From the IMG/VR virus record IMGVR_UViG_3300022562_000659: a stretch of 64,000 nucleotides of DNA; one strand, 5' to 3'. Origin of the DNA: a virus (taxonomy: Duplodnaviria > Heunggongvirae > Uroviricota > Caudoviricetes). Below, piece after piece: positions 1 through 64,000 of this stretch. Positions within the stretch are counted from its first letter, which is position 1. Every line of letters starts with the position of its first letter. The notes under the pieces are model-generated. The model searched no databases. It had not been told where the DNA came from and saw only the letters and a program-made list of their open reading frames with translations. The position numbers were made by a program, and so were the translations under genes.

Positions 1-2
1 AT

Positions 3-3000
3 CCTATAATTCTAGAGAAAGCCGATAATAAGGTATATTCTAAGGCACTTAGTTCTGCAAGTGAGGGAATTTCTTTCTCTTATCCTAAGAATGATACAAA
101 ATCATCCTATTTAAACCCATATGATGCTTCTTCTTATACAAGATTGTGGGAAGTATGGGATACCCGCACTAATAAAAGATTAAACTTCGGCCCAATCATA
201 AGCATAGCAGATGGAGCGGACGAGTATAAGGTAGAGGGAGCAGGGCGATCAGCATTCTTAAACGATTATTATTCTTCTATTAAAACTTTTTATGGAAGAA
301 TAGATTATATTGTAGAAGAAATGCGATATGAAAATGTAGCAGTGTCTCCTTCTACTTCAATCCTGGTTCATAATCAAGACGAAGATGATGCAGATATGAC
401 TTCAGTTTTTGGATCACTGTACTCAGTTTCTGAGGATAGGGATAAGTACTATAATCTTAGTAAACGATCCAAAGATTTTATAATCGATGAACAAACAGGA
501 TATATTCCTCTAGGAAAAATAGAGCCTCCTAGAACATTTTCTACAACTAGTGAGTACTGGACAGGAACAGGAGCATCTGATTCTGTTCTTATAGACTTCG
601 GTGCAGAGTACGATATTTCTAGAATTAAATTGATGTTCCCATGGTGGGGAGGACCGCAGAGAGCAAGTAATCGTACTTACGATTTTAAAATGGCTGGATA
701 TTTAGAAGGGTCTACCTATAATGTATGGGATAGAAATTTAGGGAATTATACAGAATTAGTAGACTCCACTTTATTACTTGGTGGAGATAGTAGAATTGTA
801 ACAACTCCTGATAGACCATACGAATTCTATGTTGGTACAACTGCCAGTGGCCTTGGCACACAAATCAATAGTTTTAATCTTTTAGGTGGGCATGAGGGTC
901 CACTAAGAATGCGTTATCTACTGACCTATATCTCAGATGTACACGCATGGTATGGAACAGATAATGATGCCAAAGCCTCGCATGAGGGATATGCATTTCA
1001 ATGTGATCCCACATATCGTCCAGGGGACGATTCTTATTTTGGAAATCGAATAGGTCAGATGACATATAAGAAAAAAAATGGTACTATTGTTGAAAAAGAA
1101 ATACCAGATGAGGTTATTAAACCAGCAAATGATTGCCATGCTAGTATCGTTGAGTTGGGAGCCTACCAAGAAATTATTCCAAAGGATACAATTAAGCCAT
1201 TAGCAATACAAAGAATTGATAACAATAATATGCAAATTTCCTATAGTCATACTCCACGTACTTCCGAAATGACGAAGATTACTGTGGATGGAAAGTATTA
1301 TAGGAAATTTGAGCCAGGAACGTTATTCAGAAAGTTTAAAGTTTCTTGGTCTGGAGCAACCAATACTTATTATAAATTCTATAAAAAAGACTGCTCTCAA
1401 TGTTATCCTGATGGATTTAGTTTTGGTATTGTAGATGATGATAATACCTTAATTTTATCATCAGATGATACTAGTTATACTGATCGTAATGTAACTGGTA
1501 AACAATATACCAAGCATATACGAACACGCGGCGCACAAGATGCTGAAGTAACTTGGGTAGATGCATGGTGGGGTAAAACTGATCCCATGTCTTGGGGAGG
1601 ATCGTACTCTTGGACTAATCTACTGGATGATTATTTTGTTTTAAGTTTCCGTGGAGAGTCCTTAAAATGGTATTCTACAATACCAGATAATGTGAGTGCT
1701 GCTGCTGTTAAAATCGAGCTTCGATACAAGATAGACGGATCACGAAAGGGAGCGGCCAACGTAACTGCGGACTATTGGAGTGCTTGGACAACTCTTGAAG
1801 CATCTTATCAACTACCAACTAATATTTCTAGTGATGTAGTGTATGAAATTCCTTACAAGTCAGGCATACTACAGCCCGAAACTAGTTATGAGTTAAAAGT
1901 AACTCTTCTTACTGATGGGTATTGTTCGGTAGATTCTTTTGAAGGTTACTGGTCAGCCTCATTTACTGAGTATAATGAGGATAGTTCACGAATTGTTCTC
2001 AGCCAGCCAGATGCTTTTAAGCAAATTTATAACAAGAAATTTACTGGCGGCTCTATGTACAAGTGGAATAAGAAAGGTGCATCAGCTTCTTTCCAGTTTG
2101 AGGGAGATCGTATTATCATACAATCAGCAAAGGGAAGACAGCATGGAAAAGTAACTCTAATTCTTCTTACCTACGAAGAGGGAGTTAACGAATATGATCC
2201 CGGTACTGATAACCATGTCTTTATCCCTGTTTCTAAGGGAGGCGATCCTTCTGATGGAAGCCTGACCGTTAATCTAAGTACTGGAAAGCGTGGACAAGAG
2301 ATACCAAACTTCATTATCTTTGATAGTAAAGATATCTTTAATGATATTGGTGGACTTCCTTGGGGCAAGTATATGATGAAGGTTATTTATACACCAGCCG
2401 AAAAATATACTGCTAGTATTAATGAAACGGGGTCAAGTAGTTTTCAGTATAGATGTAAAAACTGCAACCCTAAAACAAGTTCAAAGACAGCATCAATTTA
2501 TAGATATGTATACTTAGATGCTATCGGGGCACATGAACGTATTGGGGTATCTGTTAATTTTGAACAGAAGTCCCATCTTGAGATAGTAAAATCTCTGGCT
2601 GAGGCCATCCAAGTAGAGTGGGATGCAGCCGAGTCTGGATTAATATTTGAACCTAGACTTGGTAGTGAAACAGATGTTGCCTTACGGGAAGGGGAAAATA
2701 CTTTAGTCTCCTATCAGATTACAAATGATTTAACCAAAGTAGCCACACGATTACTTGCTTATGGCTCTGCAATTGATGGGCTTGATCTGTTTGCAATTAC
2801 GGAGGATAAGAAAACAAGAGAAGCCTTTGGAAGAACTATTACTAGACAAAATGATTTCAGAGATATTGCAAATTATATGCAATTAATTGGACTGTCTAGA
2901 ATGGAATTAAGAAGACGTAACAGACCAGAGCGAAGAATAAATATATCGCACACTGGAGAAAATCTAAATCTTGAACGTGGGGACTCCTTTAATCTGTGGA

Positions 3001-3113
3001 CTAAAAAGTCAGGAAATATTCGATTAAGAATAGAAAATATTATAAGAAATGAGTCTTCCTCTTCAGGTACATCATTTGATATGGAGTGTATAGAATGGCC
3101 TCAGATAATCTAA
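3..3113 (+). CDS. large phage structural protein, probable tail fibre/tail spike (5'-partial)
   Basis: Track ORF 144..3113 begins on TTG. The same frame has no stop back to nt 3, so the gene probably starts upstream of the window. It is at least 989 aa and sits immediately upstream of the fibre-like paralogs and lysis cassette. Confidence 0.5.
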   Translation, partial: PIILEKADNKVYSKALSSASEGISFSYPKNDTKSSYLNPYDASSYTRLWEVWDTRTNKRLNFGPIISIADGADEYKVEGAGRSAFLNDYYSSIKTFYGRIDYIVEEMRYENVAVSPSTSILVHNQDEDDADMTSVFGSLYSVSEDRDKYYNLSKRSKDFIIDEQTGYIPLGKIEPPRTFSTTSEYWTGTGASDSVLIDFGAEYDISRIKLMFPWWGGPQRASNRTYDFKMAGYLEGSTYNVWDRNLGNYTELVDSTLLLGGDSRIVTTPDRPYEFYVGTTASGLGTQINSFNLLGGHEGPLRMRYLLTYISDVHAWYGTDNDAKASHEGYAFQCDPTYRPGDDSYFGNRIGQMTYKKKNGTIVEKEIPDEVIKPANDCHASIVELGAYQEIIPKDTIKPLAIQRIDNNNMQISYSHTPRTSEMTKITVDGKYYRKFEPGTLFRKFKVSWSGATNTYYKFYKKDCSQCYPDGFSFGIVDDDNTLILSSDDTSYTDRNVTGKQYTKHIRTRGAQDAEVTWVDAWWGKTDPMSWGGSYSWTNLLDDYFVLSFRGESLKWYSTIPDNVSAAAVKIELRYKIDGSRKGAANVTADYWSAWTTLEASYQLPTNISSDVVYEIPYKSGILQPETSYELKVTLLTDGYCSVDSFEGYWSASFTEYNEDSSRIVLSQPDAFKQIYNKKFTGGSMYKWNKKGASASFQFEGDRIIIQSAKGRQHGKVTLILLTYEEGVNEYDPGTDNHVFIPVSKGGDPSDGSLTVNLSTGKRGQEIPNFIIFDSKDIFNDIGGLPWGKYMMKVIYTPAEKYTASINETGSSSFQYRCKNCNPKTSSKTASIYRYVYLDAIGAHERIGVSVNFEQKSHLEIVKSLAEAIQVEWDAAESGLIFEPRLGSETDVALREGENTLVSYQITNDLTKVATRLLAYGSAIDGLDLFAITEDKKTREAFGRTITRQNDFRDIANYMQLIGLSRMELRRRNRPERRINISHTGENLNLERGDSFNLWTKKSGNIRLRIENIIRNESSSSGTSFDMECIEWPQII

Positions 3114-4102
3114 ATGAAGTAGGAAAATATATTAAAAAAACTAGAACAAATGCAGATTATGCTATTAAGAAGATGCGACCGCATCGTCCCACGGTTGAAA
3201 GAACAAGGGATATATTTGATGTGGATATTCCTTTTGAAATGCAATTTGATGTTAAACCAAACCAAAAAAGCGTTTCTCTAGATTTAGAATTTAATAAACC
3301 TCCACCGTTAAGTAATTGTTTTACTGATGTAGACTGTCCTAGAACAACTTGTGAAACATTCACATTATCTAGTGGTGAGCATGAAATAACATTACAATAT
3401 GGAATTCATCCTATTAATGAATTATTTCAAATCTATGTGAACGGGGAAGCATGGCCTGAAACCCAGTATACTAGATTAACTAGCGGAGATTTAGATGATC
3501 CCGCTGTTATTCTAGTTACCAATTTACCATTTACATTAAACACAGTAGTAATATGTTATACGATATATTGCCTTGGAGAATTGTATACTGGACAAGCCTT
3601 TGGAGCCTTACTTAGAGCTGGTGGGACAGGTTGGGAGTATAACGGTAATCAGCCTCCCGCTGGTTGGTACGGAGAGCCCCCTATAGGGCCGATTCATTAT
3701 GAGGATACTTCTATTGTTATTGAACAATCTATGTTTATACGAATAGAGGCAAGAGGAAATTATGCGCTTGTTCCCGGTAGTGTGAATGCTGTGTTGAATT
3801 GGGCCGTTATTCCTTATCAAGAGGGGGCTTTGTATTTTCCCGCTGGTCTTTACTACACTTCAAATTCGGGTGTTGTTCTTATGGATATTACTACATATGC
3901 TCCAGCAGGAACAAGAATAACGGGCGCTCTTTGGGAAACTTCTCCCCCACCAGCAGGAGGATGGGGTGCCGCAGGATGGAGTGTAAATACCAGTTGGATC
4001 AGGGTAGGAAGACTGCGAACCCACTTCCCTGAAGGCTATCTTGAAGGATTATATGGCTATTGGGATGGGGCAGACGCATGTACACAAGGCGATTGTCCAT
4101 AA
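3086..4102 (+). CDS. tail fibre / receptor-binding-like protein (paralog A)
   Basis: 338 aa. The N-terminal segment (TVERTRDIFDVDIPFEMQFDVKPNQKSVSLDLEFNKPPP) is clearly related to the N-terminus of the next gene. The C-terminus is divergent and Gly/Trp-rich. Confidence 0.5.
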   Translation: MYRMASDNLNEVGKYIKKTRTNADYAIKKMRPHRPTVERTRDIFDVDIPFEMQFDVKPNQKSVSLDLEFNKPPPLSNCFTDVDCPRTTCETFTLSSGEHEITLQYGIHPINELFQIYVNGEAWPETQYTRLTSGDLDDPAVILVTNLPFTLNTVVICYTIYCLGELYTGQAFGALLRAGGTGWEYNGNQPPAGWYGEPPIGPIHYEDTSIVIEQSMFIRIEARGNYALVPGSVNAVLNWAVIPYQEGALYFPAGLYYTSNSGVVLMDITTYAPAGTRITGALWETSPPPAGGWGAAGWSVNTSWIRVGRLRTHFPEGYLEGLYGYWDGADACTQGDCP

Positions 4103-4119
4103 GTGCTGGGGTAAGTTAA

Positions 4120-4659
4120 ATGGATAAAGTAAATCAATTTGGAAAAGACCTTAATAAAATTGCTAAAGAAACTAGGAGAGCCTTAGATAAGCAATCTGCC
4201 GAAATTCCAACTACTGAAACAGTACGTGATATATTTGATTCTATTGTAGGATATCGTGCGCATTTTAAAGTACCTAGAAAGGGTATGAGTGTTTCAGTTA
4301 ATCTACAATTTGAGTTGCCCCCTCCAATAATTGGGGCGGGTGCTTGTTGTGGAGACTGTTTCTGTACAGCCTGTGATACATATACTGCCGAAACTCTTAC
4401 AGATTATGCTGCTGTAAATACTGATTATCCTTATTTATCAGGCACCTTACGAGTTTTTGATTCTACTAAATATGATGCTAATGTAATTGAACTTGATAGC
4501 ACTACAGGACTTTTCTCGTTAGGCTATTTACCGGATACTGTAACTAATAATACTATTTATATTTGTTATATATACAAATATGATAGTAATTGTACCACAA
4601 ATCCAACCATACCAACAGAGGTTCCTAATTACGCTCAGGTTATGGCGCAGATTATATAA
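4120..4659 (+). CDS. tail fibre / receptor-binding-like protein (paralog B)
   Basis: 179 aa. The N-terminus (TVRDIFDSIVGYRAHFKVPRKGMSVSVNLQFELPPP) is paralogous to 3086..4102. The C-terminus is different and Cys-rich. An AAGT..GG RBS precedes it. Confidence 0.5.
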   Translation: MDKVNQFGKDLNKIAKETRRALDKQSAEIPTTETVRDIFDSIVGYRAHFKVPRKGMSVSVNLQFELPPPIIGAGACCGDCFCTACDTYTAETLTDYAAVNTDYPYLSGTLRVFDSTKYDANVIELDSTTGLFSLGYLPDTVTNNTIYICYIYKYDSNCTTNPTIPTEVPNYAQVMAQII

Positions 4660-4672
4660 AGGAGGTTAGACC

Positions 4673-4888
4673 ATGGCAGTTTATCCTACAGGAATACGTA
4701 TTCTTGTTGATGATGAAGATATAACATATTGGATATTCGGATCAGAAACTATTGAAATTAATGATCTTGAATATCGTTTTGAAAGTATTGATCTATCCCC
4801 CTTCTGTGCTGAACCGGGGGAACATAAATTAGAAATTACCTGTGAAGAAGGTGTTGGAAGAGTTGAAGCGAGGATAGAAATACAATGA
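4673..4888 (+). CDS. hypothetical protein
   Basis: 71 aa ORF with a GGAGG RBS 8 nt upstream. It is tightly packed between structural genes. Confidence 0.4.
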   Translation: MAVYPTGIRILVDDEDITYWIFGSETIEINDLEYRFESIDLSPFCAEPGEHKLEITCEEGVGRVEARIEIQ

Positions 4889-5181
4889 GTGATGCATACG
4901 TTTTATTCACTTCTGAGGCCGAGAAGGCAAGACAGGCATATATGCAGGGGCGCAGGGAAGCCAAGCCCCAAAGAAAGCCACAATGGGAATTATTGAACAC
5001 TACTAGCCTAGCACAAGCGGTGCATTTTGCTAGGGATAATGGGTGGAAGGATAAGAAAGTCCAAGTAAAAGCATACAGGATTAATGATGTGGAGTTTGAG
5101 TATATGGTTGAGCCATTTGAGAAGGACTGTAAGTGCCCGAACCTCCTTCATTACGAAGATTACTTTGATACGGGGGCATAG
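4885..5181 (+). CDS. hypothetical protein
   Basis: 98 aa ORF with an ATGA overlap to the previous gene. Confidence 0.4.
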   Translation: MSDAYVLFTSEAEKARQAYMQGRREAKPQRKPQWELLNTTSLAQAVHFARDNGWKDKKVQVKAYRINDVEFEYMVEPFEKDCKCPNLLHYEDYFDTGA

Positions 5182-5212
5182 TGCCCAACAAGGATAGTTA
5201 AGGAGAAGGACA

Positions 5213-6412
5213 TTGAAACTATTGTTTTCGGGGGATTCACCCACAGTCAACACAGGTTTTGGCATCGTTGCCAAGAACCTATTGAATAGATTTGTCAAGA
5301 AGGGATACCAGATATCAGTCTTAGGCGTCAACCATTATGGAGAACCCTATGATCAGAGGGAATTCCCATATCCTATTTATCCATGTGATAAAGGGTCGCA
5401 TCCGGAGCAAGTGTTTGGCTATCGAAAGTTGTGGGATATAGCCAATAAATTTCAACCAGATGTACTATTCTTCTTGAATGATCCCTGGATTATTGATAAG
5501 TATATAGAATACAAGTCAGTTGAAAGCCCATATTTAAAAACGATAGGATACTTTCCAATAGATTCTGGCCCATTAAAGCCGGGTTGGGCAAAAACTCTAG
5601 GAGAATTAGACGCACAAGTCTGTTACTCAGACTTCGGTGAGCGGATAGTCATTGAGGCTAATGGAGGAAAACGCCCAAGCAATTTGTACCAACTGTATCA
5701 TGGTGTGGATAAGAAGACTTTCTTTCCTGTGAACCAGCAGATGGCTAGAAATCGCTTGAACATTCCCTTGGATGCATTTGTCGTGGGCATGGTGGCTCGC
5801 AATCAGTATCGTAAGAGATTTGATATCCTTGTAGCAGCCTTTGCTGAATTTGCCAAGGATAAGCCTGATGCAAAACTCTATTTGCATACTGCATTAGAGG
5901 ATATCGGGTATGATATTCCGGATCTTATACACCAGTATGATTTAGGGGATAAACTTATTCTTACAGAAGGACTGACCCCAGCTAGTGGCGTGCCCGATGA
6001 ATTCCTAAACTATATCTATAATTCATTTGATGTAAATGTTCTTGTGTCTTTGGGCGATGGATTTGGATTGCCTGTAGCAGAAAGCATGGCTACCGGGTGC
6101 CCGCAGTTGACAAGCAATCATTCCTGCCTTAAGGAATTGGTGGAAGGTCATGGAGGTTTGACTGTAGATACGTCCGCGTGGATTCTAAACACAAGTGGTA
6201 TCAATACATGGGGTGGGGTTCCAAGCGTGGATGACCTTGTGACCAAACTAAATCTATTGTACAACAGCAGAGAACTTAGGATCAAACTCGCAGAAGATGG
6301 ATATCGATATATTAATCAGCCAAAATTTGATTGGGATACGATAGCGGATGGATTTGATAGCATCATCAAGGAAAGCCTCCACATTCTGCCGGTCAGGAAA
6401 GAGGCTGCATAA
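5213..6412 (+). CDS. glycosyltransferase family 1 (GT4-like)
   Basis: TTG start after an AGGAGAAGGA RBS. The N-terminus KLLFSGDSPTVNTGFGIV is typical of GT-B glycosyltransferases. The C-terminal motif GFGLPVAESMATGCP is an E-x7-E type motif. Confidence 0.75.
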   Translation: MKLLFSGDSPTVNTGFGIVAKNLLNRFVKKGYQISVLGVNHYGEPYDQREFPYPIYPCDKGSHPEQVFGYRKLWDIANKFQPDVLFFLNDPWIIDKYIEYKSVESPYLKTIGYFPIDSGPLKPGWAKTLGELDAQVCYSDFGERIVIEANGGKRPSNLYQLYHGVDKKTFFPVNQQMARNRLNIPLDAFVVGMVARNQYRKRFDILVAAFAEFAKDKPDAKLYLHTALEDIGYDIPDLIHQYDLGDKLILTEGLTPASGVPDEFLNYIYNSFDVNVLVSLGDGFGLPVAESMATGCPQLTSNHSCLKELVEGHGGLTVDTSAWILNTSGINTWGGVPSVDDLVTKLNLLYNSRELRIKLAEDGYRYINQPKFDWDTIADGFDSIIKESLHILPVRKEAA

Positions 6413-6414
6413 AT

Positions 6415-7221
6415 ATGTACAAAATAACATTTAAAGAATCACCTAATAGGTGGACAAACAGGAGTGGATATGCACCTATTGCCGTTGTTAACCACCGTAT
6501 GGTGGGATACCTCGCCGGAACAGATGCCACTTTTGCCAACCCTGCTAATGATGTGTCTTCTCATTTTGGTATTGGTTACAGATCAGGAAAAGTAGAGATA
6601 TCTCAATATGTTGATCTGTCTGATACTGCATGGGGCAATGGAAATTATGATGCCTCTGGTGGATGGACTCTGACTAAAAAGGCAGCAGATGGATCAGTAA
6701 TAAATCCAAATTATTACACTGTGAGTATCGAGCATGAGGATGGTGGCCCCAATGACGGGGTAGTGACCCAAGCAGTTAAGGATGCCTCTGCTTGGTTGCA
6801 GACTATTCTACTGACTGGTGATGCTGATTTGATGCGATACGTGGGGATTCACATACGCTCTAATACAACAGCAACACAGTTGGGAAAGATCGTGCCTGGA
6901 AAAGAAACACTGATTGATCACAATAGAATATCAGGTACAAAGAAACCATATTGCTGGCGTCCTTACAAGTTGGACACAGGTGGATTTCCAGCATGGCAAC
7001 CGGAATTAATAAATATTATAAGGGGAAGCGAAATGGCTATACAGGACACTCTAGCCTTGTTAGAGCAGCAAATTGCTGAATTGCAGACGCAAAGGGACAC
7101 AGCTGTGGCTGCACAAGAGATAGCAGAAGGCAAATTAACTACTGCGAAAACAAAAGCTCAAGAAATCTCAACCTTAGCAGACTTAATTACTGTTAAGACA
7201 GATGAAATTATAGCACTGTAA
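6415..7221 (+). CDS. N-acetylmuramoyl-L-alanine amidase (Amidase_2/PGRP-type) endolysin with C-terminal coiled coil
   Basis: Amidase_2-like motifs are present (AVVNHRMVG, SSHFGIG, zinc-ligand His/Cys pattern). The C-terminal 60 aa is heptad-like (QQIAELQTQRDTAVAAQEIAEGKL). It sits in a lysis-cassette position. Confidence 0.65.
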   Translation: MYKITFKESPNRWTNRSGYAPIAVVNHRMVGYLAGTDATFANPANDVSSHFGIGYRSGKVEISQYVDLSDTAWGNGNYDASGGWTLTKKAADGSVINPNYYTVSIEHEDGGPNDGVVTQAVKDASAWLQTILLTGDADLMRYVGIHIRSNTTATQLGKIVPGKETLIDHNRISGTKKPYCWRPYKLDTGGFPAWQPELINIIRGSEMAIQDTLALLEQQIAELQTQRDTAVAAQEIAEGKLTTAKTKAQEISTLADLITVKTDEIIAL

Positions 7222-7236
7222 AGGGGGTGATCTCAG

Positions 7237-7887
7237 GTGGCATTACCACACTCAACAAATATATTTAAATATCCGGCACGTTTCCAGTTTGGACAACGTA
7301 ATGCACCGTGCGGTGGACAGTCTTGTTGTACTGATACGTGTATTCAAATGATTGTAAATTTCTATAAGGAAATTAATCCAAGTCTTGCTGAAATCAGACG
7401 TAAGGCACAAGCCAAAACAAGTTTTGATGAGCGTCCATGCACAGGTATTAATCATATTGAAACTCTGAATGCTCTCAAAGCATATGGCATCACTCATTAC
7501 AGGGCTGGTTTTGGTGTTAACGCTGGTGACTTGTGGAGGTATCTCAATATTGGTCCGGTACTCGTAGGAGTGCACTACGGATCATATCCTACCAAAATTG
7601 GCAGATGTAATAAAAATAATGCTGAGGTATGGGGCAAGACAGATTGCAGATTCAATGGATCGCATGCCGTTCTTGCTATAGGAAAGAGATATCATGGTAC
7701 GGGTTTGCAAAAGCACAGGGACGTATTCGTTCGTGACCCTGATCACAACTCTCCTGCTAGACCAGAGAAGCCGGAATATGATCGTATGAGACTTTCTCAA
7801 TTCTATACTGCGATGAAAAATCTTCCAAAGTATACAGCATTCCGAACAACATATATTCTGTATCCTACACAGAAGAAATCCTTATAG
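7237..7887 (+). CDS. putative second cell-wall hydrolase (Cys/His peptidase-like)
   Basis: GTG start after an AAAGGGGGTGA RBS. The N-terminal CGGQSCCTDTC region and downstream His residues suggest a papain-fold peptidase. The call rests on position next to the amidase and holin. Confidence 0.35.
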   Translation: MALPHSTNIFKYPARFQFGQRNAPCGGQSCCTDTCIQMIVNFYKEINPSLAEIRRKAQAKTSFDERPCTGINHIETLNALKAYGITHYRAGFGVNAGDLWRYLNIGPVLVGVHYGSYPTKIGRCNKNNAEVWGKTDCRFNGSHAVLAIGKRYHGTGLQKHRDVFVRDPDHNSPARPEKPEYDRMRLSQFYTAMKNLPKYTAFRTTYILYPTQKKSL

Positions 7888-7902
7888 AAAGGAGGTTATC
7901 AG

Positions 7903-8205
7903 ATGAATATATCTCTATTTGGCTGGTTGGATAATCTACCATGGTGGCGTGATCTTTCGTATCCCGCCAAGGGAGCCTTGTTGCGTGCCTTTAAAGCAGC
8001 GCTATCACTTATCGTTGCTACATTATTATCATTACTTGCTGCTGGATTACTATTTCCAGAATCCTGGAATGCAACGTTTGTATTTATTGCAACGACTGTA
8101 TTAACCTCTGTTCTCCAGGGCCTTGATAAATTCTTGCGTGAAGCAAAAGAGAGTGCTGAGGCGAACGCGGACCCTATTCCTATGGATTCTCCGGAGCCTG
8201 AGTAA
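7903..8205 (+). CDS. holin-like membrane protein
   Basis: 100 aa with two hydrophobic helices (LSLIVATLLSLLAAGLLF and FVFIATTVLTSVLQGL) and a charged C-terminus. It is the last gene of the late block and is preceded by a GGAGG RBS. Confidence 0.45.
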   Translation: MNISLFGWLDNLPWWRDLSYPAKGALLRAFKAALSLIVATLLSLLAAGLLFPESWNATFVFIATTVLTSVLQGLDKFLREAKESAEANADPIPMDSPEPE

Positions 8206-8223
8206 GATTTTAGTATTGACTGA

Positions 8224-8270
8224 GGGGAGATTGGTTGCGAAACTAGTCTCCCTTCTTTTTTTATTTGGCT
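8224..8270 (+). terminator. rho-independent terminator
   Basis: GGGAGA...TCTCCC stem followed by TTCTTTTTTTATTT, directly after the holin-like gene. Confidence 0.6.
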
Positions 8271-8322
8271 TGAACTTAGGACGCCCCATGTGTTACCCTG
8301 TTTGTAATTTATAAAGAGAGGG

Positions 8323-8346
8323 GAGCTGAATAGCTCTGTTCAGCTC
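8323..8346. promoter_or_regulatory. perfect 8-bp inverted repeat (GAGCTGAA-N8-TTCAGCTC) in intermodule region
   Basis: Read directly. It lies in the 290-bp non-coding gap between the lysis and replication modules. It may be an operator or RNA hairpin. Confidence 0.3.
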
Positions 8347-8493
8347 TGATTCATAGCACAGAATAGGAGGTTCGCTAGATAGAAACTATTAAATTTCGGG
8401 GTTGAGGCCGTAGGTGCCGATCAGATATAGTCAAGTTGTGCGAAGACGGGCACAGGGTCCGTCAGCACCAGTAGAGACAGGAGTTGTCCAGAT

Positions 8494-9261
8494 ATGCCGT
8501 TCGTAGAAGTACATGATTATTCCACTACACGCAAGCGAACAAGTGATTCATACGTAAAGTTTACGCCAGAACATCGCACTGTTCTTCGTATGCTGGAAGA
8601 CCACCCATTGCTCGTATGGAAGCATTGGGTTCCCGAGGCTAACAATGGCCGGGGAATGATGGCAAACTGCCCTAATACTCAACCGGGTATGAAGGTTTGT
8701 CCAATTGAAAAGAGCCTTGTGGGTCGTGAGAAGGATGATCCCGAGGTATTACAGCGCAAGGCGAAGAAGAGATTCATTATCAATGTTCTAGACCGCACCC
8801 CGTTTGGTGCGTGCCCTTCTTGTTCTGCTCAGACGCCCAAGGGAAAGGCGTGTCAGGCTTGCGGAGCCAAGTTGCCCGCAAATCTTGAATACGCACCACT
8901 CAATAAGGTGAAGATTCTAGAGCAGGGTCCGCAGTTGTTCCAGAATGGTTTGAACGCTGTCGAGACAATGCAGAAGGAAGACTTCCCATCCGCAGATATT
9001 GTCGATTACGATATCGTGTTCACCACAACTGGTACAGGTCGTGATCGAAAGATTGCTCCGGTTCCACAGCAGCCTACGCTTGATGCTGATGGAAATGTTG
9101 TTCCCACTCCAGATGAATGGTTGATTGATCCCGAAACGGGTGATCCTCAACGCAAGTTTGATTTGTCTCTGTTGGCGGAACCGTCCTCTGTTGAAGAGAT
9201 TGAGGCAATGCTTTCAGGCGCTACCATTGATGAGTTGAATGCTATTCGTGGTGTCGCGTAA
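8494..9261 (+). CDS. putative ssDNA-binding protein with zinc ribbon (gp32-like?)
   Basis: It is the first gene of the replication module. It has a CxxC...CxxC ribbon (CPSCSAQTPKGKACQACG) and an acidic C-terminal tail. The assignment is tentative. Confidence 0.3.
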   Translation: MPFVEVHDYSTTRKRTSDSYVKFTPEHRTVLRMLEDHPLLVWKHWVPEANNGRGMMANCPNTQPGMKVCPIEKSLVGREKDDPEVLQRKAKKRFIINVLDRTPFGACPSCSAQTPKGKACQACGAKLPANLEYAPLNKVKILEQGPQLFQNGLNAVETMQKEDFPSADIVDYDIVFTTTGTGRDRKIAPVPQQPTLDADGNVVPTPDEWLIDPETGDPQRKFDLSLLAEPSSVEEIEAMLSGATIDELNAIRGVA

Positions 9262-9271
9262 GGGGTAGCCC

Positions 9272-9646
9272 ATGTTCTCAGAAGAGGATGCTAAATCTCT
9301 TTCTGAGTGGCGGGTTGAATTGAAGAGAAACGGAAGGACTCATTGGTTGAGATTTTATTCAGCCATGATGGGTTCTTCCGTTTCATCTGCTCCTAGATTC
9401 TACAAGGCACTCAAATTGTATGGTGAGTGGCCCATGTTTGAAGCAATAGTCGCCTCGTCTTCCGCCACCCTCAATGGTGACCCTCTCAATTATGTGTTGA
9501 AGGTATGTTCTGCCAAGTGGAAGGAAATGCAGACAGATGCAGATGAAGAGGATGAATACCTTGCTGAGATCGAGAGAATCAAAGATGCCAGCCACAAGAG
9601 AAATGAAGAGTTGGCTGCTAAATTGAAGAAGGTGCAGGATGGATAG
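9272..9646 (+). CDS. hypothetical protein
   Basis: 124 aa ORF with a GGGGTAGCC RBS-like sequence. Confidence 0.4.
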   Translation: MFSEEDAKSLSEWRVELKRNGRTHWLRFYSAMMGSSVSSAPRFYKALKLYGEWPMFEAIVASSSATLNGDPLNYVLKVCSAKWKEMQTDADEEDEYLAEIERIKDASHKRNEELAAKLKKVQDG

Positions 9647-10280
9647 TGCTATCCACTCCCTCACCGTATCACGCATACCTGCTAAAACCGGAATTGAATT
9701 TATACGTAAACATCATTATTCCCACGGATGCCACAACGGTCCCTTATGTTGGGGGTTGTTTGATGGGGAAACTCTCGTTGGTGCGTTAGCCATTGCCACT
9801 CCATGTAGTGAGAATGTCAGGGCTAGCGTTTTTGGTGTTGAATACAAACAGCATGTGACTGAGTTACATAGATTGGTAGTGTTGGATGGATACGGGAAAA
9901 ATACCGAATCTTATTTTATATCGAAAGTTTTACGAGACTTATACAAGCAGAGGCCCGACCTTTGGGCCGTCCTCTCTTTTGCGGATGCAACTGAGGGACA
10001 CGTCGGAACAATCTATCAGGCTACTAATGCAATATATACAGGACGTACTCAACGAGCATGGTTCTATCTTGATGGAGATCGTCTTAGGCATCCCCGACAA
10101 AACGGAATCAATATCTCCGCCGACGATGCCCGAAAAAGAGGATGGAGTCGTGTTAGAAGAGAGGGCAAGTATCGATACCTATTCCTCCTTCCTACAGCAA
10201 AGACAGAACGTAGACGGGTCCGGAGACTAGTTATTATGCCATCACTTCCCTATCCAAAGAAGGAGAGTTTGGGTGAGTAG
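9639..10280 (+). CDS. hypothetical protein (possible DNA-modification accessory, overlaps MTase start)
   Basis: 213 aa, translationally coupled (overlapping) with the downstream N6/N4 methyltransferase. HHYSHG and GTIYQATN motifs are present. Confidence 0.4.
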   Translation: MDSAIHSLTVSRIPAKTGIEFIRKHHYSHGCHNGPLCWGLFDGETLVGALAIATPCSENVRASVFGVEYKQHVTELHRLVVLDGYGKNTESYFISKVLRDLYKQRPDLWAVLSFADATEGHVGTIYQATNAIYTGRTQRAWFYLDGDRLRHPRQNGINISADDARKRGWSRVRREGKYRYLFLLPTAKTERRRVRRLVIMPSLPYPKKESLGE

Positions 10281-11001
10281 GCTTATTCTTGGGGATTGTA
10301 TCAAGGTAATGAAAAATACCATTGAAGATGCATCTATTGACATGATTTTATGCGACTTACCTTACGGAATAACAGGAATCAGTTGGGATATTCCTATACC
10401 TTTTGCTCCATTATGGGAGCAGTATGAGCGTATCATCAAGCCTAACGGGGCTATAGTGCTGACCGCCGCACAACCATTTACAAGTGCGCTTGTGATGAGC
10501 AATCCATCCCTATTCAAATATGAGTGGATATGGGAAAAGGACAAGCCAAGTAATTTTGGTGCAGCAAAGAGTCAACCATTACGATACCATGAGAACGTGC
10601 TTGTATTCTATAAGCGTCCTCCAACATACAATCCAGTAATGTGGAAAGGTAATCTTAATCATTCCGTGGGTAAGGGCATACGAAAAGGTTCTGATGAACA
10701 TGGCAAGGGAGCTGTTGTTTACTACAAGAACAATAATGGTATGAAGTATCCCAAGTCAGTGATTAAATTCAATCGGGAGACTGGGCTGCACCCCACACAG
10801 AAGCCTGTGTCATTGTTTGAATATTTAATCAGAACGTATACCAATGAGGGAGAAACTGTTCTCGATAATGCATGCGGGAGCGGAACTACAGGTATTGCTT
10901 GTTTGAATTCAGGTCGAGACTTTATCCTTATTGATAATGATTTGCAGCATTTTGATACTGCAAGGAAAAGAATTGAGGAATATGAATTTAATTCCGTATA
11001 A
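10273..11001 (+). CDS. DNA methyltransferase, beta-class N6-adenine/N4-cytosine (motif IV before motif I)
   Basis: DLPYG (DPPY-type motif IV) is near the N-terminus. The SAM-binding motif I LDNACGSGTTG is near the C-terminus. Confidence 0.85.
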   Translation: MSRLILGDCIKVMKNTIEDASIDMILCDLPYGITGISWDIPIPFAPLWEQYERIIKPNGAIVLTAAQPFTSALVMSNPSLFKYEWIWEKDKPSNFGAAKSQPLRYHENVLVFYKRPPTYNPVMWKGNLNHSVGKGIRKGSDEHGKGAVVYYKNNNGMKYPKSVIKFNRETGLHPTQKPVSLFEYLIRTYTNEGETVLDNACGSGTTGIACLNSGRDFILIDNDLQHFDTARKRIEEYEFNSV

Positions 11002-12301
11002 TGATGATTTTGAGCGTGCAGTAATTGTTGGTGTTCTTCAAGACCCAATGCTATTGCCACGCATAACTGAATTTATTGAGCCAGCGGATTTCTACAAAGA
11101 AAACCACAAAGAAATCTTCAAAGCAATTTCCTCTACAGCACCAGACAATCTTGATAGCCTGACGATTGAGGATAAATTGCGCTCCAATGAAGGGGCATTG
11201 ACATACTTTCGTGAGTTGGTACAGGACTCAGAAAAGATTCTTCCAAGCCTATCCAACATCATGTTCTATGCGGAGACTATCAAGGGAAAATCCAAACTTC
11301 GTGCGGGTATTGACCTAGGCAGAGAGATCACAGCTGTCTGCTATGCCCCAACATCTGATCCTGATGAGGCTATTCAGCAATTGGAGCAGATGTTTGCACA
11401 GTTTCTACAGGCTCGTGTTTTAGATAACAAACTTGAATCCACTACGGAGTCATTCAAGAAATTTATCGAGGGATTGAATACGCGAGCAACCAAGGTTGAG
11501 GGAGTCAAATCCGGATTCATTGAAGTAGACCTGATGCTACAACGAATGGAGGGATTGATTGTCCTTGCTGCTCGTCCGAGCATGGGTAAGACTGCATTTG
11601 CTATCAATATAGCACGAAATATTGCAGCGACTCGTCCTGTCTTGTTCTTTTCTCTAGAGCAGAGCAAAGAACAGGTGTTTGAACGGCTCTTAGCCGCAGA
11701 AGCGGAAGTTGATCTAGAAGATATTCGCAGTGGTGCATTTCTCGCTGACAAGAAATCGATGGAGAGTATACAGGATGCAAATTACAGGCTAGAGCATGTG
11801 ACTGACAATATCCATATCGATGACAAGGCACAGGTTCCTGCAAGTTATATCTCTTCGGTGTCCCGACAGAAGCGGTATGAATGGGGAGATTTGGGACTGA
11901 TTGTGGTTGACTATCTGCAAATCATGCGCCATACGTCATCTGGTAACAAGACCGATCAGATTGGTGATACTGTCAATGAATTGCGTGCACTAGGAAAGGA
12001 ATTAGATTGTCCTATTATTCTGCTTTCCCAGTTGAGTAGAAATAATGAGCAACGTACTGAAGGAAAGGTTAAGAATAGGCGACCGGAATTAACTGACCTT
12101 CGTGGTTCTGGAGATATTGAACAATCAGCAGATGTGGTTATATTCCTCTACAGAGATTCTTATTATGGTACTCCTACAACAGACACTGATGTGGCAGAGA
12201 TTATCATCAAGAAGAATCGTAATGGTCGCCAAGGAATTGTACTACTAGACTGGGAGAGTGCATATGTTAAATTTAAGAATCCCAACGTTCGACGCCGCTG
12301 A
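10982..12301 (+). CDS. replicative DNA helicase, DnaB-like
   Basis: ATG at 10982 follows a GAGGAA RBS. The DnaB N-domain signature IPYNDDFERAVIVGVL, Walker A GKTAFAINIA, Walker B IVVDYLQ and LSQLSR arginine-finger region are present. Confidence 0.85.
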   Translation: MNLIPYNDDFERAVIVGVLQDPMLLPRITEFIEPADFYKENHKEIFKAISSTAPDNLDSLTIEDKLRSNEGALTYFRELVQDSEKILPSLSNIMFYAETIKGKSKLRAGIDLGREITAVCYAPTSDPDEAIQQLEQMFAQFLQARVLDNKLESTTESFKKFIEGLNTRATKVEGVKSGFIEVDLMLQRMEGLIVLAARPSMGKTAFAINIARNIAATRPVLFFSLEQSKEQVFERLLAAEAEVDLEDIRSGAFLADKKSMESIQDANYRLEHVTDNIHIDDKAQVPASYISSVSRQKRYEWGDLGLIVVDYLQIMRHTSSGNKTDQIGDTVNELRALGKELDCPIILLSQLSRNNEQRTEGKVKNRRPELTDLRGSGDIEQSADVVIFLYRDSYYGTPTTDTDVAEIIIKKNRNGRQGIVLLDWESAYVKFKNPNVRRR

Positions 12302-13028
12302 AGGCTTAGTACTTGATCCAAATAAACCTACAATGCTGGACTTGTTCTGTGGTGTGGGTGGATCAGGAGTTGGATATCATCGGGCTGGGTTTAATATAAT
12401 CGGTGTTGACCATAAACCACAACCTAATTATCCGTTTTGGTTTATTGAATATGATGCCTTGGAAGTTCTTGAAGATATTAATCTATTGAATTATTTCAAT
12501 ATAAAGATCGTTACCGCAAGTCCTCCTTGCCAAAGTTATTCCAAGCATGTATCAAGTGATGGTAAATGGTCGAAGGGGAAGCATTCGGGGTTCAATGAAC
12601 CTCAACTTATTGCTCCACTACGTGAGAAACTTCGCGCACTGAATATGCCGTATGTTATAGAGAATGTGTTCGGGGCACGGGATGAATTGATTGATCCCCT
12701 ATTTCTATGCGGCACAATGTTTGGTCTAGGCACTCGTAGACATAGATTATTTGAGAGTACTTTTGACATTCCACAACCTGCACACAAGAAGTGTCGGGGC
12801 GTTACGCATCCAGTAGCTGAGGAATGGATTGCAGTTAATCCTAAAACTCGGAACAGAAAAATTTATTCTGTTGTCGGCAAGGGCAGACAGACTGGAAGCC
12901 TTGACGTGTGGAAAATATTAATGGGAATTGATTGGGCCGAACATGACTTTGAGTTATCTGAGGCTATCCCTCCAGCCTATACTGAATATATAGGGAAGGA
13001 GATTATAATGCATGGACGACTTCTATAA
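12264..13028 (+). CDS. short C5-cytosine methyltransferase-like protein (paralog 1)
   Basis: Motif I LDLFCGVGG, motif IV SPPCQSYS, motif VI YVIENV and RRHRLFE are present. It is only about 255 aa with no obvious target-recognition domain. It is paralogous to 55242..55913. Confidence 0.7.
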   Translation: MLNLRIPTFDAAEGLVLDPNKPTMLDLFCGVGGSGVGYHRAGFNIIGVDHKPQPNYPFWFIEYDALEVLEDINLLNYFNIKIVTASPPCQSYSKHVSSDGKWSKGKHSGFNEPQLIAPLREKLRALNMPYVIENVFGARDELIDPLFLCGTMFGLGTRRHRLFESTFDIPQPAHKKCRGVTHPVAEEWIAVNPKTRNRKIYSVVGKGRQTGSLDVWKILMGIDWAEHDFELSEAIPPAYTEYIGKEIIMHGRLL

Positions 13029-13199
13029 TTATACTAAGTTTAAAACATTCTGGTGGATACTATACTTAGAATATGCTGAATTTCTTTGTAAGAATCCTGA
13101 GTTTTCTGTACGTTCAGGCTTCAATATTGATACTTATTTCCAGACACGCGAGGGCAGATTGTTCAAGCGACGATTTGAGAAGGTAGCGTGGGCTGATTA

Positions 13200-13925
13200 A
13201 TGGGACGAATGATTAGATCAAAGAGGGAATGGGTATGTTCAAATTGCAAAATGAAGTATATCAAATGGAACGGAGCATGTTACCGTGGTTGTAAATTTAC
13301 TGGGACGCTGGAAGAGGTCACCATCAGACCAACTACTTCCAATAGTCAAAGAATTAAATCAACTAGTGCTAGAAATGCTAGCCGTAATGGAACAGGTAGC
13401 GAGACAGCAATTGGAGTACCAAAACCAGCTGGAGGCGGTACAGCGGAGGCTCGACGCCTTAGAAGAAGGGCAAAGGACTCCGAGCGAGATATTGCCAAAA
13501 GAATGGTTGCAGCAGATGGTGCAGACCCAGCCTTCAGAAACATCGCGTCTAATACAGGACGTATCGGGTTTATAACTGGTATGCGGGTGGATGCAATATC
13601 ACGCAGTTACGTTACAGAGAATAAGAATCGAAAAATGCCAACGTGGTTGATTGACGCTTGGATACTCATCAATCAGCGTGCGATTGATTTTCAGAAGAAT
13701 GCACTGCTTCATGTTGATCCTCCTAATATGCCGAGAGACTTTGTTATCCAGGGCGGGAAAAGAAAACTCGACACTATGGCTATTATCACACAAACAAGAC
13801 ATGAGGAATTGATTTCCAATAGTCGAATTTTAAGTGAGTTACTGGAAGAGATAAGCAAGCGCAGGGAGTATCTTCCCCTACTTTCATTTTATGAAAGTTT
13901 GTGTGAAAATTCTGAGGAAGATTAG
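13200..13925 (+). CDS. hypothetical protein with N-terminal zinc ribbon
   Basis: 241 aa with CSNC...CYRGC at the N-terminus. An alternative-frame coiled-coil ORF (13285..13575) overlaps it. Confidence 0.4.
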   Translation: MGRMIRSKREWVCSNCKMKYIKWNGACYRGCKFTGTLEEVTIRPTTSNSQRIKSTSARNASRNGTGSETAIGVPKPAGGGTAEARRLRRRAKDSERDIAKRMVAADGADPAFRNIASNTGRIGFITGMRVDAISRSYVTENKNRKMPTWLIDAWILINQRAIDFQKNALLHVDPPNMPRDFVIQGGKRKLDTMAIITQTRHEELISNSRILSELLEEISKRREYLPLLSFYESLCENSEED

Positions 13926-14085
13926 AGGATGGTATTTAGACAAGCAGGCGGCTTGTCGAGGAAAGATTCTTCTATTAAAAGGGTTGACTCCGAGGGTAAC
14001 GGTGCTATAGAATGGACATGGCAGTCGAGTAGGACAAGCGAATTCCGCTTGTCAATGCGACAAGCGACAAGCGAAAGGAGCCTCG

Positions 14086-14376
14086 ATGTACGAGTCTCTT
14101 CCATGGAATAACATTCGATACAAGCCTGAAAGCAGGATTAGCGACGAATTCTGGCATGAATTCATGAGCGCAGCCAAGATGCTTCTTATTCTTGACTACA
14201 ACATGTCGGACGAGGAAAAGCGCATTCGCAATTGGGTGGAGCCTGACATTTATGCAGTGTTTGATAAACTGCGTCAGGATTACCATGACGAGCTGCCATA
14301 CAACAAGCGATTCATTGATGAGATTGATCGCAGTATCGAGCGGGAGGTCAGAAAGGAATTGCGAGCGTATGAATGA
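14086..14376 (+). CDS. hypothetical protein
   Basis: 96 aa ORF with a GAAAGGAG RBS. Confidence 0.4.
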   Translation: MYESLPWNNIRYKPESRISDEFWHEFMSAAKMLLILDYNMSDEEKRIRNWVEPDIYAVFDKLRQDYHDELPYNKRFIDEIDRSIEREVRKELRAYE

Positions 14377-14680
14377 TATCCAGCAGGAAATCCTCGACAC
14401 TTATGCCAACGAGGTTACTGAGTTAATTCAGACTATCACTGTTGGTGCGGAAGGCGAACATATTTGGGACAACTATGAACGAGTTACCGCAGTAGCCCTG
14501 CGGCTAGGAGAAATGCATAACGAGATTTCCGAAATGGAAATCTTTGGCAGAGACTGGCCCGAGATTAAGAAATTCAGGACACTCGTTATCGATCCAACCA
14601 TTGAACGATTGGATAAGGTTGCTGCATTTGAGTCCCGCAAGATTACTGGCAAGCAACTAGAGAGAGATTTGGAGAAGTAG
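14372..14680 (+). CDS. hypothetical protein
   Basis: ATG with ATGA coupling to the previous gene. It uses the same frame as track ORF 14192..14680. Confidence 0.4.
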   Translation, partial: NDIQQEILDTYANEVTELIQTITVGAEGEHIWDNYERVTAVALRLGEMHNEISEMEIFGRDWPEIKKFRTLVIDPTIERLDKVAAFESRKITGKQLERDLEK

Positions 14681-14965
14681 ATGCTGTCAACAGAGGATCT
14701 GATCAAGAAGATTACACGGTCACCAGAAGATGCAACACTCACCATTTTCAATGAGTATGGTGAGGCTGTAACTGCGACGAAAATTGTGACCCTTGCCCAT
14801 GTTAAGGACAAGGTTCGCATTCGGTGGACATTTGATCAGCCGGTGACAACTATTTCCCCATTGACAGCAGCATTTATTCATCGCGGGCGATCCGTTTGGA
14901 CAGCATTCGCTATCCGTCCCGTGTATTTCAGTGATTCAACTGAGGTGGAAATTACTTATGCATAA
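14681..14965 (+). CDS. hypothetical protein
   Basis: 94 aa, start adjacent to the previous stop. Confidence 0.4.
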   Translation: MLSTEDLIKKITRSPEDATLTIFNEYGEAVTATKIVTLAHVKDKVRIRWTFDQPVTTISPLTAAFIHRGRSVWTAFAIRPVYFSDSTEVEITYA

Positions 14966-15311
14966 GAAGATTAAGGATAATGAATACTTTCAGGAGTGGG
15001 CTAAGTCTCGTAATCTAGATATAGATGATATCGATAGAATTTCTGCTACTCCACTAGCGGCACGTTATGATGCATCTTCTGTGGAAGACTTGCTTGAACT
15101 TGGTAAGGACGTTCTAGATAGTCATGAGACTATTAAGAAGTTTACCGGTGATAGTCCCCATTTCGGACAGACATGTGATCGTATAGATGCAGAATATATA
15201 CTCATTGTAGCTCTGATTGATACTGTCTCTCCTGAGTTATCAGATTTTATTGCGGACTACCTTGCTGCTATCATGAGCAATAAAGATCCGGGGGAGGTAG
15301 TTAGTGGCTAA
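14931..15311 (+). CDS. hypothetical protein
   Basis: 126 aa acidic protein. Confidence 0.4.
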   Translation: MIQLRWKLLMHKKIKDNEYFQEWAKSRNLDIDDIDRISATPLAARYDASSVEDLLELGKDVLDSHETIKKFTGDSPHFGQTCDRIDAEYILIVALIDTVSPELSDFIADYLAAIMSNKDPGEVVSG

Positions 15312-16113
15312 GGTAAAGCAGATAAAGCACATATCATACTCATTCATTCACATGTTCGCTTGCCCGTATGCCGCATTTTTGCGATACGAGGCAGGCATGC
15401 GATCAAAGACAACAGATGCATTGGCGCTAGGAAACTCTTTGCATCTTGCACTTGAAGAAGGACACAAGCAGCCAGAATGGTCACTTGATTTCGTTGGTAA
15501 TAAATTCCTTACAGAGTATCGACGTATTATAGAGGACGAAGAGGTTTATGTCACTTGGCCCAAGATGAAGAAGCAAGAGGCCGAGGGACTAGAAATGTTG
15601 GAGTTGTTTACTCGTGGTATCGAACAAGGCAAAATTCCAGCGATCCCCTATGCATCTGAGAAGGAATTCAAGTTACCTTTTGAGGATGAGATTGTTGTTG
15701 TTGGAAAGATCGACAGGATCGACTTCGACGATGACGGAGAATACATCGTCATTGATTACAAGTCAGGATCAAGAGAGCCGGATGCATGGTTCCTAGATCA
15801 CGACTTGCAGTTTACCACCTATGCGTGGGCCGGATACGAATTGTTCGGCAAACTGCCCAAGGAATTGCGCTGGCACCACTTACGCAATGGCAAGCAGTTG
15901 GTCACCCACAGGACCATGAAGGACATAGAGGAATTGCAGCGCATGCTGCACAATGCTCTAGAAATGAACCGTAGAGATATCAGATATAGAATTTATCACT
16001 CACAGGTATGCAATTGGTGTGAGTTCAAGGGTGCTGTATGTGATGACAGAGAGTTGGAAACACAATTGCTCACACAGCGAAAGGAATTGCTCAATGGCAG
16101 CGAACAACAATAA
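15304..16113 (+). CDS. PD-(D/E)XK nuclease, Cas4/RecB-like exonuclease with C-terminal Cys cluster
   Basis: The N-terminal Cys is in FACPYAAFL. The core is IDRIDFDDDGEYIVIDYKSG (D...D/EXK). A C-terminal CNWCEFKGAVC gives a four-Cys Fe-S signature typical of Cas4/AddB-type nucleases. Confidence 0.65.
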   Translation: MAKVKQIKHISYSFIHMFACPYAAFLRYEAGMRSKTTDALALGNSLHLALEEGHKQPEWSLDFVGNKFLTEYRRIIEDEEVYVTWPKMKKQEAEGLEMLELFTRGIEQGKIPAIPYASEKEFKLPFEDEIVVVGKIDRIDFDDDGEYIVIDYKSGSREPDAWFLDHDLQFTTYAWAGYELFGKLPKELRWHHLRNGKQLVTHRTMKDIEELQRMLHNALEMNRRDIRYRIYHSQVCNWCEFKGAVCDDRELETQLLTQRKELLNGSEQQ

Positions 16114-16492
16114 CGCCGTTACCCACATGCCGGGGAGAATATACTTTAATTTCCGAGCCGATTATTTCTATGATCCTACTGGGGAGGAAGAGATTTTCGA
16201 CTATGACAAGTTGCGCGATGATCGCATTGTAGAGATTGTCGGGTATCCGGTGGTCGATGCTGTCCTAGAGAATCAGGATGAGGAATCTGAGATTCCATCT
16301 ACGTCACCCGGATTGTACCTTAGTGTGCAGATTGGTGAGAATCATGGTGTATCATTCACAATTACCGAAGAGGAATTGCTGAAAGCGTTGGCCGATCTTC
16401 AGCAAGTGAAGGTAGAGCATCAACTTGTTATGCTTTATAGGTATCAAATTGGGGAGGGTGAGCCAGCGAATGACACCATCGTTAATCTCTGA
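16094..16492 (+). CDS. hypothetical protein
   Basis: Internal ATG of track ORF 16019..16492, after the upstream stop. Confidence 0.35.
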   Translation: MAANNNNAVTHMPGRIYFNFRADYFYDPTGEEEIFDYDKLRDDRIVEIVGYPVVDAVLENQDEESEIPSTSPGLYLSVQIGENHGVSFTITEEELLKALADLQQVKVEHQLVMLYRYQIGEGEPANDTIVNL

Positions 16493-16961
16493 GTACACTG
16501 ATCTGGCAATAGATGTAGCCAAAGAAAGTCCCTGCATACGCAGAAAGTTTGGCTCCGTTATTATCAAGAGGGGTATGGCTGACTCTGCTGATATAGTTGT
16601 ATCTGCTTCAAACAGCAGAGTTGGAAAATGCTGCACTCGTACTACCTGTGCCCGTACTAGATTTGATTTTGCAAATGGAGAACGGGTGGAGGTTGGTGGA
16701 GAAATCCATTCAGAAGTAGCCGCCCTTATCAAGTGGTCTGATACACAAATTGGAGATTATTTTCTTCTTGCTGGTGTGTCAGCCCATGATGATCGTGTGA
16801 TGTACGGCAGGGAAACCTATCCCTGCCACTCATGTGCCATGGCAATAAAGTTTGCAGGCTATAAGTATGTGTATCTTCTGGATGCACCTGATACATGGGC
16901 TCCATATTCAATCAATCAGATTATTATTGAAAGAGAGCAAGAGTGGGAACCGGTAGATTAG
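16470..16961 (+). CDS. dCMP deaminase (cytidine/deoxycytidylate deaminase family)
   Basis: ATG after a GGGGAGGGTG RBS. Zinc motifs HSEVAAL (H-x-E) and PCHSCAMAI (PC-x2-C) are present. Confidence 0.75.
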   Translation: MTPSLISEYTDLAIDVAKESPCIRRKFGSVIIKRGMADSADIVVSASNSRVGKCCTRTTCARTRFDFANGERVEVGGEIHSEVAALIKWSDTQIGDYFLLAGVSAHDDRVMYGRETYPCHSCAMAIKFAGYKYVYLLDAPDTWAPYSINQIIIEREQEWEPVD

Positions 16962-17185
16962 TATACACGAAGAAAGAGTCCCCCACATTGAATGGATCTG
17001 AAATGTTTAAGTTTGTCAATGAGCGAGCGAATTTCGTTGGAGTGCCTGTTACGTCACTGGGGGATATCCCAAATCTAATTGAAGCACTAGAGGAATTCGG
17101 ACAGTTTCATAGTGCTGATCTCGTTCGTGCATGGTATGCCACAATGATTGGGAGGATGCATGACGAATATGTTGCCTATGCCTAA
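16943..17185 (+). CDS. hypothetical protein
   Basis: 80 aa ORF. Confidence 0.35.
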   Translation: MGTGRLVYTKKESPTLNGSEMFKFVNERANFVGVPVTSLGDIPNLIEALEEFGQFHSADLVRAWYATMIGRMHDEYVAYA

Positions 17186-17747
17186 ACTTCCAAAAGTTAC
17201 CGAACCATTTCAGCGCATTGCATTCTATGGGCCGATGGTTAGTGGCAAGACCTATCTCGCTAATCATCTGGTTGCCAATCACAATTATAGGAAGGTTGCA
17301 TTTGCAGATAAATTGAAGAGCCTTGCATATGAATTGTTTGGGGTGCAGTATAAGGACGGTCCAGACCGCATCATTCTACAAAAACTTGGTGATGCTATGC
17401 GTTCTATTGACGAGGATGTATGGATTAAATATGCCCTTAATACAATACAAATGAATAAATATCTTCCCAACCTTAGCAAATATCGTGTAGTGATTGATGA
17501 TCTTCGTCTAGCAAACGAAGCTAAGTGGTTGAAGAAGAATGGATTCATATTAATTTATGTGGATGCAGACGAAAATATCAGAGTGGAGCGAATGTCCACT
17601 CTGTACCCTAACGCGGCTCCAGAGGCCCTTCTGCACGCTTCTGAGCAAGAATACAAGCACATAGTCCCCGACTATATCCTGAAGAATAATTCTCCATTGA
17701 GCCTAGATGATTTAGACTATGGAATTTTGGGAAGTAAAGATGAGTGA
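17160..17747 (+). CDS. P-loop nucleoside/nucleotide kinase (dNMP kinase-like)
   Basis: ATG 8 nt after GGGAGGA. Walker A is FYGPMVSGKTYLANHL. Confidence 0.5.
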   Translation: MTNMLPMPKLPKVTEPFQRIAFYGPMVSGKTYLANHLVANHNYRKVAFADKLKSLAYELFGVQYKDGPDRIILQKLGDAMRSIDEDVWIKYALNTIQMNKYLPNLSKYRVVIDDLRLANEAKWLKKNGFILIYVDADENIRVERMSTLYPNAAPEALLHASEQEYKHIVPDYILKNNSPLSLDDLDYGILGSKDE

Positions 17748-18303
17748 AACAAAAGAGATTGAACGTCTGCGTGGCGAATGGATGCAGACATATTCCGGAA
17801 AGAGATTCTATCCGGAGCATCCTATTGCAGAAGATATCGATCCAAAAGATATTGTCCATGCTCTGTCACGCCTATGTAGGTTTGGCGGGCATATAGATAA
17901 ATTCTATTCTGTGGCAGAGCATTGCATTCTTGTGTCAGAAGGTGTTAGTGAAGAGAATGCAATCTATGGGTTGCTGCATGATGCAACAGAAGCGTACATT
18001 GTGGACGTTCCTCGTCCAGTTAAAAGATTACTCACAAATTACAAGGAATTGGAAGACAGGGTTTGGAATGCTATTTGTGTGCGGTTCAATCTTGATCCAG
18101 TAATGCCACAAGAAGTCATTGAAGCTGATACGCGAATTCTACTTACCGAACGTGCGGCCCTGTTTAAGAATGCTGAGGTTGGTGAGTGGTCGATGGATGG
18201 CATGGAGCCATTACCGGCTACAATTATGGGGTATTCACCCGGATCAGCAATACTAGAAGTAGCCTATCTCAGTAGACTTGAGAAGGGGTTACGGAATCGA
18301 TGA
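17740..18303 (+). CDS. HD-domain phosphohydrolase (5'-deoxynucleotidase-like)
   Basis: H...HD signature: HALSRLCRFGGH ... LLHDATEAYIVDVP. Confidence 0.6.
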   Translation: MSETKEIERLRGEWMQTYSGKRFYPEHPIAEDIDPKDIVHALSRLCRFGGHIDKFYSVAEHCILVSEGVSEENAIYGLLHDATEAYIVDVPRPVKRLLTNYKELEDRVWNAICVRFNLDPVMPQEVIEADTRILLTERAALFKNAEVGEWSMDGMEPLPATIMGYSPGSAILEVAYLSRLEKGLRNR

Positions 18304-18833
18304 AGATAGCTTTGATAGGGAAGAGGGCGACAGGTAAAACATTTGTTGCCTTCTTCCTAGAACGACACCACAATTTCAAACGAGTACGAATGGATGACGG
18401 TGTTGCGAAATTCATGCGAGACATGTATGGATACAAGCGATACCAGCGACCTACTTGGGAACGCAGAGTGGATATCTATGATGCGTTATACAAGATTGAT
18501 CCTACGATTCATCTGAGATATCTATTTAGTCGAATGACGAGGATCACAAAGGACATTGTGATTGAAGATGTTCGATATATCTCGGAGTTACAGGCATTGC
18601 GTGAGGATGGGTTCATTATCATTCGCATTGCGGCTCCCGAGCGGCAGCGTAGGCGACACATTGGCAAGTCCTTGCGTAATGCTGCGGATGGGAGTCTTTT
18701 GCTATCCGAAAGTTTCTTTGACGACAAAACCGCATCCTATAGTGCTGATTATGTGGTTTTGAATGAAGATCGTGAAAAAACTAGACAAGCGATTACTAAA
18801 CTCCTTGACGAAATACGTTCCAAGGAAGTATAA
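18300..18833 (+). CDS. P-loop kinase (second dNMP/nucleoside kinase-like)
   Basis: Walker A is IALIGKRATGKTF. It is ATGA-coupled to the HD gene. Confidence 0.5.
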   Translation: MKIALIGKRATGKTFVAFFLERHHNFKRVRMDDGVAKFMRDMYGYKRYQRPTWERRVDIYDALYKIDPTIHLRYLFSRMTRITKDIVIEDVRYISELQALREDGFIIIRIAAPERQRRRHIGKSLRNAADGSLLLSESFFDDKTASYSADYVVLNEDREKTRQAITKLLDEIRSKEV

Positions 18834-18882
18834 TGTTGAAAGCGTACCGAAAACGGTACGGTTTCAACAGGAGAATTCATTT

Positions 18883-19353
18883 ATGAAGAAGCGATCAGCA
18901 CACTTAACACGCACACTACTAGAAAATTACTATACATATTCTCCATATAAAGGTGCAAGACTTGCATATGTCCGAGAATATGACCCGGAACCTCTCGTAA
19001 ACGTTGATATTATAACAAAGATTGATATTGAAATTGCTATTAAGCGACTATGGAAGAGAGGCATGCTTTCTAAGCAGGAGTTACAAATGCTCCGCTATGT
19101 TGCACTGGATGGCAGATTATCCCGTCGTGATATCAGTGCGATGATCCAGAAAGAAGAGAATATATATGTAGATCAACGAACCATTTCCCGTAGGCTTGAA
19201 TCTGCCTACTGGAAGATATCTAGGGAGTTGGGGTTCGAATACTCAGACAGTCGCATGTTCCAGATGATTGCCAAGCGTATGGGCAAGCCCGACCCCTATA
19301 TTCTCAATGATGATGAGATTGAGAAGGTTCAAACTATCATGGAACGGGTGTAA
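18883..19353 (+). CDS. phage sigma-factor-like / HTH transcription regulator
   Basis: ATG after an AGGAGAA RBS. A region-4-like HTH is present (LSRRDISAMIQKEENIYVDQRTISRRLESAYWKI). Confidence 0.4.
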   Translation: MKKRSAHLTRTLLENYYTYSPYKGARLAYVREYDPEPLVNVDIITKIDIEIAIKRLWKRGMLSKQELQMLRYVALDGRLSRRDISAMIQKEENIYVDQRTISRRLESAYWKISRELGFEYSDSRMFQMIAKRMGKPDPYILNDDEIEKVQTIMERV

Positions 19354-19357
19354 GGTA

Positions 19358-19519
19358 ATGCCAAGAGGAAGACCTAAGAAAGTTGCAGTACCGCTTCCTA
19401 CAGAGAAAGAGATCACAGTAGCAACGTATCTTGCGAAAGTAATATGTACTATTCCAGGATGCGAGGCTAAAAATCATGTAGATGACGCTAAGGAATTGAT
19501 AAAACTTATACGAGAATAA
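19358..19519 (+). CDS. small basic protein (AT-hook-like PRGRPKK)
   Basis: 53 aa, ATG after a GGTGTAAGG sequence. Confidence 0.35.
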   Translation: MPRGRPKKVAVPLPTEKEITVATYLAKVICTIPGCEAKNHVDDAKELIKLIRE

Positions 19520-19523
19520 TACG

Positions 19524-19817
19524 ATGCTTTATGATGCTTCGTGGGAAGAATTTTTAGAAATTATTAAAGATAATCTACTCTGGAGGAAGGAATTTGATGT
19601 GGCTAAGTGTGTAAGTTGTGAACGACCTACCTCTGGTTCACTTGAATTTTGTCAGCGATGTTATACACAATTCAAAGACGATATCAAGGACAAGAAGCCT
19701 TGGGTTAAGGCACTAAAAAACGACGCCCAGCGTGAGCGTCGTCGTAGGGAGCGAGAGTACAATGATACCTCGCTGGATGCAATATTGGATGCATGGACTG
19801 ATCGTGGAAAGTATTAG
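19524..19817 (+). CDS. zinc-ribbon protein
   Basis: CVSCE...CQRCY plus a basic tail (RERRRRERE). Confidence 0.4.
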   Translation: MLYDASWEEFLEIIKDNLLWRKEFDVAKCVSCERPTSGSLEFCQRCYTQFKDDIKDKKPWVKALKNDAQRERRRREREYNDTSLDAILDAWTDRGKY

Positions 19818-19820
19818 GAG

Positions 19821-20861
19821 TTGACGCCATTGTATAGCGACGAGATTATCAGATGGAGCAGTTATCCAGAGATATTAAAACGACTACTTGAATTAGAAGC
19901 AGCAAGATACACTCAGCCTGAAATGGCCTATGTTATCAAGGATGAATTTCCAGAAGAGGTACGAAGACTCCCCACTAGGGATCAAATAAAGAACGCTTTG
20001 GCATATGCAAGAGCGAGAGCTGAATATATCCGTGATCGTCCCCGCGCTCAGATCATGCCATACTATGACAAGTATCGTAATGAGATTGAAGGAGTGGTCA
20101 ACGTTGAGAAGGATTTTACCTTACTGGAAAGTATCCTCGCAAAACCTAAGCGCAAAGTGCTTGTTATATCAGACATTCACGTACCGTTTACAGACGAAGA
20201 GAAACTACAGAAGGCGATAGACCTCAACAGAACCGCTGATATGGTGATTATTGGTGGCGACGTGATGGATATGTACGGATGCTCGCGCCATAGAAAGCGC
20301 AAGAGTGTTCCACATGAGATAGAGATTGATAACACGGTTCGTCTAGTTGAGTACTTGTCTCAGACATTTCCATGGGTGCGAATCATTCGCGGAAATCATG
20401 ATGCAAGGGCAATGAAAAAGGTGCAGGACATGGTTCCTGCGGAGTTATTGTATCTATTTGACAATGAGCCATTGGATCTTATTGTCCGTCCGTTTGAAAA
20501 TGTCGAGTATATTGATGATTGGTGGACACAAATAGGGGATGCGATTATCGCACATGCAGAACGATCCTCGTCTATCGAGGGACGACCGGCAACACTATTA
20601 GGAGATTTCTTCACCAACAAGGGATGGGCAAAGCGTTTGGGTATTGTTGCTCCTAGGGTATTCGTACAAGCACATACACATCAAGTGTCGTCTGTTTATC
20701 GAGAGGATACAAAATACTTTGAATGCGGCTGTTTGGCGACAGTAATGGAGTACACTCTTGATTCCACCGCATTCATGCGCCCTCCAATGAATGGATTTGT
20801 CACTCTGACTCAATATGGAGGCGTGACTGACTTCAATTCAAGCAGAGAGTGGGTGCTTTGA
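19821..20861 (+). CDS. calcineurin-like metallophosphoesterase
   Basis: Motifs ISDIHVP, GGDVMD and RGNHD are present (DxH ... GDxxD ... GNHD/E). Confidence 0.6.
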   Translation: MTPLYSDEIIRWSSYPEILKRLLELEAARYTQPEMAYVIKDEFPEEVRRLPTRDQIKNALAYARARAEYIRDRPRAQIMPYYDKYRNEIEGVVNVEKDFTLLESILAKPKRKVLVISDIHVPFTDEEKLQKAIDLNRTADMVIIGGDVMDMYGCSRHRKRKSVPHEIEIDNTVRLVEYLSQTFPWVRIIRGNHDARAMKKVQDMVPAELLYLFDNEPLDLIVRPFENVEYIDDWWTQIGDAIIAHAERSSSIEGRPATLLGDFFTNKGWAKRLGIVAPRVFVQAHTHQVSSVYREDTKYFECGCLATVMEYTLDSTAFMRPPMNGFVTLTQYGGVTDFNSSREWVL

Positions 20862-20864
20862 TTC

Positions 20865-21179
20865 ATGGATAACATGCTATTGGTTCTTTTGCTCATTGGG
20901 CTGGCAGCGGCTGCGGTCACTGCCCTGTGGAACGCTACAGAGGCCCGTAGGCTGGCGCAAAGTCGCGAGGTGGCCGAGGATGCCATCGAGAATATGCGGG
21001 CTGTAATCAATGGAAATGCAGATGTTCTGGTGGAAACTGCCCAGTTTGCCCACCGGTTGTCTAACTCCGTGAGTGAGCTGCAAGCAAAGTCCGACCTCTA
21101 CGCATTAGCGTTGAGCATTCGCAGTGACTACCCAAAACCATCAGAAACCTTTGAAGTTGATATTTTCAAATTGGATTAA
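20865..21179 (+). CDS. small membrane-anchored protein
   Basis: N-terminal TM helix LLVLLLIGLAAAAVTALW. Confidence 0.4.
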   Translation: MDNMLLVLLLIGLAAAAVTALWNATEARRLAQSREVAEDAIENMRAVINGNADVLVETAQFAHRLSNSVSELQAKSDLYALALSIRSDYPKPSETFEVDIFKLD

Positions 21180-21188
21180 CAAAATTTT

Positions 21189-21220
21189 TGGGGGACCAAA
21201 TTTCCCCAGTTTTTTAGAGG
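21189..21220 (+). terminator. rho-independent terminator
   Basis: GGGGGAccaaatTTCCCC hairpin followed by AGTTTTTTAG. Confidence 0.45.
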
Positions 21221-21226
21221 CCCTGT

Positions 21227-21574
21227 ATGTTGAATTCAGAAGAAGTTAAGAAATTATTTAGTGACTACGATGAAGTAATAGAAAAGGTAGTAGAATACCT
21301 GACCTTATATGACGGGAATACGTTTTTTAAGGAAGAAATAGGGCTCATAGCCGGATCGTGCACTACAACTGGATTTTCTGTAGGATATTATTATACAACT
21401 GAAAGTTGGGACACTGAAACATATATAATTCCCTGGAGAGTTATAGATGACTTTGGTGGAATTATAAATGAACTTAAAAAGGAAAAAGACGCTAGAAAGA
21501 AGATAGCGGAAGATATTAAGTATAAGCAAGAAAAAGAAATGTATGAAAGACTGAAGGCTCAGTTTGAAACATAA
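21227..21574 (+). CDS. hypothetical protein
   Basis: 115 aa, last gene of the plus block. Confidence 0.4.
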   Translation: MLNSEEVKKLFSDYDEVIEKVVEYLTLYDGNTFFKEEIGLIAGSCTTTGFSVGYYYTTESWDTETYIIPWRVIDDFGGIINELKKEKDARKKIAEDIKYKQEKEMYERLKAQFET

Positions 21575-21616
21575 AAAAAGCCCGGAGAGAAATTCTCTCC
21601 GGGCTTTGTTTTTATT
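21573..21616. terminator. bidirectional rho-independent terminator at convergent junction
   Basis: A 12-bp stem AGCCCGGAGAGAaattTCTCTCCGGGCT is flanked by an A-run upstream and a T-run downstream. It lies between the plus block end (21574) and the minus block (21626). Confidence 0.75.
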
Positions 21617-21625
21617 TATGGGTAC

Positions 21626-21895
21626 TTACGTTTGTTCAGAATTGGTTTTAGTTAGGCGATCACAAGTCTGATTGAGTCTTCCAACAAATCCGCAGATTCT
21701 AAATGTCCCCATTTTTGGATTCCACATCAATCTGGAAGAAGTCATTTTGATTGTGCGCCCACATTTGGCACAAATAACTGTATCGCTCATAATTGTATTA
21801 AACCACCTGATATAGTCATAGATATTTAGGTTTTGAATTTCCGCCAACGATAGTCCGTTGGTTGGGATGCCTTGGTTTGATTGCACTTCAAACAT
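21626..21895 (-). CDS. small zinc-ribbon protein
   Basis: CAKCGR...CGFVGRLNQTC. Confidence 0.35.
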   Translation of the reverse strand: MFEVQSNQGIPTNGLSLAEIQNLNIYDYIRWFNTIMSDTVICAKCGRTIKMTSSRLMWNPKMGTFRICGFVGRLNQTCDRLTKTNSEQT

Positions 21896-22107
21896 AGCGG
21901 TTGTACATTACTGATTCCCTTTGAACCGCCCCACGCAATAGGAATCACATGATCTACGGTCAATCTAGACGCTGGATCATCCTTGGATTCTTTCTTTGTG
22001 CAGCGTACACACCGGTACTTATAAAGGGCCTTGAGATCAGCCCATTGGTCATGATTGAATTGTCGTCTTCCACTTCTCCGCATATCAATGGAATTTCTCT
22101 GTTTCAA
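21826..22107 (-). CDS. HNH endonuclease
   Basis: Canonical HNH signature: CVRC...DHVIPIAWGGSKGISNVQPLCLKCN. Confidence 0.75.
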   Translation of the reverse strand: MKQRNSIDMRRSGRRQFNHDQWADLKALYKYRCVRCTKKESKDDPASRLTVDHVIPIAWGGSKGISNVQPLCLKCNQTKASQPTDYRWRKFKT

Positions 22108-22324
22108 TTTCTTCTTCTGGATTTGTAGCCTTTAGAAAATTCATAAGGAGACTAACAAGTTGTCCAATACACTCCCTGTGCATTTTCCAACTTGTAGAGT
22201 TTCCCATTGTGATGAGCGCAATCATTTCTCCCGATTGGACTTCTTCCCCACAGCCGCTACAATAAATAGGATCAAATAACCGATTTATTAATACCTGCTG
22301 GTAGGAAAGATTGAAATCACTCAT
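22085..22324 (-). CDS. small zinc-finger protein
   Basis: CSGCGEE...MHREC. Confidence 0.35.
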   Translation of the reverse strand: MSDFNLSYQQVLINRLFDPIYCSGCGEEVQSGEMIALITMGNSTSWKMHRECIGQLVSLLMNFLKATNPEEEIETEKFH

Positions 22325-22673
22325 TAATTTGCTCTGTAGTAGTATAATATGTCATTACATATACATCATATGGACTATGTTCTTGCTTAACTTTAGTTCC
22401 GTGTACAGAAATTACTTTAATTGTAAACTGATTTTCAAGATAAACCTTATTACCACGAGCAGCACTATTCCTCAACTCGTAGAGTTTATCGGCCAAATCT
22501 ATATTTTTTCTATTATCATAGAATTCTACCATTTTCTTCAGGGTATCTAGTGTGACAGCTACATTATCCCACCCATTCCATGTTGTAAATAGGGGATAAC
22601 AATCCCACAACTCAGATTGCCCATAGAATCGGAACCGGCCCGTTCCACGAACAGGCTGTTTAACCTTGTTCAT
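22317..22673 (-). CDS. hypothetical protein
   Basis: 118 aa ORF. Confidence 0.4.
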   Translation of the reverse strand: MNKVKQPVRGTGRFRFYGQSELWDCYPLFTTWNGWDNVAVTLDTLKKMVEFYDNRKNIDLADKLYELRNSAARGNKVYLENQFTIKVISVHGTKVKQEHSPYDVYVMTYYTTTEQINE

Positions 22674-22990
22674 GCAGCATTCTTCCTTCGATTACGATTA
22701 CGTGTCTCATTATAGATATGGCCTTTAATAGCACGTATTTCTCTCGTAGCAGCCACACAACGTTCTCGATATACAGGATCGCTACGACGTGCTTTTTGAT
22801 CGGCGGCTTTCTTTTCCTTCCCACAGGCCCTGCACATTTTCATACCTGATTCTGGATTCCAGAATTCAAGTGTAAGGGGCCAGAAGATTTGGCTATTCTT
22901 TTGTTTACATGATTCACACCTCATTTCAAATTCTTCGGTATCTTTATTATACCGAACAGGGGCGGTAGAACTCACATAATTTCGTACCAT
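22670..22990 (-). CDS. hypothetical zinc-binding protein
   Basis: CESCKQK...CRACGK. Confidence 0.4.
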   Translation of the reverse strand: MVRNYVSSTAPVRYNKDTEEFEMRCESCKQKNSQIFWPLTLEFWNPESGMKMCRACGKEKKAADQKARRSDPVYRERCVAATREIRAIKGHIYNETRNRNRRKNAA

Positions 22991-22991
22991 A

Positions 22992-23951
22992 CTAAATGGG
23001 CCTCAACTTAATCCTACCGCGTGGAGTCCGATCAATAATCCCCATCTGAAGTAGATATGGCTCAATCTCATTTTCGATTGTCATTTGATCAATTCCCAAC
23101 ACAGCAGTTAGTGCTGAAATACCAATAGGCCGATTTGGAAGTGCATCTACATACTTTCGATCACGTTCGGTAAATCCTTTTGCATCAACTCCGAGAAGAT
23201 TAAATGCTTCGTAAACAACAGGAGGATCAATGATCCGTTGCCTATTGACAGCCATAAGATCAAAGATCATCGACAAATAAACGGTAACCTGACGAGCATT
23301 TGATCGTGAACGCTGTGCTACAAGATTAAGGACTCCCGGTGAGGGGATAACTCCTTTTCTGGTACAGATATTCTCTGCAATCTTTTCAATATTGGAAATC
23401 GAGTACCGTTCCAATTCAAGCGTGCGAAAGCGGCTTTTGAATGCGGACGGGAGTTTACCGGGATCGGTTGTGCATCCGACAATGCTGAGTTTACCAGCAT
23501 CGATAGCAACATTCAATCGATCAGCTACACCCGGATCAACCAAGTGGATTTCATCGATGATGAGCATTCCACTCTCTGGCTTTTCCTTATTAATTGTCAT
23601 ACCATCTTTCAGATCGGTTGCATAAACTTCTCCTTTGAATTCACGGAATGCAACCATAGCAAGTGATGTTTTACCTAGCCCGAATCCTCCGGTAATCAAA
23701 ATATTTGGTAGTGATCTGTGTTCTTGTTTCGCTGCCTGAACCATAATGGACATGAGTTTCTTTGGATTGTCCTGTCCAATATAGTCATCAAATGTCTTGG
23801 GATTGAAAATAGATGGTTTGAGTGGTACTCTCTTTTGTTTTTCCTGTATCGGTTTGGGTGCTGTTACAGTACGGGTAGGGGGAGAGTGACTTGTTCTGGA
23901 TAGTGGTTTAGCCAGCCTGTTAAATTCAGCCAGCCGATCAAGGCTATCCAT
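22992..23951 (-). CDS. AAA+ ATPase, RuvB-like Holliday-junction helicase
   Basis: The RuvB N-terminal signature is FNPKTFDDYIGQDN. Walker A is GGFGLGKTSLAMV. Walker B is LIIDEIHLV. A C-terminal winged helix is present. Confidence 0.65.
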   Translation of the reverse strand: MDSLDRLAEFNRLAKPLSRTSHSPPTRTVTAPKPIQEKQKRVPLKPSIFNPKTFDDYIGQDNPKKLMSIMVQAAKQEHRSLPNILITGGFGLGKTSLAMVAFREFKGEVYATDLKDGMTINKEKPESGMLIIDEIHLVDPGVADRLNVAIDAGKLSIVGCTTDPGKLPSAFKSRFRTLELERYSISNIEKIAENICTRKGVIPSPGVLNLVAQRSRSNARQVTVYLSMIFDLMAVNRQRIIDPPVVYEAFNLLGVDAKGFTERDRKYVDALPNRPIGISALTAVLGIDQMTIENEIEPYLLQMGIIDRTPRGRIKLRPI

Positions 23952-24183
23952 TTTTCAGGGACTTGAGTGTGTCACCGCAATAATCCAAAAGGCACAAGTA
24001 TCTGACGGGTTCATTCGTGTTTGCAAGCATGACTGGAATACCATCCTTACACCATTTTTGCTTGTCAAGGACAATAGCAGTCCGTACACCCTTGAAATTA
24101 AAGGGGCTTTCAACAATTACAGCATTTCCAGGAACAAAACCTCCTTTATATACTGTTGGTTCAATTGTCTTCCTTCTAGCCAA
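23944..24183 (-). CDS. hypothetical protein
   Basis: 79 aa, overlaps the RuvB-like start. Confidence 0.35.
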   Translation of the reverse strand: MARRKTIEPTVYKGGFVPGNAVIVESPFNFKGVRTAIVLDKQKWCKDGIPVMLANTNEPVRYLCLLDYCGDTLKSLKNG

Positions 24184-24225
24184 GGTTACAGCCCATTCGG
24201 ATTTTTCCTTTTACGGATATTAAAA

Positions 24226-24429
24226 TTAGAATAGTTCGAAGTCCACAACGTCGTGGAGATTAGCCAAATCAATATATTTAGCAAGAAATTGATCAATATC
24301 CCCTTCAACCTCATAAAGCGGTCTTTCACTTTTAATTGTTCCTTCTTTTTCTTCAACTAGTGCCTGAAATGTATCTACGTCATCTGGATCAAATTGCACC
24401 TCAACTACCATTCGAAGAAAGTTACTCAT
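24226..24429 (-). CDS. hypothetical acidic protein
   Basis: 67 aa. Confidence 0.35.
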   Translation of the reverse strand: MSNFLRMVVEVQFDPDDVDTFQALVEEKEGTIKSERPLYEVEGDIDQFLAKYIDLANLHDVVDFELF

Positions 24430-24570
24430 GATGATGCTCCGCAGAAAGATAACTAAGGTAAACTAGCGTAGCGTAGAAGACAAAACATGTCATCATAATA
24501 AGAAATGTGGATAGCATTAGGTTACTCCATCAATAATTGAATTTACGTATACGTAATCATTTATCGTCCA

Positions 24571-24789
24571 TCAATCAACTCCCAAATCTCTACCGGATAG
24601 AGCCTTGATAATGTCTGCCGCAATATCAGTGTTATACTCACTCTCACCATACGAGCGATTTAGAATACCAACTACAGTCTCTACTGCCTTTCTATTGCGG
24701 TCATATCTCTTCTTCACGTCCTTGCAAAGATGCGGCTCATCAAGTGTATTAGACTCTTGTTTGCATCTTTGACACCAATATCGCGCCAC
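24571..24789 (-). CDS. hypothetical zinc-ribbon protein
   Basis: CQRCKQESNTLDEPHLC. Confidence 0.35.
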   Translation of the reverse strand: MARYWCQRCKQESNTLDEPHLCKDVKKRYDRNRKAVETVVGILNRSYGESEYNTDIAADIIKALSGRDLGVD

Positions 24790-24977
24790 TATTCTTCCTC
24801 TTTGTAATCAATAACAAGTTTATCCGATTCTGCCAGAAGAGGCCAATCATTGAGAAAGATTGCAATTTCTTTTTCCAAATCTTCCTCATATGTATGGATA
24901 TTAACAGTCACAACTCTATGGATACAGTTACGACCGATACACAATATAATTCTAACATTGCGCTTATTTGTTACCAT
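24789..24977 (-). CDS. hypothetical protein
   Basis: 62 aa. Confidence 0.3.
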   Translation of the reverse strand: MVTNKRNVRIILCIGRNCIHRVVTVNIHTYEEDLEKEIAIFLNDWPLLAESDKLVIDYKEEE

Positions 24978-25245
24978 GAACAGTTCTGACTTTCAAGGCG
25001 TGGGACCATTCTTCGTAATTGTTAGCCTTGAGATCAGCCTCAAATTCAGCCATATGGGATTGTGCATGTCGCACAAGATCAACATATACCTGCCACTTGA
25101 GTGATGTGTAATAATGGGTTTCTCCAGCAATAAGAGAATCAAGCCATCGGCGTCGGGCCTTGATTGCCTCTTGATATCGTACATTCATTTGTGCTGCGCT
25201 AAGTTTCATTATTACTTGCCCTTCTTTGAAGAGCGTCGGGGCCAT
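24964..25245 (-). CDS. hypothetical protein
   Basis: 93 aa. Confidence 0.35.
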   Translation of the reverse strand: MAPTLFKEGQVIMKLSAAQMNVRYQEAIKARRRWLDSLIAGETHYYTSLKWQVYVDLVRHAQSHMAEFEADLKANNYEEWSHALKVRTVHGNK

Positions 25246-25559
25246 GAAAATTCAAATCGAAGCCAGCGCCCATTTCGCAGATAGTAACTAAAACTTGCAG
25301 CATGTGCATTCACATACTCAGGCTCATAGGTATATGACACATTCAATGTCTGCGCAATAATAATCATGCCGTCAACATGCGGAGTATCAAATCCAAGATG
25401 CTGACGAGAGGCATACGCAGAAAAGAGCGGCCAGATTTCAAACTTGTGCTTACGCACAGGATACTTCTGCTCAACTCTATTACGAAGTTCATCCCAATGA
25501 TTCAATGCGTTGGTATTCTCAATTGCATCATTGATGAAATTGTCGAATCTATCTTCCAT
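25212..25559 (-). CDS. hypothetical protein
   Basis: 115 aa. Confidence 0.35.
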   Translation of the reverse strand: MEDRFDNFINDAIENTNALNHWDELRNRVEQKYPVRKHKFEIWPLFSAYASRQHLGFDTPHVDGMIIIAQTLNVSYTYEPEYVNAHAASFSYYLRNGRWLRFEFSWPRRSSKKGK

Positions 25560-25560
25560 T

Positions 25561-25800
25561 TTATAGTACCTCTAGATTGATAAATGAAATCTCAGTACTC
25601 ATTTCTCCATTGAAGCCGGATTCAATTTGCGCCCAAACTTCACTAGGAATGGTACTAACAGCATTATCAATAGCATCAAAAACAGTAATTGGGCCATCCC
25701 TTTCCATTAAGGCAAATGGTACTATTGATGTAAGTTTAATATTGATAGTTACACTATATAGTTTTTCCTCATAAAATGACATTTCAATTCTCCATTTCAA
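25561..25800 (-). CDS. hypothetical protein
   Basis: 79 aa. Confidence 0.35.
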   Translation of the reverse strand: MKWRIEMSFYEEKLYSVTINIKLTSIVPFALMERDGPITVFDAIDNAVSTIPSEVWAQIESGFNGEMSTEISFINLEVL

Positions 25801-26005
25801 ATGCTTGCTGTTCCTTGTATGATTTGTGAATAAGTCTGATTATTGCATCAATACTCATTTCCTCCACGCCTTGTCGCATTTGATCGGCAAGTGCAACACG
25901 CACTCGATTGATATCAACGTACATTTCTTTTAGATTGATTACTTTTGATTCTGGAATTTGATTAGCCATTTTTTCTCCAAGATACCCGAATAGCCGGAAA
26001 GTCAA
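25784..26005 (-). CDS. hypothetical protein
   Basis: 73 aa. Confidence 0.35.
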   Translation of the reverse strand: MTFRLFGYLGEKMANQIPESKVINLKEMYVDINRVRVALADQMRQGVEEMSIDAIIRLIHKSYKEQQAFEMEN

Positions 26006-26039
26006 AATGACTCCCGGCTAATCAGGTGTAACTACGTGA

Positions 26040-26078
26040 CTGAATACGCGCGGATTTCAGAAATCAGACCCCGCCCCA
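26040..26078. repeat. left terminal inverted repeat of GC-rich cassette
   Basis: CTGAATACGCGCGGATTTCAGAA...CCCCGCCCC matches the reverse complement of 26741..26774 (GGGGCGG...CTGAAATCCGTCCGCGCGTATTCAG). The 15-nt core is perfect; the rest is imperfect. Confidence 0.6.
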
Positions 26079-26092
26079 TTTTCCACGAACGA

Positions 26093-26692
26093 TTAAGCGT
26101 TCGCAGTCTCAGGAGTCGTCTTCGCAGCCGACACCTTGGAAGCAAGAGCAAGAAGAGCCTCAACCTGATCAGCAGGAATATCCTTGACATTGATCTGATC
26201 GAGGGCATCCAGACGGATAACGCGGCGCTTGGGACCACGACGAGTCTCAATACCGTGAGCGGTCTTGTACTGCGCAGTTGCATTACGCGCATACGCAGGA
26301 GTCTTGGAAGTGCCAGCCTCAACGGAACCCTTGAGGTAAAGCACCATCCAATTAGTCATATCCTGCGGGTCACTGTACGGCGCAGGAGCCTCACCATTCA
26401 GATAGTTATAGAACGGCATGAACTCCAGACGACGATCACGACCAGCAAGATCGGAAATAAGCTGCTCCGGAGTAACATCAAGGTCACCCCTGATAGAGAA
26501 TCCGATAGCATTAATCACACCATCCGGATGCTCTTCCGTAGGCGGAAGAACAACCCAATTTGCGACCTCACCACCGAAAAACTCACAGACACCGCGCCAA
26601 GCGGCAGCAAGAGCCTTTGCGGACTTTGGATCGGTCACATCAATCGGATCGGTGCGAGAAATAACAGGAGCAGTAGAGGTAGAACGAGCCAT
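26093..26692 (-). CDS. hypothetical protein encoded inside GC-rich inverted-repeat-flanked cassette
   Basis: 199 aa with ordinary protein composition. The plus-strand alternative (26036..26701) is R/S/L low-complexity and was rejected. Local GC is visibly higher than the flanks. Confidence 0.45.
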   Translation of the reverse strand: MARSTSTAPVISRTDPIDVTDPKSAKALAAAWRGVCEFFGGEVANWVVLPPTEEHPDGVINAIGFSIRGDLDVTPEQLISDLAGRDRRLEFMPFYNYLNGEAPAPYSDPQDMTNWMVLYLKGSVEAGTSKTPAYARNATAQYKTAHGIETRRGPKRRVIRLDALDQINVKDIPADQVEALLALASKVSAAKTTPETANA

Positions 26693-26740
26693 TTTGGATA
26701 ATCCCTTTCGATTTCGTAACTGTATTGTTCGGATCGAATA

Positions 26741-26774
26741 GGGGCGGCTCTGAAATCCGTCCGCGCGTATTCAG
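26741..26774. repeat. right terminal inverted repeat of GC-rich cassette
   Basis: See 26040..26078. Confidence 0.6.
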
Positions 26775-27373
26775 TTGTTAAGGTATGGTGCCATCCTACC
26801 GCCTATCGCTAGGAGTTGTCAATACTATTTTCGCGGTTTTAAAAAATTGTTGGAGTGTATTTTGAGTGGCCCTATTTTAGTAGATGAATTCTACCTAATA
26901 GGTAGGGTTACTCGGATGGCACTTATCCACAGTATCAAAATGTTGCGTGCGTGTCAACAAATTCAGGAATTACGTCAGGAGAGTTTCAAATTTGAGCCTG
27001 TTACTAAACACCCCGGTCAGGAAATTCAGGTTTGATTATAGCATTCTTTCAAATATTTTAATTCACTGCCTTCAATTTCTGAAAAGCTTGGTGGATATCA
27101 CAGTATATCCATTTTTGATCCATTCGCCATTCCAGGCCAGAAAATACAAGATTTGCCGGGGCAGAAATCCAGTCTAGTTTTCCTGGCAGAAACAGGGGTA
27201 ATTCAAGGACAGTATTAAGATTTCGATACAAAACTTGACACGGGGCCGAAAGTGTGCTACGCGCGGGTGCATTTTATATACGTTGCTAGCACTAATCCAG
27301 GCGGTTAAGTCCATCGATTAAATCGGTTTATTCTTTGCTTCGACCTCTATCGCTTGTCGCAAATAAATTTCCT

Positions 27374-27402
27374 CTTGACATGGGAACCATCTTGAGGTAT
27401 AA
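27374..27402 (+). promoter_or_regulatory. consensus sigma-70/sigma-A promoter (TTGACA-17 nt-TATAAT)
   Basis: TTGACA at 27374..27379, exactly 17 nt spacer, TATAAT at 27397..27402. It lies at the head of the plus block, about 70 nt upstream of the ATG at 27473. Confidence 0.6.
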
Positions 27403-27472
27403 TGGCTGTAAGCCAAATTTTATGTATCCAGTCAATCCGATGCATAAATCGCTTGCGGAAAGGGAGTCCACA

Positions 27473-28156
27473 ATGGAAACGGAAACCACAAATCCGGTTC
27501 CGGATAGCGACGACGAATTGCTCTCGGTTGCAATTCCACGTTCTCAAATCCTTCGGGAGAAGCGCCTTGCTGAAACTCGTTCCGGATTTGATAATGATGA
27601 TCTGGATTTGTTCGCAATCGCGGGCGTCGATCCTGATTCCAAGTCCCGAAAGCCTCGCGAGTATCGTTATTACAATCTGACTGCACGGTCGATTGATGAA
27701 ACGATCACCGAAACCGATCTGATTTCAACTCTCGCATTCCGTCGTCGTAATGAATATCGGAAGCAGGGATACAAGGTTGATTTGGTGGAAACGGTTTGCA
27801 GTGCCGAACCATTCCAGCCAGTCGATACGGAAATTCACTATAATCCCCAGTTTCCAGTTCCGGCTTACGTTGAGCCTGTGAATAAGACTCGTCGGTACAA
27901 TCCGACTAATACAGCCGCAATTCGACAGCGGGATCGCGCATTTCAGCAGGAAAACAATCGGCTGCGCAAAATCGCAGAACAGAATCAGAATAACAAGTGC
28001 TTCGTCCATTCCAAGTCCACAGGAGAAATGATCTTCGCTGGTACGCCCCTGGAATTGAATCACTATCTTCTTTCTCTTCATCGAAAGGGAATGCTTGATC
28101 TGACTCAAATCATCGTTTCCATTCCGGCCTCGATCAAAAAGCTGAATCGTGGATAG
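27473..28156 (+). CDS. hypothetical acidic protein (first gene downstream of consensus promoter)
   Basis: ATG after a GGAAAGGGAG RBS. The track ORF start at 27335 lies upstream of the promoter and is unlikely to be the real start. Confidence 0.45.
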   Translation: METETTNPVPDSDDELLSVAIPRSQILREKRLAETRSGFDNDDLDLFAIAGVDPDSKSRKPREYRYYNLTARSIDETITETDLISTLAFRRRNEYRKQGYKVDLVETVCSAEPFQPVDTEIHYNPQFPVPAYVEPVNKTRRYNPTNTAAIRQRDRAFQQENNRLRKIAEQNQNNKCFVHSKSTGEMIFAGTPLELNHYLLSLHRKGMLDLTQIIVSIPASIKKLNRG

Positions 28157-28367
28157 GATTATGGATACCGAAAAAGATATCGAGGATACCATTCGTATCC
28201 GGAATGCAGAGGGGAAAATCAGACAGCAAGTTTTGTCTGTTCTAGAACTAGCGGTTCCCGAAATTCGCGATTACTTGGTTCGTCCAAATCCCAATATCGA
28301 AGATGCCCTTTGGCGGCTAGATCAAATCGAAGAATTGATGATCAAACTTCGTAGGGAGAATTCATAA
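28149..28367 (+). CDS. hypothetical protein
   Basis: 72 aa. Confidence 0.35.
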   Translation: MDRIMDTEKDIEDTIRIRNAEGKIRQQVLSVLELAVPEIRDYLVRPNPNIEDALWRLDQIEELMIKLRRENS

Positions 28368-28720
28368 TGGCCGAGCATGAGGGAATTTCAGTACGCACGA
28401 TTAGCAATCCACATGATCTTGTGGAAAAACTTACGGGTGTAAGGCCAGATTCTGGAATTTGTATTCTTTGTAAGAATGCGCTTGTTTCTGGAATTGATAC
28501 TGATCATTCAGTTTGCAATTCCTGTTGGACAGAGACATTCAAGCACAAATACGAACCATACGATCCAGAAACGGAATGGACAATCGGTAATAGGGATGAT
28601 CGGTGCGGAACGTGTTATCTTCCTCTTGAACGTCATCGGGTAGGGGAAATGACAATGTACTGTCCGCCCCAGTGTAATATCTGTGATGAAGCGGAGAATG
28701 ATGAAATTCATATCAGGTGA
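28367..28720 (+). CDS. Cys-rich zinc-binding protein
   Basis: Multiple CxxC pairs (CILCKN, CNSCW, CGTCY, CNIC). Confidence 0.4.
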   Translation: MAEHEGISVRTISNPHDLVEKLTGVRPDSGICILCKNALVSGIDTDHSVCNSCWTETFKHKYEPYDPETEWTIGNRDDRCGTCYLPLERHRVGEMTMYCPPQCNICDEAENDEIHIR

Positions 28721-28724
28721 GATT

Positions 28725-29000
28725 TTTCGGCTAGGATACAATATTAGATTAGGGTTTTGGGTGTTTGCTTCTAATCTGGTTGTGAGAATGCCTAGCGAGT
28801 CGGTCAAACTCTAAACCGACACTATTATTCCTATCCCTCTTGGGTATCCAAGATTGGATAGGGCCTAGGAAACCGGGTTGGCTCCCCGTAAGGGATTTGA
28901 GTTTGTAATTGGGTTTGTCCCCCCCGGTTTCCTAATAACCGTGACGGCTCCGGTTACCCGTCGCTATTTACGTATTCTGCTCCTAGTAGCAAAAAGGGGA
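28725..29000 (+). ncRNA. highly structured non-coding region (nested hairpins), candidate regulatory RNA/leader
   Basis: Several perfect inverted repeats were read directly. They are AGATTAG/CTAATCT, GTCGGT/ACCGAC, TATCCAA/TTGGATA and a 10-bp long-range pair GGAAACCGGG (about 28869) with CCCGGTTTCC (about 28925). No ORF is present. Confidence 0.3.
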
Positions 29001-29163
29001 GTCCGATGTAAACTGGTACAAATTACGGTAATGACGAACTGAATATAGTACCAATAAATAAACTACATAACAACTGAATAACGTTTCCGGAAAAATTATT
29101 CAATGTTTCGCGTAAATTCCATTAAATTCAAAACAACTCAGCAAAATAGAAGGGAATTTCGAA

Positions 29164-29385
29164 ATGGCTAACAATCAGGCGACTGTGGTTTCCGGTGTCG
29201 AGCGCATCTCTACTTCTGAGATCGTTGGTCTGACTGTGGATGATATCCGCGATCAGTTCTCGGATCTCCTGAACATTTCGGACGAGGCAACTGCTCTCGT
29301 CGGTGGAAATTCGGTTGAGGGAAACTACACGCTTAAGGCGGGCGATGAACTCGTTTTCAGCCGCGTTCTTGGTTCTAAGGGCTAA
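29164..29385 (+). CDS. ubiquitin-like beta-grasp protein (ThiS/MoaD/BilA-like Ubl)
   Basis: 73 aa, first gene of the operon. The GDELVF...G C-terminal pattern resembles the ThiS/MoaD C-terminus, ending ...VLGSKG. It directly precedes the E2-like, JAB and E1-like genes. Confidence 0.55.
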   Translation: MANNQATVVSGVERISTSEIVGLTVDDIRDQFSDLLNISDEATALVGGNSVEGNYTLKAGDELVFSRVLGSKG

Positions 29386-29398
29386 TTTTCTAACCCGA

Positions 29399-29446
29399 TA
29401 GAGATAAGGGGAACTTTAATTGGTTCCCCTTATCTCTTTTTATTGT
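29399..29446 (+). terminator. intrinsic terminator/attenuator immediately after the Ubl gene
   Basis: 14-bp perfect stem GAGATAAGGGGAAC-tttaatt-GGTTCCCCTTATCTC followed by TTTTTATT. Confidence 0.65.
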
Positions 29447-29485
29447 TCTAAAGTAATTTCCAATTCAATCTAAAGGAATAGTCAA

Positions 29486-30256
29486 ATGACAAATCAGCAA
29501 CTCCTTGTGGTTGATGGAAAGGTTTATGCAACCGCAATTGTCAGAGAGATTGATCCGCAGCAATTCCTGGATATTATGAGTAATGCGGCAACTCAGGCAA
29601 TTAATCTAACCCTTCCTCCATTCCCTGATAACACTCGGTGGTATCATCACGTTCCAAATCTGTTTTACGGATTTGTTGTTGAACTTCGACCGGGCCTTTT
29701 TACATTCAAGCATGAGCGATGGACTCGCTCTTTCAATGTGGCACTGCCGTGGCAGTATTTCGTTATTACATATTATTTTGATCTTGGAACCAGTGTTTGG
29801 AGAATGCAGACTCCTTCGCTTCTTTGGGGTAAGAATCGCGTTTCTAGGTTGACTGATCGAACTCTTTATCGACCAGAACTTCCGAACATTTTTGATGGTG
29901 GTTGTAACATTTGCATTGGTACAACTGCTCCTGATAGTCGGATGCATCCTTTTGAAAGGACCCAGGATTTTATTCAGACTTTCTATTCTGAAGCATCCCT
30001 GTTCAACGATGACTTGGATTGGGATTTCCCGAATGGGTATGATAATGCTGTTGAGTGGGCTAAAGCCTCTCGTGCAAATCCACTGTGCTGGATGAATTGG
30101 GATATCTTTGACACTAATAATAATTATAGCACATATCGATTGACCGATTACTTCACGCTGCCGCAGTATGATAGTAATGGCAATGAGATTTTCCCAATTA
30201 GAAATCTGGATGATGTTCTTCGACAGGCTCAGACTGTTGGTAGGAGGCCGTGGTAA
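29486..30256 (+). CDS. E2-like ubiquitin-conjugating-fold protein (putative)
   Basis: The segment LPNIFDGGCNICIG resembles the UBC active-site HPN-x-GxIC(L) motif with a catalytic Cys. It sits between the Ubl and JAB genes in BilA-B-C-D order. Confidence 0.45.
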   Translation: MTNQQLLVVDGKVYATAIVREIDPQQFLDIMSNAATQAINLTLPPFPDNTRWYHHVPNLFYGFVVELRPGLFTFKHERWTRSFNVALPWQYFVITYYFDLGTSVWRMQTPSLLWGKNRVSRLTDRTLYRPELPNIFDGGCNICIGTTAPDSRMHPFERTQDFIQTFYSEASLFNDDLDWDFPNGYDNAVEWAKASRANPLCWMNWDIFDTNNNYSTYRLTDYFTLPQYDSNGNEIFPIRNLDDVLRQAQTVGRRPW

Positions 30257-31521
30257 TGACTTCTAATCCCCTTAGTCTTTTCGATGTTCTTCCTCTGAAG
30301 GGGAAGTTGGAAGACCTTCCGGAGCCTACGGTTCCATATTTCTTTGTCGCAGGCGATGGCCTGTTTATGCGGCGAACAACTTCAATTGGAGTTGTTACCG
30401 AAAGGCAGAGTGAATGGCCGAAGCAACTTAAGAAGGCGGATATCAAGAACGGTAATCTCAAATATACTGCTCCGCCTATCCCACAGTCAATTATCGAGCG
30501 GGCCTGGGGTTTCTTTAAGTATGCTTTTGAGGAAAACCAGTCCGAAGCCGAGGTTTTGATTCTGTTTGATCCGGAGCGCAAGCGATATCGATTGTTTGCT
30601 CCACATCAGGAATGCACTATCGCTAGTGTTCACAGTCTTTATGACCCGGCAGATATCCCGAATGGATATCAGGTAATCGGCTCTATTCATTCTCATTGTG
30701 ACTTTGGTGCATTCCATTCAGGTGTGGATACTGATGATGCATCTAGTTTCAACGGATTGCATATCACTATTGGGCATGTGGATCGGGAAAATTCTCCCGA
30801 ATTCGCTGTCATGGTTATGCTTAATGGCCTTCGTTGGGATTACGAAATCACAAACGTGGCTGCGACTTCTGAAAAGATGACTCCGCGCGGTTTTCCGGCT
30901 GTGTGGAAGAACATGTTTGGAAGTTATACTGAGATTGCAGAGCGAGAATTCAAGAGCCTTACTCCTGATGATATCAAGAAGTGGACTGATTCTCGCAAGC
31001 CCAAGACGACTTTCAAGTCATCGGGTAGTTCAATCCTTACTGGTGCACGTATCTGGAATGGATACGATGACGATGATGATTCCTGGAATTGGTGGAGGTC
31101 TTGGGGTCCGAAGTCTCAGTCAGAATGGTCTTCTGATAGGGCTAAGGATAAGGCGGAAAAGAAGCGGGATTCTCGTTATACGGACGAGAACAAGAGCAAT
31201 CTTCGATACTGCTACGAGACTCGCGGTTACGTTCCCAAGCATTGGCTTGATTCCAAGGGAATGCTTCTGCGACAGTATATCGAAGAGGCATTTGAATTGG
31301 AGTTCGCAAGGCTGTTTGATGCAGCACTTACCCGTGGTTTTTGGGTTTCATGTTCCATCAATAAGATGGACGATGATACTATTGAAAAGTTTTCGGATAA
31401 TGCTGATGAGGCCGAGATTCGGCTTCTGAATGAGGGTAAGGATTATCTTCCGGGCTGGGCTACCGTGCGGGAGAATGAGGTTTCCTCTAGCGATACTCGA
31501 AAGTATGAGCCAGAGGATTAA
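30256..31521 (+). CDS. JAB/JAMM (MPN+) metalloprotease-domain protein with long C-terminal extension
   Basis: The upstream Glu is in FAPHQE. The complete JAMM motif HSHCDFGAFHSGVD (H-x-H-x7-S-x2-D) is present. ATG at 30256 follows a TAGGAGG RBS and overlaps the previous stop (TAATG). Confidence 0.7.
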   Translation: MTSNPLSLFDVLPLKGKLEDLPEPTVPYFFVAGDGLFMRRTTSIGVVTERQSEWPKQLKKADIKNGNLKYTAPPIPQSIIERAWGFFKYAFEENQSEAEVLILFDPERKRYRLFAPHQECTIASVHSLYDPADIPNGYQVIGSIHSHCDFGAFHSGVDTDDASSFNGLHITIGHVDRENSPEFAVMVMLNGLRWDYEITNVAATSEKMTPRGFPAVWKNMFGSYTEIAEREFKSLTPDDIKKWTDSRKPKTTFKSSGSSILTGARIWNGYDDDDDSWNWWRSWGPKSQSEWSSDRAKDKAEKKRDSRYTDENKSNLRYCYETRGYVPKHWLDSKGMLLRQYIEEAFELEFARLFDAALTRGFWVSCSINKMDDDTIEKFSDNADEAEIRLLNEGKDYLPGWATVRENEVSSSDTRKYEPED

Positions 31522-31526
31522 CCATT

Positions 31527-31829
31527 ATGGTATGGATTATTGTCTTTGGTAATCCAATGGAGGGGTTCAATTATATTGGCCCCTTCAATATCCTATCTGA
31601 AGCAGAGAGATACGCAACGGGTTCCAATCTTACAAGTGATTATTCATGGTGGATTGCTCCCGTAGAACGGCCTCGCGAATCCGACCTAAAGAAATTCTGT
31701 GAATACTTTCCCAGCCTGGCAATTGAGGAAAACTATCACGCAACTGAATGTATTGAATCTAATAGAGATCGCGGATCAAGTCCATATATTTGTCTTGCAA
31801 AGGCAAGTGCCTCGGAGAGTATGAAGTGA
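31527..31829 (+). CDS. hypothetical protein
   Basis: 100 aa between the JAB and E1-like genes. Confidence 0.35.
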   Translation: MVWIIVFGNPMEGFNYIGPFNILSEAERYATGSNLTSDYSWWIAPVERPRESDLKKFCEYFPSLAIEENYHATECIESNRDRGSSPYICLAKASASESMK

Positions 31830-32521
31830 CTTCCCGTTACCTTATGGTAGGTGCTGGTGGAACCGGAACCCATTTGCTGCACCCGTTGATCAATTATCTT
31901 GATACATTCCATACTGGCTCTGATTATCTGCTTGGAGTCATGGATGGAGATCAGGTCGAACAGAAAAATTTGTCTCGCCAACTGTTCCAGGCAACAGATA
32001 TCTACAGCAATAAGGCAAAAGCGGCGATCCATCCCTTTGAGTCCAATACAAGTGTTCGGGCATTTCCTGAATTTCTTGGTAAGGATAATATCGATAAGTT
32101 TATCACAGACGGTACTGTTGTTCTGATCTGTGTTGACAATTTCCCGGTGCGCGCCCGAATTGAGCAGCATTGCAATAACCTAGATAACGTTGTCGTTATC
32201 AATGGTGGAAATGAAGAGGATTCGGGCTCTTGTCAGATTTGGGTTAGGGAGAATGGGACTGATATCACGCCCCGGCTTTCCTTTCTGCATCCCGAAATCT
32301 ATAAGGTGGAAGAGGATCGCGCAGAACTTTCTTGTCAGGCAATTGCACAACTCCCCGGTGGAGAGCAATTGATTATCGCAAATATGAGTAGCGCCATGTG
32401 GATGCTTACAGCACTCATGGATTACCATCGTAGTAAGGTTTCTTGGACCGAGTTGCATTTTGATCTTTCTGCCGGAAAGACATTCGGTATGGATAACCGT
32501 ACTTTGAGCGGGTGGAAGTAA
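31790..32521 (+). CDS. E1-like ubiquitin-activating enzyme (ThiF/MoeB family)
   Basis: Rossmann motif MVGAGGTGT. E1 signature MDGDQVEQKNLSRQLF (DxDxVExSNLxRQ). A CxxC region is present. The start codon is uncertain (TTG at 31790 or downstream). Confidence 0.75.
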   Translation: MSCKGKCLGEYEVTSRYLMVGAGGTGTHLLHPLINYLDTFHTGSDYLLGVMDGDQVEQKNLSRQLFQATDIYSNKAKAAIHPFESNTSVRAFPEFLGKDNIDKFITDGTVVLICVDNFPVRARIEQHCNNLDNVVVINGGNEEDSGSCQIWVRENGTDITPRLSFLHPEIYKVEEDRAELSCQAIAQLPGGEQLIIANMSSAMWMLTALMDYHRSKVSWTELHFDLSAGKTFGMDNRTLSGWK

Positions 32522-32522
32522 A

Positions 32523-32798
32523 ATGGGACATACAACTGAATGTACGATGCACCAACGGGCTAAAACTAATGGTGATCATCATTGGGGATGCGAATGCTGG
32601 TGCCATAAACAAATTACAAAACCTAATCCAACTTGGACATTTAATAAACTTGTAGCAGAAATTACAAAGTTGCTTCCAACAGCATCTTTTGCTTGTGATA
32701 ATGAAGGTCAGATTATTATCAATACCAATTTACAATTTCTGCAAGATTTGACCGGTGTAGCAACTGATACTCTTGTGGATATGCCTGATCCAGAATGA
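32523..32798 (+). CDS. Cys/His-rich small protein
   Basis: HHWGCECWCH. Confidence 0.4.
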   Translation: MGHTTECTMHQRAKTNGDHHWGCECWCHKQITKPNPTWTFNKLVAEITKLLPTASFACDNEGQIIINTNLQFLQDLTGVATDTLVDMPDPE

Positions 32799-33133
32799 AA
32801 TCCCTACCTCTATATCCTGGTGCTAAACCATGTGTTCAAAGTGGTTACTGTTGTAAAACAGCTCCTTGCTATTTTGGAGAGTGGGATGAGGAACGATCTC
32901 AATGCCGATATCTTGTATCATTATCAAATGAAGGAGGAAAAGATCAAAAATATTCGGAACCATACATTTGTCTCAAATATGAAGAAATCACGTCCCGCCC
33001 CCGAGCCGATTGGGAATCAAGCCCAGCATTCGGGGCAGGTTGTAGTTCCACACTTGGGAATACCGCCCGAGATCGAATCATTGAATCAGATCCTATTCGT
33101 TATCGCGATCTCCTTGCTGGACGAAATGTATAG
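32795..33133 (+). CDS. Cys-rich small protein
   Basis: CVQSGYCCKTAPC...CRY...C. An alternative overlapping frame (32820..33281) exists. Confidence 0.35.
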   Translation: MKSLPLYPGAKPCVQSGYCCKTAPCYFGEWDEERSQCRYLVSLSNEGGKDQKYSEPYICLKYEEITSRPRADWESSPAFGAGCSSTLGNTARDRIIESDPIRYRDLLAGRNV

Positions 33134-33281
33134 TCCGGATTCCCGATATCTAGCGATGTTGAAAGCAAAAAAGCGTATTCGGCAGTTAGGAATCAATTAC
33201 GAAGATTTCATGAAAATTGTCGATGCTTTTGATACATATCAGAAGCACAACCAGAATCCTATTGAAAGGGTGCTTTTCTAG

Positions 33282-33437
33282 ATGTATCGCTATCTTGATA
33301 TGTTCCTTACAGGGGGAATGTTCGCATTCATTTTTGTAGGGCTGTTCTCATTCCTAGGTGAAGTTGCAGCCATTACTGCAATCGGATTTGCAGTTGGGAT
33401 TATACTTGTCCATCTTTCTTATAAGGAAGATAAGTAA
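33282..33437 (+). CDS. small membrane protein (51 aa, not in ORF track)
   Basis: ATG immediately after a TAG. Two hydrophobic helices (MFAFIFVGLFSFL and AITAIGFAVGIILV). TAATG overlap with the next gene. Confidence 0.4.
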   Translation: MYRYLDMFLTGGMFAFIFVGLFSFLGEVAAITAIGFAVGIILVHLSYKEDK

Positions 33438-33850
33438 TGGTTACCCAAATTCGGCCCGCAAATAATAAGCCGTGGGAAGAAGTGGTTCCCGGTTCCAATA
33501 ATTCATCCGAATTCCAATCTGTATTGTACATGGTAGGTGCGGGTGCTAGAATGGGGTGGGAGAATATTCCCACCAAGGGACTTTCTCTTACAGAGCAAGT
33601 AGCAATTGCTTATTTGCGTAACCTGTGTGAAACCATTGAAAAGCAACACACAATCACTGGAGAAAATGCAACAGTATACCACGATTTGCTGACTACTCCC
33701 GGTCTTCTTGATGCCAAGTTTGATATGCTAAATGAGAAACAGAAAATGATTCTTATGTCACTTGGTCGTATGTGGATTGCAATGGCACAAGTTAATAATG
33801 CAAATCCAGTAGTTAAGAGATTTTCCAATGCCACAGAACCAGCGGATTAA
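33437..33850 (+). CDS. hypothetical protein
   Basis: 137 aa. Confidence 0.4.
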   Translation: MVTQIRPANNKPWEEVVPGSNNSSEFQSVLYMVGAGARMGWENIPTKGLSLTEQVAIAYLRNLCETIEKQHTITGENATVYHDLLTTPGLLDAKFDMLNEKQKMILMSLGRMWIAMAQVNNANPVVKRFSNATEPAD

Positions 33851-34160
33851 ACTAAATGGAAAAGGTTCTGCTAGAGTAATTGGCTACGATCAGCCAGCAG
33901 GAGAAATCGCCTTTCTATCTACAACTCTTGGGTACATTGTTCTAAAACTCAAAGGACATTTGGCCTGGAGTGCAAGATCAGAACAAACTTATTATCCTGC
34001 AAAATATGAAGTGTTTGAAATTGTCGAGGGTGATCCCGGTGAGGATGCTGATTTTGAAGTAAAGCATCTATTTGATTTCCCAACGCGCAAGGATACTCCG
34101 TATCGTGTGTATAGGGAAGGAAGGTTGATCGATAGTTGGTATGAGGAACGAGAATACTAA
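33828..34160 (+). CDS. hypothetical protein
   Basis: 110 aa. Confidence 0.4.
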   Translation: MPQNQRIKLNGKGSARVIGYDQPAGEIAFLSTTLGYIVLKLKGHLAWSARSEQTYYPAKYEVFEIVEGDPGEDADFEVKHLFDFPTRKDTPYRVYREGRLIDSWYEEREY

Positions 34161-34268
34161 TTACGGCGGAGAGCATTATGGATGCTTTGAATGGTTTATC
34201 ACACTATTTTTTACTATTCCATTGCTCACCTTCTTTTCGCTCCTGTATATTGCCCTCGTATCTCATAA

Positions 34269-34556
34269 TTGATAAGAGGGCAGAGTTTTATAATGCGGGC
34301 TGTTACATTTGATGTGTATCATCAAACATATGATCCAGAAACTCATCGCATTATCACAAGGCTTGTAAGCGGAGGATACATGAAGTGGACGGATGCAGTT
34401 ATAGTCACATACGTTTTTGCAAGTAGTATTTGGGGATCATTTACTATTCGCAAGTGCGCTCACAATCTAACTGAAAGCACGCTTGAGTATCATTCCGCGA
34501 TTTCTGATCCCGATAATCTCAAGTCCATTCTTAAGAATACACTGGATTTTGATTGA
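34269..34556 (+). CDS. hypothetical protein
   Basis: 95 aa. Confidence 0.35.
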   Translation: MIRGQSFIMRAVTFDVYHQTYDPETHRIITRLVSGGYMKWTDAVIVTYVFASSIWGSFTIRKCAHNLTESTLEYHSAISDPDNLKSILKNTLDFD

Positions 34557-34563
34557 TAATGGT

Positions 34564-35214
34564 ATGCGTAATGTCATTCAATTTGCGTCGGGATTCGCAG
34601 CCCTAGGCTGCATTCTCGACTTTGATACAACAACCGGTGAAATGACAGTTACCGATGTTCCGAAAGAATTTCGAAAAACTGTCCATGCCGCACTAGAGGA
34701 TATTGAGTATTATGAAACTACATCGAATTATGGGGATGGAATCGCGATCTTCGCCTTGGCAAATACGGTGGATGGTTCTGATAATCCTATACGACATTCT
34801 GATCGTAATCGCATCCTGCATCGTATTCTTGGGTATGCTAATCCTGATGGTAAATTCTATCGCTCCGTAATCAACGATATCAAAGTACATAGAAGTTGGC
34901 ATTCTTCAAAAGAATCCAACACTTGTACATATTTTGGTAGTATCTGTACCAATCGCGGAGTTGATATTCCAGAAGGAAAACGAGGACGAAAGAGTTATCG
35001 TAGTCCGGATCAATTCCACCTAGCATCTAGCCGTGGAATTGCCCGTGAACAATTGGTGACTCCTAATCTCCAGGCATTGTATGATACAATTCCAGAAGGT
35101 AATTGTACCTCAAGCAATAACAAGAAGCCTGTAAACATTGAATCTCTGATCAAAACTCTCTCACCGGAGGAAGCAGCGATTCTAATCGAGCGATTGAAGG
35201 AGATTAGTAAATAG
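34564..35214 (+). CDS. hypothetical protein
   Basis: Internal ATG of track ORF 34483..35214, after the upstream stop. Confidence 0.4.
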   Translation: MRNVIQFASGFAALGCILDFDTTTGEMTVTDVPKEFRKTVHAALEDIEYYETTSNYGDGIAIFALANTVDGSDNPIRHSDRNRILHRILGYANPDGKFYRSVINDIKVHRSWHSSKESNTCTYFGSICTNRGVDIPEGKRGRKSYRSPDQFHLASSRGIAREQLVTPNLQALYDTIPEGNCTSSNNKKPVNIESLIKTLSPEEAAILIERLKEISK

Positions 35215-35215
35215 A

Positions 35216-36112
35216 ATGTCTGTGTATAATACAACTCCAATTACCTCACATGTATGGCAAGATCATAAAGGATATCCACGTAACGAAAACGATCCACTTC
35301 AAAGTCGCTTCTGTCGTTCGATCATTAGAATCGAGGATGAGTTTGGAAATAGGTTTATCTGGTGTGATGGACTGCCCAATGAGCATCCAGCTAGAGAACC
35401 CAAAGAGCAAATCGCACTGTCTGATTTCATTGATGAGAAAGACCTAGAAATGATTGATCCCCAGCCGAAAATGACTGACACTGAAATGGTTCACAATTTC
35501 AACGCGCAGGCAGTAAATGATTTGTGCTTGCTTAGAAGTTGCAAGGCCCATATTACAGGTGGAATGCACCTCAAGCATAAACTCACAGACTCTAATATTA
35601 AATTTGTGACTCTTCCATCAACCACGAGCCTGTTTTCAATTCCATCATTGATGCGCAATAAGATCAATATTGAAACTGGTCGTAAGGCAGTTGCAACTAT
35701 TTGTATCATCTGCAATAAGAATCTGATTCCTACAGATGCAGATGCAATGTTCTGTGATAATTGTGAAAAGGCTGAATTCGGACACCAGTTTACACTTAAT
35801 AGGCGTCGTAATAGAGATTATGACGAGGATGAAGATCCCGATTACCTGTCCGAATTGGAAAACACATTTGGATACGATATCCGGTATGAGCGCTACAGCA
35901 ATTTGTGTGGATGCGCAAGGTGCTGGAAATATCGGGATTTCTATGCTATTCGTGGAGATATTTCTCTTCGTGAAGGCAATCATTGGGACGGAGATCGGAT
36001 TGTTTTTGAGGAGCATGAAAATGATCCACATATTCGTATTACAGATCCTGATGATTTGTCGTGTGGAATGTGCGATCTTCCCCGCACTCACCGTTACCAT
36101 ATCACGACCTAG
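35216..36112 (+). CDS. Cys-rich (multi zinc-finger-like) protein
   Basis: 298 aa with about 20 Cys, many in CxxC pairs (CDNCEK, CGCARC, CGMC). Confidence 0.45.
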   Translation: MSVYNTTPITSHVWQDHKGYPRNENDPLQSRFCRSIIRIEDEFGNRFIWCDGLPNEHPAREPKEQIALSDFIDEKDLEMIDPQPKMTDTEMVHNFNAQAVNDLCLLRSCKAHITGGMHLKHKLTDSNIKFVTLPSTTSLFSIPSLMRNKINIETGRKAVATICIICNKNLIPTDADAMFCDNCEKAEFGHQFTLNRRRNRDYDEDEDPDYLSELENTFGYDIRYERYSNLCGCARCWKYRDFYAIRGDISLREGNHWDGDRIVFEEHENDPHIRITDPDDLSCGMCDLPRTHRYHITT

Positions 36113-36114
36113 TT

Positions 36115-36564
36115 ATGAATAACAATAAATTCCGCGAATGGCTTAATGCGGAGGAACGGGCAACTGATTATCATCCCTTTATGCGATGTGGTCATACTGC
36201 CCAAGCCATGGATCAATATGGGTATCCTGTTTGTGTCATTGATTATGGCATTACGCCGGATGCACTGGTTGTTGACAATTCACCTGATCTATCAGGAAGG
36301 ATGATGCGATGCTATTGCAATTCTTCCCCTAAACCATCAAATAAGAACGAGGCTTTCTTTGAGTATCGGGGACCGGGAAGTCGTGCTGCAATGGAGAGGT
36401 GTAAGAATTGCGGCTATTCCTATAGTTATCATATTATTGGAGAGCGTCCGATTATTGCTCACAAAAATGGGCATACCGAGAACTGTCGCCATTGTGATTC
36501 ATTCGAACCAATTGGTTCGTATGAGTTTGATTCTTATTATTGTGGTCATGCTGGATGGGATTAA
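36115..36564 (+). CDS. Cys/His-rich protein
   Basis: ATG right after the previous stop. CKNCGYSYSYH...CRHCD. Confidence 0.4.
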   Translation: MNNNKFREWLNAEERATDYHPFMRCGHTAQAMDQYGYPVCVIDYGITPDALVVDNSPDLSGRMMRCYCNSSPKPSNKNEAFFEYRGPGSRAAMERCKNCGYSYSYHIIGERPIIAHKNGHTENCRHCDSFEPIGSYEFDSYYCGHAGWD

Positions 36565-36568
36565 ATAA

Positions 36569-36796
36569 ATGTCAGTAGATGTTATGGTTGCGGACTGGAA
36601 CCAATCACAGATTTGGGAATCCAGAATGCGGCAAGAACACGCTCGCGAAAGTGGAATAGGATATCGTGGTTGCCGCAGACTTGATCCAAAGGATTATCAC
36701 AATAAGCGTTGGGAAGACGGTGGGCTTTGGAGTGAAGCCCTCCGAAAAGGAAAACTAAGGCTCCAAACAAAGAGTGCCCTTCAAGATGATTATTGA
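36569..36796 (+). CDS. hypothetical protein
   Basis: 75 aa. Confidence 0.35.
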   Translation: MSVDVMVADWNQSQIWESRMRQEHARESGIGYRGCRRLDPKDYHNKRWEDGGLWSEALRKGKLRLQTKSALQDDY

Positions 36797-36998
36797 GTCT
36801 ACAACTAAGATTGAATTTAGTGACCTGGAACTACTCGCATTGTTCGGGTTCCTTAAGGAAGTGAAACATAATATCAATACTGGGGAACATGTGGACAATG
36901 CAATAAAAAAGATTGAACGAGCATGTGTTTTCGTGCTTGATGACTATTCATATCTACTGGAAAAAAAGCATGCGAAACAAAACCGTTACTCTCGCTGA
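36774..36998 (+). CDS. hypothetical protein
   Basis: 74 aa. Confidence 0.35.
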   Translation: MPFKMIIESTTKIEFSDLELLALFGFLKEVKHNINTGEHVDNAIKKIERACVFVLDDYSYLLEKKHAKQNRYSR

Positions 36999-37383
36999 GA
37001 TTGCGGAAGCAATTAGGCTATCACCACTTATCAAGCAATCGTCAGGAGATTTCTTCCGAACAAAAGAATTTCTTGACTCAGATATGCAAATGAGACAATA
37101 TATCACACATGTTGATGCAATCGGGGCGGCGGCGATTGTTCTAAATGTTCGCCCCAATGATTTGTATGAGGCAATGTGTGATCCAGATTTGCCATCTTCA
37201 TTTGGTGATACCATTGCCATGTGGAATGATAGCACTCTCAATTATTCATTTAATGAGATTTCTAATCTAATCAGAACGCGATATGCGGGCCAACTCAATA
37301 CAGAGTTTACAGTACCTGATTGTGTTACCTATGTTCGGAGCAAGCATGGATACCGAAGAAATTATCGACAAGCCTATACTTAA
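36970..37383 (+). CDS. hypothetical protein
   Basis: Internal ATG of track ORF 36913..37383. Confidence 0.35.
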   Translation: MRNKTVTLAEIAEAIRLSPLIKQSSGDFFRTKEFLDSDMQMRQYITHVDAIGAAAIVLNVRPNDLYEAMCDPDLPSSFGDTIAMWNDSTLNYSFNEISNLIRTRYAGQLNTEFTVPDCVTYVRSKHGYRRNYRQAYT

Positions 37384-37576
37384 ACATGATTATAGATCGC
37401 TAGTTAAAACGGTAGCATACTTTATATTTCACTACGTTAATACAGCCGATGTAGAGTCCGCATATAATTATACAATTGCAAAAATTCTGGAACATGATCC
37501 TGACTTCAATGAGGAAGAATTTATGCAAATGTTCAATCAGGAATGGATGAAGTTGGGTGATCGGATCGTCGGATAA
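37346..37576 (+). CDS. hypothetical protein
   Basis: ATG after GGAG. Confidence 0.35.
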   Translation: MDTEEIIDKPILKHDYRSLVKTVAYFIFHYVNTADVESAYNYTIAKILEHDPDFNEEEFMQMFNQEWMKLGDRIVG

Positions 37577-37759
37577 TAATCTTGAGCCTGTTCAGCAATT
37601 ACGCTGAACAGGCTCTTTTCGTGTTACGATTGAATTTCGGTTACGTTCCTGTTACAGAGGGATACCCGTTACTGTAGTAGCAGGCGATTTCTATCGTTTG
37701 ATTATGCTACTGAAAGCTTGGCTCTATTCTCAGGAACAATTGTTGAGCTGGCTCCAGGC

Positions 37760-37860
37760 TTCAATTGCCGGTTCCAATTGCCAGGTCCAATTTACGCATT
37801 CGATTGCCGGATGCGATTACCTGGATTCATTGAATCGCTTGATTCATTGAAGCGATTTTT
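37760..37860. repeat. iteron-like degenerate direct repeats in 680-bp non-coding region
   Basis: Repeat units CAATTGCCGG, CAATTGCCAGG, GATTGCCGG and GATTACCTGG. The 16-nt unit ATTCATTGAATCGCTT / ATTCATTGAAGCGATT occurs twice in tandem. Confidence 0.45.
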
Positions 37861-38260
37861 TCCGTTATCGTTATTCGTAATCGCTTTGCTCTATCGAAGG
37901 AATCTATCTATTGCATTTGACAACTGGTACGATTCGTGGTATACTGAACTAGTTCAGGAGTTGAGATTGAGGAAACGGAAACGCGATCCTCAATCCAGGT
38001 ATCCTAAACCGAAACCGGAAAGGCCAAACTGAATACGGAATATCGGTAGACACTCCGGTATGCCTTGGGAAAGCCCAAATGCCAAGCGGAACCAAGATCA
38101 CAACCGAGAATGCTGAAAGCAATTCCGATAGGAAATATTCAGGTCAAACTGAAGATCCGGTTTGCACCTTAACAACTGAATACCGACTCTGATACAGGTT
38201 CCCGAATCCCTGGTAGATACTGGGATTGCGGAGCCTATACGAGTTCCTGTTCTCAAATCC

Positions 38261-39037
38261 TTGAGAACAAAAGAGGTAGAAATGGCGCTTCAGTATTCCG
38301 ACACTGATCGCAAGATCACTGTCGAATTCAAGGACGGATGCAAGTACGAGTACCGATTCCAGTCTGCGGGATCGATGGGAGAATGCAAGGATCATTCCAA
38401 GAACTTCCATCAGACTCAGCATCCGGATCACGCACAGACAATGAAGGAATACGTTTCGGAACCCGAAATCCTCGATCCGATTCATCCTTGCATTTGCGAT
38501 AAGCCTCTCCAGAGGTATACCAGTACCAATATCGAGGCTCACCAGTACAATTGCCCTCAGGATTCGGCTGCCGGACTGCTTTGTCATAAGCATTTCGAAA
38601 GCCGCAGAGACATTGGCCGTTCCGCAATGCAATGGGAAGTTGCGGAATGCAAGGACTGCCAGAAAGCCCGAAAGGATAATGAGGCTCGCATTCAGCGAAC
38701 CGAAACCATTGATCCGAATCAGGAATACGGTAAGCACATCGTTCTGACGTGCAAACTGCATCCCGATCTCCGATGGAGTACCAAGAACATTTCTTATATC
38801 GGAGCGCGAACCCTGTTTTTCAATGGGAACGTGACTCACGATCACAAAGAGAACCCTACTCTTGTTCCTGAGTCGCTTCTGAAGGATGGAGTTACGGGTC
38901 CGGTTTACATGGACACTCCGTGTTCCCTTAGGCGAGAATTCTACGGGGATGGCATTTCGGGAACCGATCTCGACTGCGAATGCGATTGCTCAGTTGCAAA
39001 CCTGATCGTCTACAAGAAGACGGACGAAACCAAGTAA
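38261..39037 (+). CDS. Cys/His-rich protein
   Basis: An AAAGAGG RBS and an 8-bp hairpin (GTTCTCAA/TTGAGAAC) lie just upstream. Many C/H residues. Confidence 0.45.
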   Translation: MRTKEVEMALQYSDTDRKITVEFKDGCKYEYRFQSAGSMGECKDHSKNFHQTQHPDHAQTMKEYVSEPEILDPIHPCICDKPLQRYTSTNIEAHQYNCPQDSAAGLLCHKHFESRRDIGRSAMQWEVAECKDCQKARKDNEARIQRTETIDPNQEYGKHIVLTCKLHPDLRWSTKNISYIGARTLFFNGNVTHDHKENPTLVPESLLKDGVTGPVYMDTPCSLRREFYGDGISGTDLDCECDCSVANLIVYKKTDETK

Positions 39038-39117
39038 CCAATTGATTCAAAGAGAACAGGGACTCATATAGGCTCCGCAATTACAGAAAGAATCCTGTTA
39101 CGAAAGGGATTCCTAGG

Positions 39118-39507
39118 ATGGAAGAGATTTCGTTTGGTCCGGTAGTCAACCCGGACGGTTCCCCGACTGAATTCACCAAGGAAATGTTCAACGTAACCTC
39201 GGATGACATTCTGATCATCCGATACAAGAATCGCATGGAGCAACTTCGTTCTGCCATCGCGAATGACTTCGCTACGGAGAAGTGGAACACAGAGCAGTAT
39301 CGCGGAGCGACACTGCAAGCGACACTTGAATGTGTCAAGGAAATGCTCGATCTGCATTCCAAGATCCAGAAACTGGAAACCAAGAAGCACGACGAAATCG
39401 TGGCTGCACACTGCAAGTACGATTGCGGTTGTGCGGGTGGACAGTCATTCAGCGAATGCACTTTCGAACCCTCATGTTCAAGGTGCTGGCTGAACGGAAA
39501 GAGCTAG
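39118..39507 (+). CDS. hypothetical protein with C-terminal Cys cluster
   Basis: 129 aa. CKYDCGCAGG...C...C. Confidence 0.4.
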   Translation: MEEISFGPVVNPDGSPTEFTKEMFNVTSDDILIIRYKNRMEQLRSAIANDFATEKWNTEQYRGATLQATLECVKEMLDLHSKIQKLETKKHDEIVAAHCKYDCGCAGGQSFSECTFEPSCSRCWLNGKS

Positions 39508-39603
39508 CATAAATGGATTCGGGAGCCTATACCAGAGTCGGTATTCAACCATACAATTGCAGGGCCGTTATGAGCCTCTAATCCAATTACGAGGTACAAT
39601 TCA

Positions 39604-39825
39604 GTGACGTACAATTTCGCATACATTCCGTCACATGCGGACGGAACCATGGAGCGCGATGACAATCGCGTTGCACAGTCCGATCTCGATCTGAATTGCC
39701 CGTGTGGATACCGGGCACCGCACAACAGCCAGAAGTGCGAATTCAATCCCAACAATGACAACTACTTCCTGAAGGTTGCTCAGATTGAGGAATCCGAACT
39801 TCGGGTTCTGGACGGCAATCGGTAG
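39604..39825 (+). CDS. small Cys-containing protein
   Basis: 73 aa. Confidence 0.35.
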   Translation: MTYNFAYIPSHADGTMERDDNRVAQSDLDLNCPCGYRAPHNSQKCEFNPNNDNYFLKVAQIEESELRVLDGNR

Positions 39826-40075
39826 ACATGTTCCATTCCATCGTCGGAGCCAACAGCGGATTCACAAGAGTCGATCTTGAGAACGAAAGCGCCTGGGGAT
39901 TCCTCGTTTTCGTTCTCATCATTCTGGTAATCATCTTCATTGCGAGGGTGATTAGCCACTTCATTCACCGCTAACCATTCTTCGATTAGAGGCTCATATC
40001 GGTCCTGCAAAAGAATTGTGCAGAATCGATACGAGCCTCGATCTGTTACTTGGATAGTGCGAGGTTCGAATCGGA

Positions 40076-40345
40076 ATGGACATGATCGAACTGGTGATGG
40101 AAAGCATTCTGGCGAATGCGTGCTGGAGTTTCGTGTGGGAGGGCAATAAGGACCTTCGATACGTGACCCTCGATCTTCACTGCAATACTGCATGGGTGAT
40201 CTTCGGAAGCACAAACAACTGGGATTACCAATCCTCGGGTGGAAATTACAAGGTGATCTGGTGGTACATTCAGGGACAGCGTTCCACTGAGGAAATGCTG
40301 GAACTGATGCGCAACCGGTTCCCCAAGGAGAACTACGTAGCCTAA
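40076..40345 (+). CDS. hypothetical protein
   Basis: 89 aa. Confidence 0.35.
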   Translation: MDMIELVMESILANACWSFVWEGNKDLRYVTLDLHCNTAWVIFGSTNNWDYQSSGGNYKVIWWYIQGQRSTEEMLELMRNRFPKENYVA

Positions 40346-40502
40346 GCAATAAGAATAGATCGAGGCTCATACCGATTCTGCACGATAGATTGAGAGGTGC
40401 CAATGAGGAAATACACTTCCTGGAAATGTTCCTATTGTGGTAGGAGAAACTACTACAATAAGACGATCTGCTACCATTGTGCAAAGCGCAAAGGGAGAGC
40501 AA

Positions 40503-40841
40503 ATGGGAAAAAGGCTAACCCGAGCCGAGTATCACAATGCGGTGTGCAACAACGGCTGCGTTTGTGATAGGTGGTCCTCAATCAAGCGCCGAATCTGCGT
40601 TTCGTGTGACGATGAGAAGTACCACTTCGAATTCGAATACGGACAGCGGATCTGCCAGTCCTGCAAGAAAAAGGTAGAAGAGCAATGGCAAAGCGTTTTT
40701 CTTTCACAGTCACAGGCGCAGGAACATTCCCATTCGACATGCTCCGATACGATGGAGCATACCCAACCGACACCGAAAGTGCATACCAGATGGACACTCC
40801 GTATCGTCCATCTACTGAAAAACTTCGCGACTTCAATCTGA
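40503..40841 (+). CDS. zinc-ribbon protein (3' end uncertain; overlaps next gene in another frame)
   Basis: CNNGCVC...CVSCDDEKYHFEFEYGQRICQSCKK. Confidence 0.3.
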   Translation: MGKRLTRAEYHNAVCNNGCVCDRWSSIKRRICVSCDDEKYHFEFEYGQRICQSCKKKVEEQWQSVFLSQSQAQEHSHSTCSDTMEHTQPTPKVHTRWTLRIVHLLKNFATSI

Positions 40842-40939
40842 ACAAGCGAAGCGTGAACCTGATGTGCACTGACAGGGAGCCAACGGAAGCACGTTGGAAT
40901 TCCTTCGGTTGGAAAGTGGAAAACATTCGCCGTGTCTGA
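40685..40939 (+). CDS. hypothetical protein
   Basis: ATG after an AAGGTAGAAGAG sequence. Confidence 0.4.
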   Translation: MAKRFSFTVTGAGTFPFDMLRYDGAYPTDTESAYQMDTPYRPSTEKLRDFNLNKRSVNLMCTDREPTEARWNSFGWKVENIRRV

Positions 40940-41119
40940 TTACAAATCATTCACGCCGGGACATTCCAGATACCACAAGTGCTTCTGCAATTGTGGTTGT
41001 GAGATTCTTGTTTTTCGCGCAACAACGAAAGATCAACCTCGTTGTGACAAGTGCAAGAACAAGAACATTCACGGAACCAAGATCAAGAATTGAGGCTCCA
41101 AAGGGACAAGGTATACGCA

Positions 41120-41365
41120 ATGGACGATGACGATCTTATGGGAGTACTTGAAACACAAGTACAAACCTCAGCCAAAACCGCAATGACATTCCTCAAGGCT
41201 CTTCTGGTTCGGATGAATGATTCCGAGGCAGATATCACAACAGCATTGCTTGTTGCTGAAAGGGCAGTAGAAACCGCGAATAAGGATCTCAATTCGCTAA
41301 TCACAGCTCGAGCGCAAGCGCAATTCCACATGAGAATGATCAAGCAAAACCTGAAGAACAGGTAA
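41120..41365 (+). CDS. hypothetical protein
   Basis: ATG after an AAAGGGACAAGG sequence. Confidence 0.4.
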   Translation: MDDDDLMGVLETQVQTSAKTAMTFLKALLVRMNDSEADITTALLVAERAVETANKDLNSLITARAQAQFHMRMIKQNLKNR

Positions 41366-41379
41366 GAAGGAAAAAGACA

Positions 41380-41511
41380 ATGTGCCACTGCATTTCCTGC
41401 ATCTGCATCGCAATCACGACTCAGGACGTGTGCTACAATTGTCGAAACGGAAAGCATCATCGAGGACCAAAGGCAAAGAAACATAACGGAAAGAACAAGC
41501 ATCACAAGTAA
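41380..41511 (+). CDS. 43-aa Cys/His-rich peptide (MCHCISCICIAITTQDVCYNCRNGKHH...), not in ORF track
   Basis: ATG 9 nt after AAGGAAAAAG. It is followed directly by an intrinsic terminator. Confidence 0.4.
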   Translation: MCHCISCICIAITTQDVCYNCRNGKHHRGPKAKKHNGKNKHHK

Positions 41512-41521
41512 CTGAAACGGA

Positions 41522-41562
41522 AAAAGGCCGGGAATTTCGATTCTCGGCCTTTTTCTTTGCCT
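41522..41562 (+). terminator. rho-independent terminator ending the 27.4-41.5 kb plus block
   Basis: AGGCCGGGAAT...TCTCGGCCT stem followed by TTTTTCTTTGCCTTTTTTC. Confidence 0.65.
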
Positions 41563-41873
41563 TTTTTCAAATATTCGATTTCTATAGGAAAAACGGCTTG
41601 ACGAGAAGCTATTCCAGGTGCTATACTTGATGCCGACAGTCGGGAAACGAAACGATGGATCTAGTCGTTTTCTGAAACGGTTTTCTAGAAAGGCTTCTAT
41701 AAAAAAGGGGGCTATACAATAACTCTTTCTATATACACATATACACCTATATAGAGATACATACAGGGGTAGTGGTAGGGAGTTGTAGGGTACAGCCCCA
41801 GGATGGATTAGGTGACTCAATAGTCACATATAATACAGCAAAAAATAAAACAAATATTCTATTTGCGATTCTT

Positions 41874-41935
41874 AAAATAGTGTTAGAAAAAAAATCCTGT
41901 TACTAAACGGGTACTCCAGGGACAATAGATTGTAC
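41874..41935 (+). repeat. direct repeat copy 1 (about 60 bp)
   Basis: AAAATAGTGTTAGAAAAAAAATCCTGTTACTAA... repeats at 41961 with a few changes. Confidence 0.6.
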
Positions 41936-41960
41936 GTGCGTGGTTCAATTCACTGATTTC

Positions 41961-42020
41961 AAAATAGTGTTACGAAAAAAATCCTGTTACTAAGGACCAG
42001 GGCCGGGGACAATGGACAGG
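41961..42020 (+). repeat. direct repeat copy 2 (about 60 bp)
   Basis: AAAATAGTGTTACGAAAAAAATCCTGTTACTAA... Confidence 0.6.
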
Positions 42021-42387
42021 CAATTCGCCAATTCGATTCCGAAAATGGTTTGCCGGTCGCGGTCGCCAGCGGAAAGCTTGGGCGGATCGCCAGTCGAATC
42101 CGGGAATAGAACGCCCATTCCATTTCGGAGCTCGAATAATCGATGATTTCGTGAATTCGATTCTTGAGCCTAAGATTCCTCGGAAAATCCAGGATTCCGC
42201 CTATGAATTATCGGGTTATCTGCCAGGTCAAGGCGAAACGTTAGGCGAATCCGCCGATCCACCTTCGATTCTTCGATTTGCAATCGCCGCTAGCAGGCGG
42301 TACGCTGGACACGTCCCGCGACGACGGCGGGACGGCGGAACCGGCCGCCCATCAGGAACCGGAACGAATCCCGGAAGGGGAAACGGA

Positions 42388-42696
42388 ATGGCTGGTACGA
42401 AGGAAGTTACGTGGACGATTCGCGAGGCGCGAGTCGAGCCGGGGAAGGCGGTCCGAAAGCCGACTGACCCGATCGCCACCATTCACGGGAAGATCGAGCG
42501 GAGCGACATGTCCGATCCGCTCAAGGGCAAGGAATTCACGGGCTGGACTGACGAGGCGAAGGCGGCTGGCTGGACAATCGACACCTCCGATCTCAAGTCG
42601 GAGGGCATCATCCGGGTGACGGGAATGATCGGGAAGGGAGGACGGCCCGCGCCAAAGATTCTCGAAGCCGACGACGCAATCGCACTGCTGTCCTAG
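42388..42696 (+). CDS. hypothetical protein in GC-rich island
   Basis: ATG after a GGAAGGGGAAACGGA sequence. The track ORF from 42151 has a low-complexity, Arg-rich N-terminus. Local GC is far above the genome background. Confidence 0.4.
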   Translation: MAGTKEVTWTIREARVEPGKAVRKPTDPIATIHGKIERSDMSDPLKGKEFTGWTDEAKAAGWTIDTSDLKSEGIIRVTGMIGKGGRPAPKILEADDAIALLS

Positions 42697-42706
42697 ACTC
42701 TAGAAA

Positions 42707-42750
42707 CGGAAACCCGGTCGGATTCTCCGACCGGGTTTCTCGTTTCCGGA
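42707..42750 (+). terminator. stem-loop terminator
   Basis: GAAACCCGGTCGGA-ttctc-CGACCGGGTTTC with a weak U-tract. Confidence 0.45.
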
Positions 42751-42823
42751 GCGCGCGGTGTTATGATAACAATCCAAAAATGTGGGAGGAATTTTTCCAG
42801 ATTTTCAGAAATTTCTACAGAAT

Positions 42824-43000
42824 CTACAATTCCGCCGCTAGGGTTCCGCCCATGAGTGCCGCTCCAAATACCAGTATTCCCGACAAGAGCAACTTCTCAG
42901 ACAAGCTGGTAGTATCTCCTGTCCAGATGGCACCCGCGATAAGAAGAATGCCGATAAGCATACCGATAGCGATAACCTTGTACGTGTTACTTCTCGTCAT
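42824..43000 (-). CDS. small membrane protein
   Basis: VIAIGMLIGILLIAGAIW and ILVFGAALMGGTLAA helices. Confidence 0.4.
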   Translation of the reverse strand: MTRSNTYKVIAIGMLIGILLIAGAIWTGDTTSLSEKLLLSGILVFGAALMGGTLAAEL

Positions 43001-43493
43001 CTGGCAATTCCCCGATTTCTTCAAGATGCGCCTTCCATGTGACCCTGTTGATGGCATCCGCAGATGCCTTCAAGTATGCGTACTCGCGCAGACGATCCTT
43101 TAGTTGTTCGACATGCTCAGGAAACTTCTCGGCAATCTTTGCCTCGATAGCCGCAAGTGCGTCCTCTGAACGCGCACGCAGATGCATGAGATCGAGTGCT
43201 GTCACTTCAACCTTGATCTTCCTCAACTCTTCATTGAATTCGTTGACGAAATCATGTTCATGGATAGCGTTCTTTCCACGCTCGTAATCATACCAGAACA
43301 ACTTGGTGTCCAAGTAGGCACTCAGGGCATCAAGTCCAGCAATAGGATCATCTGAATCTGAAATCTTCCGCAGGGAGTACAGCATCTTCTCATCGAGGAC
43401 TCCCGGCACGACCAAGGCAATTGTCAGGATTGCATCATAACTCTTGGCCTTCTCATCCAATTCCTTGAACTTGGAGAGGAAATTGTCAGTCAC
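42987..43493 (-). CDS. hypothetical protein
   Basis: 168 aa. Confidence 0.4.
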   Translation of the reverse strand: MTDNFLSKFKELDEKAKSYDAILTIALVVPGVLDEKMLYSLRKISDSDDPIAGLDALSAYLDTKLFWYDYERGKNAIHEHDFVNEFNEELRKIKVEVTALDLMHLRARSEDALAAIEAKIAEKFPEHVEQLKDRLREYAYLKASADAINRVTWKAHLEEIGELPDDEK

Positions 43494-43708
43494 TTTCGAT
43501 TCTTCCTTCTACTAGCATTCTGCATTCTTCGAAGCGCACGACGACGCTTCGTGTGATTGTGGGAGTGCAACTCCGAGTATTCCTTGGGTCGCTTGCTTGC
43601 CTCCACGGCATTGAGATAGTCTGCCTCTACCATTGAGAGGTAGACCTCATTCGGCATTGGCTTCTCGCCTATCGGCAATTCACGAATTTCTCCAGTGTCA
43701 GTATTCAT
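43490..43708 (-). CDS. hypothetical protein
   Basis: 72 aa. Confidence 0.35.
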   Translation of the reverse strand: MNTDTGEIRELPIGEKPMPNEVYLSMVEADYLNAVEASKRPKEYSELHSHNHTKRRRALRRMQNASRRKNRK

Positions 43709-44084
43709 TGTCTTCCTTTTCTGGTTCTAGTATTTGTGCGTGCCAGTAGCCTATAAGTCTTGCTGTCACGGATTCACATATCTGCGCCCGTTCTTTCTCT
43801 GCCACATGCAATTCCACGAGGTGTGGGTACAGGCATTCTGAAACTGCATTGAGCATGGATGCTGTCGGCTTAGGTGTCAAGCGACGATTGCAATTACCAC
43901 ATCTGCCATCAATGATGGGCATGCCAGCATGGTTACAGATAGGAACGATATATGCACGACGTGCATTCCATGCGAATACGATTCCAGCAGTGCAGGATAG
44001 GCAGATACCGTTGGTCAGGTCTGGTGTGTACTCGATATCACCGCATAATCGACACTCTGAGAAGTTTCTAGCGTCCGGTGGCAT
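43698..44084 (-). CDS. Cys-rich zinc-finger protein
   Basis: CRLCGD...CLSC...CNH...CGNC. The N-terminal extent is uncertain. Confidence 0.4.
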   Translation of the reverse strand: MPPDARNFSECRLCGDIEYTPDLTNGICLSCTAGIVFAWNARRAYIVPICNHAGMPIIDGRCGNCNRRLTPKPTASMLNAVSECLYPHLVELHVAEKERAQICESVTARLIGYWHAQILEPEKEDNEY

Positions 44085-44334
44085 GGCACACCACCCTTCC
44101 CTTGGTATCAGTTGGATACCTGTGAACAAGGGTGAAATCTCTTGAATTGCGCCGAATCTGTAATTGATCCTCGGGGCAATTATTTGCCACCGCAGCCTCA
44201 ATGATCTCGTTGAATGAGGACGCGCGAGCAACAATGTCTCGACGCTGCTTTTGCGGTGCTGGTTCTATGCGCCCACGACGGCGCTCCCGTTGAATGTGTG
44301 TGCCTACACGGCGACTGTGCATTTCTACCTCCAA
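44068..44334 (-). CDS. small basic putative DNA-binding protein
   Basis: Arg-rich N-terminus. It is the first gene after the divergent region at 44340..44560. Confidence 0.3.
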   Translation of the reverse strand: MEVEMHSRRVGTHIQRERRRGRIEPAPQKQRRDIVARASSFNEIIEAAVANNCPEDQLQIRRNSRDFTLVHRYPTDTKGRVVCHATGR

Positions 44335-44569
44335 AACAGGTGGACAACTCCACTCCCTAGAGTGTACGCCACCCCCAGCTCCACGATCAAGGACCTAGAA
44401 AAATAGTTGAAATTCATTTAATTTACCCTATTGTGGACATGTGACTATTCTGGTAGAATGGTTTTGACCATTCGACACCGTTCAGGGAGGTATGTCGTAT
44501 CGGCTGATTTTTCAACTGGCTTGAATTGCGTCCCAAAATCCGGTTTCAATTTCAAAAAGGGATAGCAAG

Positions 44570-44845
44570 TTGGAATACGAAATCAAGCGCCTGCCCGGAG
44601 AAGTGCCTGCCGAAGTGCATTTCAATGGCAGGCAGACTATCGCAATGCTCACCGTCAATGGAAATACGTTCGTCGGTACGGCAACCTGTATGAAGGGCGA
44701 TAAGTATTCCAAGGAAATTGGTGAGGGAATTGCGCTTAGTCGGGCTGCAAAGGTTGCAGCTAAGTACGAGGAAAATCTTTGGATTTCCCGTGCCGTGACT
44801 AAGGAGGATTGGGCAAAGAAGCACAACAAGAGAATCGCAAGGTGA
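44570..44845 (+). CDS. hypothetical protein
   Basis: 91 aa, TTG start. Confidence 0.4.
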   Translation: MEYEIKRLPGEVPAEVHFNGRQTIAMLTVNGNTFVGTATCMKGDKYSKEIGEGIALSRAAKVAAKYEENLWISRAVTKEDWAKKHNKRIAR

Positions 44846-45030
44846 CCGGCAACGCTGTTCGCACTTGTGGAAAGTGCAGTGAGGTTAAGCCACTCACAAC
44901 TGATAACTTCTACATTCTGCGGCCTAATGCAAGTCATCCAAAGGGAGGGTGGCAAGCACACTGCAAGACGTGTTGGAAGGATATCAACGCAGCCAACAAG
45001 CGCCGTCGCGCTATGGCATACTCGGGGTAA
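44809..45030 (+). CDS. zinc-ribbon protein
   Basis: CGKCSE...CKTCW. Confidence 0.35.
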   Translation: MGKEAQQENRKVTGNAVRTCGKCSEVKPLTTDNFYILRPNASHPKGGWQAHCKTCWKDINAANKRRRAMAYSG

Positions 45031-45042
45031 ATTCTCGGGGTA

Positions 45043-45081
45043 GAACGAAAAAAGAGAGGCCCGAAAGGGCCTCTTTTTTTA
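45043..45081. terminator. bidirectional rho-independent terminator
   Basis: AGAGGCCC-gaaa-GGGCCTCT is flanked by A6 and T8. It lies between convergent genes. Confidence 0.75.
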
Positions 45082-45306
45082 TCCTTTTACGGTGAATTTC
45101 AATCCTAATTTCTCATTGATCACCGATTCCCGATGAGACTGCACTACCATGATGTAATATTCATCGTTGAATTCTTGGAATGGCAATTGATCAAATTCTA
45201 CCTTGTATCCACAAGAGCAGCGGACACCGGCAGGATGGAATGTCTGATTCCATGCCAGTGATTCGTACCGTTCTATGACATGCTCTTCTATCTCGTTTTC
45301 AACCAT
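45079..45306 (-). CDS. hypothetical protein
   Basis: 75 aa. Confidence 0.35.
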   Translation of the reverse strand: MVENEIEEHVIERYESLAWNQTFHPAGVRCSCGYKVEFDQLPFQEFNDEYYIMVVQSHRESVINEKLGLKFTVKG

Positions 45307-45569
45307 TATCTATCTACTCCCGGCAAAGAGGAAAACCCCTCTTCTGCTGATTCAGCCACACCGCACCCTGTTCGCGGCAGACTGCTTGACTCAATTCGTG
45401 CACCAACGCTCCAAGGAATAGGCTCGCTGAAATATGTACGGCAATCCTTGCAGAATGCTGCGAATAGTGCAACAGATGCTGGAGTACGAGTATACTCTCC
45501 GCGTGCCTCATATGCAGGCTGTACAGGGATAATCACATAAATCCAGGGGTGAACTTTCTCACTTGTCAT
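45306..45569 (-). CDS. hypothetical protein
   Basis: 87 aa. Confidence 0.35.
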   Translation of the reverse strand: MTSEKVHPWIYVIIPVQPAYEARGEYTRTPASVALFAAFCKDCRTYFSEPIPWSVGARIESSSLPRTGCGVAESAEEGFSSLPGVDR

Positions 45570-46116
45570 TGTCTTCCTTCCTCAATTCCAGTAGATATCG
45601 CGCAAAGGTTGGGTTGCATAGTACAGCAGGTGATCTTTTTGCGCGCATCAAAGTAATAGCATCTTCTGGATGCATACCAGCCCAATTGACCAATACATTA
45701 CCTACAACAAGTGATGACCTGTTGAGGCCCGCCTGACAGTGGACGAGAACCTTCTTTCCCTCATTGAGAGCGCTGATAACCGTGTCTGTTGCACGATTGA
45801 GTGTTGGCACATCAACGTCATTCCCGTCGTACATTCTGTATGCAACCAATCGTCCTTGCGTGCCATACCTCTCCCACGGATAGAGAGATACGACAACATC
45901 GAACCTGTTTTTCAAGTTTAATCCATGCACAAACCCTCCATGCCATAGATTGTCAATAACATGAGTGATGGCTGGCATTTCAAACGGTGTGTAGTTGTGT
46001 GCGGCATATCCTTTGATGATATACGTGAATGGATCGGTATCTGGTCCTGCATTCCATTCACTTGATGATGGCTCGACCGTATTCCTTCCTGTATCGAGCG
46101 GTGGCCTAGGTAGCAT
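45559..46116 (-). CDS. dual-specificity / tyrosine protein phosphatase
   Basis: CX5R active-site loop VHCQAGLNRSSLVV. A general-acid region is upstream. Confidence 0.75.
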   Translation of the reverse strand: MLPRPPLDTGRNTVEPSSSEWNAGPDTDPFTYIIKGYAAHNYTPFEMPAITHVIDNLWHGGFVHGLNLKNRFDVVVSLYPWERYGTQGRLVAYRMYDGNDVDVPTLNRATDTVISALNEGKKVLVHCQAGLNRSSLVVGNVLVNWAGMHPEDAITLMRAKRSPAVLCNPTFARYLLELRKEDNDK

Positions 46117-46131
46117 CTATATCTCCTTATT

Positions 46132-47172
46132 TCATAATCTTGTTCCTGTTTCTATCTGGCTTAGTGATGTGACTGGAATAAATTCACAGTTTTGTTGCAA
46201 TTCTGCGAGTGTACTGGCACCGACATAACTCATACCACTGCGAAGCCCGCCAGCAAGTCTTCTGATAACCTCATGGACTGGACCTTTTGATTCCACGTAT
46301 CCACTGATTCCCTCAGGGACTTCACGCGCACCATTGATTCCAAATATACTCTGTCCCCTATATTCCCTATACTGGATACCGTTGGCTCCCTGATAGGTGG
46401 GGGCTGGTGTCTCTTCTGTTCCTGCAAGCAGTCTTCCAAGCATCACCACATCAGCTCCTGCGCCGATAGCCTTCACGATATCGCCACTGTTCTTTATACC
46501 ACCATCTGCAATCAACCGCACATGCCGCAGACTTGGCATAGATTGGCGATACTCGTCAATTTCCAAAATCGCGGAAAGCTGCGGTATTCCCACGCCTGTT
46601 ACAGTGCGGGTTGTGCAAACCGAGCCGGGACCAATGCCGATTTTCACTGCATCGGCACCGGATATAGCAAGATCGTAGAATCCGTTTACTGTGGCAACAT
46701 TGCCAGCAATGATCTTCCAATCAAGAAATTTATCACGTATGTGCTTAATAAGCGTAATTACCTTGGAATGATGACCATGAGCAACATCAATACACACGAT
46801 CTTTTGATTAGCATAATTGGCATATAGGGCCTCGATCTCACGAATGCGAGAGATTGATTCTTCCAGATTTCGAATACCAACAGAAAAACCTATACGACCA
46901 GTTTCATTATGTACAATACTGATCTCGTTCTTCTGTTGTTCCCACGAAGAAAATCTATGCAGAATTCCCAGCCCACCAACTCCCCACATGGCTACAGCCA
47001 TTGCGGAACCAGTGATATAATCCATATTGGCACTGATAATTGGCACATGAAGTTTCATGCCCAAGAATTCTGAAACTAACTCTATATCCCTGCGAGTTTC
47101 GATATCAGAATATTTCGGTTGTATTAGAACATCGTCAAATGTCAGATGCAGTTTTGGTGATACTTTACTCAT
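46132..47172 (-). CDS. guaC: GMP reductase / IMPDH-family (GuaC-like, no CBS insert)
   Basis: 346 aa. Catalytic loop GIGPGSVCTTR and the phosphate-binding GGIKNSGDIVKAIGAGADVVMLG are present. The length matches GuaC rather than CBS-containing IMPDH. Confidence 0.7.
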   Translation of the reverse strand: MSKVSPKLHLTFDDVLIQPKYSDIETRRDIELVSEFLGMKLHVPIISANMDYITGSAMAVAMWGVGGLGILHRFSSWEQQKNEISIVHNETGRIGFSVGIRNLEESISRIREIEALYANYANQKIVCIDVAHGHHSKVITLIKHIRDKFLDWKIIAGNVATVNGFYDLAISGADAVKIGIGPGSVCTTRTVTGVGIPQLSAILEIDEYRQSMPSLRHVRLIADGGIKNSGDIVKAIGAGADVVMLGRLLAGTEETPAPTYQGANGIQYREYRGQSIFGINGAREVPEGISGYVESKGPVHEVIRRLAGGLRSGMSYVGASTLAELQQNCEFIPVTSLSQIETGTRL

Positions 47173-47371
47173 TTTTCTTTACGCCTCTTTTTTATAAGAT
47201 AATCTCGTATATATGCGAAGATATATCTTTCTACAACATAGATGGCAAATATAATTAGCCCCCAATAAAGGGGATCTATTTCATAGTGAATCCACATTTT
47301 TGACTTTCACTCTATCCATAACCCAAGCTATCAACCCTTGCGATATCGATAGGGTTGATTGATAGCTCGCG

Positions 47372-47698
47372 CTAGACCGTTGGATCGTGGTTGCAGTCGT
47401 AGGAGTCATCGCCAACGGTCCACCACTCGTGTCCGCAGTCGTGCGGACAGGTTCGCGTGGCGGGCTGGGGAATTAGTCGGCACGCGCCGATGCGGTATTC
47501 GCGGCACGCGATACCGGGACCATCCTCGGTGCCGTGGTTGTGGACGCCACTCGGGGCGGGCTGAGGGGCGACGGTGACGCCAGCGGCGGCGAGGCGGGCG
47601 GCAATCCATTCGTGCCAGTCAACGATCTGGCCCGCGTCTGGCTCATGGCTCGCCCGCATAGCATCTCGCAGCAGCGCGGCCAGTCGGTCGGTGGTCAT
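47372..47698 (-). CDS. hypothetical protein in GC-rich island
   Basis: 108 aa. Codon usage is very GC-rich compared with neighbours. It is followed on its 3' side by the imperfect hairpin GCTATCAACCCT...AGGGTTGATtgaTAGC. Confidence 0.4.
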   Translation of the reverse strand: MTTDRLAALLRDAMRASHEPDAGQIVDWHEWIAARLAAAGVTVAPQPAPSGVHNHGTEDGPGIACREYRIGACRLIPQPATRTCPHDCGHEWWTVGDDSYDCNHDPTV

Positions 47699-47804
47699 AT
47701 ATTCTCCCTAATCCAATACCTTTTACATCTTTTACAGGTCGTAATACCGTTGACAGTGGTAGTATCGTGGCTCGCCCGCCACGCGCAGAACAGCCAGTAT
47801 CTAA

Positions 47805-48113
47805 TCATTTCTGCCCTTTATATTTGGCGATGATTTTTTCGGCTACTGGAACAAGATCACGTCCCCACCACTCGGAACCCATGATCTGTGCATCATTGAT
47901 AGCAACCGCTAATTTAACTGGGTCAATTTCAGCGTAAGCCTCTTCAATGGCGTCTAAAAATACATCAATAATTTCTTCGATGTTTTTTGTATTCTCCACA
48001 CGTCTTGCTGTTTGTTGCAGTAATTCGACTAATTTGTCGTGCGCGGGCCATGCCGTTCCGCGAGCCTCCGCGTCTGATAGACCGCGAGAGATAGCATCGT
48101 GGTAAATCTCCAA
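47805..48113 (-). CDS. hypothetical acidic protein
   Basis: TTG start 5 nt after GAGGAGGA. It is shortened from track ORF 47805..48254 to avoid overlap with the upstream gene. Confidence 0.35.
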   Translation of the reverse strand: MEIYHDAISRGLSDAEARGTAWPAHDKLVELLQQTARRVENTKNIEEIIDVFLDAIEEAYAEIDPVKLAVAINDAQIMGSEWWGRDLVPVAEKIIAKYKGQK

Positions 48114-48135
48114 TCGATCCTCCTCTGATAGCGCT

Positions 48136-48696
48136 TTAATACCAGCCGACTTGCTGGAAGTGTCTCCATGCTCCACAGGCTGATCCATATCTTCCGTTGA
48201 CATATCTAATTCCCCATTTAACTTGAGTGATAGGGTTAGTTCTCCAATCATCACCAGCAGACTTCATCTTATTGCCGGGAAGTGCTTGCGGAATGCCGTA
48301 GGCTCCGCTGCTTTTATTGGTAGCATTCCAGCGCCAACCGCTTTCACGCATCCACAATTGATATAAACAAGAATACTGTGTGTCTCCAACGCGAGAGCGT
48401 GCGTATTTCTGCGCTGCGCTTTTGCTCACAACTGGAACCACAAGCTTCGGTTCTTTCGATTTTACCTCAACTATGGGTTTAGAATCAACCTGTTTAATAA
48501 CAGGCTTTTCACTAATTATAGGCCCTGTAATATAGGTATCGGTAATAATATTTGTTGATTGCTGGTTACCTAGTTCAATCGGATGGAATTTTTCCTGTGG
48601 GTATGGTACATATGTTTCATTTTCTTTACCTGAAGTAGAAGCGCATCCAATAACCAATACTGGAACTAGTAACAATAATGCAAATTTAATTCTCAA
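48136..48696 (-). CDS. secreted lipoprotein with putative peptidoglycan-hydrolase-like C-terminal domain
   Basis: TTG start after CCAGGAGG. The lipoprotein signal is MRIKFALLLLVPVLVIGC. The C-terminus is ...MRESGWRWNATNKSSGAYGIPQA.... Confidence 0.4.
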   Translation of the reverse strand: MRIKFALLLLVPVLVIGCASTSGKENETYVPYPQEKFHPIELGNQQSTNIITDTYITGPIISEKPVIKQVDSKPIVEVKSKEPKLVVPVVSKSAAQKYARSRVGDTQYSCLYQLWMRESGWRWNATNKSSGAYGIPQALPGNKMKSAGDDWRTNPITQVKWGIRYVNGRYGSACGAWRHFQQVGWY

Positions 48697-48952
48697 TTTA
48701 AAAAACCTCCTGGAAATCAAATTAGGGACCGGATCTGGAAATAAATCCGAGATCCGGTCCCTAATTTGAGGGAACCTGTTACAGTTTCGGTATCCTATTC
48801 CTTAAACGAGGGGGGAAACGTTCAAGGGATTCGGATTGTCAACTTGGATAAGGGGGAAAGGGGGGAAACCCAATATCCAAATGAGCCGTAAACTGCAACA
48901 GGTCCCACATGCATACTAACATGCGGCAGGGAGGCGGTCAAGCCTCCGGAGG

Positions 48953-49204
48953 TTAAGATTCCTCAACATACAAATCAGGACTGGAAATCTCCACCTCGTC
49001 ATCTGACGCAAATTTTGGTCTTACTTTATTTTTAGGGGTTGATGCTACCGTCATGCCTGGAGTATACTCTATAATGGATACATCGCTCTTGCGGCATCGA
49101 ACACATACCCATACCTGCTTGGTCAGATGGGAATTCTTGATCTTCTTCCGACCAATCCTAATCGGAGCGTAACAGCACTGTGATCTGTATCCATAATCTA
49201 GCAT
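48953..49204 (-). CDS. hypothetical zinc-ribbon protein
   Basis: CYAPIR...CVRCRK. Confidence 0.35.
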   Translation of the reverse strand: MLDYGYRSQCCYAPIRIGRKKIKNSHLTKQVWVCVRCRKSDVSIIEYTPGMTVASTPKNKVRPKFASDDEVEISSPDLYVEES

Positions 49205-49380
49205 TTTTCTTTCTCAGCTTTCTCAGCTAGCTCTTAGCTATAATAGCTATTAATATATTGAGCGGCGGAGCCGCTCTAGCATAATACACTACAAGTAGTG
49301 TTCGTTTCAAGCCATTTATTAAGAAAAATGCAACTATTTTCAAGTCCCATTATCGTTGACTAAAGGAGAGTATAAAGTAC

Positions 49381-49869
49381 ATGAAAAAGCCTAGCAAGAT
49401 TCAAGACCACTTTGTTCTTGTATACCAGCCGGGACACAGTAAGGCTGTCGCCGCTGGTTATGTTCCTGAACATATTCTCGTTGCCGAGAAATCTTTAGGA
49501 CGGAGCCTTACCGCCGACGAGGACGTTCGCCATATCAATGGTGATCCTCACGATAATCGCCCAGCCAACCTAGAAATTATTTCCCTTGGAGATAATTTTA
49601 GGTCACAGTCGGTGGAAATCACCCCTGATATAATCAAGCGTAAAACTTCTAGTAAGACGTTTATTTCTTGTCGTTATCAACGGGTGTGTTGGAAAACTAT
49701 TCGGTCAGTGATAGCGCGGGAAAATGGGGTCTATCTTCCGCATATCTGTAGTTGGCAGACAGAGGGCGATATTTATGACTGCTCCCATTTCTGGAATTTC
49801 TTCGATGCAGAATGGGCGCAAATGGAAACTGAGAAGAAGGAGAGAGAGAACGTTGACGGAGACATATAA
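49381..49869 (+). CDS. HNH endonuclease (free-standing, homing-type)
   Basis: HINGDPHDNRPANLE HNH core. A GGAG RBS is present. The 3' end overlaps the start of the RNR gene. Confidence 0.65.
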   Translation: MKKPSKIQDHFVLVYQPGHSKAVAAGYVPEHILVAEKSLGRSLTADEDVRHINGDPHDNRPANLEIISLGDNFRSQSVEITPDIIKRKTSSKTFISCRYQRVCWKTIRSVIARENGVYLPHICSWQTEGDIYDCSHFWNFFDAEWAQMETEKKERENVDGDI

Positions 49870-51736
49870 GCCAGAGGGATTATCAGAGAAAATATTCAAC
49901 GAACGATATACACTATATTCTGGAGAGACTTGGGAAGAAGCCAGTAAGAGATTAGCAACACATGTTGCATCTGCTGAAGATAATGGGAACAAGGAACGTT
50001 ACATGGAGCGTTTCTATGAAGAGATTGTAACAAATAGGTTCATGCCAGGAGGTAGGATATGGTATGGTTCTGGTAGACCTCGTTCTCAGTTACTCAACTG
50101 CTTTGTTGTGCCTACTAGCGATAGTCGAGAGGGGTGGGGGAAGACTATCCATGATGTTATCGTTGTTTCTGGCATGGGGGGTGGTGTTGGTATTAATTGC
50201 TCCCCCATTAGGCCGCGTGGTTCTCGTATTGCTGGCACTGGTGGCGTTGCAACAGGCGCGGTATCACTCATGGAAATGATTAATGCTGTTGGTGACGTAC
50301 TCGTTGCTGGTGGTGGTCGCAGACTTGCATTGATGCTTGATCTAAATCTTACGCATCCTGATCTACTTGAATTTATTGATGCAAAATTAGATCAAGGCAA
50401 GTTGAATAACGCAAATGTTTCTGTTATCATTGACAAGAAAATGAACACAGAAACACTCGTGAAGAAAATTCGCAATGGTGAGAATTTCGATCTATCGTAC
50501 AGCGGCTCTCGTGGAAAAAGTGTGAATGCCGCTGCACTTTGGGAAAGGATTGTTTCAAATGCATGGTCAAGTGGGGAACCGGGAGTTCTGAATGGAGACT
50601 TGGCTAATCGCGAGTCTAATATCTGGTATTATAAACCTCTGGTATCGACTAATCCTTGTGGTGAAATCTGGTTGGAGGAATATGGATGCTGCGACTTGGG
50701 TGCATTGGTGTTACCTAGGTTTGTGGGTAGTGATGGACGTTTCGATTGGGATTCTCTGTCTCACACTATTTATACAGCTGTAAGATTTCTTGATAATGTT
50801 CTTTCAGTGAACGAATATCCGTTGCCAGAAATTCGTGATAATTGTAATAATGTTCGTCGTATTGGACTTGGCATTATGGGGTTGCACGACATGCTTATCA
50901 AGATTGGATATCGTTACTCGTCCGACGCTTCATTGTTGTTTGTTGACGAATTGATGGATTTCATCAAGATAGAAGCATACAAGGCATCTGTTGAATTGGC
51001 AAAGGAAAAGGGAGCATTCCCGGCATACCAAGATGATTTCCTTTTATCAGGATTTATTACCCGTGCAATTCCGGAGTGGTTGCAAGCGGATATTGCTGAA
51101 AATGGTATTCGAAACTGCGCACTTCTGACGATTGCTCCAACTGGTACAACTGGTATGGTTGCAAATGTCTCTACCGGTATTGAACCTATCTTTGCACCCG
51201 CATACTGGAGAAGATTCTATCGCCCCACGGATGATGGTTCTCGTCAGTTAGACAAAGAATTGGTTGTTAACCCACATTGGATGGAGTTGGAGAGTGCAGG
51301 TAAGAATATTGATGTTCTAGAGGGAGCATATGATATCAGCCCGACTCAACACTTTGAAATGCAGGTTGTGTGCCAGCGTCATATCGACAATGCAACATCA
51401 AAAACTATCAACTTGCCTCAAAATTATGAGGTTGACGCCCTGAGTGATCTTTGGTTAAACTACCTTCCATACCTCAAGGGCACAACATTCTACCGTGCTG
51501 GCAGTCGTGGTCAGGAGCCTCTAGAGGCTATTCCACTGGCTGATGCGAAGCAGATGCTTGGATGGGCACGCAACCAAGTGTCACCGGCATCTGTGGTGGA
51601 GCAGAACATGATGGATTGTCCCGATGGGGTTTGTGAGATTCCGGAAGATTTGAAGCCGAAGATATTTGAGCATCCTATTCTTGGTGAACTTGATATTAGA
51701 GGAAAGATTGAACCTATTCATGAGATAGTAAGGTAG
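49805..51736 (+). CDS. nrdJ: ribonucleotide reductase catalytic subunit (class II NrdJ-like)
   Basis: Conserved N-terminal region FNERYTLYSGETWEEASKRLA. Motifs GGGVGINCSPIRPRGS and GGVATGAVSLMEM are present, along with the active-site Cys in NPCGE. No NrdB is nearby. The exact start is uncertain because of overlap with the HNH ORF. Confidence 0.75.
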   Translation: MQNGRKWKLRRRRERTLTETYKPEGLSEKIFNERYTLYSGETWEEASKRLATHVASAEDNGNKERYMERFYEEIVTNRFMPGGRIWYGSGRPRSQLLNCFVVPTSDSREGWGKTIHDVIVVSGMGGGVGINCSPIRPRGSRIAGTGGVATGAVSLMEMINAVGDVLVAGGGRRLALMLDLNLTHPDLLEFIDAKLDQGKLNNANVSVIIDKKMNTETLVKKIRNGENFDLSYSGSRGKSVNAAALWERIVSNAWSSGEPGVLNGDLANRESNIWYYKPLVSTNPCGEIWLEEYGCCDLGALVLPRFVGSDGRFDWDSLSHTIYTAVRFLDNVLSVNEYPLPEIRDNCNNVRRIGLGIMGLHDMLIKIGYRYSSDASLLFVDELMDFIKIEAYKASVELAKEKGAFPAYQDDFLLSGFITRAIPEWLQADIAENGIRNCALLTIAPTGTTGMVANVSTGIEPIFAPAYWRRFYRPTDDGSRQLDKELVVNPHWMELESAGKNIDVLEGAYDISPTQHFEMQVVCQRHIDNATSKTINLPQNYEVDALSDLWLNYLPYLKGTTFYRAGSRGQEPLEAIPLADAKQMLGWARNQVSPASVVEQNMMDCPDGVCEIPEDLKPKIFEHPILGELDIRGKIEPIHEIVR

Positions 51737-51742
51737 GATTAG

Positions 51743-52045
51743 ATGGCAAGGTGGGGAAGAGGCCCAAATAGAGCTTTTGGGCATGTACACAATTGGAATA
51801 TAGTGTTTTCACAGGCCGAGATTACTGAACTCTCTCCAGATATGTGGGGGAACAATTTTGGTTTTACTGGGAAGCGATATTGGGAGTGTATTCGTGGTGG
51901 AAAGGTTGTCCATCGAGCTCCCAGTAAAGACTATCCTGTTCCTGTTGGGCTATTTGGACAAAGAAGTGATGACTTCCATCCCACAGCACGGTATGAGAAT
52001 GTTATACTGCGTGGTTCAGGAATATATGATTTTGGGAAGGTTTAA
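51743..52045 (+). CDS. hypothetical protein
   Basis: 100 aa. Confidence 0.4.
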   Translation: MARWGRGPNRAFGHVHNWNIVFSQAEITELSPDMWGNNFGFTGKRYWECIRGGKVVHRAPSKDYPVPVGLFGQRSDDFHPTARYENVILRGSGIYDFGKV

Positions 52046-53113
52046 ATGGCAAAAACTCTCGTTGAAATTCTAGAACAAGAAGGAATAGAATTACTTCAGA
52101 GTGGTGATCGTTATAAGGCGTATTGTCCTTTTCATAAGGATGATACGCCTTCTTTCACTATTTATCCGAATGGAACATACTACTGTTTTGGTGTGGGCTG
52201 TGAGGTTTGGGGTGATGCGGTAAAATTTCTTGTCGAATACAAGGGGATGACTTCGAAGGAGGCCCTTAATGAAGTCGGTTTGGATTATAAGCAACCAAGA
52301 GTAGAAAAAAGTAAAGTTATCAAGGTTAAAAGCACGACGCAAACTTGGGCGTTTCTTGATTCAGTTACGACCCAATATCATGAATTCTTACTCGCGATTC
52401 CTGGAGCAGTTAACTATCTATTGGGAAGAGGTTTAACAATGGCTACTATCCGGAAGTACCGCATAGGATACACGGATGGTGGAGTGTTGAATCTCGTATA
52501 TGCATGGGAACGTAAACTTGCTGATGAAGTCGGGCTGATGAATCGTAATGGGTACGAGACTCTGGCCCACCGCATCACAATTCCAAACACCCTAGAGCGT
52601 GGACAAGTCGATTTCATTATGGGCAGAACAATCATTCATGATAAGGTGAAATATCTTGGATTGAGAATGCCGAAGCCATTGATGGGATTTTACGAGGTTC
52701 GCAAAAGTCCTGTGATCTTTATTGTGGAGGGACAGTTTGATTGGCTTGCACTACGCCAGTGGGGGTATCCTGCGGTATGTGTATCAGGTACTAATCCCAA
52801 GTCGCACGAATTAATAGCCCTAGTGGATAAGGAATTGGTCTACGTTCCGGATTTGGATGATGGGCCGGGAATAAAAGCAGCTGAAAGTTTTAAGAACAGA
52901 TTTGGTGATCGGCTTACAATTCTCGACTATTCTGAATTGCGTCCCGATACTGACAAGATGGATATCAGTCGTTTGGCTGAAAATCCTGATGGAGAAAAGT
53001 TGTTCAATCAACTTGTTATGGAGAAATTGACGTGGATTGGAGTTTTATCGAAGGATCAACAAAAGAAGTGGTTCGGGCACTTGATAACACCGACACCTTC
53101 TCCTTTGACCTAG
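52046..53113 (+). CDS. dnaG: DNA primase (DnaG-like: CHC2 zinc finger + TOPRIM)
   Basis: CPFHKDDTPSF (CHC2). TOPRIM motifs EGQFDW and DLDDGPG. Confidence 0.8.
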   Translation: MAKTLVEILEQEGIELLQSGDRYKAYCPFHKDDTPSFTIYPNGTYYCFGVGCEVWGDAVKFLVEYKGMTSKEALNEVGLDYKQPRVEKSKVIKVKSTTQTWAFLDSVTTQYHEFLLAIPGAVNYLLGRGLTMATIRKYRIGYTDGGVLNLVYAWERKLADEVGLMNRNGYETLAHRITIPNTLERGQVDFIMGRTIIHDKVKYLGLRMPKPLMGFYEVRKSPVIFIVEGQFDWLALRQWGYPAVCVSGTNPKSHELIALVDKELVYVPDLDDGPGIKAAESFKNRFGDRLTILDYSELRPDTDKMDISRLAENPDGEKLFNQLVMEKLTWIGVLSKDQQKKWFGHLITPTPSPLT

Positions 53114-54858
53114 AGACAACGGGCCTGAGTCCTCTTGATTCAAGAATTCTATTGTTACAGTTTGGAACAAGGGAGAAGCAGTTTATCATGAGGCCCAGTG
53201 ATCATGTTAGACTACTACTGCCCTATTTGACGAATACTTCTCATAAAGTATTGATCCATAATGCCAAGTTTGAACAGAAATTCATGCAGTACTACTATCA
53301 GTCGCACATTCGCAATGTTTTTGATAGTATGATTGCAGAACAGGTCTTAGAATCAGAGAAATATCCCCGCAGCCTAGAGTATGTTGCTCGCAAGTATCTC
53401 AATCGCGAATTGGACAAGTCCTTACAGAAGTCATTCTTGCAGATGCGTCCAATGGAAGCATTCACAGATGAGCAGTTGAATTATGCGGCTACTGATGTTG
53501 ATGTTCTGTTTGGTATTTACGATAAGCAGAATGATTTGCTGATTGAGAGCGAGCAGAGTGCGATTGCTGAGATTGAGTTTGCCTGTGTTGGTGTCGTTGC
53601 TGCTATGGAATTGGAGGGGTTGCCGGTCGATATTGACAAATGGCGTTCTAAGATTCTTGAATACAAGGAGCGTGAGCGTTCCACTAGAGAGCATTTGTTC
53701 TCCCTGTTCCTAGATGATTCTGACCTTCCTGAACAAGTCGGCATGTTTGAACGTACAGGGGTTGTCCCATCTGCCAAGAAGGAACGAAAGGTTATTACCG
53801 TTATTGATAGCCCCCAACAGATTGGAATGGCATTCAAAGCCATTGGCATTGAATTGCCGATCAATGATAAGGGGCACTACATGACGGATGAACGTACCTT
53901 GGAGAAAGTGAACCACCCAGCTGCGGCTGAGTTGCTTACCTATCGAGGAATTACGAAAGTCCTTGATTCATATGGTGAAACCCTGTTGGACAAGATTCAT
54001 CCGTTCACTGGGAGACTCCACCCCGATTTCAATCAGATTGGCACAGATACTGGACGATTTTCCTGTCGAGAACCCAATGTTCAGCAAATTCCTGAGGAAT
54101 TCCGTGAATTCATTGGTGGCGAGAAGGATTGGCGTATTGTTGGTGGGGATTACTCACAGATGGAATTGCGCATTATTGCCGAATTGAGTCAGGACGAGTC
54201 GTTGATTAGGGCATTCCATATGGGGGGTGATCCTCATGCCTCTACTGCTGCGGTTATGTTCAAAATACCTATTGAGGCCGTGACCAAAGAACAGCGGCAT
54301 ATTGCCAAGACAATCAATTTTGGATTGTCCTACGGAATGGGCACTCCAAAATTGATGGACACTCTGAATGCTGGTCGTGAGAAGAAGTTAACCTACAATG
54401 AGGTTGTCAAACTCAATGATCAGTACAGAACAACCTATAGTGGAGTTATCTCTTGGTTTGTCGATGCTGGAAATAAGGCATTCCGTCAGGGATACTCAGT
54501 TACACTAGGGGGCCGTAAGAGATATTATGAGAGGCCACCTGCTGGACTGGATGCTGAAACACTCAATAACAAGATTGCTGCCACTAAACGACAGGGGGGA
54601 AATTCCCCAATCCAGGGAACGAATGCAGACATTACAAAACTAGCGCTAACTAACTTGTATTTTGAGTTGGAGAGTTACGGATATCGCGCCAAGATCATAA
54701 ATACCGTCCACGATGAGATCACTCTACTAGCCCATAAAAACCACGCTGAAGCCGTTAAAGAGATAGTAGAAGATTCGATGTTGAGGTCCGCTCAGGAGTT
54801 GATCAAGAGCGTTCCAGTCAAAGTTGATTCATACGTGTCTGATTGGTGGAAGAAGTGA
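53032..54858 (+). CDS. polA: DNA polymerase I family A (3'-5' exo + polymerase, no 5' nuclease)
   Basis: Exo I FDLETTGL. Motif A DYSQMELRIIA. Motif B RHIAKTINFGLSYGMG. Motif C VHDEI. Confidence 0.9.
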   Translation: MDWSFIEGSTKEVVRALDNTDTFSFDLETTGLSPLDSRILLLQFGTREKQFIMRPSDHVRLLLPYLTNTSHKVLIHNAKFEQKFMQYYYQSHIRNVFDSMIAEQVLESEKYPRSLEYVARKYLNRELDKSLQKSFLQMRPMEAFTDEQLNYAATDVDVLFGIYDKQNDLLIESEQSAIAEIEFACVGVVAAMELEGLPVDIDKWRSKILEYKERERSTREHLFSLFLDDSDLPEQVGMFERTGVVPSAKKERKVITVIDSPQQIGMAFKAIGIELPINDKGHYMTDERTLEKVNHPAAAELLTYRGITKVLDSYGETLLDKIHPFTGRLHPDFNQIGTDTGRFSCREPNVQQIPEEFREFIGGEKDWRIVGGDYSQMELRIIAELSQDESLIRAFHMGGDPHASTAAVMFKIPIEAVTKEQRHIAKTINFGLSYGMGTPKLMDTLNAGREKKLTYNEVVKLNDQYRTTYSGVISWFVDAGNKAFRQGYSVTLGGRKRYYERPPAGLDAETLNNKIAATKRQGGNSPIQGTNADITKLALTNLYFELESYGYRAKIINTVHDEITLLAHKNHAEAVKEIVEDSMLRSAQELIKSVPVKVDSYVSDWWKK

Positions 54859-54864
54859 GGCTTT

Positions 54865-55161
54865 ATGGACGATATATCGTGGAGACATTTCATTAACAAT
54901 CAATATACGGGACCTGATCTTCCATCAGATGGGAAAGAGGCCCCTAAAATGGAAAATACTAATAAACCAGGTTGGGATGGGGAAACTCCTGTCTTACTAC
55001 AAAAAGTAATAACAGAAGTATATGTATACACCTCTTTAAGTACTAAAGAGATACTGTATAGTGCTGATTCTATACAAGATGTGCAGATCCTAGGAAATAT
55101 GCGCTTGTCTGAGGCCAAGAAGATTATTGACGGGGCTAAGAAAAAGCGCCGTCGCAGGTAA
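54865..55161 (+). CDS. hypothetical protein with basic C-terminus
   Basis: 98 aa ending KKKRRRR. Confidence 0.4.
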   Translation: MDDISWRHFINNQYTGPDLPSDGKEAPKMENTNKPGWDGETPVLLQKVITEVYVYTSLSTKEILYSADSIQDVQILGNMRLSEAKKIIDGAKKKRRRR

Positions 55162-55241
55162 TTTTTGGGTTGAAGCCGAAGCTCTCTTTCAGTTATAGTT
55201 GCATGTAGGCGACCTTGCCTCATCCATCTGGAAGGGAATTT

Positions 55242-55913
55242 GTGAAAAGGCTTGCTGTACTCGATTTGTTCTGCGGTGCTGGTGGTGCCTCAGAGGGATA
55301 CAATCGCGCGGGAGCATTAGTCACAGGCGTGGATATCAATCCCCAGCCTAGATACCCATTTCAATTTGTACAGGCTGATGCACTTGCAGTACTCCGTGGG
55401 GAAGTCCCTACGATTGATCCTAATGCATTTGATCTTATCCACACTAGTCCACCGTGTCAACGATACAGCACGATGACCAAGCGTTGGGGTACAGAGAATG
55501 CTCATCCCGATCTTGTTGCTCCAACTAGGGAATTACTTCAGAAACTAGGCAAATTTTACGTTATCGAAAACGTGCCGGGATCACCATTGAACAATCCTGT
55601 GCGATTGTGCGGGTCTATGTTCAATCTAGGTATCGCTGGTACTGAATGGCAGCTTCGTCGTCATCGTTTATTTGAAGCATCATTTTTTATTATGTCACAA
55701 AAGTGCGCCCATAAGGGACGCGCTGTAGGGGTGTATGGTAACTCAGGGGGATCATCAAAGAGGGATGGATTAGAGTTTCCCAATACAGATGGATGGCGTG
55801 AGGCCATGGATATTTCTTGGATGACTGGTAAGGAATTGAGTGAATCTATTCCTCCAGCATATACCCGATATATTTTTGAAGAATTTAAGTTTTGGATTCG
55901 GAAGGATGGCTGA
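55242..55913 (+). CDS. short C5-cytosine methyltransferase-like protein (paralog 2)
   Basis: GTG after GGAAGGGAA. It has LDLFCGAGG, SPPCQRYS, YVIENV, RRHRLFE and IPPAYT. It is collinear with 12264..13028. The stop codon lies inside the 5' end of tRNA-Ser. Confidence 0.7.
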   Translation: MKRLAVLDLFCGAGGASEGYNRAGALVTGVDINPQPRYPFQFVQADALAVLRGEVPTIDPNAFDLIHTSPPCQRYSTMTKRWGTENAHPDLVAPTRELLQKLGKFYVIENVPGSPLNNPVRLCGSMFNLGIAGTEWQLRRHRLFEASFFIMSQKCAHKGRAVGVYGNSGGSSKRDGLEFPNTDGWREAMDISWMTGKELSESIPPAYTRYIFEEFKFWIRKDG

Positions 55914-55987
55914 GTGGCAAAGCGCCGGTTTGCTAAACCGAGGCCGTCGTAACAGGCGCGTGGGTTCGATCCCCTCTCCTTCCGCCA
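55900..55987 (+). tRNA. tRNA-Ser (anticodon GCT), long variable arm
   Basis: Perfect 7-bp acceptor GGAAGGA/TCCTTCC. The anticodon loop is TTGCTAA. It has a long extra arm, TTCGATC T-loop, G discriminator and encoded CCA. Confidence 0.75.
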
Positions 55988-55999
55988 TTAGGAGATTAA

Positions 56000-56233
56000 G
56001 TGCAAAAGAATAATATAGTAGAATCAGTATTAACTGGAATAATTTTTATATTTGTTCCTTTGTTAGTAGGTGGGGCTATTATAGGTATCACATATCTAGT
56101 ATTTCAGCAAATTTTAGCCCTGATTAACTACTTTAAGTGGACACCTGTAGAAGTTATTGTTATCAGTATTATATTGCTTGCAGCATGGATTTTAGGTGCC
56201 GGTACGATTGTGGTGTTTGATAATGATTCTTAA
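56000..56233 (+). CDS. small membrane protein (2-3 TM)
   Basis: Hydrophobic segments IIFIFVPLLVGGAIIGITYLVF and VIVISIILLAAWILGAG. Confidence 0.45.
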   Translation: MQKNNIVESVLTGIIFIFVPLLVGGAIIGITYLVFQQILALINYFKWTPVEVIVISIILLAAWILGAGTIVVFDNDS

Positions 56234-56606
56234 TCGTAGAATTGCTGTTGTTGGTTCTCGGGAATTTCGCAATTATACACAGTTAGACAAGAAACTGTCT
56301 GAAGTTGTGGGATTTGATGATGAGTTAGTCAGTGGTGGCGCGATAGGTGTTGATTCTATGGCCCAGCGATGGGCAAAGGATCACGGAAATGCAATCCACA
56401 TCTATTATCCGCGATGGAACGATCCGCATACTGGAACGTATGATCGTGGAGCTGGATTTAAGAGAAACAAGGTTATTGTAGAAAATGCCGATCTTGTTCT
56501 CGCTTTTTATCAGCGGGGACGATTTCAGCAAGGTGGAACAGCTAACACGGCCAAGTGGGCGCGTGAGTTGGGGGTACAGTTGTTTGAGTTTGAGGAAGAG
56601 GAATAA
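56223..56606 (+). CDS. SLOG/DprA-like Rossmann-fold protein (DUF2493-like)
   Basis: IAVVGSREFRNY...VVSGGAIGVDSMAQRWA. Confidence 0.4.
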   Translation: MILNRRIAVVGSREFRNYTQLDKKLSEVVGFDDELVSGGAIGVDSMAQRWAKDHGNAIHIYYPRWNDPHTGTYDRGAGFKRNKVIVENADLVLAFYQRGRFQQGGTANTAKWARELGVQLFEFEEEE

Positions 56607-56608
56607 AG

Positions 56609-57580
56609 GTGCTAGGACTTCTTATTAGTGCAACAATCTTTATTGTGACGATTGCACTTATCAGTTACTTTGTAGTAAAGCGATTTATTTGGGAGGATCG
56701 TGCAGAAAAGGCAAAGTATGCCCGAAGTGATAAGCCACCTATTGGGAAGGCTCCACGTACTTGGCTTATTATTCCTACGATTATTTTAGGGTTTCTATTT
56801 TTAATTGCTTCTTTCGGAATCACAGAGGTCCCCGCTGGTTCTGTTGGTGTTATTACTTCGTTTGGTAGGGTAAATGAGGGAACACTTCCTTCCGGCCTTA
56901 CGTATGTTGTTCCAGTTATGAATCAGGTTGTCATCATTGATACGCGGGTTCAGGTTTATGAATTCGCTGATATTGAGGGGGCAACTAGTGATACGCAGGC
57001 AGTCAGACTATCAGGTACAGTAAACTATCGTGTTGATGGAGTTACTGCTTGGCGCTTGTACCGTGATGTTGGTATTGATTTTGCAACTAAGATTTTCAAT
57101 CGTCCTGCGGAAACAGCTCTAAAGAGTATTGTACCAAAGTATACTGCTATTCAAGTTATCTCAAAGCGAGAGGAAATTGCTCTAGCCGCTACTGCAATGC
57201 TGGAGCCGCAGGTTGAACAGTATGGCGTGTCTGTTGAAGCATTCTATGTCTCAAATATTGGACTGAATGTTGCGTTCCTTGATTCTGTCGAGCAGAAGCA
57301 GATTGCGCAGCAGGAGACTCTGCGTGCACAGCAACTAGTTGAAAAGGCAAAGCAGGAAGCAAACGCACGTATTGAAACTGCAAAGGGTGAGGCTCAGTCT
57401 GCTATTGAGCGTGCCCGTGGTGAGGCAGAGGCTAATCGTCAGATCAGCGCATCTTTGACTGATCAAGTGCTTTTGTCCCGATATATCGATAAATTGAGTG
57501 ATAATATTCAGGTAATGCTGGTTCCTGCGGGCCAGAATACTCTTCTTGATTTGAAGAGCCTCATTTCGCAGAAGCAGTAG
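56609..57580 (+). CDS. SPFH/band-7 (stomatin/prohibitin/HflK-like) membrane protein
   Basis: N-terminal TM helices followed by an SPFH-like core. The C-terminal coiled coil is Ala/Glu/Gln-rich (AQQETLRAQQLVEKAKQEANARIETAKGEAQ). Confidence 0.65.
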   Translation: MLGLLISATIFIVTIALISYFVVKRFIWEDRAEKAKYARSDKPPIGKAPRTWLIIPTIILGFLFLIASFGITEVPAGSVGVITSFGRVNEGTLPSGLTYVVPVMNQVVIIDTRVQVYEFADIEGATSDTQAVRLSGTVNYRVDGVTAWRLYRDVGIDFATKIFNRPAETALKSIVPKYTAIQVISKREEIALAATAMLEPQVEQYGVSVEAFYVSNIGLNVAFLDSVEQKQIAQQETLRAQQLVEKAKQEANARIETAKGEAQSAIERARGEAEANRQISASLTDQVLLSRYIDKLSDNIQVMLVPAGQNTLLDLKSLISQKQ

Positions 57581-57587
57581 ATTAAAC

Positions 57588-57673
57588 GGAGGGTTGGCCG
57601 AGTGGTAAGGCGCTAGTCTTGAAAACTAGTGAGGCGTAATGCTACAGGGGTTCAAATCCTCTACCCTCCGCCA
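57588..57673 (+). tRNA. tRNA-Ser (anticodon TGA), long variable arm
   Basis: Acceptor GGAGGGT/ACCCTCC. 3-bp D-stem. Anticodon stem CTAGT/ACTAG with loop CTTGAAA. TTCAAAT T-loop and CCA. Confidence 0.8.
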
Positions 57674-57690
57674 TTACTCGGGAATTAAGG

Positions 57691-57849
57691 ATGAATGACT
57701 TTTCTTGTTATTGTAACTGCAAGTGTTGGGGGGATTGTTACGATCCCGAATTCACAAATGATGAAATCTGTGGTGATTGTGAGTGCCACGGCACAGGTCT
57801 AGATGATGACAGTATGGAGGAATCCGAAAATGGCGAGTCCATCTATTGA
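57691..57849 (+). CDS. 52-aa Cys-rich peptide (not in ORF track)
   Basis: ATG after TAAGG. Sequence MNDFSCYCNCKCWGDCYDPEF...CGDCECHG. Confidence 0.4.
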   Translation: MNDFSCYCNCKCWGDCYDPEFTNDEICGDCECHGTGLDDDSMEESENGESIY

Positions 57850-58090
57850 TCCTTGGGGATACACTGGGGCGGTTGGTGATAATGGGAACACATCGGTTTT
57901 GCAATCCGAAGTTGAGGGTTCAATTCCCTCACTGTCCACCAAATCCTATTGGTATGAGTATTTTACCGATTATTGTCCAGTATGCGCTCGATCTGATGAT
58001 TATAAGATAAGAGTATATGACAGGCCCAAGCCTGATACATATGAAGAGCGTCATCATTTTAAGGAAACATTTGACTACTGTATCTACTGA
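57830..58090 (+). CDS. hypothetical protein
   Basis: ATG after GGAGGAA. A CPVC motif is present. Confidence 0.4.
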   Translation: MASPSIDPWGYTGAVGDNGNTSVLQSEVEGSIPSLSTKSYWYEYFTDYCPVCARSDDYKIRVYDRPKPDTYEERHHFKETFDYCIY

Positions 58091-58105
58091 TTGGGATAAT
58101 TCAGA

Positions 58106-58180
58106 GGGGACGAGCCTAACTGGTTAAGGGTCTGTCCGCAAAACAGGTGTTAGTGGGTTCGATTCCCACCGTCCCCTCCA
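58106..58180 (+). tRNA. tRNA-Cys (anticodon GCA) candidate
   Basis: Perfect acceptor GGGGACG/CGTCCCC. T-arm GTGGG-TTCGATT-CCCAC. CCA end. The anticodon loop is CCGCAAA, with an unusual C33. The D-stem is weak. Confidence 0.55.
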
Positions 58181-58371
58181 AATAGTTGAATTTTAGTAAA
58201 TAAGGGGCTTGACCACGGAACATGGATATAAGTAAACTATCTCCAGAAGAGCGAAAGCGCATCGCCTCTGCTTGGGACAAGCCGTTGAGTATGCCAAGGC
58301 CCGTTCCAAAGAGTGAACCTAAGAAAAAGGGCCGAAAGCCCAAAGAAACATCAGAAGAATAATATTCGTGC

Positions 58372-58440
58372 AGTAGTGTAGAATTCAGTTACTTCTCAAC
58401 TGTTAATTGATAATAAAGCCTGGATTCGCCTTAATTCTCT
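58372..58440 (+). ncRNA. structured repeat element E0 (family of 7; homolog of 60585..60655)
   Basis: Starts GTAGTGTAGAATTCAGTTACTTC and ends CTGGATTCGCCTTAATTCTC. The ends can pair. It lies upstream of the Ro60-like gene. Confidence 0.35.
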
Positions 58441-58487
58441 GCCATAATATTTATCATCACCTAGAAGGTGTATTGAAGGAGAAGGAA

Positions 58488-60035
58488 ATGGCTACTTTAA
58501 ACAAGTCACGCAGTACCGTGCGTGCTGCAAAAAATAAGTCTGAGATTACTGTTAATCTTCACGGTAGTCCTGCATTTAAGATGGCTGCAACTGATCGTCT
58601 TATCGAGCGCACTGTAGGTGCGTTCTGGTCGGAAGATGCATTCTACAGCAAGGGAAGCACTATTGCTGCTGAGATTGTCAAGGACGTTAGGGAAGTCGCT
58701 CAAACGAATCCTAAGTTTCCTTTGCAGTTGGCGGCATGGGCAAGAAATGAGTTGTATATTCGTACAACTCCGCAGGTTCTTCTAGTAGAGGCTGCGAATA
58801 TCGAGGCGTGCAAGCCGTTTGTTCGTGAGTATACTCCGAAGATTGTCAAGCGTGCTGACGAGTTGGGTGAGGTAATCGCTTATCAGTTACAGGCGCATGG
58901 AAAGCCTATTCCAAATTCGTTGAAGAAGGGATTGGCTGATGCATTCGCAAAGTTTGACGAGTATCAGTTGAACAAGTATGATTCCAGCAAGACTGAGGTT
59001 TCGCTGGGGGACGTACTGCACTTGATTTATCGTCGTGAGGGATATCCGGTTTCCAAGGCCCTTTGGAATTATCTTGTCAATGATGAGGTAGATGCAGAGG
59101 CATTGCCAAAGATCGGCGCTCTCAAGGAAATGTTGAAGTCGAAGACTTTCGATGACAATGCACGCGATCTTATTGCGAAGTCTAGCGCAACATGGGAAAC
59201 TGTGATAAGCCACTTTGGATCAACCAAGGAGGTTTGGGAATCTGTAATTCCTAACATGGGATATATGGCACTTCTTCGTAATTTACGCAACTTTGAACAG
59301 AAGGGGGTTGATCTCAATCCTGTTATTGCCCGGATTTCTGATCCGGAGCAGGTTAAAAGATCAAAGCAACTTCCGTTCAGATTTTACAGTGCCCTTGTAA
59401 ATATTGAAAAGCCTGTTCTTCGGACAGCTGTTTCTCGTGCATTTGAGGCTTCTGTTTCAAATGTTTCGCTTCCGGGCAGAACAGGAATTCTTGTTGATCT
59501 TTCAGGTTCAATGAGTAGTCGATTGTCCGACAAGTCTAATCTCTCATACCGTGATGTTGGTTCTATTATGGGGGCTATCGCTGTCCGCAAGGCAGATGAT
59601 AGCGAGGTTGTTGGATTTGGTTCTACAGCGGAACGCATTAGGTTGAATCAAGATGACACAATGATGACCAACAAGGACAGGATCAGTGGTACTGATGTAG
59701 GCGGTTCAACATACGCTGGACTAGGAATGAAAGTTTTGGCTGATTATGGTGAATTTGATCGTATTATTCTTATTTCGGATATGCAATGCTATGGTCAATC
59801 TCCCAACTATTTAACTGGATATACCACAACAGTGAATGAAGAGTGGAAGAAGTACAGTAACAAGTATCCAAATGCTCGCTTGTACTCCTTGGATTTGCAT
59901 TCATATGGAACAAAGCAGTTTCCATCTACTGATGGAAAGGTAACAACGATCACTGGCTGGTCTGATAAGGTTCTTGATTTTATCAACCTCTCTGAAAAGA
60001 GAAATACCATGATCTCCGAAATTTCAAAGTGGTAG
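58488..60035 (+). CDS. rsr: Ro60/TROVE-domain protein with C-terminal vWA (Rsr-like)
   Basis: ATG after GAAGGAGAAGGAA. The TROVE-like segments MALLRNLRNF and LPFRFYSAL resemble Ro60 ALLRNLG and HPFHIL. The vWA MIDAS motif is ILVDLSGSMS. Length and domain order match Ro60. Confidence 0.7.
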   Translation: MATLNKSRSTVRAAKNKSEITVNLHGSPAFKMAATDRLIERTVGAFWSEDAFYSKGSTIAAEIVKDVREVAQTNPKFPLQLAAWARNELYIRTTPQVLLVEAANIEACKPFVREYTPKIVKRADELGEVIAYQLQAHGKPIPNSLKKGLADAFAKFDEYQLNKYDSSKTEVSLGDVLHLIYRREGYPVSKALWNYLVNDEVDAEALPKIGALKEMLKSKTFDDNARDLIAKSSATWETVISHFGSTKEVWESVIPNMGYMALLRNLRNFEQKGVDLNPVIARISDPEQVKRSKQLPFRFYSALVNIEKPVLRTAVSRAFEASVSNVSLPGRTGILVDLSGSMSSRLSDKSNLSYRDVGSIMGAIAVRKADDSEVVGFGSTAERIRLNQDDTMMTNKDRISGTDVGGSTYAGLGMKVLADYGEFDRIILISDMQCYGQSPNYLTGYTTTVNEEWKKYSNKYPNARLYSLDLHSYGTKQFPSTDGKVTTITGWSDKVLDFINLSEKRNTMISEISKW

Positions 60036-60126
60036 TCGGGTGGGATTAAGTGAAACTTAGAGCGACACAGCAAGCGGTATCAAACCCGTTAGCAAAGGCG
60101 GTATAAATCCGCGATCCCCCTCCTAT

Positions 60127-60201
60127 GGCCCTATCGTCTATCGGACAGGACACCAGACTTTCAATCTGATAAGCGGGGTTCGACTCCCCGTAGGGCTACC
60201 A
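60127..60201 (+). tRNA. tRNA-Glu (anticodon TTC)
   Basis: Acceptor GGCCCTA/TAGGGCT (G-U at 1-72). D-stem GTCT/GGAC. Loop CTTTCAA. T-arm CGGGG-TTCGACT-CCCCG. A and CCA at the 3' end. Confidence 0.7.
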
Positions 60202-60219
60202 ATGTCAATAGAAATTATG

Positions 60220-60355
60220 AGTAGTGTGGTTATCAGATACTTCGCTAGGGACGACAGAGTGTAGGTGCAATTCCTGCTCCCCGTGCAAATCATACGGGGA
60301 TAGTGTAACAGCAGCACATGACAATATTCTGTAATCGTTTGTTCTCTCATAATTA
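60220..60355 (+). ncRNA. structured repeat element E1
   Basis: Starts AGTAGTGTGGTTATCAGATACTTCG. It contains a 6-bp hairpin CCCCGT...ACGGGG. The 3' end is TCTCTCATAATTA, like other family members. Confidence 0.3.
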
Positions 60356-60433
60356 TTTTCTAGAACATTAGAGGTTCTTCCCCTGCACCGGCTCAACCGC
60401 TTAAAACATGAAATGATGTGTGCAGCAAATTAG

Positions 60434-60580
60434 GTAGTGTAGTTAAGAGGTACTTCGAAGCCAAATTTAACTTTGGTGGTGTAATGGGCAGCACGCTGGA
60501 CTTTTAATCCAGAGGTTTCGGTTCGATTCCGTACCTGTTCTCTGACGATTTATTCTCCTAATTAAATTGATATTAAGTTT
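60434..60580 (+). ncRNA. tRNA-like structured element E2 (Y-RNA-like candidate)
   Basis: The 5' end GTAGTGTAGTTAAGAGGTAC can pair with the 3' end GTACC...CTCT...CTAATTA. The internal tRNA-like module has a D-arm (GTGTAATGGGCAGCAC), an anticodon-like arm (CTGGA-CTTTTAA-TCCAG) and a T-arm (GGTTCGATTCC). No canonical acceptor stem is present. Confidence 0.4.
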
Positions 60581-60584
60581 GACG

Positions 60585-60655
60585 TAGTGTAGAATCCAGA
60601 TACTTCGGTTTTGACAGCCCCCATGTTTCTTCTGGATTCACTAAATTCTCGTCAA
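60585..60655 (+). ncRNA. structured repeat element E3 (long bulged hairpin)
   Basis: TAGTG-tag-AATCCAGA pairs with TCTGGATT-CACTA, a 13-bp stem with a 3-nt bulge. The loop is about 30 nt. Confidence 0.4.
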
Positions 60656-60685
60656 ATATTCCAGTTAGTATTACTACGTATAGCG

Positions 60686-60812
60686 TAGTGTTGATATCTG
60701 ATACTTCTGACGATTTATGTACAATATTTGGGGGCCTCGTCAATCGACTGGCTTGCGACAGGTTATAGGCCCCGTTTTACAGATATCTTACAATAGCTTC
60801 TCGTTATACGTA
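60686..60812 (+). ncRNA. structured repeat element E4
   Basis: The 5' end GTAGTGTTGATATCTGATACTTC has GATATCTG pairing with CAGATATC near the 3' end. The internal stem is GGGGCCT...AGGCCCC. Confidence 0.35.
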
Positions 60813-60816
60813 TTAT

Positions 60817-60892
60817 ATCTCTGTCGTCTAATGGTTCAGGATCGCTGTTTCTCAGGCAGCAAATACGGGTTCGAATCCCGTCAGGGATACCA
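60817..60892 (+). tRNA. tRNA (probable Glu, anticodon CTC)
   Basis: Acceptor ATCTCTG/CAGGGAT (one G-U). T-arm ACGGG-TTCGAAT-CCCGT. A and CCA at the 3' end. Anticodon stem GCTGT/GCAGC with loop TTCTCAG. The D-stem is only 3 bp, so the identity is less certain. Confidence 0.5.
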
Positions 60893-60909
60893 GATATATA
60901 TTCGTTAGG

Positions 60910-61045
60910 ATAGTGTAGAGATCAGTTACTTCGCACTTGTAATGCCCTAGTTGTTGGTTCGAATCCAACCGGTTGCAGAAATGCACTGTAGCTCAATTGG
61001 TAGAGCAGGATATGTTCTGATTTCGCCTAATTCTTCCTAAATATA
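60910..61045 (+). ncRNA. tRNA-like structured element E5 with T-arm module preceding D-arm module
   Basis: The 5' end ATAGTGTAGAGATCAGTTACTTCG is followed by a T-arm (GTTGG-TTCGAAT-CCAAC). A textbook D-arm follows (TGTAGCTCAATTGGTAGAGCA). The 3' end CTGATTTCGCCTAATTCTTCC is homologous to the E0 3' end. Confidence 0.4.
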
Positions 61046-61240
61046 AAAGTCATCGCCCATCCAGTAGCACAACGTACTAGAATAGGTTCCCGAGTATCTG
61101 GCCGGTGTGCCAGCACCGTATACTTGTAGAAAATTCTTTTGTGCTACCGGATGCGCGACGGCGCAGAATCCGTATGCTGTAGGAATGTTCTGTGATAGCG
61201 TCCAGTAAATTCCAGTAAATGCAGTAAGCGGTATAAAATT

Positions 61241-61378
61241 TAGTGTAGTGACTTGTAACGGTTACTTCGTAAATCAATGGGTAGATTATTTGACTTCAAA
61301 TCAAAATGTTGTGGGTTCAAATCCCACCGAAGCCGAAAGGCTTGCCGCAAGGCTATCCGTTACTAATTTTTCTCACTA
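61241..61378 (+). ncRNA. Y-RNA-like element E6: terminal stem enclosing a tRNA-like domain with TCA anticodon
   Basis: The 5' end TAGTG...GTAACGG (61241..61261) pairs with the 3' end CCGTTAC...CACTA (61357..61378). The tRNA-like core is 61263..61335. It has D-stem AATC/GATT, anticodon stem TTTGA/TCAAA with loop CTTCAAA (anticodon TCA), T-arm GTGGG-TTCAAAT-CCCAC, and an acceptor that is only 5/7 paired with no CCA. Two tetraloop hairpins (AGCC-GAAA-GGCT and GCC-GCAA-GGC) follow. A GCGGTATAAAAT motif lies 5 nt upstream. Confidence 0.45.
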
Positions 61379-61388
61379 GTTAATACAT

Positions 61389-61463
61389 TCCCTCGTAGCT
61401 CAGCGGTAGAGCACTCGGCTGTTAACCGATTGGTCCTAGGTTCGAATCCTAGCGGGGGAGCCA
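61389..61463 (+). tRNA. tRNA-Asn (anticodon GTT)
   Basis: Acceptor TCCCTCG/CGGGGGA (one G-U). D-arm GCTC-AGCGGTA-GAGC. Loop CTGTTAA. T-arm CTAGG-TTCGAAT-CCTAG. G and CCA at the 3' end. Confidence 0.75.
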
Positions 61464-61500
61464 TTATAAAAATTTGTCCTAACTAATTTTTTAGGTGGTG

Positions 61501-61716
61501 CATATGCTAGAACGTGGAAGAGCAATGACACGTCACCAACGTGATAGAAATATCAAGAAGCACAAGAAACTTCTTGATACACTATGGCGTAATGGTTGGG
61601 GAAACAGGCCGGAAGGTATTCTGGCAAAAGGAACTTATTTTCATCATCACCATTGTAATATATGTAGTAATCAAAAATATAATCGTGCGAAATTTAAGAG
61701 AACAAATATAGATTAA
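61501..61716 (+). CDS. small basic His-rich protein
   Basis: ATG after GGTGGTG. Lys/Arg-rich, with HHHHCNIC. Confidence 0.3.
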   Translation, partial: HMLERGRAMTRHQRDRNIKKHKKLLDTLWRNGWGNRPEGILAKGTYFHHHHCNICSNQKYNRAKFKRTNID

Positions 61717-61720
61717 ACGC

Positions 61721-61794
61721 AGAGGCTTCGTCTAACGGTAGGACTACTGACTTTGGATCAGTCGGTTGGGGTTCGAATCCCTGAGCCTCTGCCA
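61721..61794 (+). tRNA. tRNA-Gln (anticodon TTG)
   Basis: Perfect acceptor AGAGGCT/AGCCTCT. D-stem GTCT/GGAC. Anticodon stem ACTGA/TCAGT with loop CTTTGGA. TTCGAAT T-loop. G and CCA at the 3' end. Confidence 0.75.
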
Positions 61795-61816
61795 ATTTTT
61801 TTATTTGGAGATAACA

Positions 61817-62014
61817 ATGAATGATAACTGGCACATTGTTAATCGGGCTTCAGATGTTCGATCTGGTGACAATATAGCACTTCATGCTGTTGGTTACCAA
61901 TGTCGATGTGGTTGGTCTACAATAGACCTAACCGCTGTAGCAGAACATGTAGTGAGGAACCAATATGAAGTCAAACCTCCACGACCCAAGCAGCCTACTT
62001 TGGGTCACAAATAA
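61817..62014 (+). CDS. hypothetical protein
   Basis: ATG after GGAGATAACA. A CRCGW motif is present. Confidence 0.35.
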   Translation: MNDNWHIVNRASDVRSGDNIALHAVGYQCRCGWSTIDLTAVAEHVVRNQYEVKPPRPKQPTLGHK

Positions 62015-62032
62015 TGACTATCGAGGCAGATT

Positions 62033-62725
62033 ATGCATTCCTTGACGTTGGCACTCCTTAGTTGGAGTGCCCATAGGACTCTTATAAATACATTAGAGAG
62101 TTATAAAACATTTGGATTAGATAAGTTAGCCGCACAAAAAATTATCTTCTTCCAGGAAATATCGGCTATGGATCTCAAAATAGCCAATAAATATGGATAT
62201 ACGGCATTCGGAGATAAAACCAATGTCGGTATTGCCGAGGGGTATCGACGGTTGGTGGAAAAGTCCACGCAGCCGTTCTTCATATTTCTTGAAAATGACT
62301 GGATGCTTCTAGAAGATCCTAAAGAAGCAATCGCGCAAGGAATTACATACCTTGACTCTAATACTACTGATGTGGTACGTTATCGCCATAGAAAGTATCC
62401 CGGCGAGCCTCTTTGGACATACCAGTTCAAGGACCACGAATATGATCGCCCGACGCATCTGCTTGATGCTGTCCATTGGACTCTTGATCCTGAGAAGTTT
62501 GCAGAGATTGAGAAGATTTCAGACGATCCTTGGTATCGTGCAAATGCTAAATATGCCAATTGGACAAACAATCCCACAATGTTTAGAACTGATTTTCTTA
62601 AGAAGTGGATATTGCCGAATATAGGCACACGGGATGCAGAGGTTGATCTTCAGCCTTGGTGGGAACAGCAAGATTTCCTTGTGATGCAAGGACATGGCCT
62701 ATTCGCACACAGGAGAGTTGGATAA
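62033..62725 (+). CDS. putative glycosyltransferase-like protein (GT-A-like, tentative)
   Basis: 230 aa. The N-terminus LALLSWSAHRTLINTLESY and the acidic FIFLENDWM region are reminiscent of GT-A families. This is weak evidence. Confidence 0.3.
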   Translation: MHSLTLALLSWSAHRTLINTLESYKTFGLDKLAAQKIIFFQEISAMDLKIANKYGYTAFGDKTNVGIAEGYRRLVEKSTQPFFIFLENDWMLLEDPKEAIAQGITYLDSNTTDVVRYRHRKYPGEPLWTYQFKDHEYDRPTHLLDAVHWTLDPEKFAEIEKISDDPWYRANAKYANWTNNPTMFRTDFLKKWILPNIGTRDAEVDLQPWWEQQDFLVMQGHGLFAHRRVG

Positions 62726-63063
62726 TGTGGGGAAGTAGAGCAAGTACATGGGGCACGAAAGCACATAAGACTTCTAGTATGAAGTGGCACCTTGTTGATG
62801 AGGATTCCCTTGAGGAAAAGATGATAGAGATCGGATATGGGGAACACGGGAAAGAGGTTTCTCGTACTTTTGGTGCACTGATGTGCGGGGGCAAAAAGCA
62901 TGAGTGGAAAGTGTACAATAAGTATAGTGATACATATTATGATATACGTATGCCGCTTGTATTGAAAGATACCGTCAATCTCAACGGAAATGGCGTATGC
63001 ACATACTGTAGGAATTTTCGGTTAGAGCAACTTGGATTGAAGGATAACAAGGTGATGGGATGA
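62725..63063 (+). CDS. hypothetical protein
   Basis: ATGTGG start overlapping the previous stop. A CTYC motif is present. Confidence 0.35.
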   Translation: MWGSRASTWGTKAHKTSSMKWHLVDEDSLEEKMIEIGYGEHGKEVSRTFGALMCGGKKHEWKVYNKYSDTYYDIRMPLVLKDTVNLNGNGVCTYCRNFRLEQLGLKDNKVMG

Positions 63064-63650
63064 GTGAAGTAGAAAGCAGATTCACACCCGCTACGGATTG
63101 GTGCCCGCATACTGAATACTGGCACTCACCAGATTCAGAGGCAACTGAGGACGAGGTTACAGAATTCATAGGGTCGCTGGTACGACTGATCCAGCCCGAG
63201 TTTGTGTTGGAGACAGGCTCCTACAAGGGCCATACGACGCTGGAAATCTCCCGTGCGATCTATCTCAACGGGCATGGCCGTGGGGAGTCCATTGAAGTTG
63301 ATAGTGAGTTGGCTAAAGTTGCGCAACGACGGCTCGACAATGCCATGGGCGATAATGCCCGTATGAAAGTGCTGAATATCAATTCTATGGAATATGAGCC
63401 GCCTGAGAATATTGATTTCGCATTCTTTGATTCTTGGCAAGATGGTAGAATTCAGGAATTGACTCGTTATCACGATCTTGGATTTATCCAGCAAGGAATG
63501 GTCTTTGCTGTGCATGATACAGCTCCACATCATCAGGTGAGAAAGCATTTTATCCCCGCTCCCGAAATTACAACTTCCCAAGGAACATTCAGTTTTGAAA
63601 TTATTGATTTTCATACTCCCCGTGGACTCATTCTAGGGCAAATAATGTAA
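63060..63650 (+). CDS. class I SAM-dependent methyltransferase (CmcI/Methyltransf_24-like O-methyltransferase)
   Basis: EFVLETGSYKGHTTLEI glycine-rich SAM motif, followed by acidic residues in FFDSWQD. Confidence 0.55.
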   Translation: MSEVESRFTPATDWCPHTEYWHSPDSEATEDEVTEFIGSLVRLIQPEFVLETGSYKGHTTLEISRAIYLNGHGRGESIEVDSELAKVAQRRLDNAMGDNARMKVLNINSMEYEPPENIDFAFFDSWQDGRIQELTRYHDLGFIQQGMVFAVHDTAPHHQVRKHFIPAPEITTSQGTFSFEIIDFHTPRGLILGQIM

Positions 63651-63922
63651 TGGATACCTCAAGCAAATATCTTATTGATCATTACCGCAAGTTGCATCGC
63701 ATATCTTTTCGTACAGGTAGTTACAGTGAAGAAAGGTGGTGGACTGATTGTGGGGCACATTCCTTCACACAACAGAGTTTGGATTTCTATAGAAGTATAG
63801 GATTGATCAAGGGAAAAGACGACGAGGTAATTGAGCATAAGAAAGCAGTTTGCGGAAATTGCTTTAAGCACAATAGAACGATACGAATTTCAGCAACAAG
63901 AGGAATAATTCCGTGCGAGTAG
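63650..63922 (+). CDS. hypothetical Cys-containing protein
   Basis: 90 aa. CGNCFKHN. Confidence 0.35.
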   Translation: MDTSSKYLIDHYRKLHRISFRTGSYSEERWWTDCGAHSFTQQSLDFYRSIGLIKGKDDEVIEHKKAVCGNCFKHNRTIRISATRGIIPCE

Positions 63923-64000
63923 GGTTTTTAAACAATCAGATTGATAATCGTGGTACTGGTAATGCAGTATTTAACTATGCCCACTATAATGAGGTGATTC
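63918..64000 (+). CDS. hypothetical protein (3'-partial, continues beyond window)
   Basis: GTG start overlapping the previous stop. The open frame (VRVGFLNNQIDNRGTGNAVFNYAHYNEV) runs to the window end. Confidence 0.3.

Follow-up and report, generated by a model that had tools for sequence, protein, structure and literature searches.

The PRTRC cassette is operon class 6d, not 6e, in the classification of Iyer, Burroughs & Aravind (2006). Class 6d combines a Prok_Ub ubiquitin-like protein (Ubl), a Prok-E2_D protein, a JAB peptidase and a ThiF-type E1, and is found on plasmids, integrative and conjugative elements (ICEs) and a temperate Burkholderia phage; a 2026 paper on PRTRC states that its function 'has not been studied'. 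The plasmid cassettes lie in maintenance or establishment regions. Another relevant system is Bil, type II of which corresponds to class 6c/CEHH of Iyer et al. and whose E1 consists of an inactive and an active adenylation domain and a Cys-bearing one (IAD-AAD-CYS). By sequence comparison, the closest known family to the phage locus described below is PRTRC, class 6d, and not BilABCD.

The five genes of the cassette

An earlier note on this DNA had described five tightly packed genes, all in the same direction, that would make up a complete Ubl/E2-like/JAMM/E1-like set on a phage. All five ORFs are present on the + strand, at 29164-32521 of the window (i.e. the whole stretch of 64,000 nucleotides analysed), and every motif quoted for the Ubl, E2-like, JAB and E1 proteins was found in the sequence; together with homologues and synteny, these motifs uphold the core of that reading. 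Read in the direction of transcription, the locus has the Ubl gene first, then a hairpin and the genes for E2, JAB, an inserted protein and E1. The genes are translationally coupled, with stops overlapping the next starts, and a further gene starts 1 nt past the E1 stop. The Ubl/E2/JAB/ThiF arrangement is far beyond chance, because the Pfam ThiF match has an E value of 1.2e-19, the E2 has 118 homologues and the gene order is recurrent.

The Ubl gene (29164..29385, + strand) encodes 73 aa and ends in ...AGDELVFSRVLGSKG-stop; the C-terminus quoted before, ...VLGSKG, is indeed followed by TAA, so that Gly73, the mature C-terminus, is exposed from the start. This terminal G-x-K-G is kept in all relatives. 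The homologues of L003, L006, L007, L015 and P0123/P0124 all terminate in G-[STQ]-K-G-stop, and Salmonella phage Arash has an unannotated Ubl of 66 aa with the C-terminus GTKG. Those of P0125, L016 and L017 carry 1-5 additional residues beyond the Gly, and Vibrio phage D69 has three Ubl copies in tandem, polyubiquitin-like. Canonical PRTRC_C proteins end in GTKG-stop or in GAKG plus 8 residues. In Pfam, the Ubl matched neither Prok_Ub nor any family above threshold; its homologues gave sub-threshold scores with beta-grasp families (Ub-Mut7C 0.0037, ThiS 0.16, ThiS-like 0.1, TGS 0.13). In hhalign comparisons the Ubl of the window aligned with the Arash/D69 repeats at 79-83% probability (E about 1e-5), against only 11-25% with PRTRC_C. 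The G-x-K-G end, the precursor-like extensions and the tri-Ubl relative indirectly support the view that the 73-aa protein would be a ubiquitin-like tag.

Between the Ubl and E2 genes, a perfect 16-bp hairpin with TTTTTATTGTT after it (29400..29447, + strand) forms the best terminator-like site within 26.5-36.5 kb. The hairpin folds at -28.6 kcal/mol (z = -6.0; 0/200 shuffles equally stable), and L003, L006 and L007 likewise have strong hairpins in this spacer (z -3.4 to -6.0). The element resembles an intrinsic terminator or attenuator; attenuation would probably make the Ubl transcript more abundant than the enzyme transcript.

The next gene (29486..30256, + strand) encodes the 256-aa E2-like protein. 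The UBC-active-site-like segment attributed to it, LPNIFDGGCNICIG, occupies residues 132-145 (29879-29920) and contains, within LPN-x8-C-x-G, the predicted catalytic Cys143 (codon 29912-29914). The E2 assignment had been regarded as the weakest link; it now gains from a confident AlphaFold model (pLDDT 86), the best PDB matches of which are UBC E2s, with weak scores. It is further based on one invariant Cys, in the motif PN-x7/8-C-x-G, common to the 118 homologues (E <= 1e-3), on matches of these homologues to Pfam Prok-E2_D (53/115) and PRTRC_B (30/115), and on the 97% hhalign probability obtained when the family profile was compared with PRTRC_B. The window E2 itself gave no direct match in the HMM libraries searched, and is viewed as a remote member of the Prok-E2_D/PRTRC_B lineage.

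The JAMM/JAB metallopeptidase (30256..31521, + strand; 421 aa) comprises an N-terminal domain, the JAB core and a W/D/E-rich C-terminal extension. Its start is most likely ATG 30256, which overlaps the E2 stop (TAATG) and is preceded by AGGAGG; gene calling on a second contig, done independently, likewise gives 421 aa. The JAMM motif is complete, as had been claimed: HSHCDFGAFHSGVD (30688-30729) is an exact H-x-H-x7-S-x2-D, the core Glu lies upstream in SEAEV (30541-30555), and the motif is intact in 6/6 phage homologues. PRTRC models (TIGR03734-03742) are the sole NCBIfam matches of this protein, PRTRC_A being matched over 162/192 profile positions with E 1.7e-7 and 31 bits, for a cut-off of 101.8; the Pfam Prok-JAB match (E 6.9e-5) has 23.1 bits for a cut-off of 25. 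The JAB was also aligned with Cupriavidus PRTRC_A.

An inserted ORF of 100 aa (31527..31829, + strand) separates the JAB and E1 genes, starting 5 nt past the JAB stop. No homologue was found in L003, L005, L006 or Arash, its matches are all weak (phrog_11909 at 0.0026, Ferritin at 0.0013), and relatives have other, unrelated small ORFs at other cassette junctions; it probably does not belong to the core.

The E1-like protein is a ThiF-family adenylyltransferase of about 231 aa (31826..32521, + strand). The mechanical ORF starts at TTG 31790; the most likely start is GTG 31826, which overlaps the TGA stop of the 100-aa ORF (GTGA) and gives a protein of 231 aa whose N-terminus agrees with that of the closest homologue. 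Both E1 signatures, GAGGTG (31850-31867) and DGDQVEQKNLSRQ (31943-31981), are in place. The Pfam ThiF match is above cut-off (70.8 bits), the best NCBIfam match is PRTRC_ThiF (4.7e-15; 55.6 bits for a cut-off of 144.75), and ThiF/MoeB/Uba4 NCBIfam models are matched at 1e-10 to 1e-14. The closest solved structures are a ThiF-type protein, 9egc (3.6e-5), and Uba4 (1e-4). The protein is a single adenylation domain, with Cys170 at codon 32333-32335; one Cys column is invariant in 13/13 phage and PRTRC ThiFs.

Relatives and genomic setting

The order small-Ubl/E2/JAB/ThiF recurs in six metagenomic phage-like contigs (L003, L005, L006, L007, L015 and L017) and in two isolates, Arash and D69, i.e. 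synteny is conserved in eight independent loci. Arash E2 and E1 are labelled 'structural protein' on the basis of mass spectrometry, but these labels carry little information, since 116 proteins were detected in that preparation, RNR and RNA polymerase included. Relatives in cultured Salmonella and Vibrio phages are close enough to make the function testable now.

PHROG matches in the window include DnaB, primase, clamp loader, RNR, PolA, exonuclease, dNMP kinase and methyltransferase, and there are nine tRNAs, which supports the carrier being a large phage with its own replication machinery; no capsid or terminase genes were found among the ORFs scanned in the window. Small genes of no known function surround the cassette, which has replication modules on either side and, upstream, a promoter that matches the sigma-70 consensus perfectly. 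Among the cassette proteins and the neighbours scanned, there was no sulfur-transfer or cofactor enzyme, rhodanese domain, ParB or CD-NTase. The Cys-rich neighbours, once proposed as relevant context, are not conserved beside the cassette in relatives, so that nothing ties them to it.

A putative conjugation pathway and other explanations

The gene set, the catalytic motifs, the PRTRC/6d homology, the UBC-like E2 model and the synteny in many phages make it probable that this large phage encodes a working, minimal ubiquitin-like protein-conjugation cascade. From them we infer the following chemistry. The Ubl would be synthesised with the reactive Gly73 free, and adenylated there at the expense of ATP by the single-domain E1, presumably a ThiF/MoeB-like homodimer, whose invariant Cys170 would then receive it as a thioester. 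Transfer to Cys143 of the UBC-fold E2 would be followed by aminolysis onto a Lys of one or more targets; no recognisable E3 or target candidate was identified. The JAMM peptidase would reverse or edit the conjugates and, in relatives with a tailed Ubl or the tandem tri-Ubl, may also mature the precursor. As to the role, our guess is that host or phage proteins are tagged during infection, for host takeover or in conflict with host defences.

It seems unlikely that the cassette mainly neutralises ubiquitin-like immune systems of the host (Bil, type II CBASS Cap2/Cap3), either through a JAB that strips host Ubl/cGAS conjugates or through a phage Ubl/E2 that decoys or tags defence proteins. Hosts are known to use Ubl systems against phages, the cassette is carried by large phages of lytic type, and the unknown, early-looking genes around it and the consensus promoter would fit; the large additional C-terminal domain of the JAB could recognise foreign substrates, and the plasmid/ICE PRTRC cousins adjoin genes for ParB, SNF2 and methyltransferases, as is typical of establishment regions. 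However, a deconjugase alone would be enough for this purpose, yet strict co-conservation holds for Ubl, E1 and E2, whose catalytic residues are intact, and Bil and Cap3 components have no sequence similarity to the cassette.

The earlier note had compared the gene order with that of BilABCD. The functional order (Ubl, E2, JAB deubiquitinase, E1) does agree, but Bil does not hold as the closest family: PADLOC gave no BilA, BilB or BilC match in the cassette, BilD only at E 0.03, and found no known defence family. A Bil-like superinfection exclusion, with the Ubl conjugated onto virion (tail) proteins of competing phages, is therefore quite improbable, even if defence systems are often carried by mobile elements; the E1 architecture also differs, and long-term exclusion would pay little for carriers that look lytic with their own replication machinery.

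Still less probable is a thiocarboxylate system of the ThiS/MoaD/CysO type, serving cofactor, thionucleoside or DNA/tRNA modification, in which the 256-aa protein would not be a conjugating enzyme. Sulfur operons with Ubl, JAB and E1 are on record (Iyer 2006 rows 4a-4e), the Ubl tail (GDELVF....G) is ThiS/MoaD-like, with weak ThiS-family matches, and the ThiF/MoeB/Uba4 similarity of the E1, in PDB as in NCBIfam, is compatible with it. Against this, strict co-conservation extends to an E2-fold protein and its invariant Cys, the E1 finds its best match in PRTRC ThiF and not in a biosynthetic ThiF, the cassette proteins have no rhodanese domain, ThiG, MoaE, CysM or sulfurtransferase were not detected in the scanned neighbours, and the poly-Ubl precursor of D69 fits tagging, not sulfur carriage. 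A module for segregating the element's DNA, the literal 'ParB-related, ThiF-related cassette' that annotation papers call a 'ParB/ThiF partitioning cassette', is hardly credible and already disfavoured, as tblastn found no ParB, PRTRC-E or PRTRC-F in the whole 64-kb window, these are also absent from related phage loci, and the enzymes present are protein-modification enzymes.

Comparison with known systems

A cascade that conjugates the Ubl to proteins, as we favour, sets the locus apart from ThiS-ThiF, MoaD-MoeB and CysO-Mec+, which share a single-domain ThiF-type E1, a small protein whose C-terminal Gly is flexible and, in some, a JAB that trims the carrier, but lack an E2 and always come with a sulfur-transfer or biosynthetic partner; the phage cassette has an E2, and no such partner in its own proteins or the neighbours scanned. 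Lambda/T1 TAPI (Ubl) and TAPK (JAB + NlpC/P60) are likewise phage-encoded, with a conserved C-terminal Gly and an adjoining JAB, but belong to a tail gene cluster without E1/E2, whereas the present genes lie among replication/early-type genes with the full activation machinery. Bub uses Ser oxyesters and a Ser-His protease, instead of the invariant Cys nucleophiles of the phage E2/E1 and the JAMM protease.

Type II CBASS likewise relies on E1, E2 and JAB chemistry at a C-terminal Gly or Ala (Cap2 being an E1-E2 fusion and Cap3 a JAB), and the Rossmann motif region of the phage E1 has weak PADLOC E1-E2 matches (best 3.7e-5). In the phage, however, E1 and E2 are separate genes, the substrate would be a dedicated Ubl rather than a CD-NTase, and no nucleotidyltransferase or effector gene adjoins the cassette. 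Bil, type I of which we take to be class 6e, is a host defence, not phage-borne. It also has a Ubl whose conserved Gly precedes 0-9 removable residues and a JAB that matures the Ubl and deconjugates it, but its E1 is multidomain, with a mobile CYS domain, as compared to the single-domain phage protein of 231 aa, and its E2 has a conserved His beside the Cys, absent from the phage E2.

PRTRC differs in having ParB, PRTRC-E and PRTRC-F; since these are absent and direct PRTRC HMM scores are far under curated cut-offs, or lacking altogether, the cassette is counted as a distinct phage variant. Other differences are the conserved F-N-x-D of the phage E2 family in place of the 6d-defining FTH His after the catalytic Cys, the additional C-terminal region of the phage JAB (about 220 aa), missing from canonical PRTRC_A, the phage Ubl without a Prok_Ub match, and the carriers, which are large phages that bring their own replication machinery. 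Both nevertheless share the core order Ubl (C), E2 (B), JAB (A) and ThiF, PRTRC_A and PRTRC_ThiF as best or only NCBIfam matches of JAB and E1, the profile match between E2 family and PRTRC_B, an E2 without the classical His of HPN, the G-x-K-G Ubl end, the invariant E1 Cys and carriage by mobile elements. On these comparisons, the phage cassette is a reduced, divergent cousin of the plasmid PRTRC cassette.

Organization of the cassette

The five + strand open reading frames (ORFs) that the earlier note listed between 29164 and 32521 are all present, at 73, 256, 423, 100 and 243 amino acids, and they form a translationally coupled operon, as indicated by the stop/start overlaps and tiny gaps at the gene junctions. 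The TAA of the E2-like gene (30254-30256) overlaps an ATG at 30256 just preceded by AGGAGG, an arrangement which points to a JAB product of 421 amino acids; this is also the length found in an independent gene call on another contig. Only 5 nt separate the JAB stop from the start of the 100-amino-acid ORF, the TGA of which (31827-31829) overlaps a GTG at 31826. Read from this GTG, the E1 N-terminus, VTSRYLMVGAGGTG, agrees with that of the nearest homologue, MLNRYTVVGAGGTG. Beyond the E1 stop, the gene that follows begins at a distance of 1 nt.

The sole real spacer in the cassette is a stretch of 100 nt on the 3′ side of the Ubl gene. It contains a perfect 16-bp hairpin with a T-run (29400-29447), which outranks any other terminator-like site in 10 kb (z = -6.0 against shuffled sequences), and hairpins of equal strength are found in the same spacer of three related loci. 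Such a hairpin would result in the Ubl being made in excess. We looked for a conserved promoter upstream of the Ubl genes and saw none. The + strand block containing the cassette is headed by a sigma-70 consensus promoter, TTGACA-17-TATAAT, with 12/12 matches (27375-27403, + strand). It is situated in a divergent region, inside a mechanically called ORF (27335-28156) whose true start probably lies further downstream. Judged by its match to the consensus, this promoter hints at early expression by the host RNA polymerase, which would be compatible with a role in takeover or anti-defence.

The predicted components

The E1-like protein (231-243 amino acids, a single ThiF domain) is a ThiF-family adenylyltransferase (Pfam, E = 1.2e-19, above cut-off). 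Its best NCBIfam model, ahead of ThiF, MoeB and SAMP-E1, is PRTRC_ThiF (TIGR03736; E = 4.7e-15, 201 residues aligned), from the ‘ParB-related, ThiF-related cassette’ (PRTRC), with a score of 55.6 bits that is under the curated cut-off of 144.75. An alignment of 13 phage and PRTRC ThiFs has exactly one invariant Cys column, Cys170 in the 231-residue numbering, and this is a plausible candidate for the E1 thioester site. A sequence search of the PDB with canonical PRTRC ThiF detected no solved relative. As for JAB, the JAMM motif described in the earlier note proved exact: it reads HSHCDFGAFHSGVD (H-x-H-x7-S-x2-D), with the Glu located upstream in SEAEV, and is kept in 6/6 phage homologues and in PRTRC_A. 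The 421-residue protein matches Prok-JAB (E = 6.9e-5), and its sole NCBIfam match is PRTRC_A (TIGR03735; E = 1.7e-7, profile positions 29-190 of 192), at 31 bits, under the curated cut-off of 101.8; a PDB sequence search gave nothing meaningful. PRTRC_A lacks the C-terminal region of ∼220 amino acids. We compared this extension with PRTRC_F, as a possible fusion partner, and with gp250c of Salmonella phage Arash, and it is unrelated to both.

Direct searches with the 256-residue E2-like protein gave no match in Pfam, NCBIfam, PHROGs, PADLOC or the PDB, and a word-indexed search recovered the protein alone. Its homologues, 118 in number and 46 of them at E <= 1e-10, came from HMMER run exhaustively over 1.84 billion representative proteins. 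In the family alignment Cys143 is the single invariant residue, while Pro133, Asn134 and Gly145 are kept in at least 90% of the members. The motif PN-x7-C-x-G occurs 68 times and PN-x8-C-x-G 22 times; the former has the same spacing as the HPN-x7-Cys of canonical UBC enzymes such as UbcH5, and the window protein has LPN in place of HPN. The link to PRTRC is found at the family level: 53 of 115 members match Pfam Prok-E2_D (PF14460), 30 of 115 match PRTRC_B (TIGR03737), and the family profile aligns with seven PRTRC_B sequences at 97.0% probability (E = 8e-11) over 130 columns, including the meander and the catalytic loop. There is no conserved His column in the family (114-115 sequences), and the S-x-F-T-H of PRTRC_B is aligned opposite S-x-F-N-x-D in the phage proteins. 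The earlier note's assignment of this product to the E2 enzymes gains support from an AlphaFold model built on a 114-sequence alignment (pLDDT 86.4, pTM 0.78). It displays the features of the UBC superfamily in the order helix, four-stranded beta-meander, PN loop, Cys 7-8 residues on, and three C-terminal helices. Given its weak structural-match scores, the modelled fold is a divergent UBC-like one, not a textbook example. Significant structural relatives from other phages are found in BFVD, that from Acinetobacter phage ME3 being borderline. PDB sequence searches with the E2 family and with canonical PRTRC_B gave nothing meaningful, an LRR/YopM match being a low-complexity LPxLP artefact, and none of 42 matches to the pattern MPWQYF in a scan of IMG/VR was confirmed. 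We also observed a C-terminal Trp, placed after a low-confidence tail, in 17 of the 116 members in the family alignment; the window protein ends ...GRRPW-stop (30239-30256). This residue may serve for docking to E1 or JAB.

The 73-residue protein has no significant family match; there are sub-threshold matches to four beta-grasp Pfam families, and to ubiquitin in the PDB at E about 1. Its tail ends in Gly. The orthologues encoded upstream of family E2s have 72-80 amino acids and end G-[STQ]-K-G-stop (metagenomic contigs L003, L006, L007 and L015, and further relatives P0123 and P0124). In three other relatives, 1-5 residues follow the terminal Gly (GEKG-VGTRF in P0125, GQKG-RR in L016, GRKG-I in L017), as is also the case in ubiquitin and Bil precursors. 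The head of the Arash cassette holds an unannotated ORF (OQ632216, reverse strand, ∼180513-180713; 107-307 of the extracted locus) for a 66-residue Ubl ending ...FSRRTGTKG-stop; it overlaps the annotated gp251c (102-320 of the same locus), whose reading frame is apparently wrong. The Ubl gene of Vibrio phage D69, VPHD69_0307 (382-1173 of the extracted locus; 263 amino acids), lies upstream of E2, JAB and ThiF. It encodes three Ubl copies in tandem; GTKG closes each of them, and an acidic linker separates the second from the third. The product looks like a polyubiquitin-like precursor. The window Ubl family aligns with the Arash and D69 Ubls at 79-83% probability. Canonical PRTRC_C, the Ubl of PRTRC, matches Prok_Ub (PF14454) at 1e-23 to 1e-27, whereas the phage Ubls do not match it, and hhalign comparison of the phage Ubl profile with PRTRC_C/Prok_Ub gives 11-25%, which is not significant. 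Common to both is the G-x-K-G terminus; canonical PRTRC_C proteins end LGTKG-stop, GAKG plus 8 residues, or T/A-N-G-stop. With E. coli ThiS and MoaD and human ubiquitin, hhalign produces plausible-looking alignments without statistical support. The contextual evidence is coherent, and consistent with the 73-residue protein being a Ubl.

Related cassettes and genomic setting

The order Ubl, E2, JAB, ThiF recurs in six metagenomic contigs, L003 (65 kb), L005, L006, L007, L015 and L017, all of which are phage-like, with strings of small co-oriented genes. It is also found in Arash (gp249c-246c region) and in Vibrio phages D69, D181 and D148, in versions more distant than the metagenomic ones and annotated as ‘hypothetical’ or ‘structural’. 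We rejected the ‘structural protein’ labels of Arash as evidence of virion association, the underlying mass-spectrometry list of 116 proteins including RNR and RNA polymerase. Unrelated small ORFs are inserted at differing junctions across the relatives, and the 100-amino-acid gene of the window, which has no counterpart in the other loci, is one of these. Searches of 50,697 phage records with the window cassette and E2 (tblastn and blastn) gave no match; the weak matches in phage records, to Arash and D69, came from ThiF and JAB only.

The complete Arash cassette comprises Ubl, gp250c, gp249c, E2 (gp248c), JAB (gp247c) and ThiF (gp246c). In D69, the ThiF gene looks mis-annotated or split. On the plasmid side, several NCBI-annotated PRTRC cassettes (among L010, L011, L012 and L013) have no recognisable PRTRC_A (JAB) gene, and a Deinococcus plasmid PRTRC carries two B/ThiF pairs: the canonical PRTRC family is itself variable in architecture.

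By its gene content, the window resembles the portion of a large phage genome given over to replication and nucleotide metabolism: it has PHROG matches to DnaB, primase, clamp loader, RNR, PolA, exonuclease, dNMP kinase and DNA methyltransferase, and nine tRNAs. Among the window ORFs scanned, neither a capsid nor a terminase gene was found, and the 50,697 deposited phages include no close relative; the viral assignment thus rests on gene content and on the homologous cassettes of bona fide phages. One tRNA of the nine-gene cluster (55900-61794), at 61262-61336 (+ strand), has the anticodon TCA and is labelled SeC (UGA-reading) by ARAGORN; it may be a suppressor tRNA. Among the cassette genes, the 100-amino-acid ORF is the only one with a TGA stop, and read-through would add just 6 residues. 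The region 38000-48000 has a G+C content of 0.47-0.52, against about 0.42-0.45 elsewhere, and a mixed strand orientation; it includes a dehydrogenase-like gene (46132-47172, - strand; phrog_9582) and may be an acquired block.

On either side of the cassette lie several small proteins rich in Cys, with CxxC pairs (28367-28720, 32523-33133 and 35216-36112, + strand). The earlier note had remarked on Cys-rich proteins next to the operon; none of these is conserved beside the cassette in the relatives. They were also considered, and rejected, as RING-like E3s or other components: there is one sub-threshold double-zinc-ribbon match and no PHROG match. A single non-core neighbour turned up next to the cassette in three genomes, a protein of ∼217-243 amino acids (34483-35214, + strand), which has no match in Pfam or PHROG. 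Its homologues lie near the cassette in L003 (11507-12160, 50% identity) and upstream of the Ubl gene in L006 (605-1252, 38% identity).

Possible role and comparison with known systems

The most economical reading, which we prefer, is a thioester relay from Ubl to E1 to E2 associated with a JAMM protease; both the chemistry and the targets are what we infer. The protease would act in Ubl maturation and in deconjugation. More broadly, we would give even odds to the idea that large lytic phages run their own Ubl tagging during infection, equipped with a dedicated E1, an E2 of UBC fold, a JAMM protease and, in the Vibrio phages, a tri-Ubl precursor, and so covalently mark host or phage proteins. 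Such tags could, for instance, switch off defences, steer proteolysis or help in virion assembly. If so, this would be the first complete virus-encoded Ubl conjugation pathway in prokaryotic viruses, and would open the orphan PRTRC/6d family to functional study for the first time. To our knowledge, the bacterial Ubl conjugation demonstrated experimentally so far is confined to host anti-phage defence (Bil, CBASS Cap2/3) and to Bub, which has no known role. A virus using its host's own anti-virus chemistry would extend the arms race between phage and host to a further level, and would bear on ideas about the origin of ubiquitin signalling. A literature search for a phage-encoded Ubl/E1/E2/JAB pathway found no description of one. 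A comparative survey of 224 jumbo phages makes no mention of such a pathway. The one related account found, a 2026 paper, notes at the annotation level that a temperate Burkholderia phage carries a canonical PRTRC cassette, and states that its function ‘has not been studied’. Since there are carriers among cultured phages with known hosts (Arash; D69, D181 and D148), the question of tagging is testable by phage genetics and proteomics. The interest of the cassette lies mainly there: in what a Ubl system of mobile elements tags, and why.

Among known systems, BilABCD was the match proposed by the earlier note. The functional gene order supports it; the PADLOC models BilA-D do not, with no match for Ubl, E2 and JAB and one at E = 0.03 (11 bits) for E1 against BilD. 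Moreover, the Bil E1 combines an inactive and an active adenylation domain with an inserted Cys domain, whereas the window E1 has a single ThiF domain. In type II CBASS, Cap2 is an E1-E2 fusion acting on the CD-NTase of its operon; here E1 and E2 are separate genes, and none of the cassette's neighbours scanned gave a match to a nucleotidyltransferase family. Bub uses Ser (oxyester) nucleophiles and a Ser-His protease, BubE, in contrast to the invariant E2 Cys, the invariant E1 Cys and the JAMM protease found here. Sulfur-carrier systems of the ThiS/MoaD/CysO type have biosynthetic partners and no E2, whereas the cassette has an E2-like gene and, with its ten neighbouring proteins, no Pfam family for ThiG, MoaE, CysM or rhodanese.

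The closest system is class 6d, predicted in 2006 (Iyer, Burroughs & Aravind), widespread on plasmids and ICEs, and taken here to be the PRTRC cassette of TIGRFAM, which a Cupriavidus plasmid shows as ParB, E, C (Ubl), F, B (E2), A (JAB) and ThiF. The window cassette has the same C-B-A-ThiF core order on a mobile element, and its E2, JAB and E1 are homologous to B, A and ThiF, although it scores below every curated PRTRC cut-off. According to Table 1 (row 6d) of Iyer et al., the 6d E2 lacks the classical His and has a strictly invariant His on the C-terminal side of its catalytic Cys. The window E2, by way of its family and not by a direct HMM match, falls in the Prok-E2_D/PRTRC_B lineage: it has the predicted catalytic Cys, and the His of HPN is missing. 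The His after the Cys is replaced in its family by F-N-x-D. For ParB and PRTRC E and F, tblastn with Cupriavidus and Marinobacter queries gave nothing below E = 0.8 in the whole window, nor do the related phage contigs examined contain any of the three. The window cassette is thus a phage-specific branch of the uncharacterised 6d/PRTRC class, reduced to its four catalytic parts, which recurs in many uncultured phages.

Follow-up and report, generated by a model that had tools for sequence, protein, structure and literature searches.

Y RNAs are modular, and their genes are found no more than 4 kb from Ro60 and on its strand; in Deinococcus radiodurans they are co-transcribed with a tRNA, and in Mycobacterium smegmatis they lie upstream of rsr and are processed out of a common precursor (PMC4201824). 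The Ro60 protein of phage phiLo binds stem-bulge-stem Yrl RNAs through a CGAA sequence and forms complexes with the host PNPase (PMC12135203). Here we describe a 64,000-nucleotide (nt) stretch of viral DNA (IMGVR_UViG_3300022562_000659; hereafter, the window), in which an rsr gene sits within a tRNA cluster with Y-like elements, E0 to E6, on both sides (Table 1). In our view, the elements are likely to be non-coding, Y RNA-like RNAs encoded by the phage for use with the neighbouring Ro60.

Table 1. Features of the rsr gene and RNA array, with positions in the window
Feature	Position	Strand	Description and evidence
E0, minimal Y-like RNA directly upstream of rsr	58361..58451	+	Motif match; both stems in MFE and centroid folds; row of the handle alignment
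Ro60/Rsr-like gene (rsr)	58488..60035	+	515 aa; TROVE HEAT-repeat ring and vWA domain with MIDAS motif DLSGS
tRNA-Glu(UUC), canonical	60127..60201	+	ARAGORN; Rfam tRNA 54.4 bits
E1, Y-like RNA, degenerate YrlA-type payload	60213..60354	+	Motif, stems, fold z = -2.4
E2, Y-like RNA, normally ordered tRNA-like payload	60428..60563	+	Rfam tRNA 46.9 bits (model positions 6-65 only); fold
E3, minimal Y-like RNA, 81 nt	60577..60657	+	Motif, stems, fold z = -2.9
E4, Y-like RNA, unclassified three-way payload	60675..60812	+	Stems, fold z = -3.1
tRNA-Glu(CUC), canonical	60817..60892	+	ARAGORN; Rfam
E5, Y-like RNA, YrlA-type tRNA-like domain	60905..61040	+	Rfam YrlA 34.5 bits, model positions 17-92; stems; RNAalifold consensus
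Conserved structured RNA, unclassified, without handle	61041..61239	+	MFE -67.3 kcal/mol, z = -5.2
E6, Y-like RNA with complete tRNA cloverleaf payload	61240..61379	+	Rfam tRNA 58.6 bits, model positions 3-68; ARAGORN ‘SeC(tca)’
tRNA-Asn(GUU), canonical	61389..61463	+	ARAGORN; Rfam
tRNA-Gln(UUG), canonical, array end	61721..61794	+	ARAGORN; Rfam

The segment 58488-60035 encodes a Ro60 protein. The TROVE segments and vWA MIDAS motif claimed in the preliminary description are present: the Pfam search returned a strong TROVE match (3.7e-36) and vWA_Ro60 above its cut-off (30.6 bits, 3.8e-7; cut-off 27.7), and the DLSGS motif was found. The length of 542 amino acids given there came from an open reading frame called mechanically from a TTG at 58407 and would make the gene run over E0; the ATG at 58488, a start codon in common with the syntenic rsr orthologue of the closest relative (L001, 54% identical protein), shortens it to the length in Table 1. 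The best PDB match of the product is Thermus phage phiLo Ro60 (9KOP/9L5Y, E = 1.6e-28), followed by D. radiodurans Rsr (2NVO, 5.8e-4). Read from the PDB-match alignment, the phiLo RNA-contact residues K141, K142 and R178 are kept in the window's Ro60, and R137 is replaced by proline.

The motif TAGTG-N8-18-TACTTC occurs seven times on the plus strand, which is the rsr strand, against 0.26 occurrences expected by chance, and these are the seven related elements that had been noticed before. Two more matches, on the minus strand (150-171 and 8506-8527), are stemless and fall within plus-strand open reading frames. The stricter pattern (G/A)TAGTGT(A/G)G-N8-11-TACTTC, to which all seven had been assigned, describes five of them and not E4 (TAGTGTTG) or E6 (structural register TAGTGAC at 61246); its ‘N8-11’ is the 5′ strand of the second helix. 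From 5′ to 3′, the elements have a common layout of terminal stem 1, one bulged nucleotide (U, C or A in the handle family), two base pairs, an asymmetric internal loop (5′ YGNA, which is UGUA in E0 to E6; 3′ R-N2-8-UU), a second stem of 7-9 bp, an invariant, single-stranded UACUUC and a payload; everything outside the payload is hereafter the ‘handle’. The pairing of termini described previously is seen in all seven, and MFE folds recover both stems in most of them. Interpretation of the 5′ motif as the start of a tRNA D arm was rejected, UAGUGUA consisting of the bulge, the two pairs and the 5′ strand of the internal loop.

Comparison across relatives confirms these helices. The mean number of base pairs is 14.3 between cognate 5′ and 3′ halves and 6.0 between swapped ones (37 elements, 1332 swaps). 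In a fixed-register alignment of 40 handles from about 20 loci, 99.0% of helix positions are complementary, against 53% after shuffling and 44-53% with slid partners, a percentage that is partly fitted because the script that delimited stems 1 and 2 sought complementarity. The covariation score of this alignment is 1.18 versus 0.24, a score that 0 of 500 shuffles attain, with compensatory changes at every handle pair. The two pairs beside the bulge, which were unused in element selection, are formed in 40 of 40 handles (AU:32/GC:8 and GC:36/CG:3/UA:1). An RNAalifold consensus of 19 full-length relatives predicts stem 1, a T arm, a covarying hairpin and a D arm; a handle-only covariance model (Infernal) failed to recover the genuine elements. 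Units that recur and contain pieces of tRNA, one of them called a tRNA by ARAGORN, could also be decaying tRNA pseudogenes or functionless selfish repeats, but this explanation, already disfavoured by compensatory changes at every helix position beside invariant loops, is hardly credible: orthologous elements are 73-77% identical compared with 54% for the Ro60 proteins, each copy has its own stem sequences, and neither terminal inverted repeats nor target duplications are present.

Motif scans blind to proteins covered 120 IMG/VR viral loci and bacterial genomes with seven matches. In 14 of the 120 viral loci, a Ro60 homologue (25-57% identity) neighbours the motif and shares its strand, against a background of only 334 in 50,697 GenBank phage records, and a Ro60 start follows within 300 nt at five of the seven bacterial matches. 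Stems are found at 29 of 48 motif matches in viral loci with Ro60 and at 11 of 162 in those without. The same architecture, unannotated, also stands beside Ro60 in two known phages, Caulobacter phage CcrColossus, with eight copies, and Arthrobacter phage Atuin. Structured, covarying elements genetically linked to Ro60 in many unrelated genomes, the TROVE match and the sub-threshold YrlA match of E5 are each favourable or neutral for the Y RNA-like reading first proposed for this array, and together support it.

The elements alternate with tRNAs, several contain tRNA-like arms, and a stem 1 of 7 bp often precedes U-A-G-U-G-U-A-G, resembling an acceptor stem, U8-A9 and the start of a D arm, features that would suit structured spacers or processing signals of the tRNA cluster (tRNA-derived marks for RNase P, Z or E) in place of stable RNAs. 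We judge this very unlikely, as bacterial elements adjoin Ro60 without a surrounding tRNA array (L133, L135-L137), stems are rare at motif matches in viral loci without Ro60, and loop and UACUUC are invariant across Ro60 proteins of 25-57% identity, which exceeds the needs of a cleavage signal.

It is quite unlikely that the handle is bound by another protein and that Ro60 just happens to lie among RNA-repair genes; candidate binders would be the Band-7/SPFH neighbour, an RNA ligase or other repair enzyme, the product of the small basic open reading frame at 58222-58362, or a host factor. A Band-7 gene and a SLOG gene do lie 0.9-2 kb upstream; a passage in a preprint relays a proposal of Band-7 with tRNA-like RNAs as an alternative to Ro60 with YrlA (bioRxiv 10.1101/312249, citing Burroughs and Aravind 2016); and L030 and L114 each have a number of good elements but no Ro60 gene in the approximately 12 kb fetched. 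However, Band-7 is kept in only one related locus (L096), whereas Ro60 is found with the motif in 14 viral and 5 bacterial loci whose gene content varies widely, at most 300 nt downstream of the bacterial elements, and a stem-bulge-stem with YGNA at the CGAA position fits the experimentally defined Ro60 site (PMC12135203).

The Y RNA-like elements differ in their payloads, which are a YrlA-type permuted tRNA (only E1 and E5), a normally ordered tRNA-like module (E2 and E6), minimal (E0 and E3) or unclassified (E4, with no match in Rfam). E5 contains a T arm (GUUGGUUCGAAUCCAAC), a hairpin and a D arm (GUAGCUCAAUUGGUAGAGC); E1, which aligns with this class among full-length relatives, has a T-like arm (GUAGGUGCAAUUCCUGC), a hairpin (CCCCGUG..ACGGGG) and a D-like arm (GUGUAACAGCAGCAC) above stem 1 (AAUUAUGAG/CUCAUAAUU), and its orthologue in L001 (at 8217) is 72.6% identical over 113 nt. 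In E2, stem 1 (AAUUAGG/CCUAAUU) encloses a D arm, an anticodon arm (loop CUUUUAA, UUU) and a T arm without an acceptor stem. The E6 payload, with a 5-bp acceptor-like stem (CUUCG/CGAAG), an anticodon loop UCA and stem 2 of GUAACGG/CCGUUAC below it, is what ARAGORN calls ‘tRNA-SeC(tca)’ at 61262-61336; of the five canonical tRNAs described earlier downstream of rsr, the other four (Glu-UUC, Glu-CUC, Asn and Gln) stand by both ARAGORN and Rfam. The L001 orthologue of E6 is 76.6% identical over 137 nt and has anticodon CUU. Stems 1 and 2 are GUUUGACG/CGUCAAAU and GAAUCCAGA/UCUGGAUUC in E3, and 11 bp and GAUAUCUG/CAGAUAUC in E4. The structured RNA at 61041..61239 is kept in L001 and in part in L096, with no match in Rfam or among GenBank phages.

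E0 has an outer stem AAUAUU/AAUAUU plus GCAG/CUGC, then UAGUGUA, stem 2 (GAAUUCAG/CUGGAUUC) and UACUUC, with GCCUUAAUUCU as its 3′ loop. Its end and the rsr start codon lie 37 nt apart with no terminator-like site between them, and bacterial loci likewise have an element directly upstream of Ro60, so E0 alone could be a cis-acting 5′ UTR leader by which Ro60 autoregulates its own mRNA through a Y-RNA mimic. This is unlikely given that L001 has no element upstream of rsr and a minimal one just downstream instead, and given the M. smegmatis precedent of Y RNAs upstream of rsr that come from a common precursor (PMC4201824).

In the searches with Rfam models, suggested earlier as a check, the core of E5, with its T arm, hairpin and D arm, matches YrlA at 34.5 bits (E of 1.4e-4 for a 9-kb search space). 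YrlA scores stay below the gathering score of 69 both here and in every related locus, and the metazoan Y_RNA model found nothing. The defining YrlA motif, GNCGAAN0-1G (or CGAA), is absent from all seven elements, which have AGUGUAG. Because they fall below the YrlA threshold and carry UGUA in place of CGAA, we class E0 to E6 as a variant of Y RNAs; with Ro60, they make up a divergent form, in multiple copies, of the system known from bacteria and phages and not a new class. The likeness of E1 to human Y4 (hY4) suggested earlier holds in that the quoted hY4 segment is correct and 23 positions match with three 1-nt gaps, but 3 of 100 window shuffles equal it and the other six elements are unlike. 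The resemblance is real, confined to E1 and probably due to chance; being E1-specific and mostly in a freely covarying helix, it is no evidence of homology.

Each RNA combines a shared handle with a swappable payload, the handle having the stem-bulge-stem layout of the kind bound on the outer surface of Ro60. No intrinsic terminators were found on the plus strand inside the array, and the elements and interleaved tRNAs are probably transcribed as one or a few precursors from which tRNA-processing enzymes would release them. By analogy with the D. radiodurans RYPER and phiLo Ro60-Yrl complexes, the handle would dock the RNA on the phage Ro60, and the payload could gate the Ro60 cavity or tether Ro60 to host factors (PNPase, tRNA-binding or RNA-repair enzymes), which might reshape RNA decay and quality control in infection.

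Among known systems, vertebrate Y RNAs (hY4; RF00019) have a similar terminal helix, single bulged pyrimidine, two base pairs and internal loop, and E1 equals hY4 nt 11-33 at 23 of 26 aligned positions. However, GUAGUG lies in the upper stem of hY4 and forms bulge and loop in the window elements, the hY4-like GGUUAUCAGA is part of a helix whose strands covary freely across the handle family, and no Rfam Y_RNA match exists. D. radiodurans Yrn1 and Yrn2, whose stability depends on Ro60, derive from a polycistronic precursor with a tRNA, as would the window RNAs, and Yrn1 has an anticodon-like arm between its T and D arms (compare E2 and E6) and tethers Rsr to PNPase, a role that the window RNAs may have by analogy; these RNAs differ in being cellular and in retaining a metazoan-like GGUCCGA-type helix on both strands.

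Like YrlA and YrlB of bacteria and mycobacteriophages (Chen et al. 2014, PMC4201824; RF02553), the elements are on the Ro60 strand and no more than 4 kb from the gene, have paired ends with a conserved 5′-strand motif as the (here predicted) protein-binding stem, include a permuted tRNA mimic (T arm, acceptor-like hairpin, D arm; E5 and E1) and occur several to a locus, short hairpin forms among them. Unlike YrlA and YrlB, they have AGUGUAG instead of GNCGAAN0-1G, add the invariant UACUUC and a well-defined second stem, score 34-45 bits against the gathering score, number seven instead of two, and include normally ordered tRNA-like payloads with anticodon arms. PhiLo, with the closest solved protein homologue, is likewise a phage with Ro60 and neighbouring stem-bulge-stem Y-like RNAs, and the UGUA of E0 to E6 occupies the loop position of CGAA in canonical bacterial and phage Y RNAs. 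PhiLo differs in having two RNAs (Yrl1 and Yrl2), both upstream and with CGAA, in which single U substitutions cut binding 3-4 fold whereas UGUA is native to the window (PMC12135203), and tRNA-like payloads are not described for them. The arrangement S1, bulge, 2 bp, YGNA, S2, UACUUCG, payload, S2′, R..UUSY, S1′ recurs in CcrColossus (JX100810), whose tandem copies lie upstream of its Ro60 with mixed payloads, and in Atuin (OK040794), where Ro60 lies within a tRNA cluster as it does here. Their loop sequences differ (CcrColossus UGGCGUA/..GUUCC; Atuin A-AGCGCA/..UUUCU; window UAGUGUA/..UUCU), and the positions that differ are the covarying ones.

By homology over its full length to structurally characterized Ro60, the product of rsr is a Ro60/Rsr protein. 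It contains a TROVE HEAT-repeat domain (Pfam PF05731, 125.7 bits, E=3.7e-36) and a C-terminal vWA domain (Pfam PF25045 vWA_Ro60, 30.6 bits against a cut-off of 27.7) with the MIDAS motif DLSGS, in agreement with both domain assignments of the preliminary description. The 542-aa length given there came from a mechanical open reading frame beginning at TTG 58407; the gene and its 54%-identical Ro60 orthologue in the closest relative, the IMG/VR contig L001, share as start the ATG at 58488, which follows GGAGAAGG. The closest solved relative of the protein is Thermus phage phiLo Ro60 (9KOP/9L5Y, residues 21-501, E=1.6e-28), and the next is D. radiodurans Rsr (2NVO, E=5.8e-4); an exact-protein look-up returned no identical record. 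When the alignment is read with the numbering offset of the phiLo paper, RNA-contact residues K141, K142 and R178 are kept, R163 is Lys and R137 is Pro.

Around rsr, TAGTG-N8-18-TACTTC occurs at seven sites, E0 to E6, all on the + strand and all as previously listed, against 0.26 expected by chance. Two minus-strand matches, which lie inside + strand open reading frames and have no associated stems, are attributed to chance. In every element, the 6-11 nt directly 5' of UAGUG pair with the nucleotides directly 3' of a UUCU near the 3' end (stem 1), so that the terminal pairing suggested earlier extends to all seven. The 'N8' forms the 5' side of another helix, stem 2, whose partner strand lies 8-14 nt upstream of the 3' UUCU, and UACUUC follows directly, opening a variable payload of ~20-90 nt. 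RNAfold alone recovers stem 1 in 7/7 elements and both stems in E0, E3, E4, E5 and E6, with fold z-scores of -0.4 to -3.1. All seven elements lie on the + strand within 1.4 kb of the Ro60 gene, inside the ~4 kb same-strand criterion used for YrlA RNAs.

Coordinates of the elements, neighbouring features and related loci (window positions unless a locus is named)
Feature	Position	Strand	Description	Stem 2 or internal loop
Motif matches	150-171; 8506-8527	-	Chance matches
YspA/SLOG-domain gene	56196-56606	+	Precedes Band-7 gene
Band-7/SPFH gene	56609-57580	+
tRNA-Ser(UGA)	57588-57673	+	8 nt after Band-7 gene, ~0.9 kb upstream of rsr
Small basic ORF	58222-58362	+	46 aa (...PRPVPKSEPKKKGRKPKETSEE), directly upstream of E0 and rsr
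E0	58361-58451	+	Y-like element
rsr	58488-60035	+	Ro60 gene
Inter-element segment	60036-60126	+	90 nt between rsr stop codon and tRNA-Glu
E1	60213-60354	+	Y-like element
E2	60428-60563	+	Y-like element
E3	60577-60657	+	Y-like element	GAAUCCAGA/UCUGGAUUC
E4	60675-60812	+	Y-like element	GAUAUCUG/CAGAUAUC
E5	60905-61040	+	Y-like element	GAGAUCAG/CUGAUUUC
Structured RNA	61041-61239	+	~200 nt between E5 and E6
E6	61240-61379	+	Y-like element
tRNA-SeC(tca) call	61262-61336	+	ARAGORN call in E6
L001 peptide	~5778-5933		Similar C-terminal peptide, place equivalent to the small basic ORF
L005			Handle architecture next to Ro60	UGGUGUA/..GUUCC
L007			Handle architecture next to Ro60	CGCUGCA/..CUUGC
L021			Handle architecture next to Ro60	UGUCGAA/..GUUAC
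L070			Handle architecture next to Ro60	UACUGCA/..UUUGU
L070 tmRNA	10041-10389	-	Full length, Rfam 119.5 bits; viral contig with at least seven Y-like elements beside Ro60
Caulobacter phage CcrColossus (L130)	2745-3960		Eight tandem copies directly upstream of TROVE gene	UGGCGUA/..GUUCC
CcrColossus 'tRNA-Gln' (L130; JX100810)	3167-3234		Inside a Y-like element
Arthrobacter phage Atuin			Handle architecture next to Ro60	A-AGCGCA/..UUUCU
L030	9608-10915	-	Several good Y-like elements; locus encodes PARP/WGR-domain protein
L114	10708-12066	+	Several good Y-like elements; locus encodes CCA-adding enzyme

The segment that follows the rsr stop codon reads GGGUGGGAU-UAAGUGAA-ACUUAG...AUCCCCCUCC. It may represent an eighth element in degenerate form, in which a terminal stem, a UGAA loop and ACUUAG are present and the second stem is missing. 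Its fold z-score is only -1.3; L001 has a proper minimal element at the equivalent position.

The conserved part that encloses the payload, hereafter the handle, was aligned for 40 elements in one register of set lengths in nt (stem 1, 6; loop, 7; stem 2, 7; UACUUC; stem 2', 7; loop, 5; stem 1', 6) and scored on the structure ((((((.((....(((((((......)))))))...)))))))). Standard pairs fill 99.0% of 600 cells, compared with 53.3% for shuffled partners and 44-53% for partners slid by 1-3 columns; compensatory double changes occur at all 15 pairs, and the covariation score of 1.18 versus 0.24 was reached by 0/500 shuffles. The pairing percentages of stems 1 and 2 are partly fitted, because these stems were delimited by a complementarity search. 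Two results are free of this bias. Exchanging 3' halves among elements, with the search unchanged, reduces the total length of the helices from 14.3 to 6.0 bp, and the two bulge-proximal pairs, which were not used in selection, pair in 40/40 handles (AU:32/GC:8 and GC:36/CG:3/UA:1). Together, these results define a handle comprising stem 1, a bulged nucleotide, two pairs, a YGNA / R..UU internal loop, stem 2 and UACUUC. Beside such covariation, a reading of these recurring, partly tRNA-like elements as pseudogenes or repeats is scarcely credible. For loop positions 2-3, we rejected a D-arm-like hairpin or pseudoknot pairing AGUG with UACU, since UACUUC is invariant when these positions change (GG, GC, GU, AC); the compensating change falls in the 3' strand. 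A covariance model of the handle with the payload deleted retrieved no real element (best matches were noise, at 9-13 bits) because the payload exceeds the model window, and in a long-insert model built from cores and full-length elements, MAFFT split the 3' strand of stem 2.

The handle is linked to Ro60 well beyond this phage. When GenBank phages were searched with the nucleotide sequence of the whole region, the only matches were generic ones to tRNAs, and no relative emerged. Gene order is shared by L001 (tRNA-Ser, Ser, Ala, rsr, elements and tRNAs, then a methyltransferase), which carries four elements of the same layout, in which the orthologues of E1 (72.6% identity over 113 nt) and E6 (76.6% over 137 nt) have different stem sequences. 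Scanning IMG/VR for the DNA motif TAGTGTAGN8TACTTC alone, without regard to proteins, found 120 loci, and in 14 of them a Ro60 homologue (25-57% identity) is encoded next to the motif in the same orientation; any Ro60 homologue is present in only 334 of 50,697 GenBank phage records. An abutting terminal stem closed by TCT accompanies 29/48 motif matches in Ro60 loci versus 11/162 in other loci. Among 185,579 genomes of bacteria and archaea, a longer motif matched seven times, in MAGs of Clostridia, in Acetivibrio straminisolvens JCM 21531, and in one MAG each of a gammaproteobacterium and of Halothiobacillus; a Ro60 gene starts less than 300 nt downstream on the same strand in five, and the other two lie at the edge of the fetched DNA. 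With this linkage on one side and, on the other, two loci (L030 and L114) that have good Y-like elements and no Ro60 in their stored flanks, we regard it as decidedly unlikely that a protein other than Ro60 reads the handle.

Handles with other loop sequences were sought with a descriptor anchored on TACTT and the two helices only, and were found next to Ro60 in L005, L007, L021, L070, CcrColossus and Atuin (see table). All of these elements are unannotated; the CcrColossus annotation places one 'tRNA-Gln' and two 'terminators' inside its copies.

On this common handle, the payloads differ widely. That of E5 is of the YrlA type, its interior matching the Rfam YrlA model (positions 17-92, 34.5 bits) with canonical T and D arms, and E1 has a degenerate form; the order T arm, acceptor-like hairpin, D arm is not found in E0, E2, E3, E4 or E6. 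For 19 relatives of full length, E5, E1 and elements of CcrColossus and Atuin among them, the RNAalifold consensus comprises stem 1, a T arm, a hairpin of 7 bp in which each pair shows 6-10 double changes, and a D arm. E2 holds a D arm, an anticodon arm with loop CUUUUAA, a T arm and no acceptor (Rfam tRNA 46.9 bits, positions 6-65), and E6 a full cloverleaf whose 5-bp acceptor-like stem, CUUCG/CGAAG, uses the conserved CUUCG (58.6 bits, positions 3-68). Both are enclosed by stems 1 and 2 and lack the seven-bp acceptor stem and free 5' and 3' ends of a tRNA, consistent with the earlier observation of tRNA-like modules without a proper acceptor. The payloads of E0 and E3 are minimal; that of E4 is an unclassified three-way fold. 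ARAGORN makes nine tRNA calls between 55.9 and 61.8 kb, among them a tRNA-SeC(tca) inside E6, whose L001 orthologue is called tRNA-Lys(ctt). These last two calls, like the tRNA-Gln of CcrColossus, fall on tRNA-like payloads embedded within handle stems and are probably not free tRNA genes. The 1.8 kb downstream of rsr therefore has four canonical tRNAs and not five as first counted, the fifth call being the E6 payload.

The window is a phage genome segment encoding a ribonucleotide reductase, a DnaG-type primase, a family A DNA polymerase, a DnaB-like helicase, cytosine methylases and a RuvB-like ATPase; a scan of ~25 of the larger open reading frames found no RNA-repair enzyme of the RtcB, Rnl or PNK type. 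Upstream of rsr, a Band-7 gene is followed by tRNA-Ser(UGA), and the order of Band-7 and type-II tRNA is kept in the related locus L096. This arrangement fits the 'Band-7-associated tRNA' RNA-repair neighbourhood that bioRxiv 10.1101/312249 attributes to Burroughs and Aravind 2016. The small basic open reading frame before E0 has no Pfam match. Between E5 and E6 lies a strongly structured RNA (MFE -67.3 kcal/mol, z=-5.2) with conserved blocks AGUCAUCGC..AUCCRGUAG and CUACCGGAUGCGCGACGGCGCAGARUCCGUA and a long-range helix that covaries with L001 (AUCCAGUAGCAC/GUGCUACCGGAU versus AUCCGGUAGUAAC/GUUACUACCGGAU). It has no Y handle and no Rfam or GenBank phage match, and a 22-mer from it occurs in only two IMG/VR contigs, there also just 5' of an E6-type element.

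The best-supported reading of the window is a Ro60/Y-RNA system. What the sequence analysis establishes is the identity of the protein, the RNA architecture, the covariation and the linkage to Ro60; transcription of the elements, Ro60 binding and any effect are inferred. The handle would dock each RNA on the phage Ro60, and the payload would gate the Ro60 cavity or tether Ro60 to host enzymes. The elements would be transcribed together with their tRNA neighbours and matured from a tRNA-containing precursor; the array has no + strand terminator-like site, and a sigma-70 promoter scan performed no better than shuffles. Co-transcription of Yrn2, tRNA-Asp and Yrn1 is known from D. radiodurans (PMC4201824). 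The same interleaving with tRNAs might suit processing signals of a tRNA cluster, which we judge very improbable given the linkage to Ro60. E0, placed just before rsr, might instead be an autoregulatory leader, which is quite unlikely; synteny with L001 gives no support to a conserved leader.

Within the Ro60/Y-RNA reading, we offer a speculative extension, unlikely as it stands: a single phage Ro60 would work with a set of seven to eight Y RNAs that have one docking handle in common and differ in the tRNA mimic they present, the anticodon arm imitating that of tRNA-Lys(UUU) in E2 and that of a UCA-reading tRNA in E6 (CUU-reading in its orthologue). As adaptors or decoys, the payloads could absorb host defence nucleases that target tRNAs or draw in enzymes of tRNA repair or tRNA modification, and the array would be a counter-defence module protecting the phage tRNA set, not a general RNA-decay cofactor.

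The Rfam model of metazoan Y RNAs (Y_RNA, RF00019), proposed earlier as a check, has no match at E<=10 between 55000 and 64000. Of the bulged helix GGUCCGA/UUGAC of metazoan Y RNAs, the window elements share the topology only (helix, bulged pyrimidine, 2 bp) and contain no GGUCCGA. The likeness of E1 to human Y4 was partly borne out: the hY4 segment had been quoted correctly (PMC8141670), and its nt 11-33 align to E1 at 23 positions with three 1-nt gaps, a closer local match than any other in the window. The match is equalled by 3/100 shuffles and confined to E1 (score 15.5, against 6-8 for the other six), ten of the matched bases form the E1 stem-2 strand, which varies freely across the family, and in hY4 GUAGUG lies in the upper stem, unlike in the window handle. 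We therefore reject Y4 homology as a family feature and treat the match as coincidence.

YrlA RNAs of bacteria and phages were defined by same-strand proximity to Ro60, by a GNCGAAN0-1G motif near the 5' end that is presumed to bind Rsr, and by a tRNA-like domain in permuted order, T arm, acceptor-like hairpin, D arm (Chen et al., PMC4201824). Further traits of the family are binding by Rsr/Ro60 and modification by the tRNA enzymes TruB and DusA. The Rfam YrlA search matched E5, at a score below the gathering threshold of RF02553 (69 bits), and gave no match to E0-E4 or E6; relatives score 30-45 bits, below that threshold in every related locus, viral or bacterial. The 5' motif here is (R)UAGUGU(A/G/U)G, with UGUA in place of CGAA, which is absent from all seven handles. 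Across the 40 handles these columns read YGNA, including CGUA/CGCA in CcrColossus and Atuin and CGAA in the element L021_5202, which suggests, from sequence comparison, that the window motif is a divergent form of the YrlA motif (GNCGAAG, GGCGUAG, AGCGCAG, AGUGUAG). The phiLo Ro60 binds stem-bulge-stem Yrl RNAs via CGAA, loses affinity 3-4 fold upon single U substitutions there, and, as an RNP, forms complexes with host PNPase (PMC12135203); the elements supply natural sequence variants at an experimentally probed position.

Because phage Ro60 proteins with adjacent Y RNAs are already known, these elements are not a new class. Homology searches do not readily detect Y RNAs, and even in the published isolates CcrColossus and Atuin the copies escape the curated model, pieces of them being annotated as tRNAs or terminators; Y-like elements also give rise to false tRNA calls, one of them a spurious tRNA-Sec or suppressor. 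The handle consensus provides a practical descriptor for Ro60-associated RNAs in phages and Clostridia-type genomes. It also gives evidence that a phage can carry seven or eight Y RNAs whose payloads are exchangeable on a shared handle, a compact system in which the model of Y RNAs as a 'tether or adaptor' can be tested directly. Compared with the accessible literature, what is new is this consensus with its covarying bulge-proximal pairs, the replacement of CGAA by UGUA, the invariant UACUUC, a whole branch missed by the curated model, the array size (seven here, eight in CcrColossus) and the range of payloads carried on one handle.

Follow-up and report, generated by a model that had tools for sequence, protein, structure and literature searches.

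A candidate Y RNA with a tRNA-like cloverleaf near the Ro60/Rsr gene of an uncultivated phage

The window analyzed here is a 64,000-nucleotide stretch of phage DNA (IMG/VR record IMGVR_UViG_3300022562_000659). An element at about 61240-61379 on its + strand is, with a probability of roughly 0.78, a Y RNA in which a tRNA cloverleaf is joined at its acceptor end to a stem that would bind Ro60. As read from the sequence, the RNA would consist of two modules. The first is a terminal scaffold with the architecture of the YrlA Rsr-binding stem: an outer stem, an asymmetric loop, a 7-bp inner stem and the junction motif UUACUUCG. The second is a putative effector, a nearly perfect tRNA cloverleaf with the bases of the L-shape, joined to the scaffold via a short, poorly paired acceptor-like helix. 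Since the junction occupies the acceptor position, no acceptor end would be free and the RNA therefore could not be charged. The presumed protein partner is the phage Ro60/Rsr encoded at 58488-60035.

Anatomy of the element

The original prediction described a tRNA-like domain with a TCA anticodon, and two programs call the cloverleaf. ARAGORN, which had been named as a check, returned a tRNA with anticodon tca at 61262-61336. In a whole-window search the Rfam tRNA model RF00005 matched 61265-61332 with 58.6 bits (E=4e-10), covering model positions 3-68 only. The parts of the element, all on the + strand, are as follows.

61240-61245, +: outer scaffold stem, 5' strand UUAGUG; pairs with 61374-61379 in the MFE and centroid folds
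61246-61254, +: 5' internal-loop motif UAGUGACUU; family consensus GUAGUGNAG
61255-61261, +: inner scaffold stem, 5' strand GUAACGG; 7 bp, pairs with 61357-61363
61262-61269, +: invariant junction motif UUACUUCG, shared by every one of the 7 elements here and by about 50 in relatives
61270-61327, +: tRNA-like body (U8 A9, D arm, anticodon arm, variable loop, T arm), from ARAGORN, Rfam tRNA and compensatory changes
61272-61287, +: D arm; stem AAUC/GAUU, loop AAUGGGUA with G18 G19
61289-61305, +: anticodon arm; stem UUUGA/UCAAA, loop CUUCAAA, "anticodon" UCA at 61296-61298
61306-61310, +: variable loop, 5 nt
61311-61327, +: T arm; stem GUGGG/CCCAC, loop UUCAAAU
61328-61332, +: acceptor-like helix, 3' strand CGAAG; then CC, unpaired with U1 A2; no CCA
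61330-61343, +: GAAA-tetraloop hairpin AAGCC-GAAA-GGCUU (MFE and centroid), window-specific and absent from orthologs
61344-61353, +: GCAA-tetraloop hairpin GCC-GCAA-GGC (MFE), also in the alignments of L001, L135 and L195
61357-61363, +: inner scaffold stem, 3' strand CCGUUAC; ortholog covariation
61364-61373, +: 3' internal-loop strand UAAUUUUUCU; family consensus YUAAUUCUC
61374-61379, +: outer scaffold stem, 3' strand CACUAG; outer stem 5-6 bp

The sequence bears out the arms as originally described: a good D arm, a perfect 5-bp anticodon stem with loop CTTCAAA, a perfect T arm, and flanking outer stems of 7 bp (GUAACGG/CCGUUAC) and 5 bp, counted here as 5-6 bp (UUAGUG/CACUAG). The arms follow in the order D, anticodon, variable and T, with a 7-nt anticodon loop, and the conserved tertiary bases are all found: U8, A14, A15-U48, G18 G19, U33, U54 U55 C56 and G53-C61. 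The acceptor is also as described, 5/7 paired and with no CCA encoded after its 3' strand in the window sequence. This helix, UACUUCG/CGAAGCC, pairs 61265-61269 with 61328-61332 and is mismatched at A2.C71 and U1.C72. Past it the 3' strand runs on into the hairpins and the scaffold stem. The tRNA-finder label for the element is tRNA-SeC/Sup(TCA) and for its orthologs tRNA-Lys(CTT); a true selenocysteine tRNA is ruled out by the 4-bp D stem, the 5-nt variable loop and the lack of a long extra arm.

The 140-nt element is more stable than shuffled sequences (z = -2.8, 2/200). The two flanking stems are in both the MFE and the centroid structure, as are the T arm and a pair of GNRA hairpins. The GAAA hairpin competes with the acceptor-like helix, and the energy model favours the hairpin fold (-34.5 vs -30.9 kcal/mol). 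The junction motif UUACUUCG is kept whatever cargo an element bears; its CUUCG also supplies the 5' side of the acceptor-like helix, and its UUAC is the counterpart of the conserved YUAY of YrlA in the YrlA model alignment. Across the family the internal-loop strands are GUAGUGNAG on the 5' side and UAAUUCUC on the 3' side, the latter in most members directly following the inner-stem 3' strand. The 5' motif at 61246-61254, which lies where YrlA has GNCGAAN0-1G, is presumed to be contacted by Rsr. A tRNA-Asn starts at 61389, 10 nt downstream of the element.

Linkage to Ro60/Rsr and covariation among orthologs

The element lies 1.2 kb downstream of the Ro60/Rsr gene on the same strand and is the last of seven that share one scaffold of outer stem, internal loop, covarying inner stem and junction motif. 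The original prediction had drawn no connection to a Ro60 gene or to Y RNAs. The gene and the six sister elements are listed below.

58488-60035, +: phage Ro60/Rsr gene, 515 aa (Pfam TROVE 3.7e-36, vWA_Ro60 3.8e-07)
58362-61055, +: span of the six sister elements Y1-Y6, from motif scan, folds and Rfam matches
58362-58450, +: Y1, same scaffold
60210-60360, +: Y2, permuted, YrlA-like
60425-60570, +: Y3, acceptor-attached tRNA-like, loop CUUUUAA; Rfam tRNA core match
60575-60665, +: Y4, same scaffold
60675-60805, +: Y5, same scaffold
60900-61055, +: Y6, permuted, YrlA-like; Rfam YrlA match

Besides these elements, the span contains rsr and two genuine tRNA-Glu genes. The folds of all seven elements have closed 5'/3' ends. 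The motif TAGTGT-N-ACTTC occurs in six exact copies in the window, vs 0.19 expected, and the element under study bears a variant that is 5 nt longer. In close-clade loci (Rsr at least 41% identical, 89 kb) the scaffold motif was found 42 times on the Rsr strand and never on the opposite strand, with every copy at most 1.5 kb from Rsr. In distant-clade loci it is about 20-fold sparser, with 9 copies in 404 kb. Pairing of the two sides was scored as contiguous complementarity anchored just before the conserved 3' motif. An inner-stem score of at least 7 was reached by 52% of the true 5'/3' pairings and 8% of mismatched ones; when G.U was allowed anywhere, true and mismatched pairings were not told apart.

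Candidate Y RNAs have been sought on the same strand as, and within 4 kb of, a Ro60 ortholog (Chen et al. 2014); the motif family lies on the Rsr strand within 1.5 kb. Binding of the element by Rsr is inferred from this linkage and from position, because GUAGUGNAG matches neither of the published motifs for Rsr binding (GNCGAAN0-1G and GGUCCGA), though it takes the same position in the YrlA model alignment.

The scaffold could instead be a processing or stability cassette of a tRNA operon (for instance a stem that protects the RNA, or a point of entry for RNase III or RNase E) that encloses a decaying or re-purposed tRNA gene and holds no Ro60 site. Such a cassette would suit elements interleaved with genuine tRNAs. 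Scans of the cluster showed no enrichment of sigma-70 promoters or intrinsic terminators, and the interleaving together with this result means that the cluster must be processed. The departure of the internal-loop motif from the published ones would also fit, as would the YrlA scores, which fall below the Rfam gathering threshold of 69 bits. Y6 matched with 34.5 bits (E=1.8e-5, 1.2-kb search), the best scores in the family are 32.8-34.5 bits, and the element itself gives a partial match of 22.4 bits. Against it stand the confinement of the close-clade motif to the Rsr strand near the gene and its sparseness in the distant clade. Moreover, the YrlA model aligns full length to a relative's element, with the outer stem, internal loop, 7-bp inner stem and YUAY of the YrlA Rsr stem in register, and the permuted T/acceptor/D module that defines YrlA is found in Y2 and Y6, though not in the element itself. 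The D, anticodon and T arms all show compensatory changes, which contradicts decay. The cassette is therefore judged unlikely. Y RNAs of D. radiodurans need Rsr for stability. RNA-repair partners (RtcB, ligases, kinases) were absent among the 39 window ORFs scanned.

Orthologs of the element were found in genomes whose Rsr is 53-58% identical to that of the window; the set of five comprises the window, L001, L135, L195 and L137. In 4/5 of these genomes the element lies directly upstream of tRNA-Asn. Pairs were counted on an edited MAFFT alignment, N-padded and with the variable hairpin insert removed. In it 93.8% of cells are paired and 17 pairs are changed on both sides, which 0/500 shuffles reach, the counts resting on few sequences because only five orthologs exist. 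The outer scaffold stem is 96.7% paired and also carries compensatory changes. The inner stem is 100% paired, with compensatory changes at 6/7 pairs. Compensatory pairs occur in the anticodon stem (5/5), the D stem (3/4) and the T stem (2/5). The acceptor-like helix is 76% paired with no compensatory changes, and its pair 3-70 is present in the window sequence alone.

These data bear on whether the element is a chance or degenerate tRNA pseudogene without function. The poor acceptor, the missing CCA and the degenerate D arm of the L137 ortholog would all be expected of one. However, the double-sided changes keep the scaffold, anticodon and T stems intact beyond any of the shuffles, across genomes with only 53-58% Rsr identity, and the fold is more stable than shuffles. 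Given the covariation, a pseudogene is very unlikely.

Megablast and blastn against deposited phages found no close relatives. A generic motif scan of viral contigs gave mostly chance single matches, though it led to L087; an element-specific pattern scan of the same kind of contigs recovered only L001 and L195, plus chance matches in coding DNA. Cellular genomes scanned with the Rsr alignment and the element-specific DNA pattern gave no relatives, only chance coding-DNA matches.

Anticodon, acceptor end and UGA decoding

The original prediction left open whether the domain is an opal-suppressor tRNA or a tRNA mimic. The mimic is favoured by the scaffold common to six neighbours near Ro60/Rsr and by an acceptor that alone lacks covariation. 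A genuine tRNA-Sup-UCA would have to be freed from its stem-enclosed precursor by RNase P cleavage and trimming of the 3' end, be given CCA by the host enzyme and be charged, for example with Trp, and would then cause UGA read-through of host or phage genes. Several features would fit. The core scores 58.6 bits and has U8, A14, G18 G19, U33, UUCAAAU and G53-C61. Base 73 would be G, matching bacterial tRNA-Trp, for which G at this base is an identity rule. The loop CUUCAAA is the same in the window and L137, and an absent CCA is common, as phage tRNA genes are often without an encoded one. There is also the precedent of the M. smegmatis YrlA, which is cut by RNase P and then receives CCA (Chen et al. 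2014).

The acceptor argues against charging. Its pairing falls from 5/7 in the window to 3-4 pairs in L001, L135 and L195 with no compensatory change, and CCA is not encoded in any of the five orthologs. Its 5' strand is the invariant scaffold motif, found in about 50 elements with unrelated cargo, and its 3' strand is predicted to be sequestered in the GAAA hairpin. The RNase P resistance of uncut Y RNAs was attributed to acceptor stems of <7 bp (Chen et al. 2014), and the acceptor of the element is likewise shorter than 7 bp. The Rfam tRNA model covers family elements short of both ends (3-68, 4-67, 5-66 and 5-66), in contrast to genuine tRNAs in Rsr loci, which match positions 1-71 (93/94 in distant loci). 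In L137 an alternative register gives 6/7 acceptor pairs and an Rfam tRNA match over 1-71, and some orthologs, such as this one, may have a tRNA-like processing fate.

The anticodon also varies. It is UCA in the window and L137, but orthologs at the same position read CUU (L001 and L195) or UUU, with C33 (L135), the loops being CUUCAAA, CUCUUAA and UCUUUAA. That CUUCAAA is unchanged between the window and L137 despite an altered flanking stem hints that the loop sequence itself may matter.

Gene calls made under the standard code span 85% of the window and 29 of the 103 (28%) end in TGA, as do Pfam-complete genes. Genome-wide TGA recoding, which had been considered unlikely from the start, is rejected on these two figures. 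No in-frame TGA lies within the window genes. The original prediction had also proposed a survey of TGA usage; run on the window genes, it gave no TGA-specific read-through signal. Long in-frame extensions follow 3/29 TGA-terminated genes (at least 100 codons) and 6/29 TAG-terminated genes (at least 60 codons). With extensions no commoner after TGA than after TAG, programmed TGA read-through is likewise rejected. ORFs downstream of TGA-terminated genes had no Pfam link to the genes upstream. A distant Rsr locus, L007, does carry a tRNA with anticodon CTA that matches the model over its full length (69.9 bits, positions 1-71). With TGA serving as an ordinary stop, a suppressor role for the element is quite improbable.

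Predicted suppressor tRNAs are taken as evidence of stop-codon recoding in phage metagenomics, and Y RNAs of this type would give false positives. Lacking a usable acceptor end, the element should not count as evidence of genetic-code tricks. A core-only match to the tRNA model, a flanking scaffold motif and a nearby TROVE gene together would flag such cases.

Proposed function and comparison with known systems

The element and the tRNA cluster are probably transcribed together, and the RNase P cut of the tRNA-Asn 10 nt downstream probably sets the 3' end of the element. Bound to the Rsr ring, the element would hold the tRNA elbow and the anticodon stem-loop away from the ring. If it works as in D. 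radiodurans, Salmonella and Thermus phage phiLo, the RNP would act as a gate for Rsr or as a tether between Rsr and a partner. The partner could be a host exoribonuclease, e.g. PNPase; it could also be a tRNA-recognising protein, because the anticodon arm would be exposed.

A more specific proposal, which is doubtful, is that the acceptor-attached cloverleaf Y RNAs (the element and Y3) are anticodon-arm decoys or adaptors that, holding an anticodon stem-loop on the Ro60 ring, capture or sense host proteins reading or attacking anticodon loops and couple them to exonucleases associated with Ro60. tRNA-Lys-like loops occur in 5/8 of the element class (CUUUUAA, CUCUUAA twice, UCUUUAA and CCUUUAA), and many anticodon nucleases of anti-phage defence, which are examples of such host proteins, target tRNA-Lys. 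The CUUCAAA loop kept by the window and L137 would also fit. If the proposal were true, Ro60/Y RNPs would serve the phage in counter-defence, with tRNA "baits" that can be swapped, which would account for the seven-member array. Seven Y RNAs with varied cargo on one scaffold would be a natural system for finding what effector modules recruit.

The Y RNA reading finds its nearest topological counterpart in D. radiodurans Yrn1, the founding bacterial Y RNA, which has a stem-loop between its D-like and T arms (Chen et al. 2014); the likeness is drawn from that description. Both RNAs adjoin rsr and have a terminal stem made of the 5' and 3' ends, which in Yrn1 bears the Rsr site. In both the tRNA order is native: the Rsr stem (putative in the element) takes the place of the acceptor, and a stem-loop that of the anticodon arm. 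In Yrn1 the D-loop features are only partial, the "anticodon loop" has 6 nt and a variable loop is lacking. In the element, by contrast, the D arm is complete and includes G18 G19, the anticodon loop is a canonical one of 7 nt with U33, the variable loop measures 5 nt, and the sequence passes tRNA finders. Its internal-loop motif differs from that of Yrn1, and it is phage-encoded and one of a seven-member array. As a fuller version of the Yrn1 arrangement, it would extend Y RNA tRNA mimicry to a cloverleaf that is complete and leaves its anticodon arm exposed.

YrlA RNAs (RF02553; Salmonella, M. smegmatis and mycobacteriophages) share with the element the same-strand linkage to Ro60, a 6-bp outer stem, an asymmetric internal loop, a 7-bp inner stem and YUAY, as well as a tRNA-like effector whose T and D arms are canonical. 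The YrlA mimic is circularly permuted, running variable loop, T arm, closed acceptor stem-loop and D arm (Chen et al. 2014). The place of its anticodon arm is taken by the Rsr stem and an anticodon loop is absent, whereas the element has one and is joined to its scaffold at the acceptor end. On the 5' side the motif reads GUAGUGNAG in the element family and GNCGAAN0-1G in YrlA, which would make the former a distinct candidate Ro60-binding motif in an uncultivated phage clade. A single phage would thus encode both permuted, YrlA-like and native-order tRNA mimics on one Ro60 scaffold.

Phage suppressor tRNAs resemble the element in having a finder-called, stop-complementary anticodon within a phage tRNA cluster. 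Unlike those used in recoding, the element has no full acceptor stem, a variable anticodon and no in-frame TGA in genes to read.

Thermus phage phiLo, like the window, has a phage-encoded Ro60 adjoined by phage Y-like RNAs, and its Ro60 is the closest solved structure to the window protein (9KOP/9L5Y, E=1.6e-28). Binding of Yrl1/Yrl2 by phiLo Ro60 and assembly with host PNPase were demonstrated experimentally (PMC12135203). The criteria for choosing these RNAs were a CGAA motif and a stem-bulge-stem shape, and the paper neither describes a tRNA-like cloverleaf for them nor uses the term tRNA-like (PMC12135203); the element has a full cloverleaf. The PhageMaP preprint suggested, as an untested idea, that some "tRNA genes" near phage Ro60 are Y RNAs, and the element would give that suggestion substance at the level of sequence.

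The tRNA-like element and its fold

The element lies on the plus strand at about 61240-61379. The original prediction described a cloverleaf with a good D arm, a perfect 5-bp anticodon stem, a perfect T arm and a weak acceptor, enclosed by outer stems, and each of these parts is present. ARAGORN calls a tRNA with the anticodon tca at 61262-61336, and 61265-61332 matches the Rfam tRNA model with 58.6 bits. The D arm is AAUC/GAUU with the loop AAUGGGUA, the anticodon loop is CUUCAAA and the T loop is UUCAAAU. The acceptor has 5 of 7 pairs and no CCA after it. Two flanking stems, of 7 bp (61255-61261/61357-61363) and 5-6 bp (61240-61245/61374-61379), enclose the cloverleaf. Both are found in the MFE and centroid structures, and the 140-nt element folds more stably than shuffled sequence (z = -2.8).

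Two features argue against an ordinary tRNA. First, the Rfam match covers model positions 3-68 only, whereas the eight other ARAGORN tRNAs in the window cover 1-71. Second, the 3' acceptor strand has an alternative, window-specific hairpin, AAGCC-GAAA-GGCUU, which the energy model favours over the acceptor helix (-34.5 vs -30.9 kcal/mol).

The Ro60 gene and the scaffold elements

On the same strand, 1.2 kb upstream of the element, the ORF 58488-60035 (+) codes for a Ro60/Rsr protein (Pfam TROVE, 3.7e-36; Ro60-vWA, 3.8e-07). Among proteins of solved structure, the Ro60 of Thermus phage phiLo is closest to it (9KOP/9L5Y; E = 1.6e-28); the phiLo protein binds Y-like RNAs encoded by the phage and forms an assembly with the host's PNPase (PMC12135203). 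Six exact copies of the motif TAGTGT-N-ACTTC occur around the Rsr gene against 0.19 expected, and the tRNA-like element contains a seventh copy with a 5-nt duplication.

Scaffold elements of the window
Y1, 58362-58450, cargo a 24-nt loop
Y2, 60210-60360, cargo a permuted YrlA-like module
Y3, 60425-60570, acceptor-attached tRNA mimic
Y4, 60575-60665, cargo a 24-nt loop
Y5, 60675-60805, scaffold element
Y6, 60900-61055, cargo a permuted YrlA-like module
Y7, about 61240-61379 (+), the tRNA-like element, seventh of the scaffold

The predicted folds pair the 5' and 3' ends of each element and follow a common plan. The outer stem opens into a 5' loop, GUAGUGNAG, and next come a variable inner stem (7-10 bp) and an invariant (U/A)UACUUC(G), which lead into the cargo. 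The cargo is followed by the inner-stem partner, a 3' loop YUAAUUCUC and the outer-stem partner. By this plan the CUUCG that forms the 5' acceptor strand of Y7 belongs to the invariant scaffold motif; in other elements the same motif stands before unrelated cargo.

Y1-Y6 flank the Rsr gene, interleaved with genuine tRNA-Glu genes (58362-61055), and seven candidate Y RNAs are unusually many for a single locus. The tRNA-like core of Y3 (60475-60535) matches the Rfam tRNA model with 46.9 bits over positions 6-65 only and receives no tRNA call from ARAGORN. Its loop CUUUUAA matches the anticodon loop of tRNA-Lys(UUU), and an extra hairpin, CCAAA-UUUAAC-UUUGG, separates the scaffold motif from the D arm. 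The cargo of Y6 is a typical permuted YrlA module (34.5 bits), which consists of a T arm, a closed acceptor hairpin and the D arm GUAGCUCAAUUGGUAGAGC. Y2 and its ortholog in the Rsr-bearing locus L001 are arranged alike. The 5' strand of Y2 (60222-60246, GUAGUGUGGUUAUCAGAUACUU) is closely similar to what we take to be the upper-stem region of human Y4 RNA (GUAGUGGGUUAUCAGAACUU), which may be coincidence since the middle part varies between elements.

Searched with the Rsr protein, viral and metagenomic contigs yielded about 18 loci at 50% identity or more, with the common tRNA order Ser-Ser-Ala-(Cys) ... Rsr ... Glu ... Asn-Gln. Over 89 kb of these close-clade loci there are 42 copies of the scaffold motif on the Rsr strand and none on the opposite strand, always within 1.5 kb of the Rsr gene, and thus inside the range (same strand, within 4 kb) by which Chen et al. 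(2014) nominated Y RNAs. The variable segment is complementary to its own partner just before the 3' motif: a score of at least 7 is reached in 52% of true and 8% of mismatched pairings, and of at least 8 in 31% and 3%. The Rfam YrlA model aligns over its full length to an element of locus L198 (32.8 bits), bringing the outer stem, internal loop, 7-bp inner stem and YUAY into register with the scaffold family. YUAY corresponds to UUAC of UUACUUCG, and the position of YrlA's GNCGAAN0-1G is taken by GKAGUGNAG in the scaffold family. Every YrlA match is below the Rfam gathering score of 69; the scaffold is therefore a divergent family rather than a curated YrlA member.

Between the YrlA-like element and Y7 (window 61047-61238) there is a conserved block that recurs in L001 (7368-7585), L130 (2996-3210), L135 (3496-3635), L137 (6287-6390) and L195 (6298-6431). 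It consists of a long-range helix, GUCAUCGCYCAYCCRGUAG ... CUACCGGAUGCGCGACGGC, with 18 predicted pairs, 3 of them with compensatory changes, and the apex is variable, at 40-120 nt. The block has no match among Rfam families and is possibly a further structured RNA of this locus. Another Rsr-bearing phage (L087, IMGVR_UViG_3300034683_000087, minus strand, about 14105-13985) has a gene of tRNA shape whose perfect 7-bp acceptor (AGUCGGU/ACCGACU) is followed by discriminator C and an encoded CCA. D and T arms are present, and a closed hairpin with the same scaffold motifs (..UUUUUCUCC-UAUAA-GGUAGUGUAG..UUACUUC) stands in place of the anticodon arm. In tRNA clusters of two distant Rsr contigs, 81-nt matches to Rfam tmRNA above the gathering score (L145 9111-9191, L154 8931-9011) could be tRNA-like fragments or split tmRNA pieces.

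The window has further gene sets. A SLOG/YspA (DprA-like) ORF and an SPFH/Band-7 ORF (56196-57580) sit in the tRNA cluster between two tRNA-Ser genes. DNA-modification genes are dense (9639-13028 and 55215-55913): besides a Mom-family protein (2.8e-35) and an N6/N4 methylase there are two C5-cytosine methylases, and the ORF of the second runs into the start of tRNA-Ser (55900). Other ORFs of the window are dCMP deaminase-like or nucleotide kinase-like. Adjacent ORFs at 30250-32521, one with a weak match (23 bits) to a prokaryotic JAB domain and the other with a ThiF/E1-like domain (1.2e-19), are a pair of the ubiquitin-like conjugation/deconjugation sort linked to phage-host conflict.

Orthologs, covariation and TGA usage

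Orthologs of Y7 occur in four other genomes (L001, L135, L195, L137), in three of them directly upstream of tRNA-Asn as in the window. The duplicated UAGUG, the inner stem, UACUUCG and a cloverleaf body are present in all four. Pairs were counted in an edited alignment of only five sequences, window included, from which a variable hairpin insert was removed and which was padded to hold register. Overall 93.8% of cells are paired, with two-sided changes in 17 of 32 pairs. None of 500 shuffles matched these values, and sliding one partner by 1-3 columns lowered pairing to 25-46%.

Pairing in the ortholog alignment (helix; cells paired; compensatory pairs)
Outer stem; 96.7%; 1 of 6
Inner stem; 100%; 6 of 7
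D stem; 85%; 3 of 4
Anticodon stem; 100%; 5 of 5
T stem; 100%; 2 of 5
Acceptor-like helix; 76%; 0 of 5

Acceptor pair 3-70 is found only in the window. Positions 1-72 and 2-71 are unpaired there, and at most one of them can pair in L001, L135 and L195. L137 calls for some caution: an alternative register there has 6 of 7 acceptor pairs, which overlap the inner stem, but the D loop is 4 nt without G18 G19. The anticodon also varies. The window and L137 have the loop CUUCAAA, L001 and L195 have CUCUUAA (labelled tRNA-Lys by ARAGORN), and L135, which has no ARAGORN call, has UCUUUAA with C33. Rfam tRNA coverage is 4-67 in L001 and 5-66 in L195 and L135; of the 94 tRNA matches in 15 more distantly related Rsr loci, 93 span 1-71. 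Judged from covariation, anticodon variation and this core-only coverage, selection has kept the scaffold and the tRNA body, not the acceptor end or codon specificity.

The original prediction left a choice between a tRNA mimic and an opal-suppressor-type tRNA. The UCA anticodon would read UGA, but the acceptor and anticodon are not conserved in orthologs and TGA behaves as an ordinary stop with no TGA-specific read-through signal, making a working suppressor tRNA very improbable. TGA ends 29 of 103 simple gene calls in the window. Pfam-complete genes stop at it; DNA polymerase A, for example, reaches profile position 380 of 381. Long in-frame extensions follow 3 of 29 TGA, 6 of 29 TAG and 2 of 45 TAA stops, with no excess after TGA. 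No domain relationship was found in the window between ORFs that read-through could fuse. Recoding or programmed UGA read-through thus left no sign in the window's gene calls, extensions past stops or domains, and the earlier view that whole-genome recoding is unlikely agrees with standard-code gene calls covering 85% of it. A distant viral contig (L007, 3897-3969) has a full-length tRNA with the anticodon CTA 1 kb upstream of Rsr (69.9 bits, model 1-71; ARAGORN 'Pyl') that, unlike Y7, looks like a genuine amber-suppressor candidate.

The tRNA-mimic option gains support from the scaffold, the linkage to Rsr and the ortholog pairing, and Y7 is probably a Y RNA that mimics tRNA (probability about 0.78). 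Its terminal stem would be a candidate Ro60-binding site and the tRNA-like part an effector module, with Rsr at the would-be amino-acid end and the elbow and anticodon loop facing outward. By analogy with systems already studied, the RNP would act as a gate for Rsr or as a tether between Rsr and a partner, for which host PNPase is the precedent. With its anticodon arm exposed, Y7 may also, or instead, engage a partner that recognises tRNA. The 3' end probably comes from the RNase P cut of tRNA-Asn 10 nt downstream. No enrichment of promoters or terminators was found in the cluster.

Comparison with known Y RNAs

Y RNAs that mimic tRNA are already known, in phages too, and a preprint had put forward the guess that tRNA genes next to the Ro60 gene of a phage may in some cases be Y RNAs. 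Four features are new: a Y RNA with a complete anticodon arm, good enough for standard tools to call a tRNA; a seven-member array in which permuted and native-order mimics share one scaffold; a scaffold motif unlike published Rsr-binding motifs; and confinement of all these to an uncultivated phage clade. Searches of deposited phages and of representative cellular genomes found no counterpart.

In canonical YrlA (RF02553) the mimic is circularly permuted, with the Rsr stem in place of the anticodon arm, a closed acceptor hairpin and no anticodon loop. Y7, in contrast, has its arms in native order, the complete anticodon arm included, and its acceptor end is where it attaches to the scaffold. 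Y3 and elements of L197 and L195 have this topology too. Y7 shares the acceptor-end orientation with D. radiodurans Yrn1, which however is far less tRNA-like: its D loop is partial, its loop has 6 nt and a variable loop is absent (Chen et al.).
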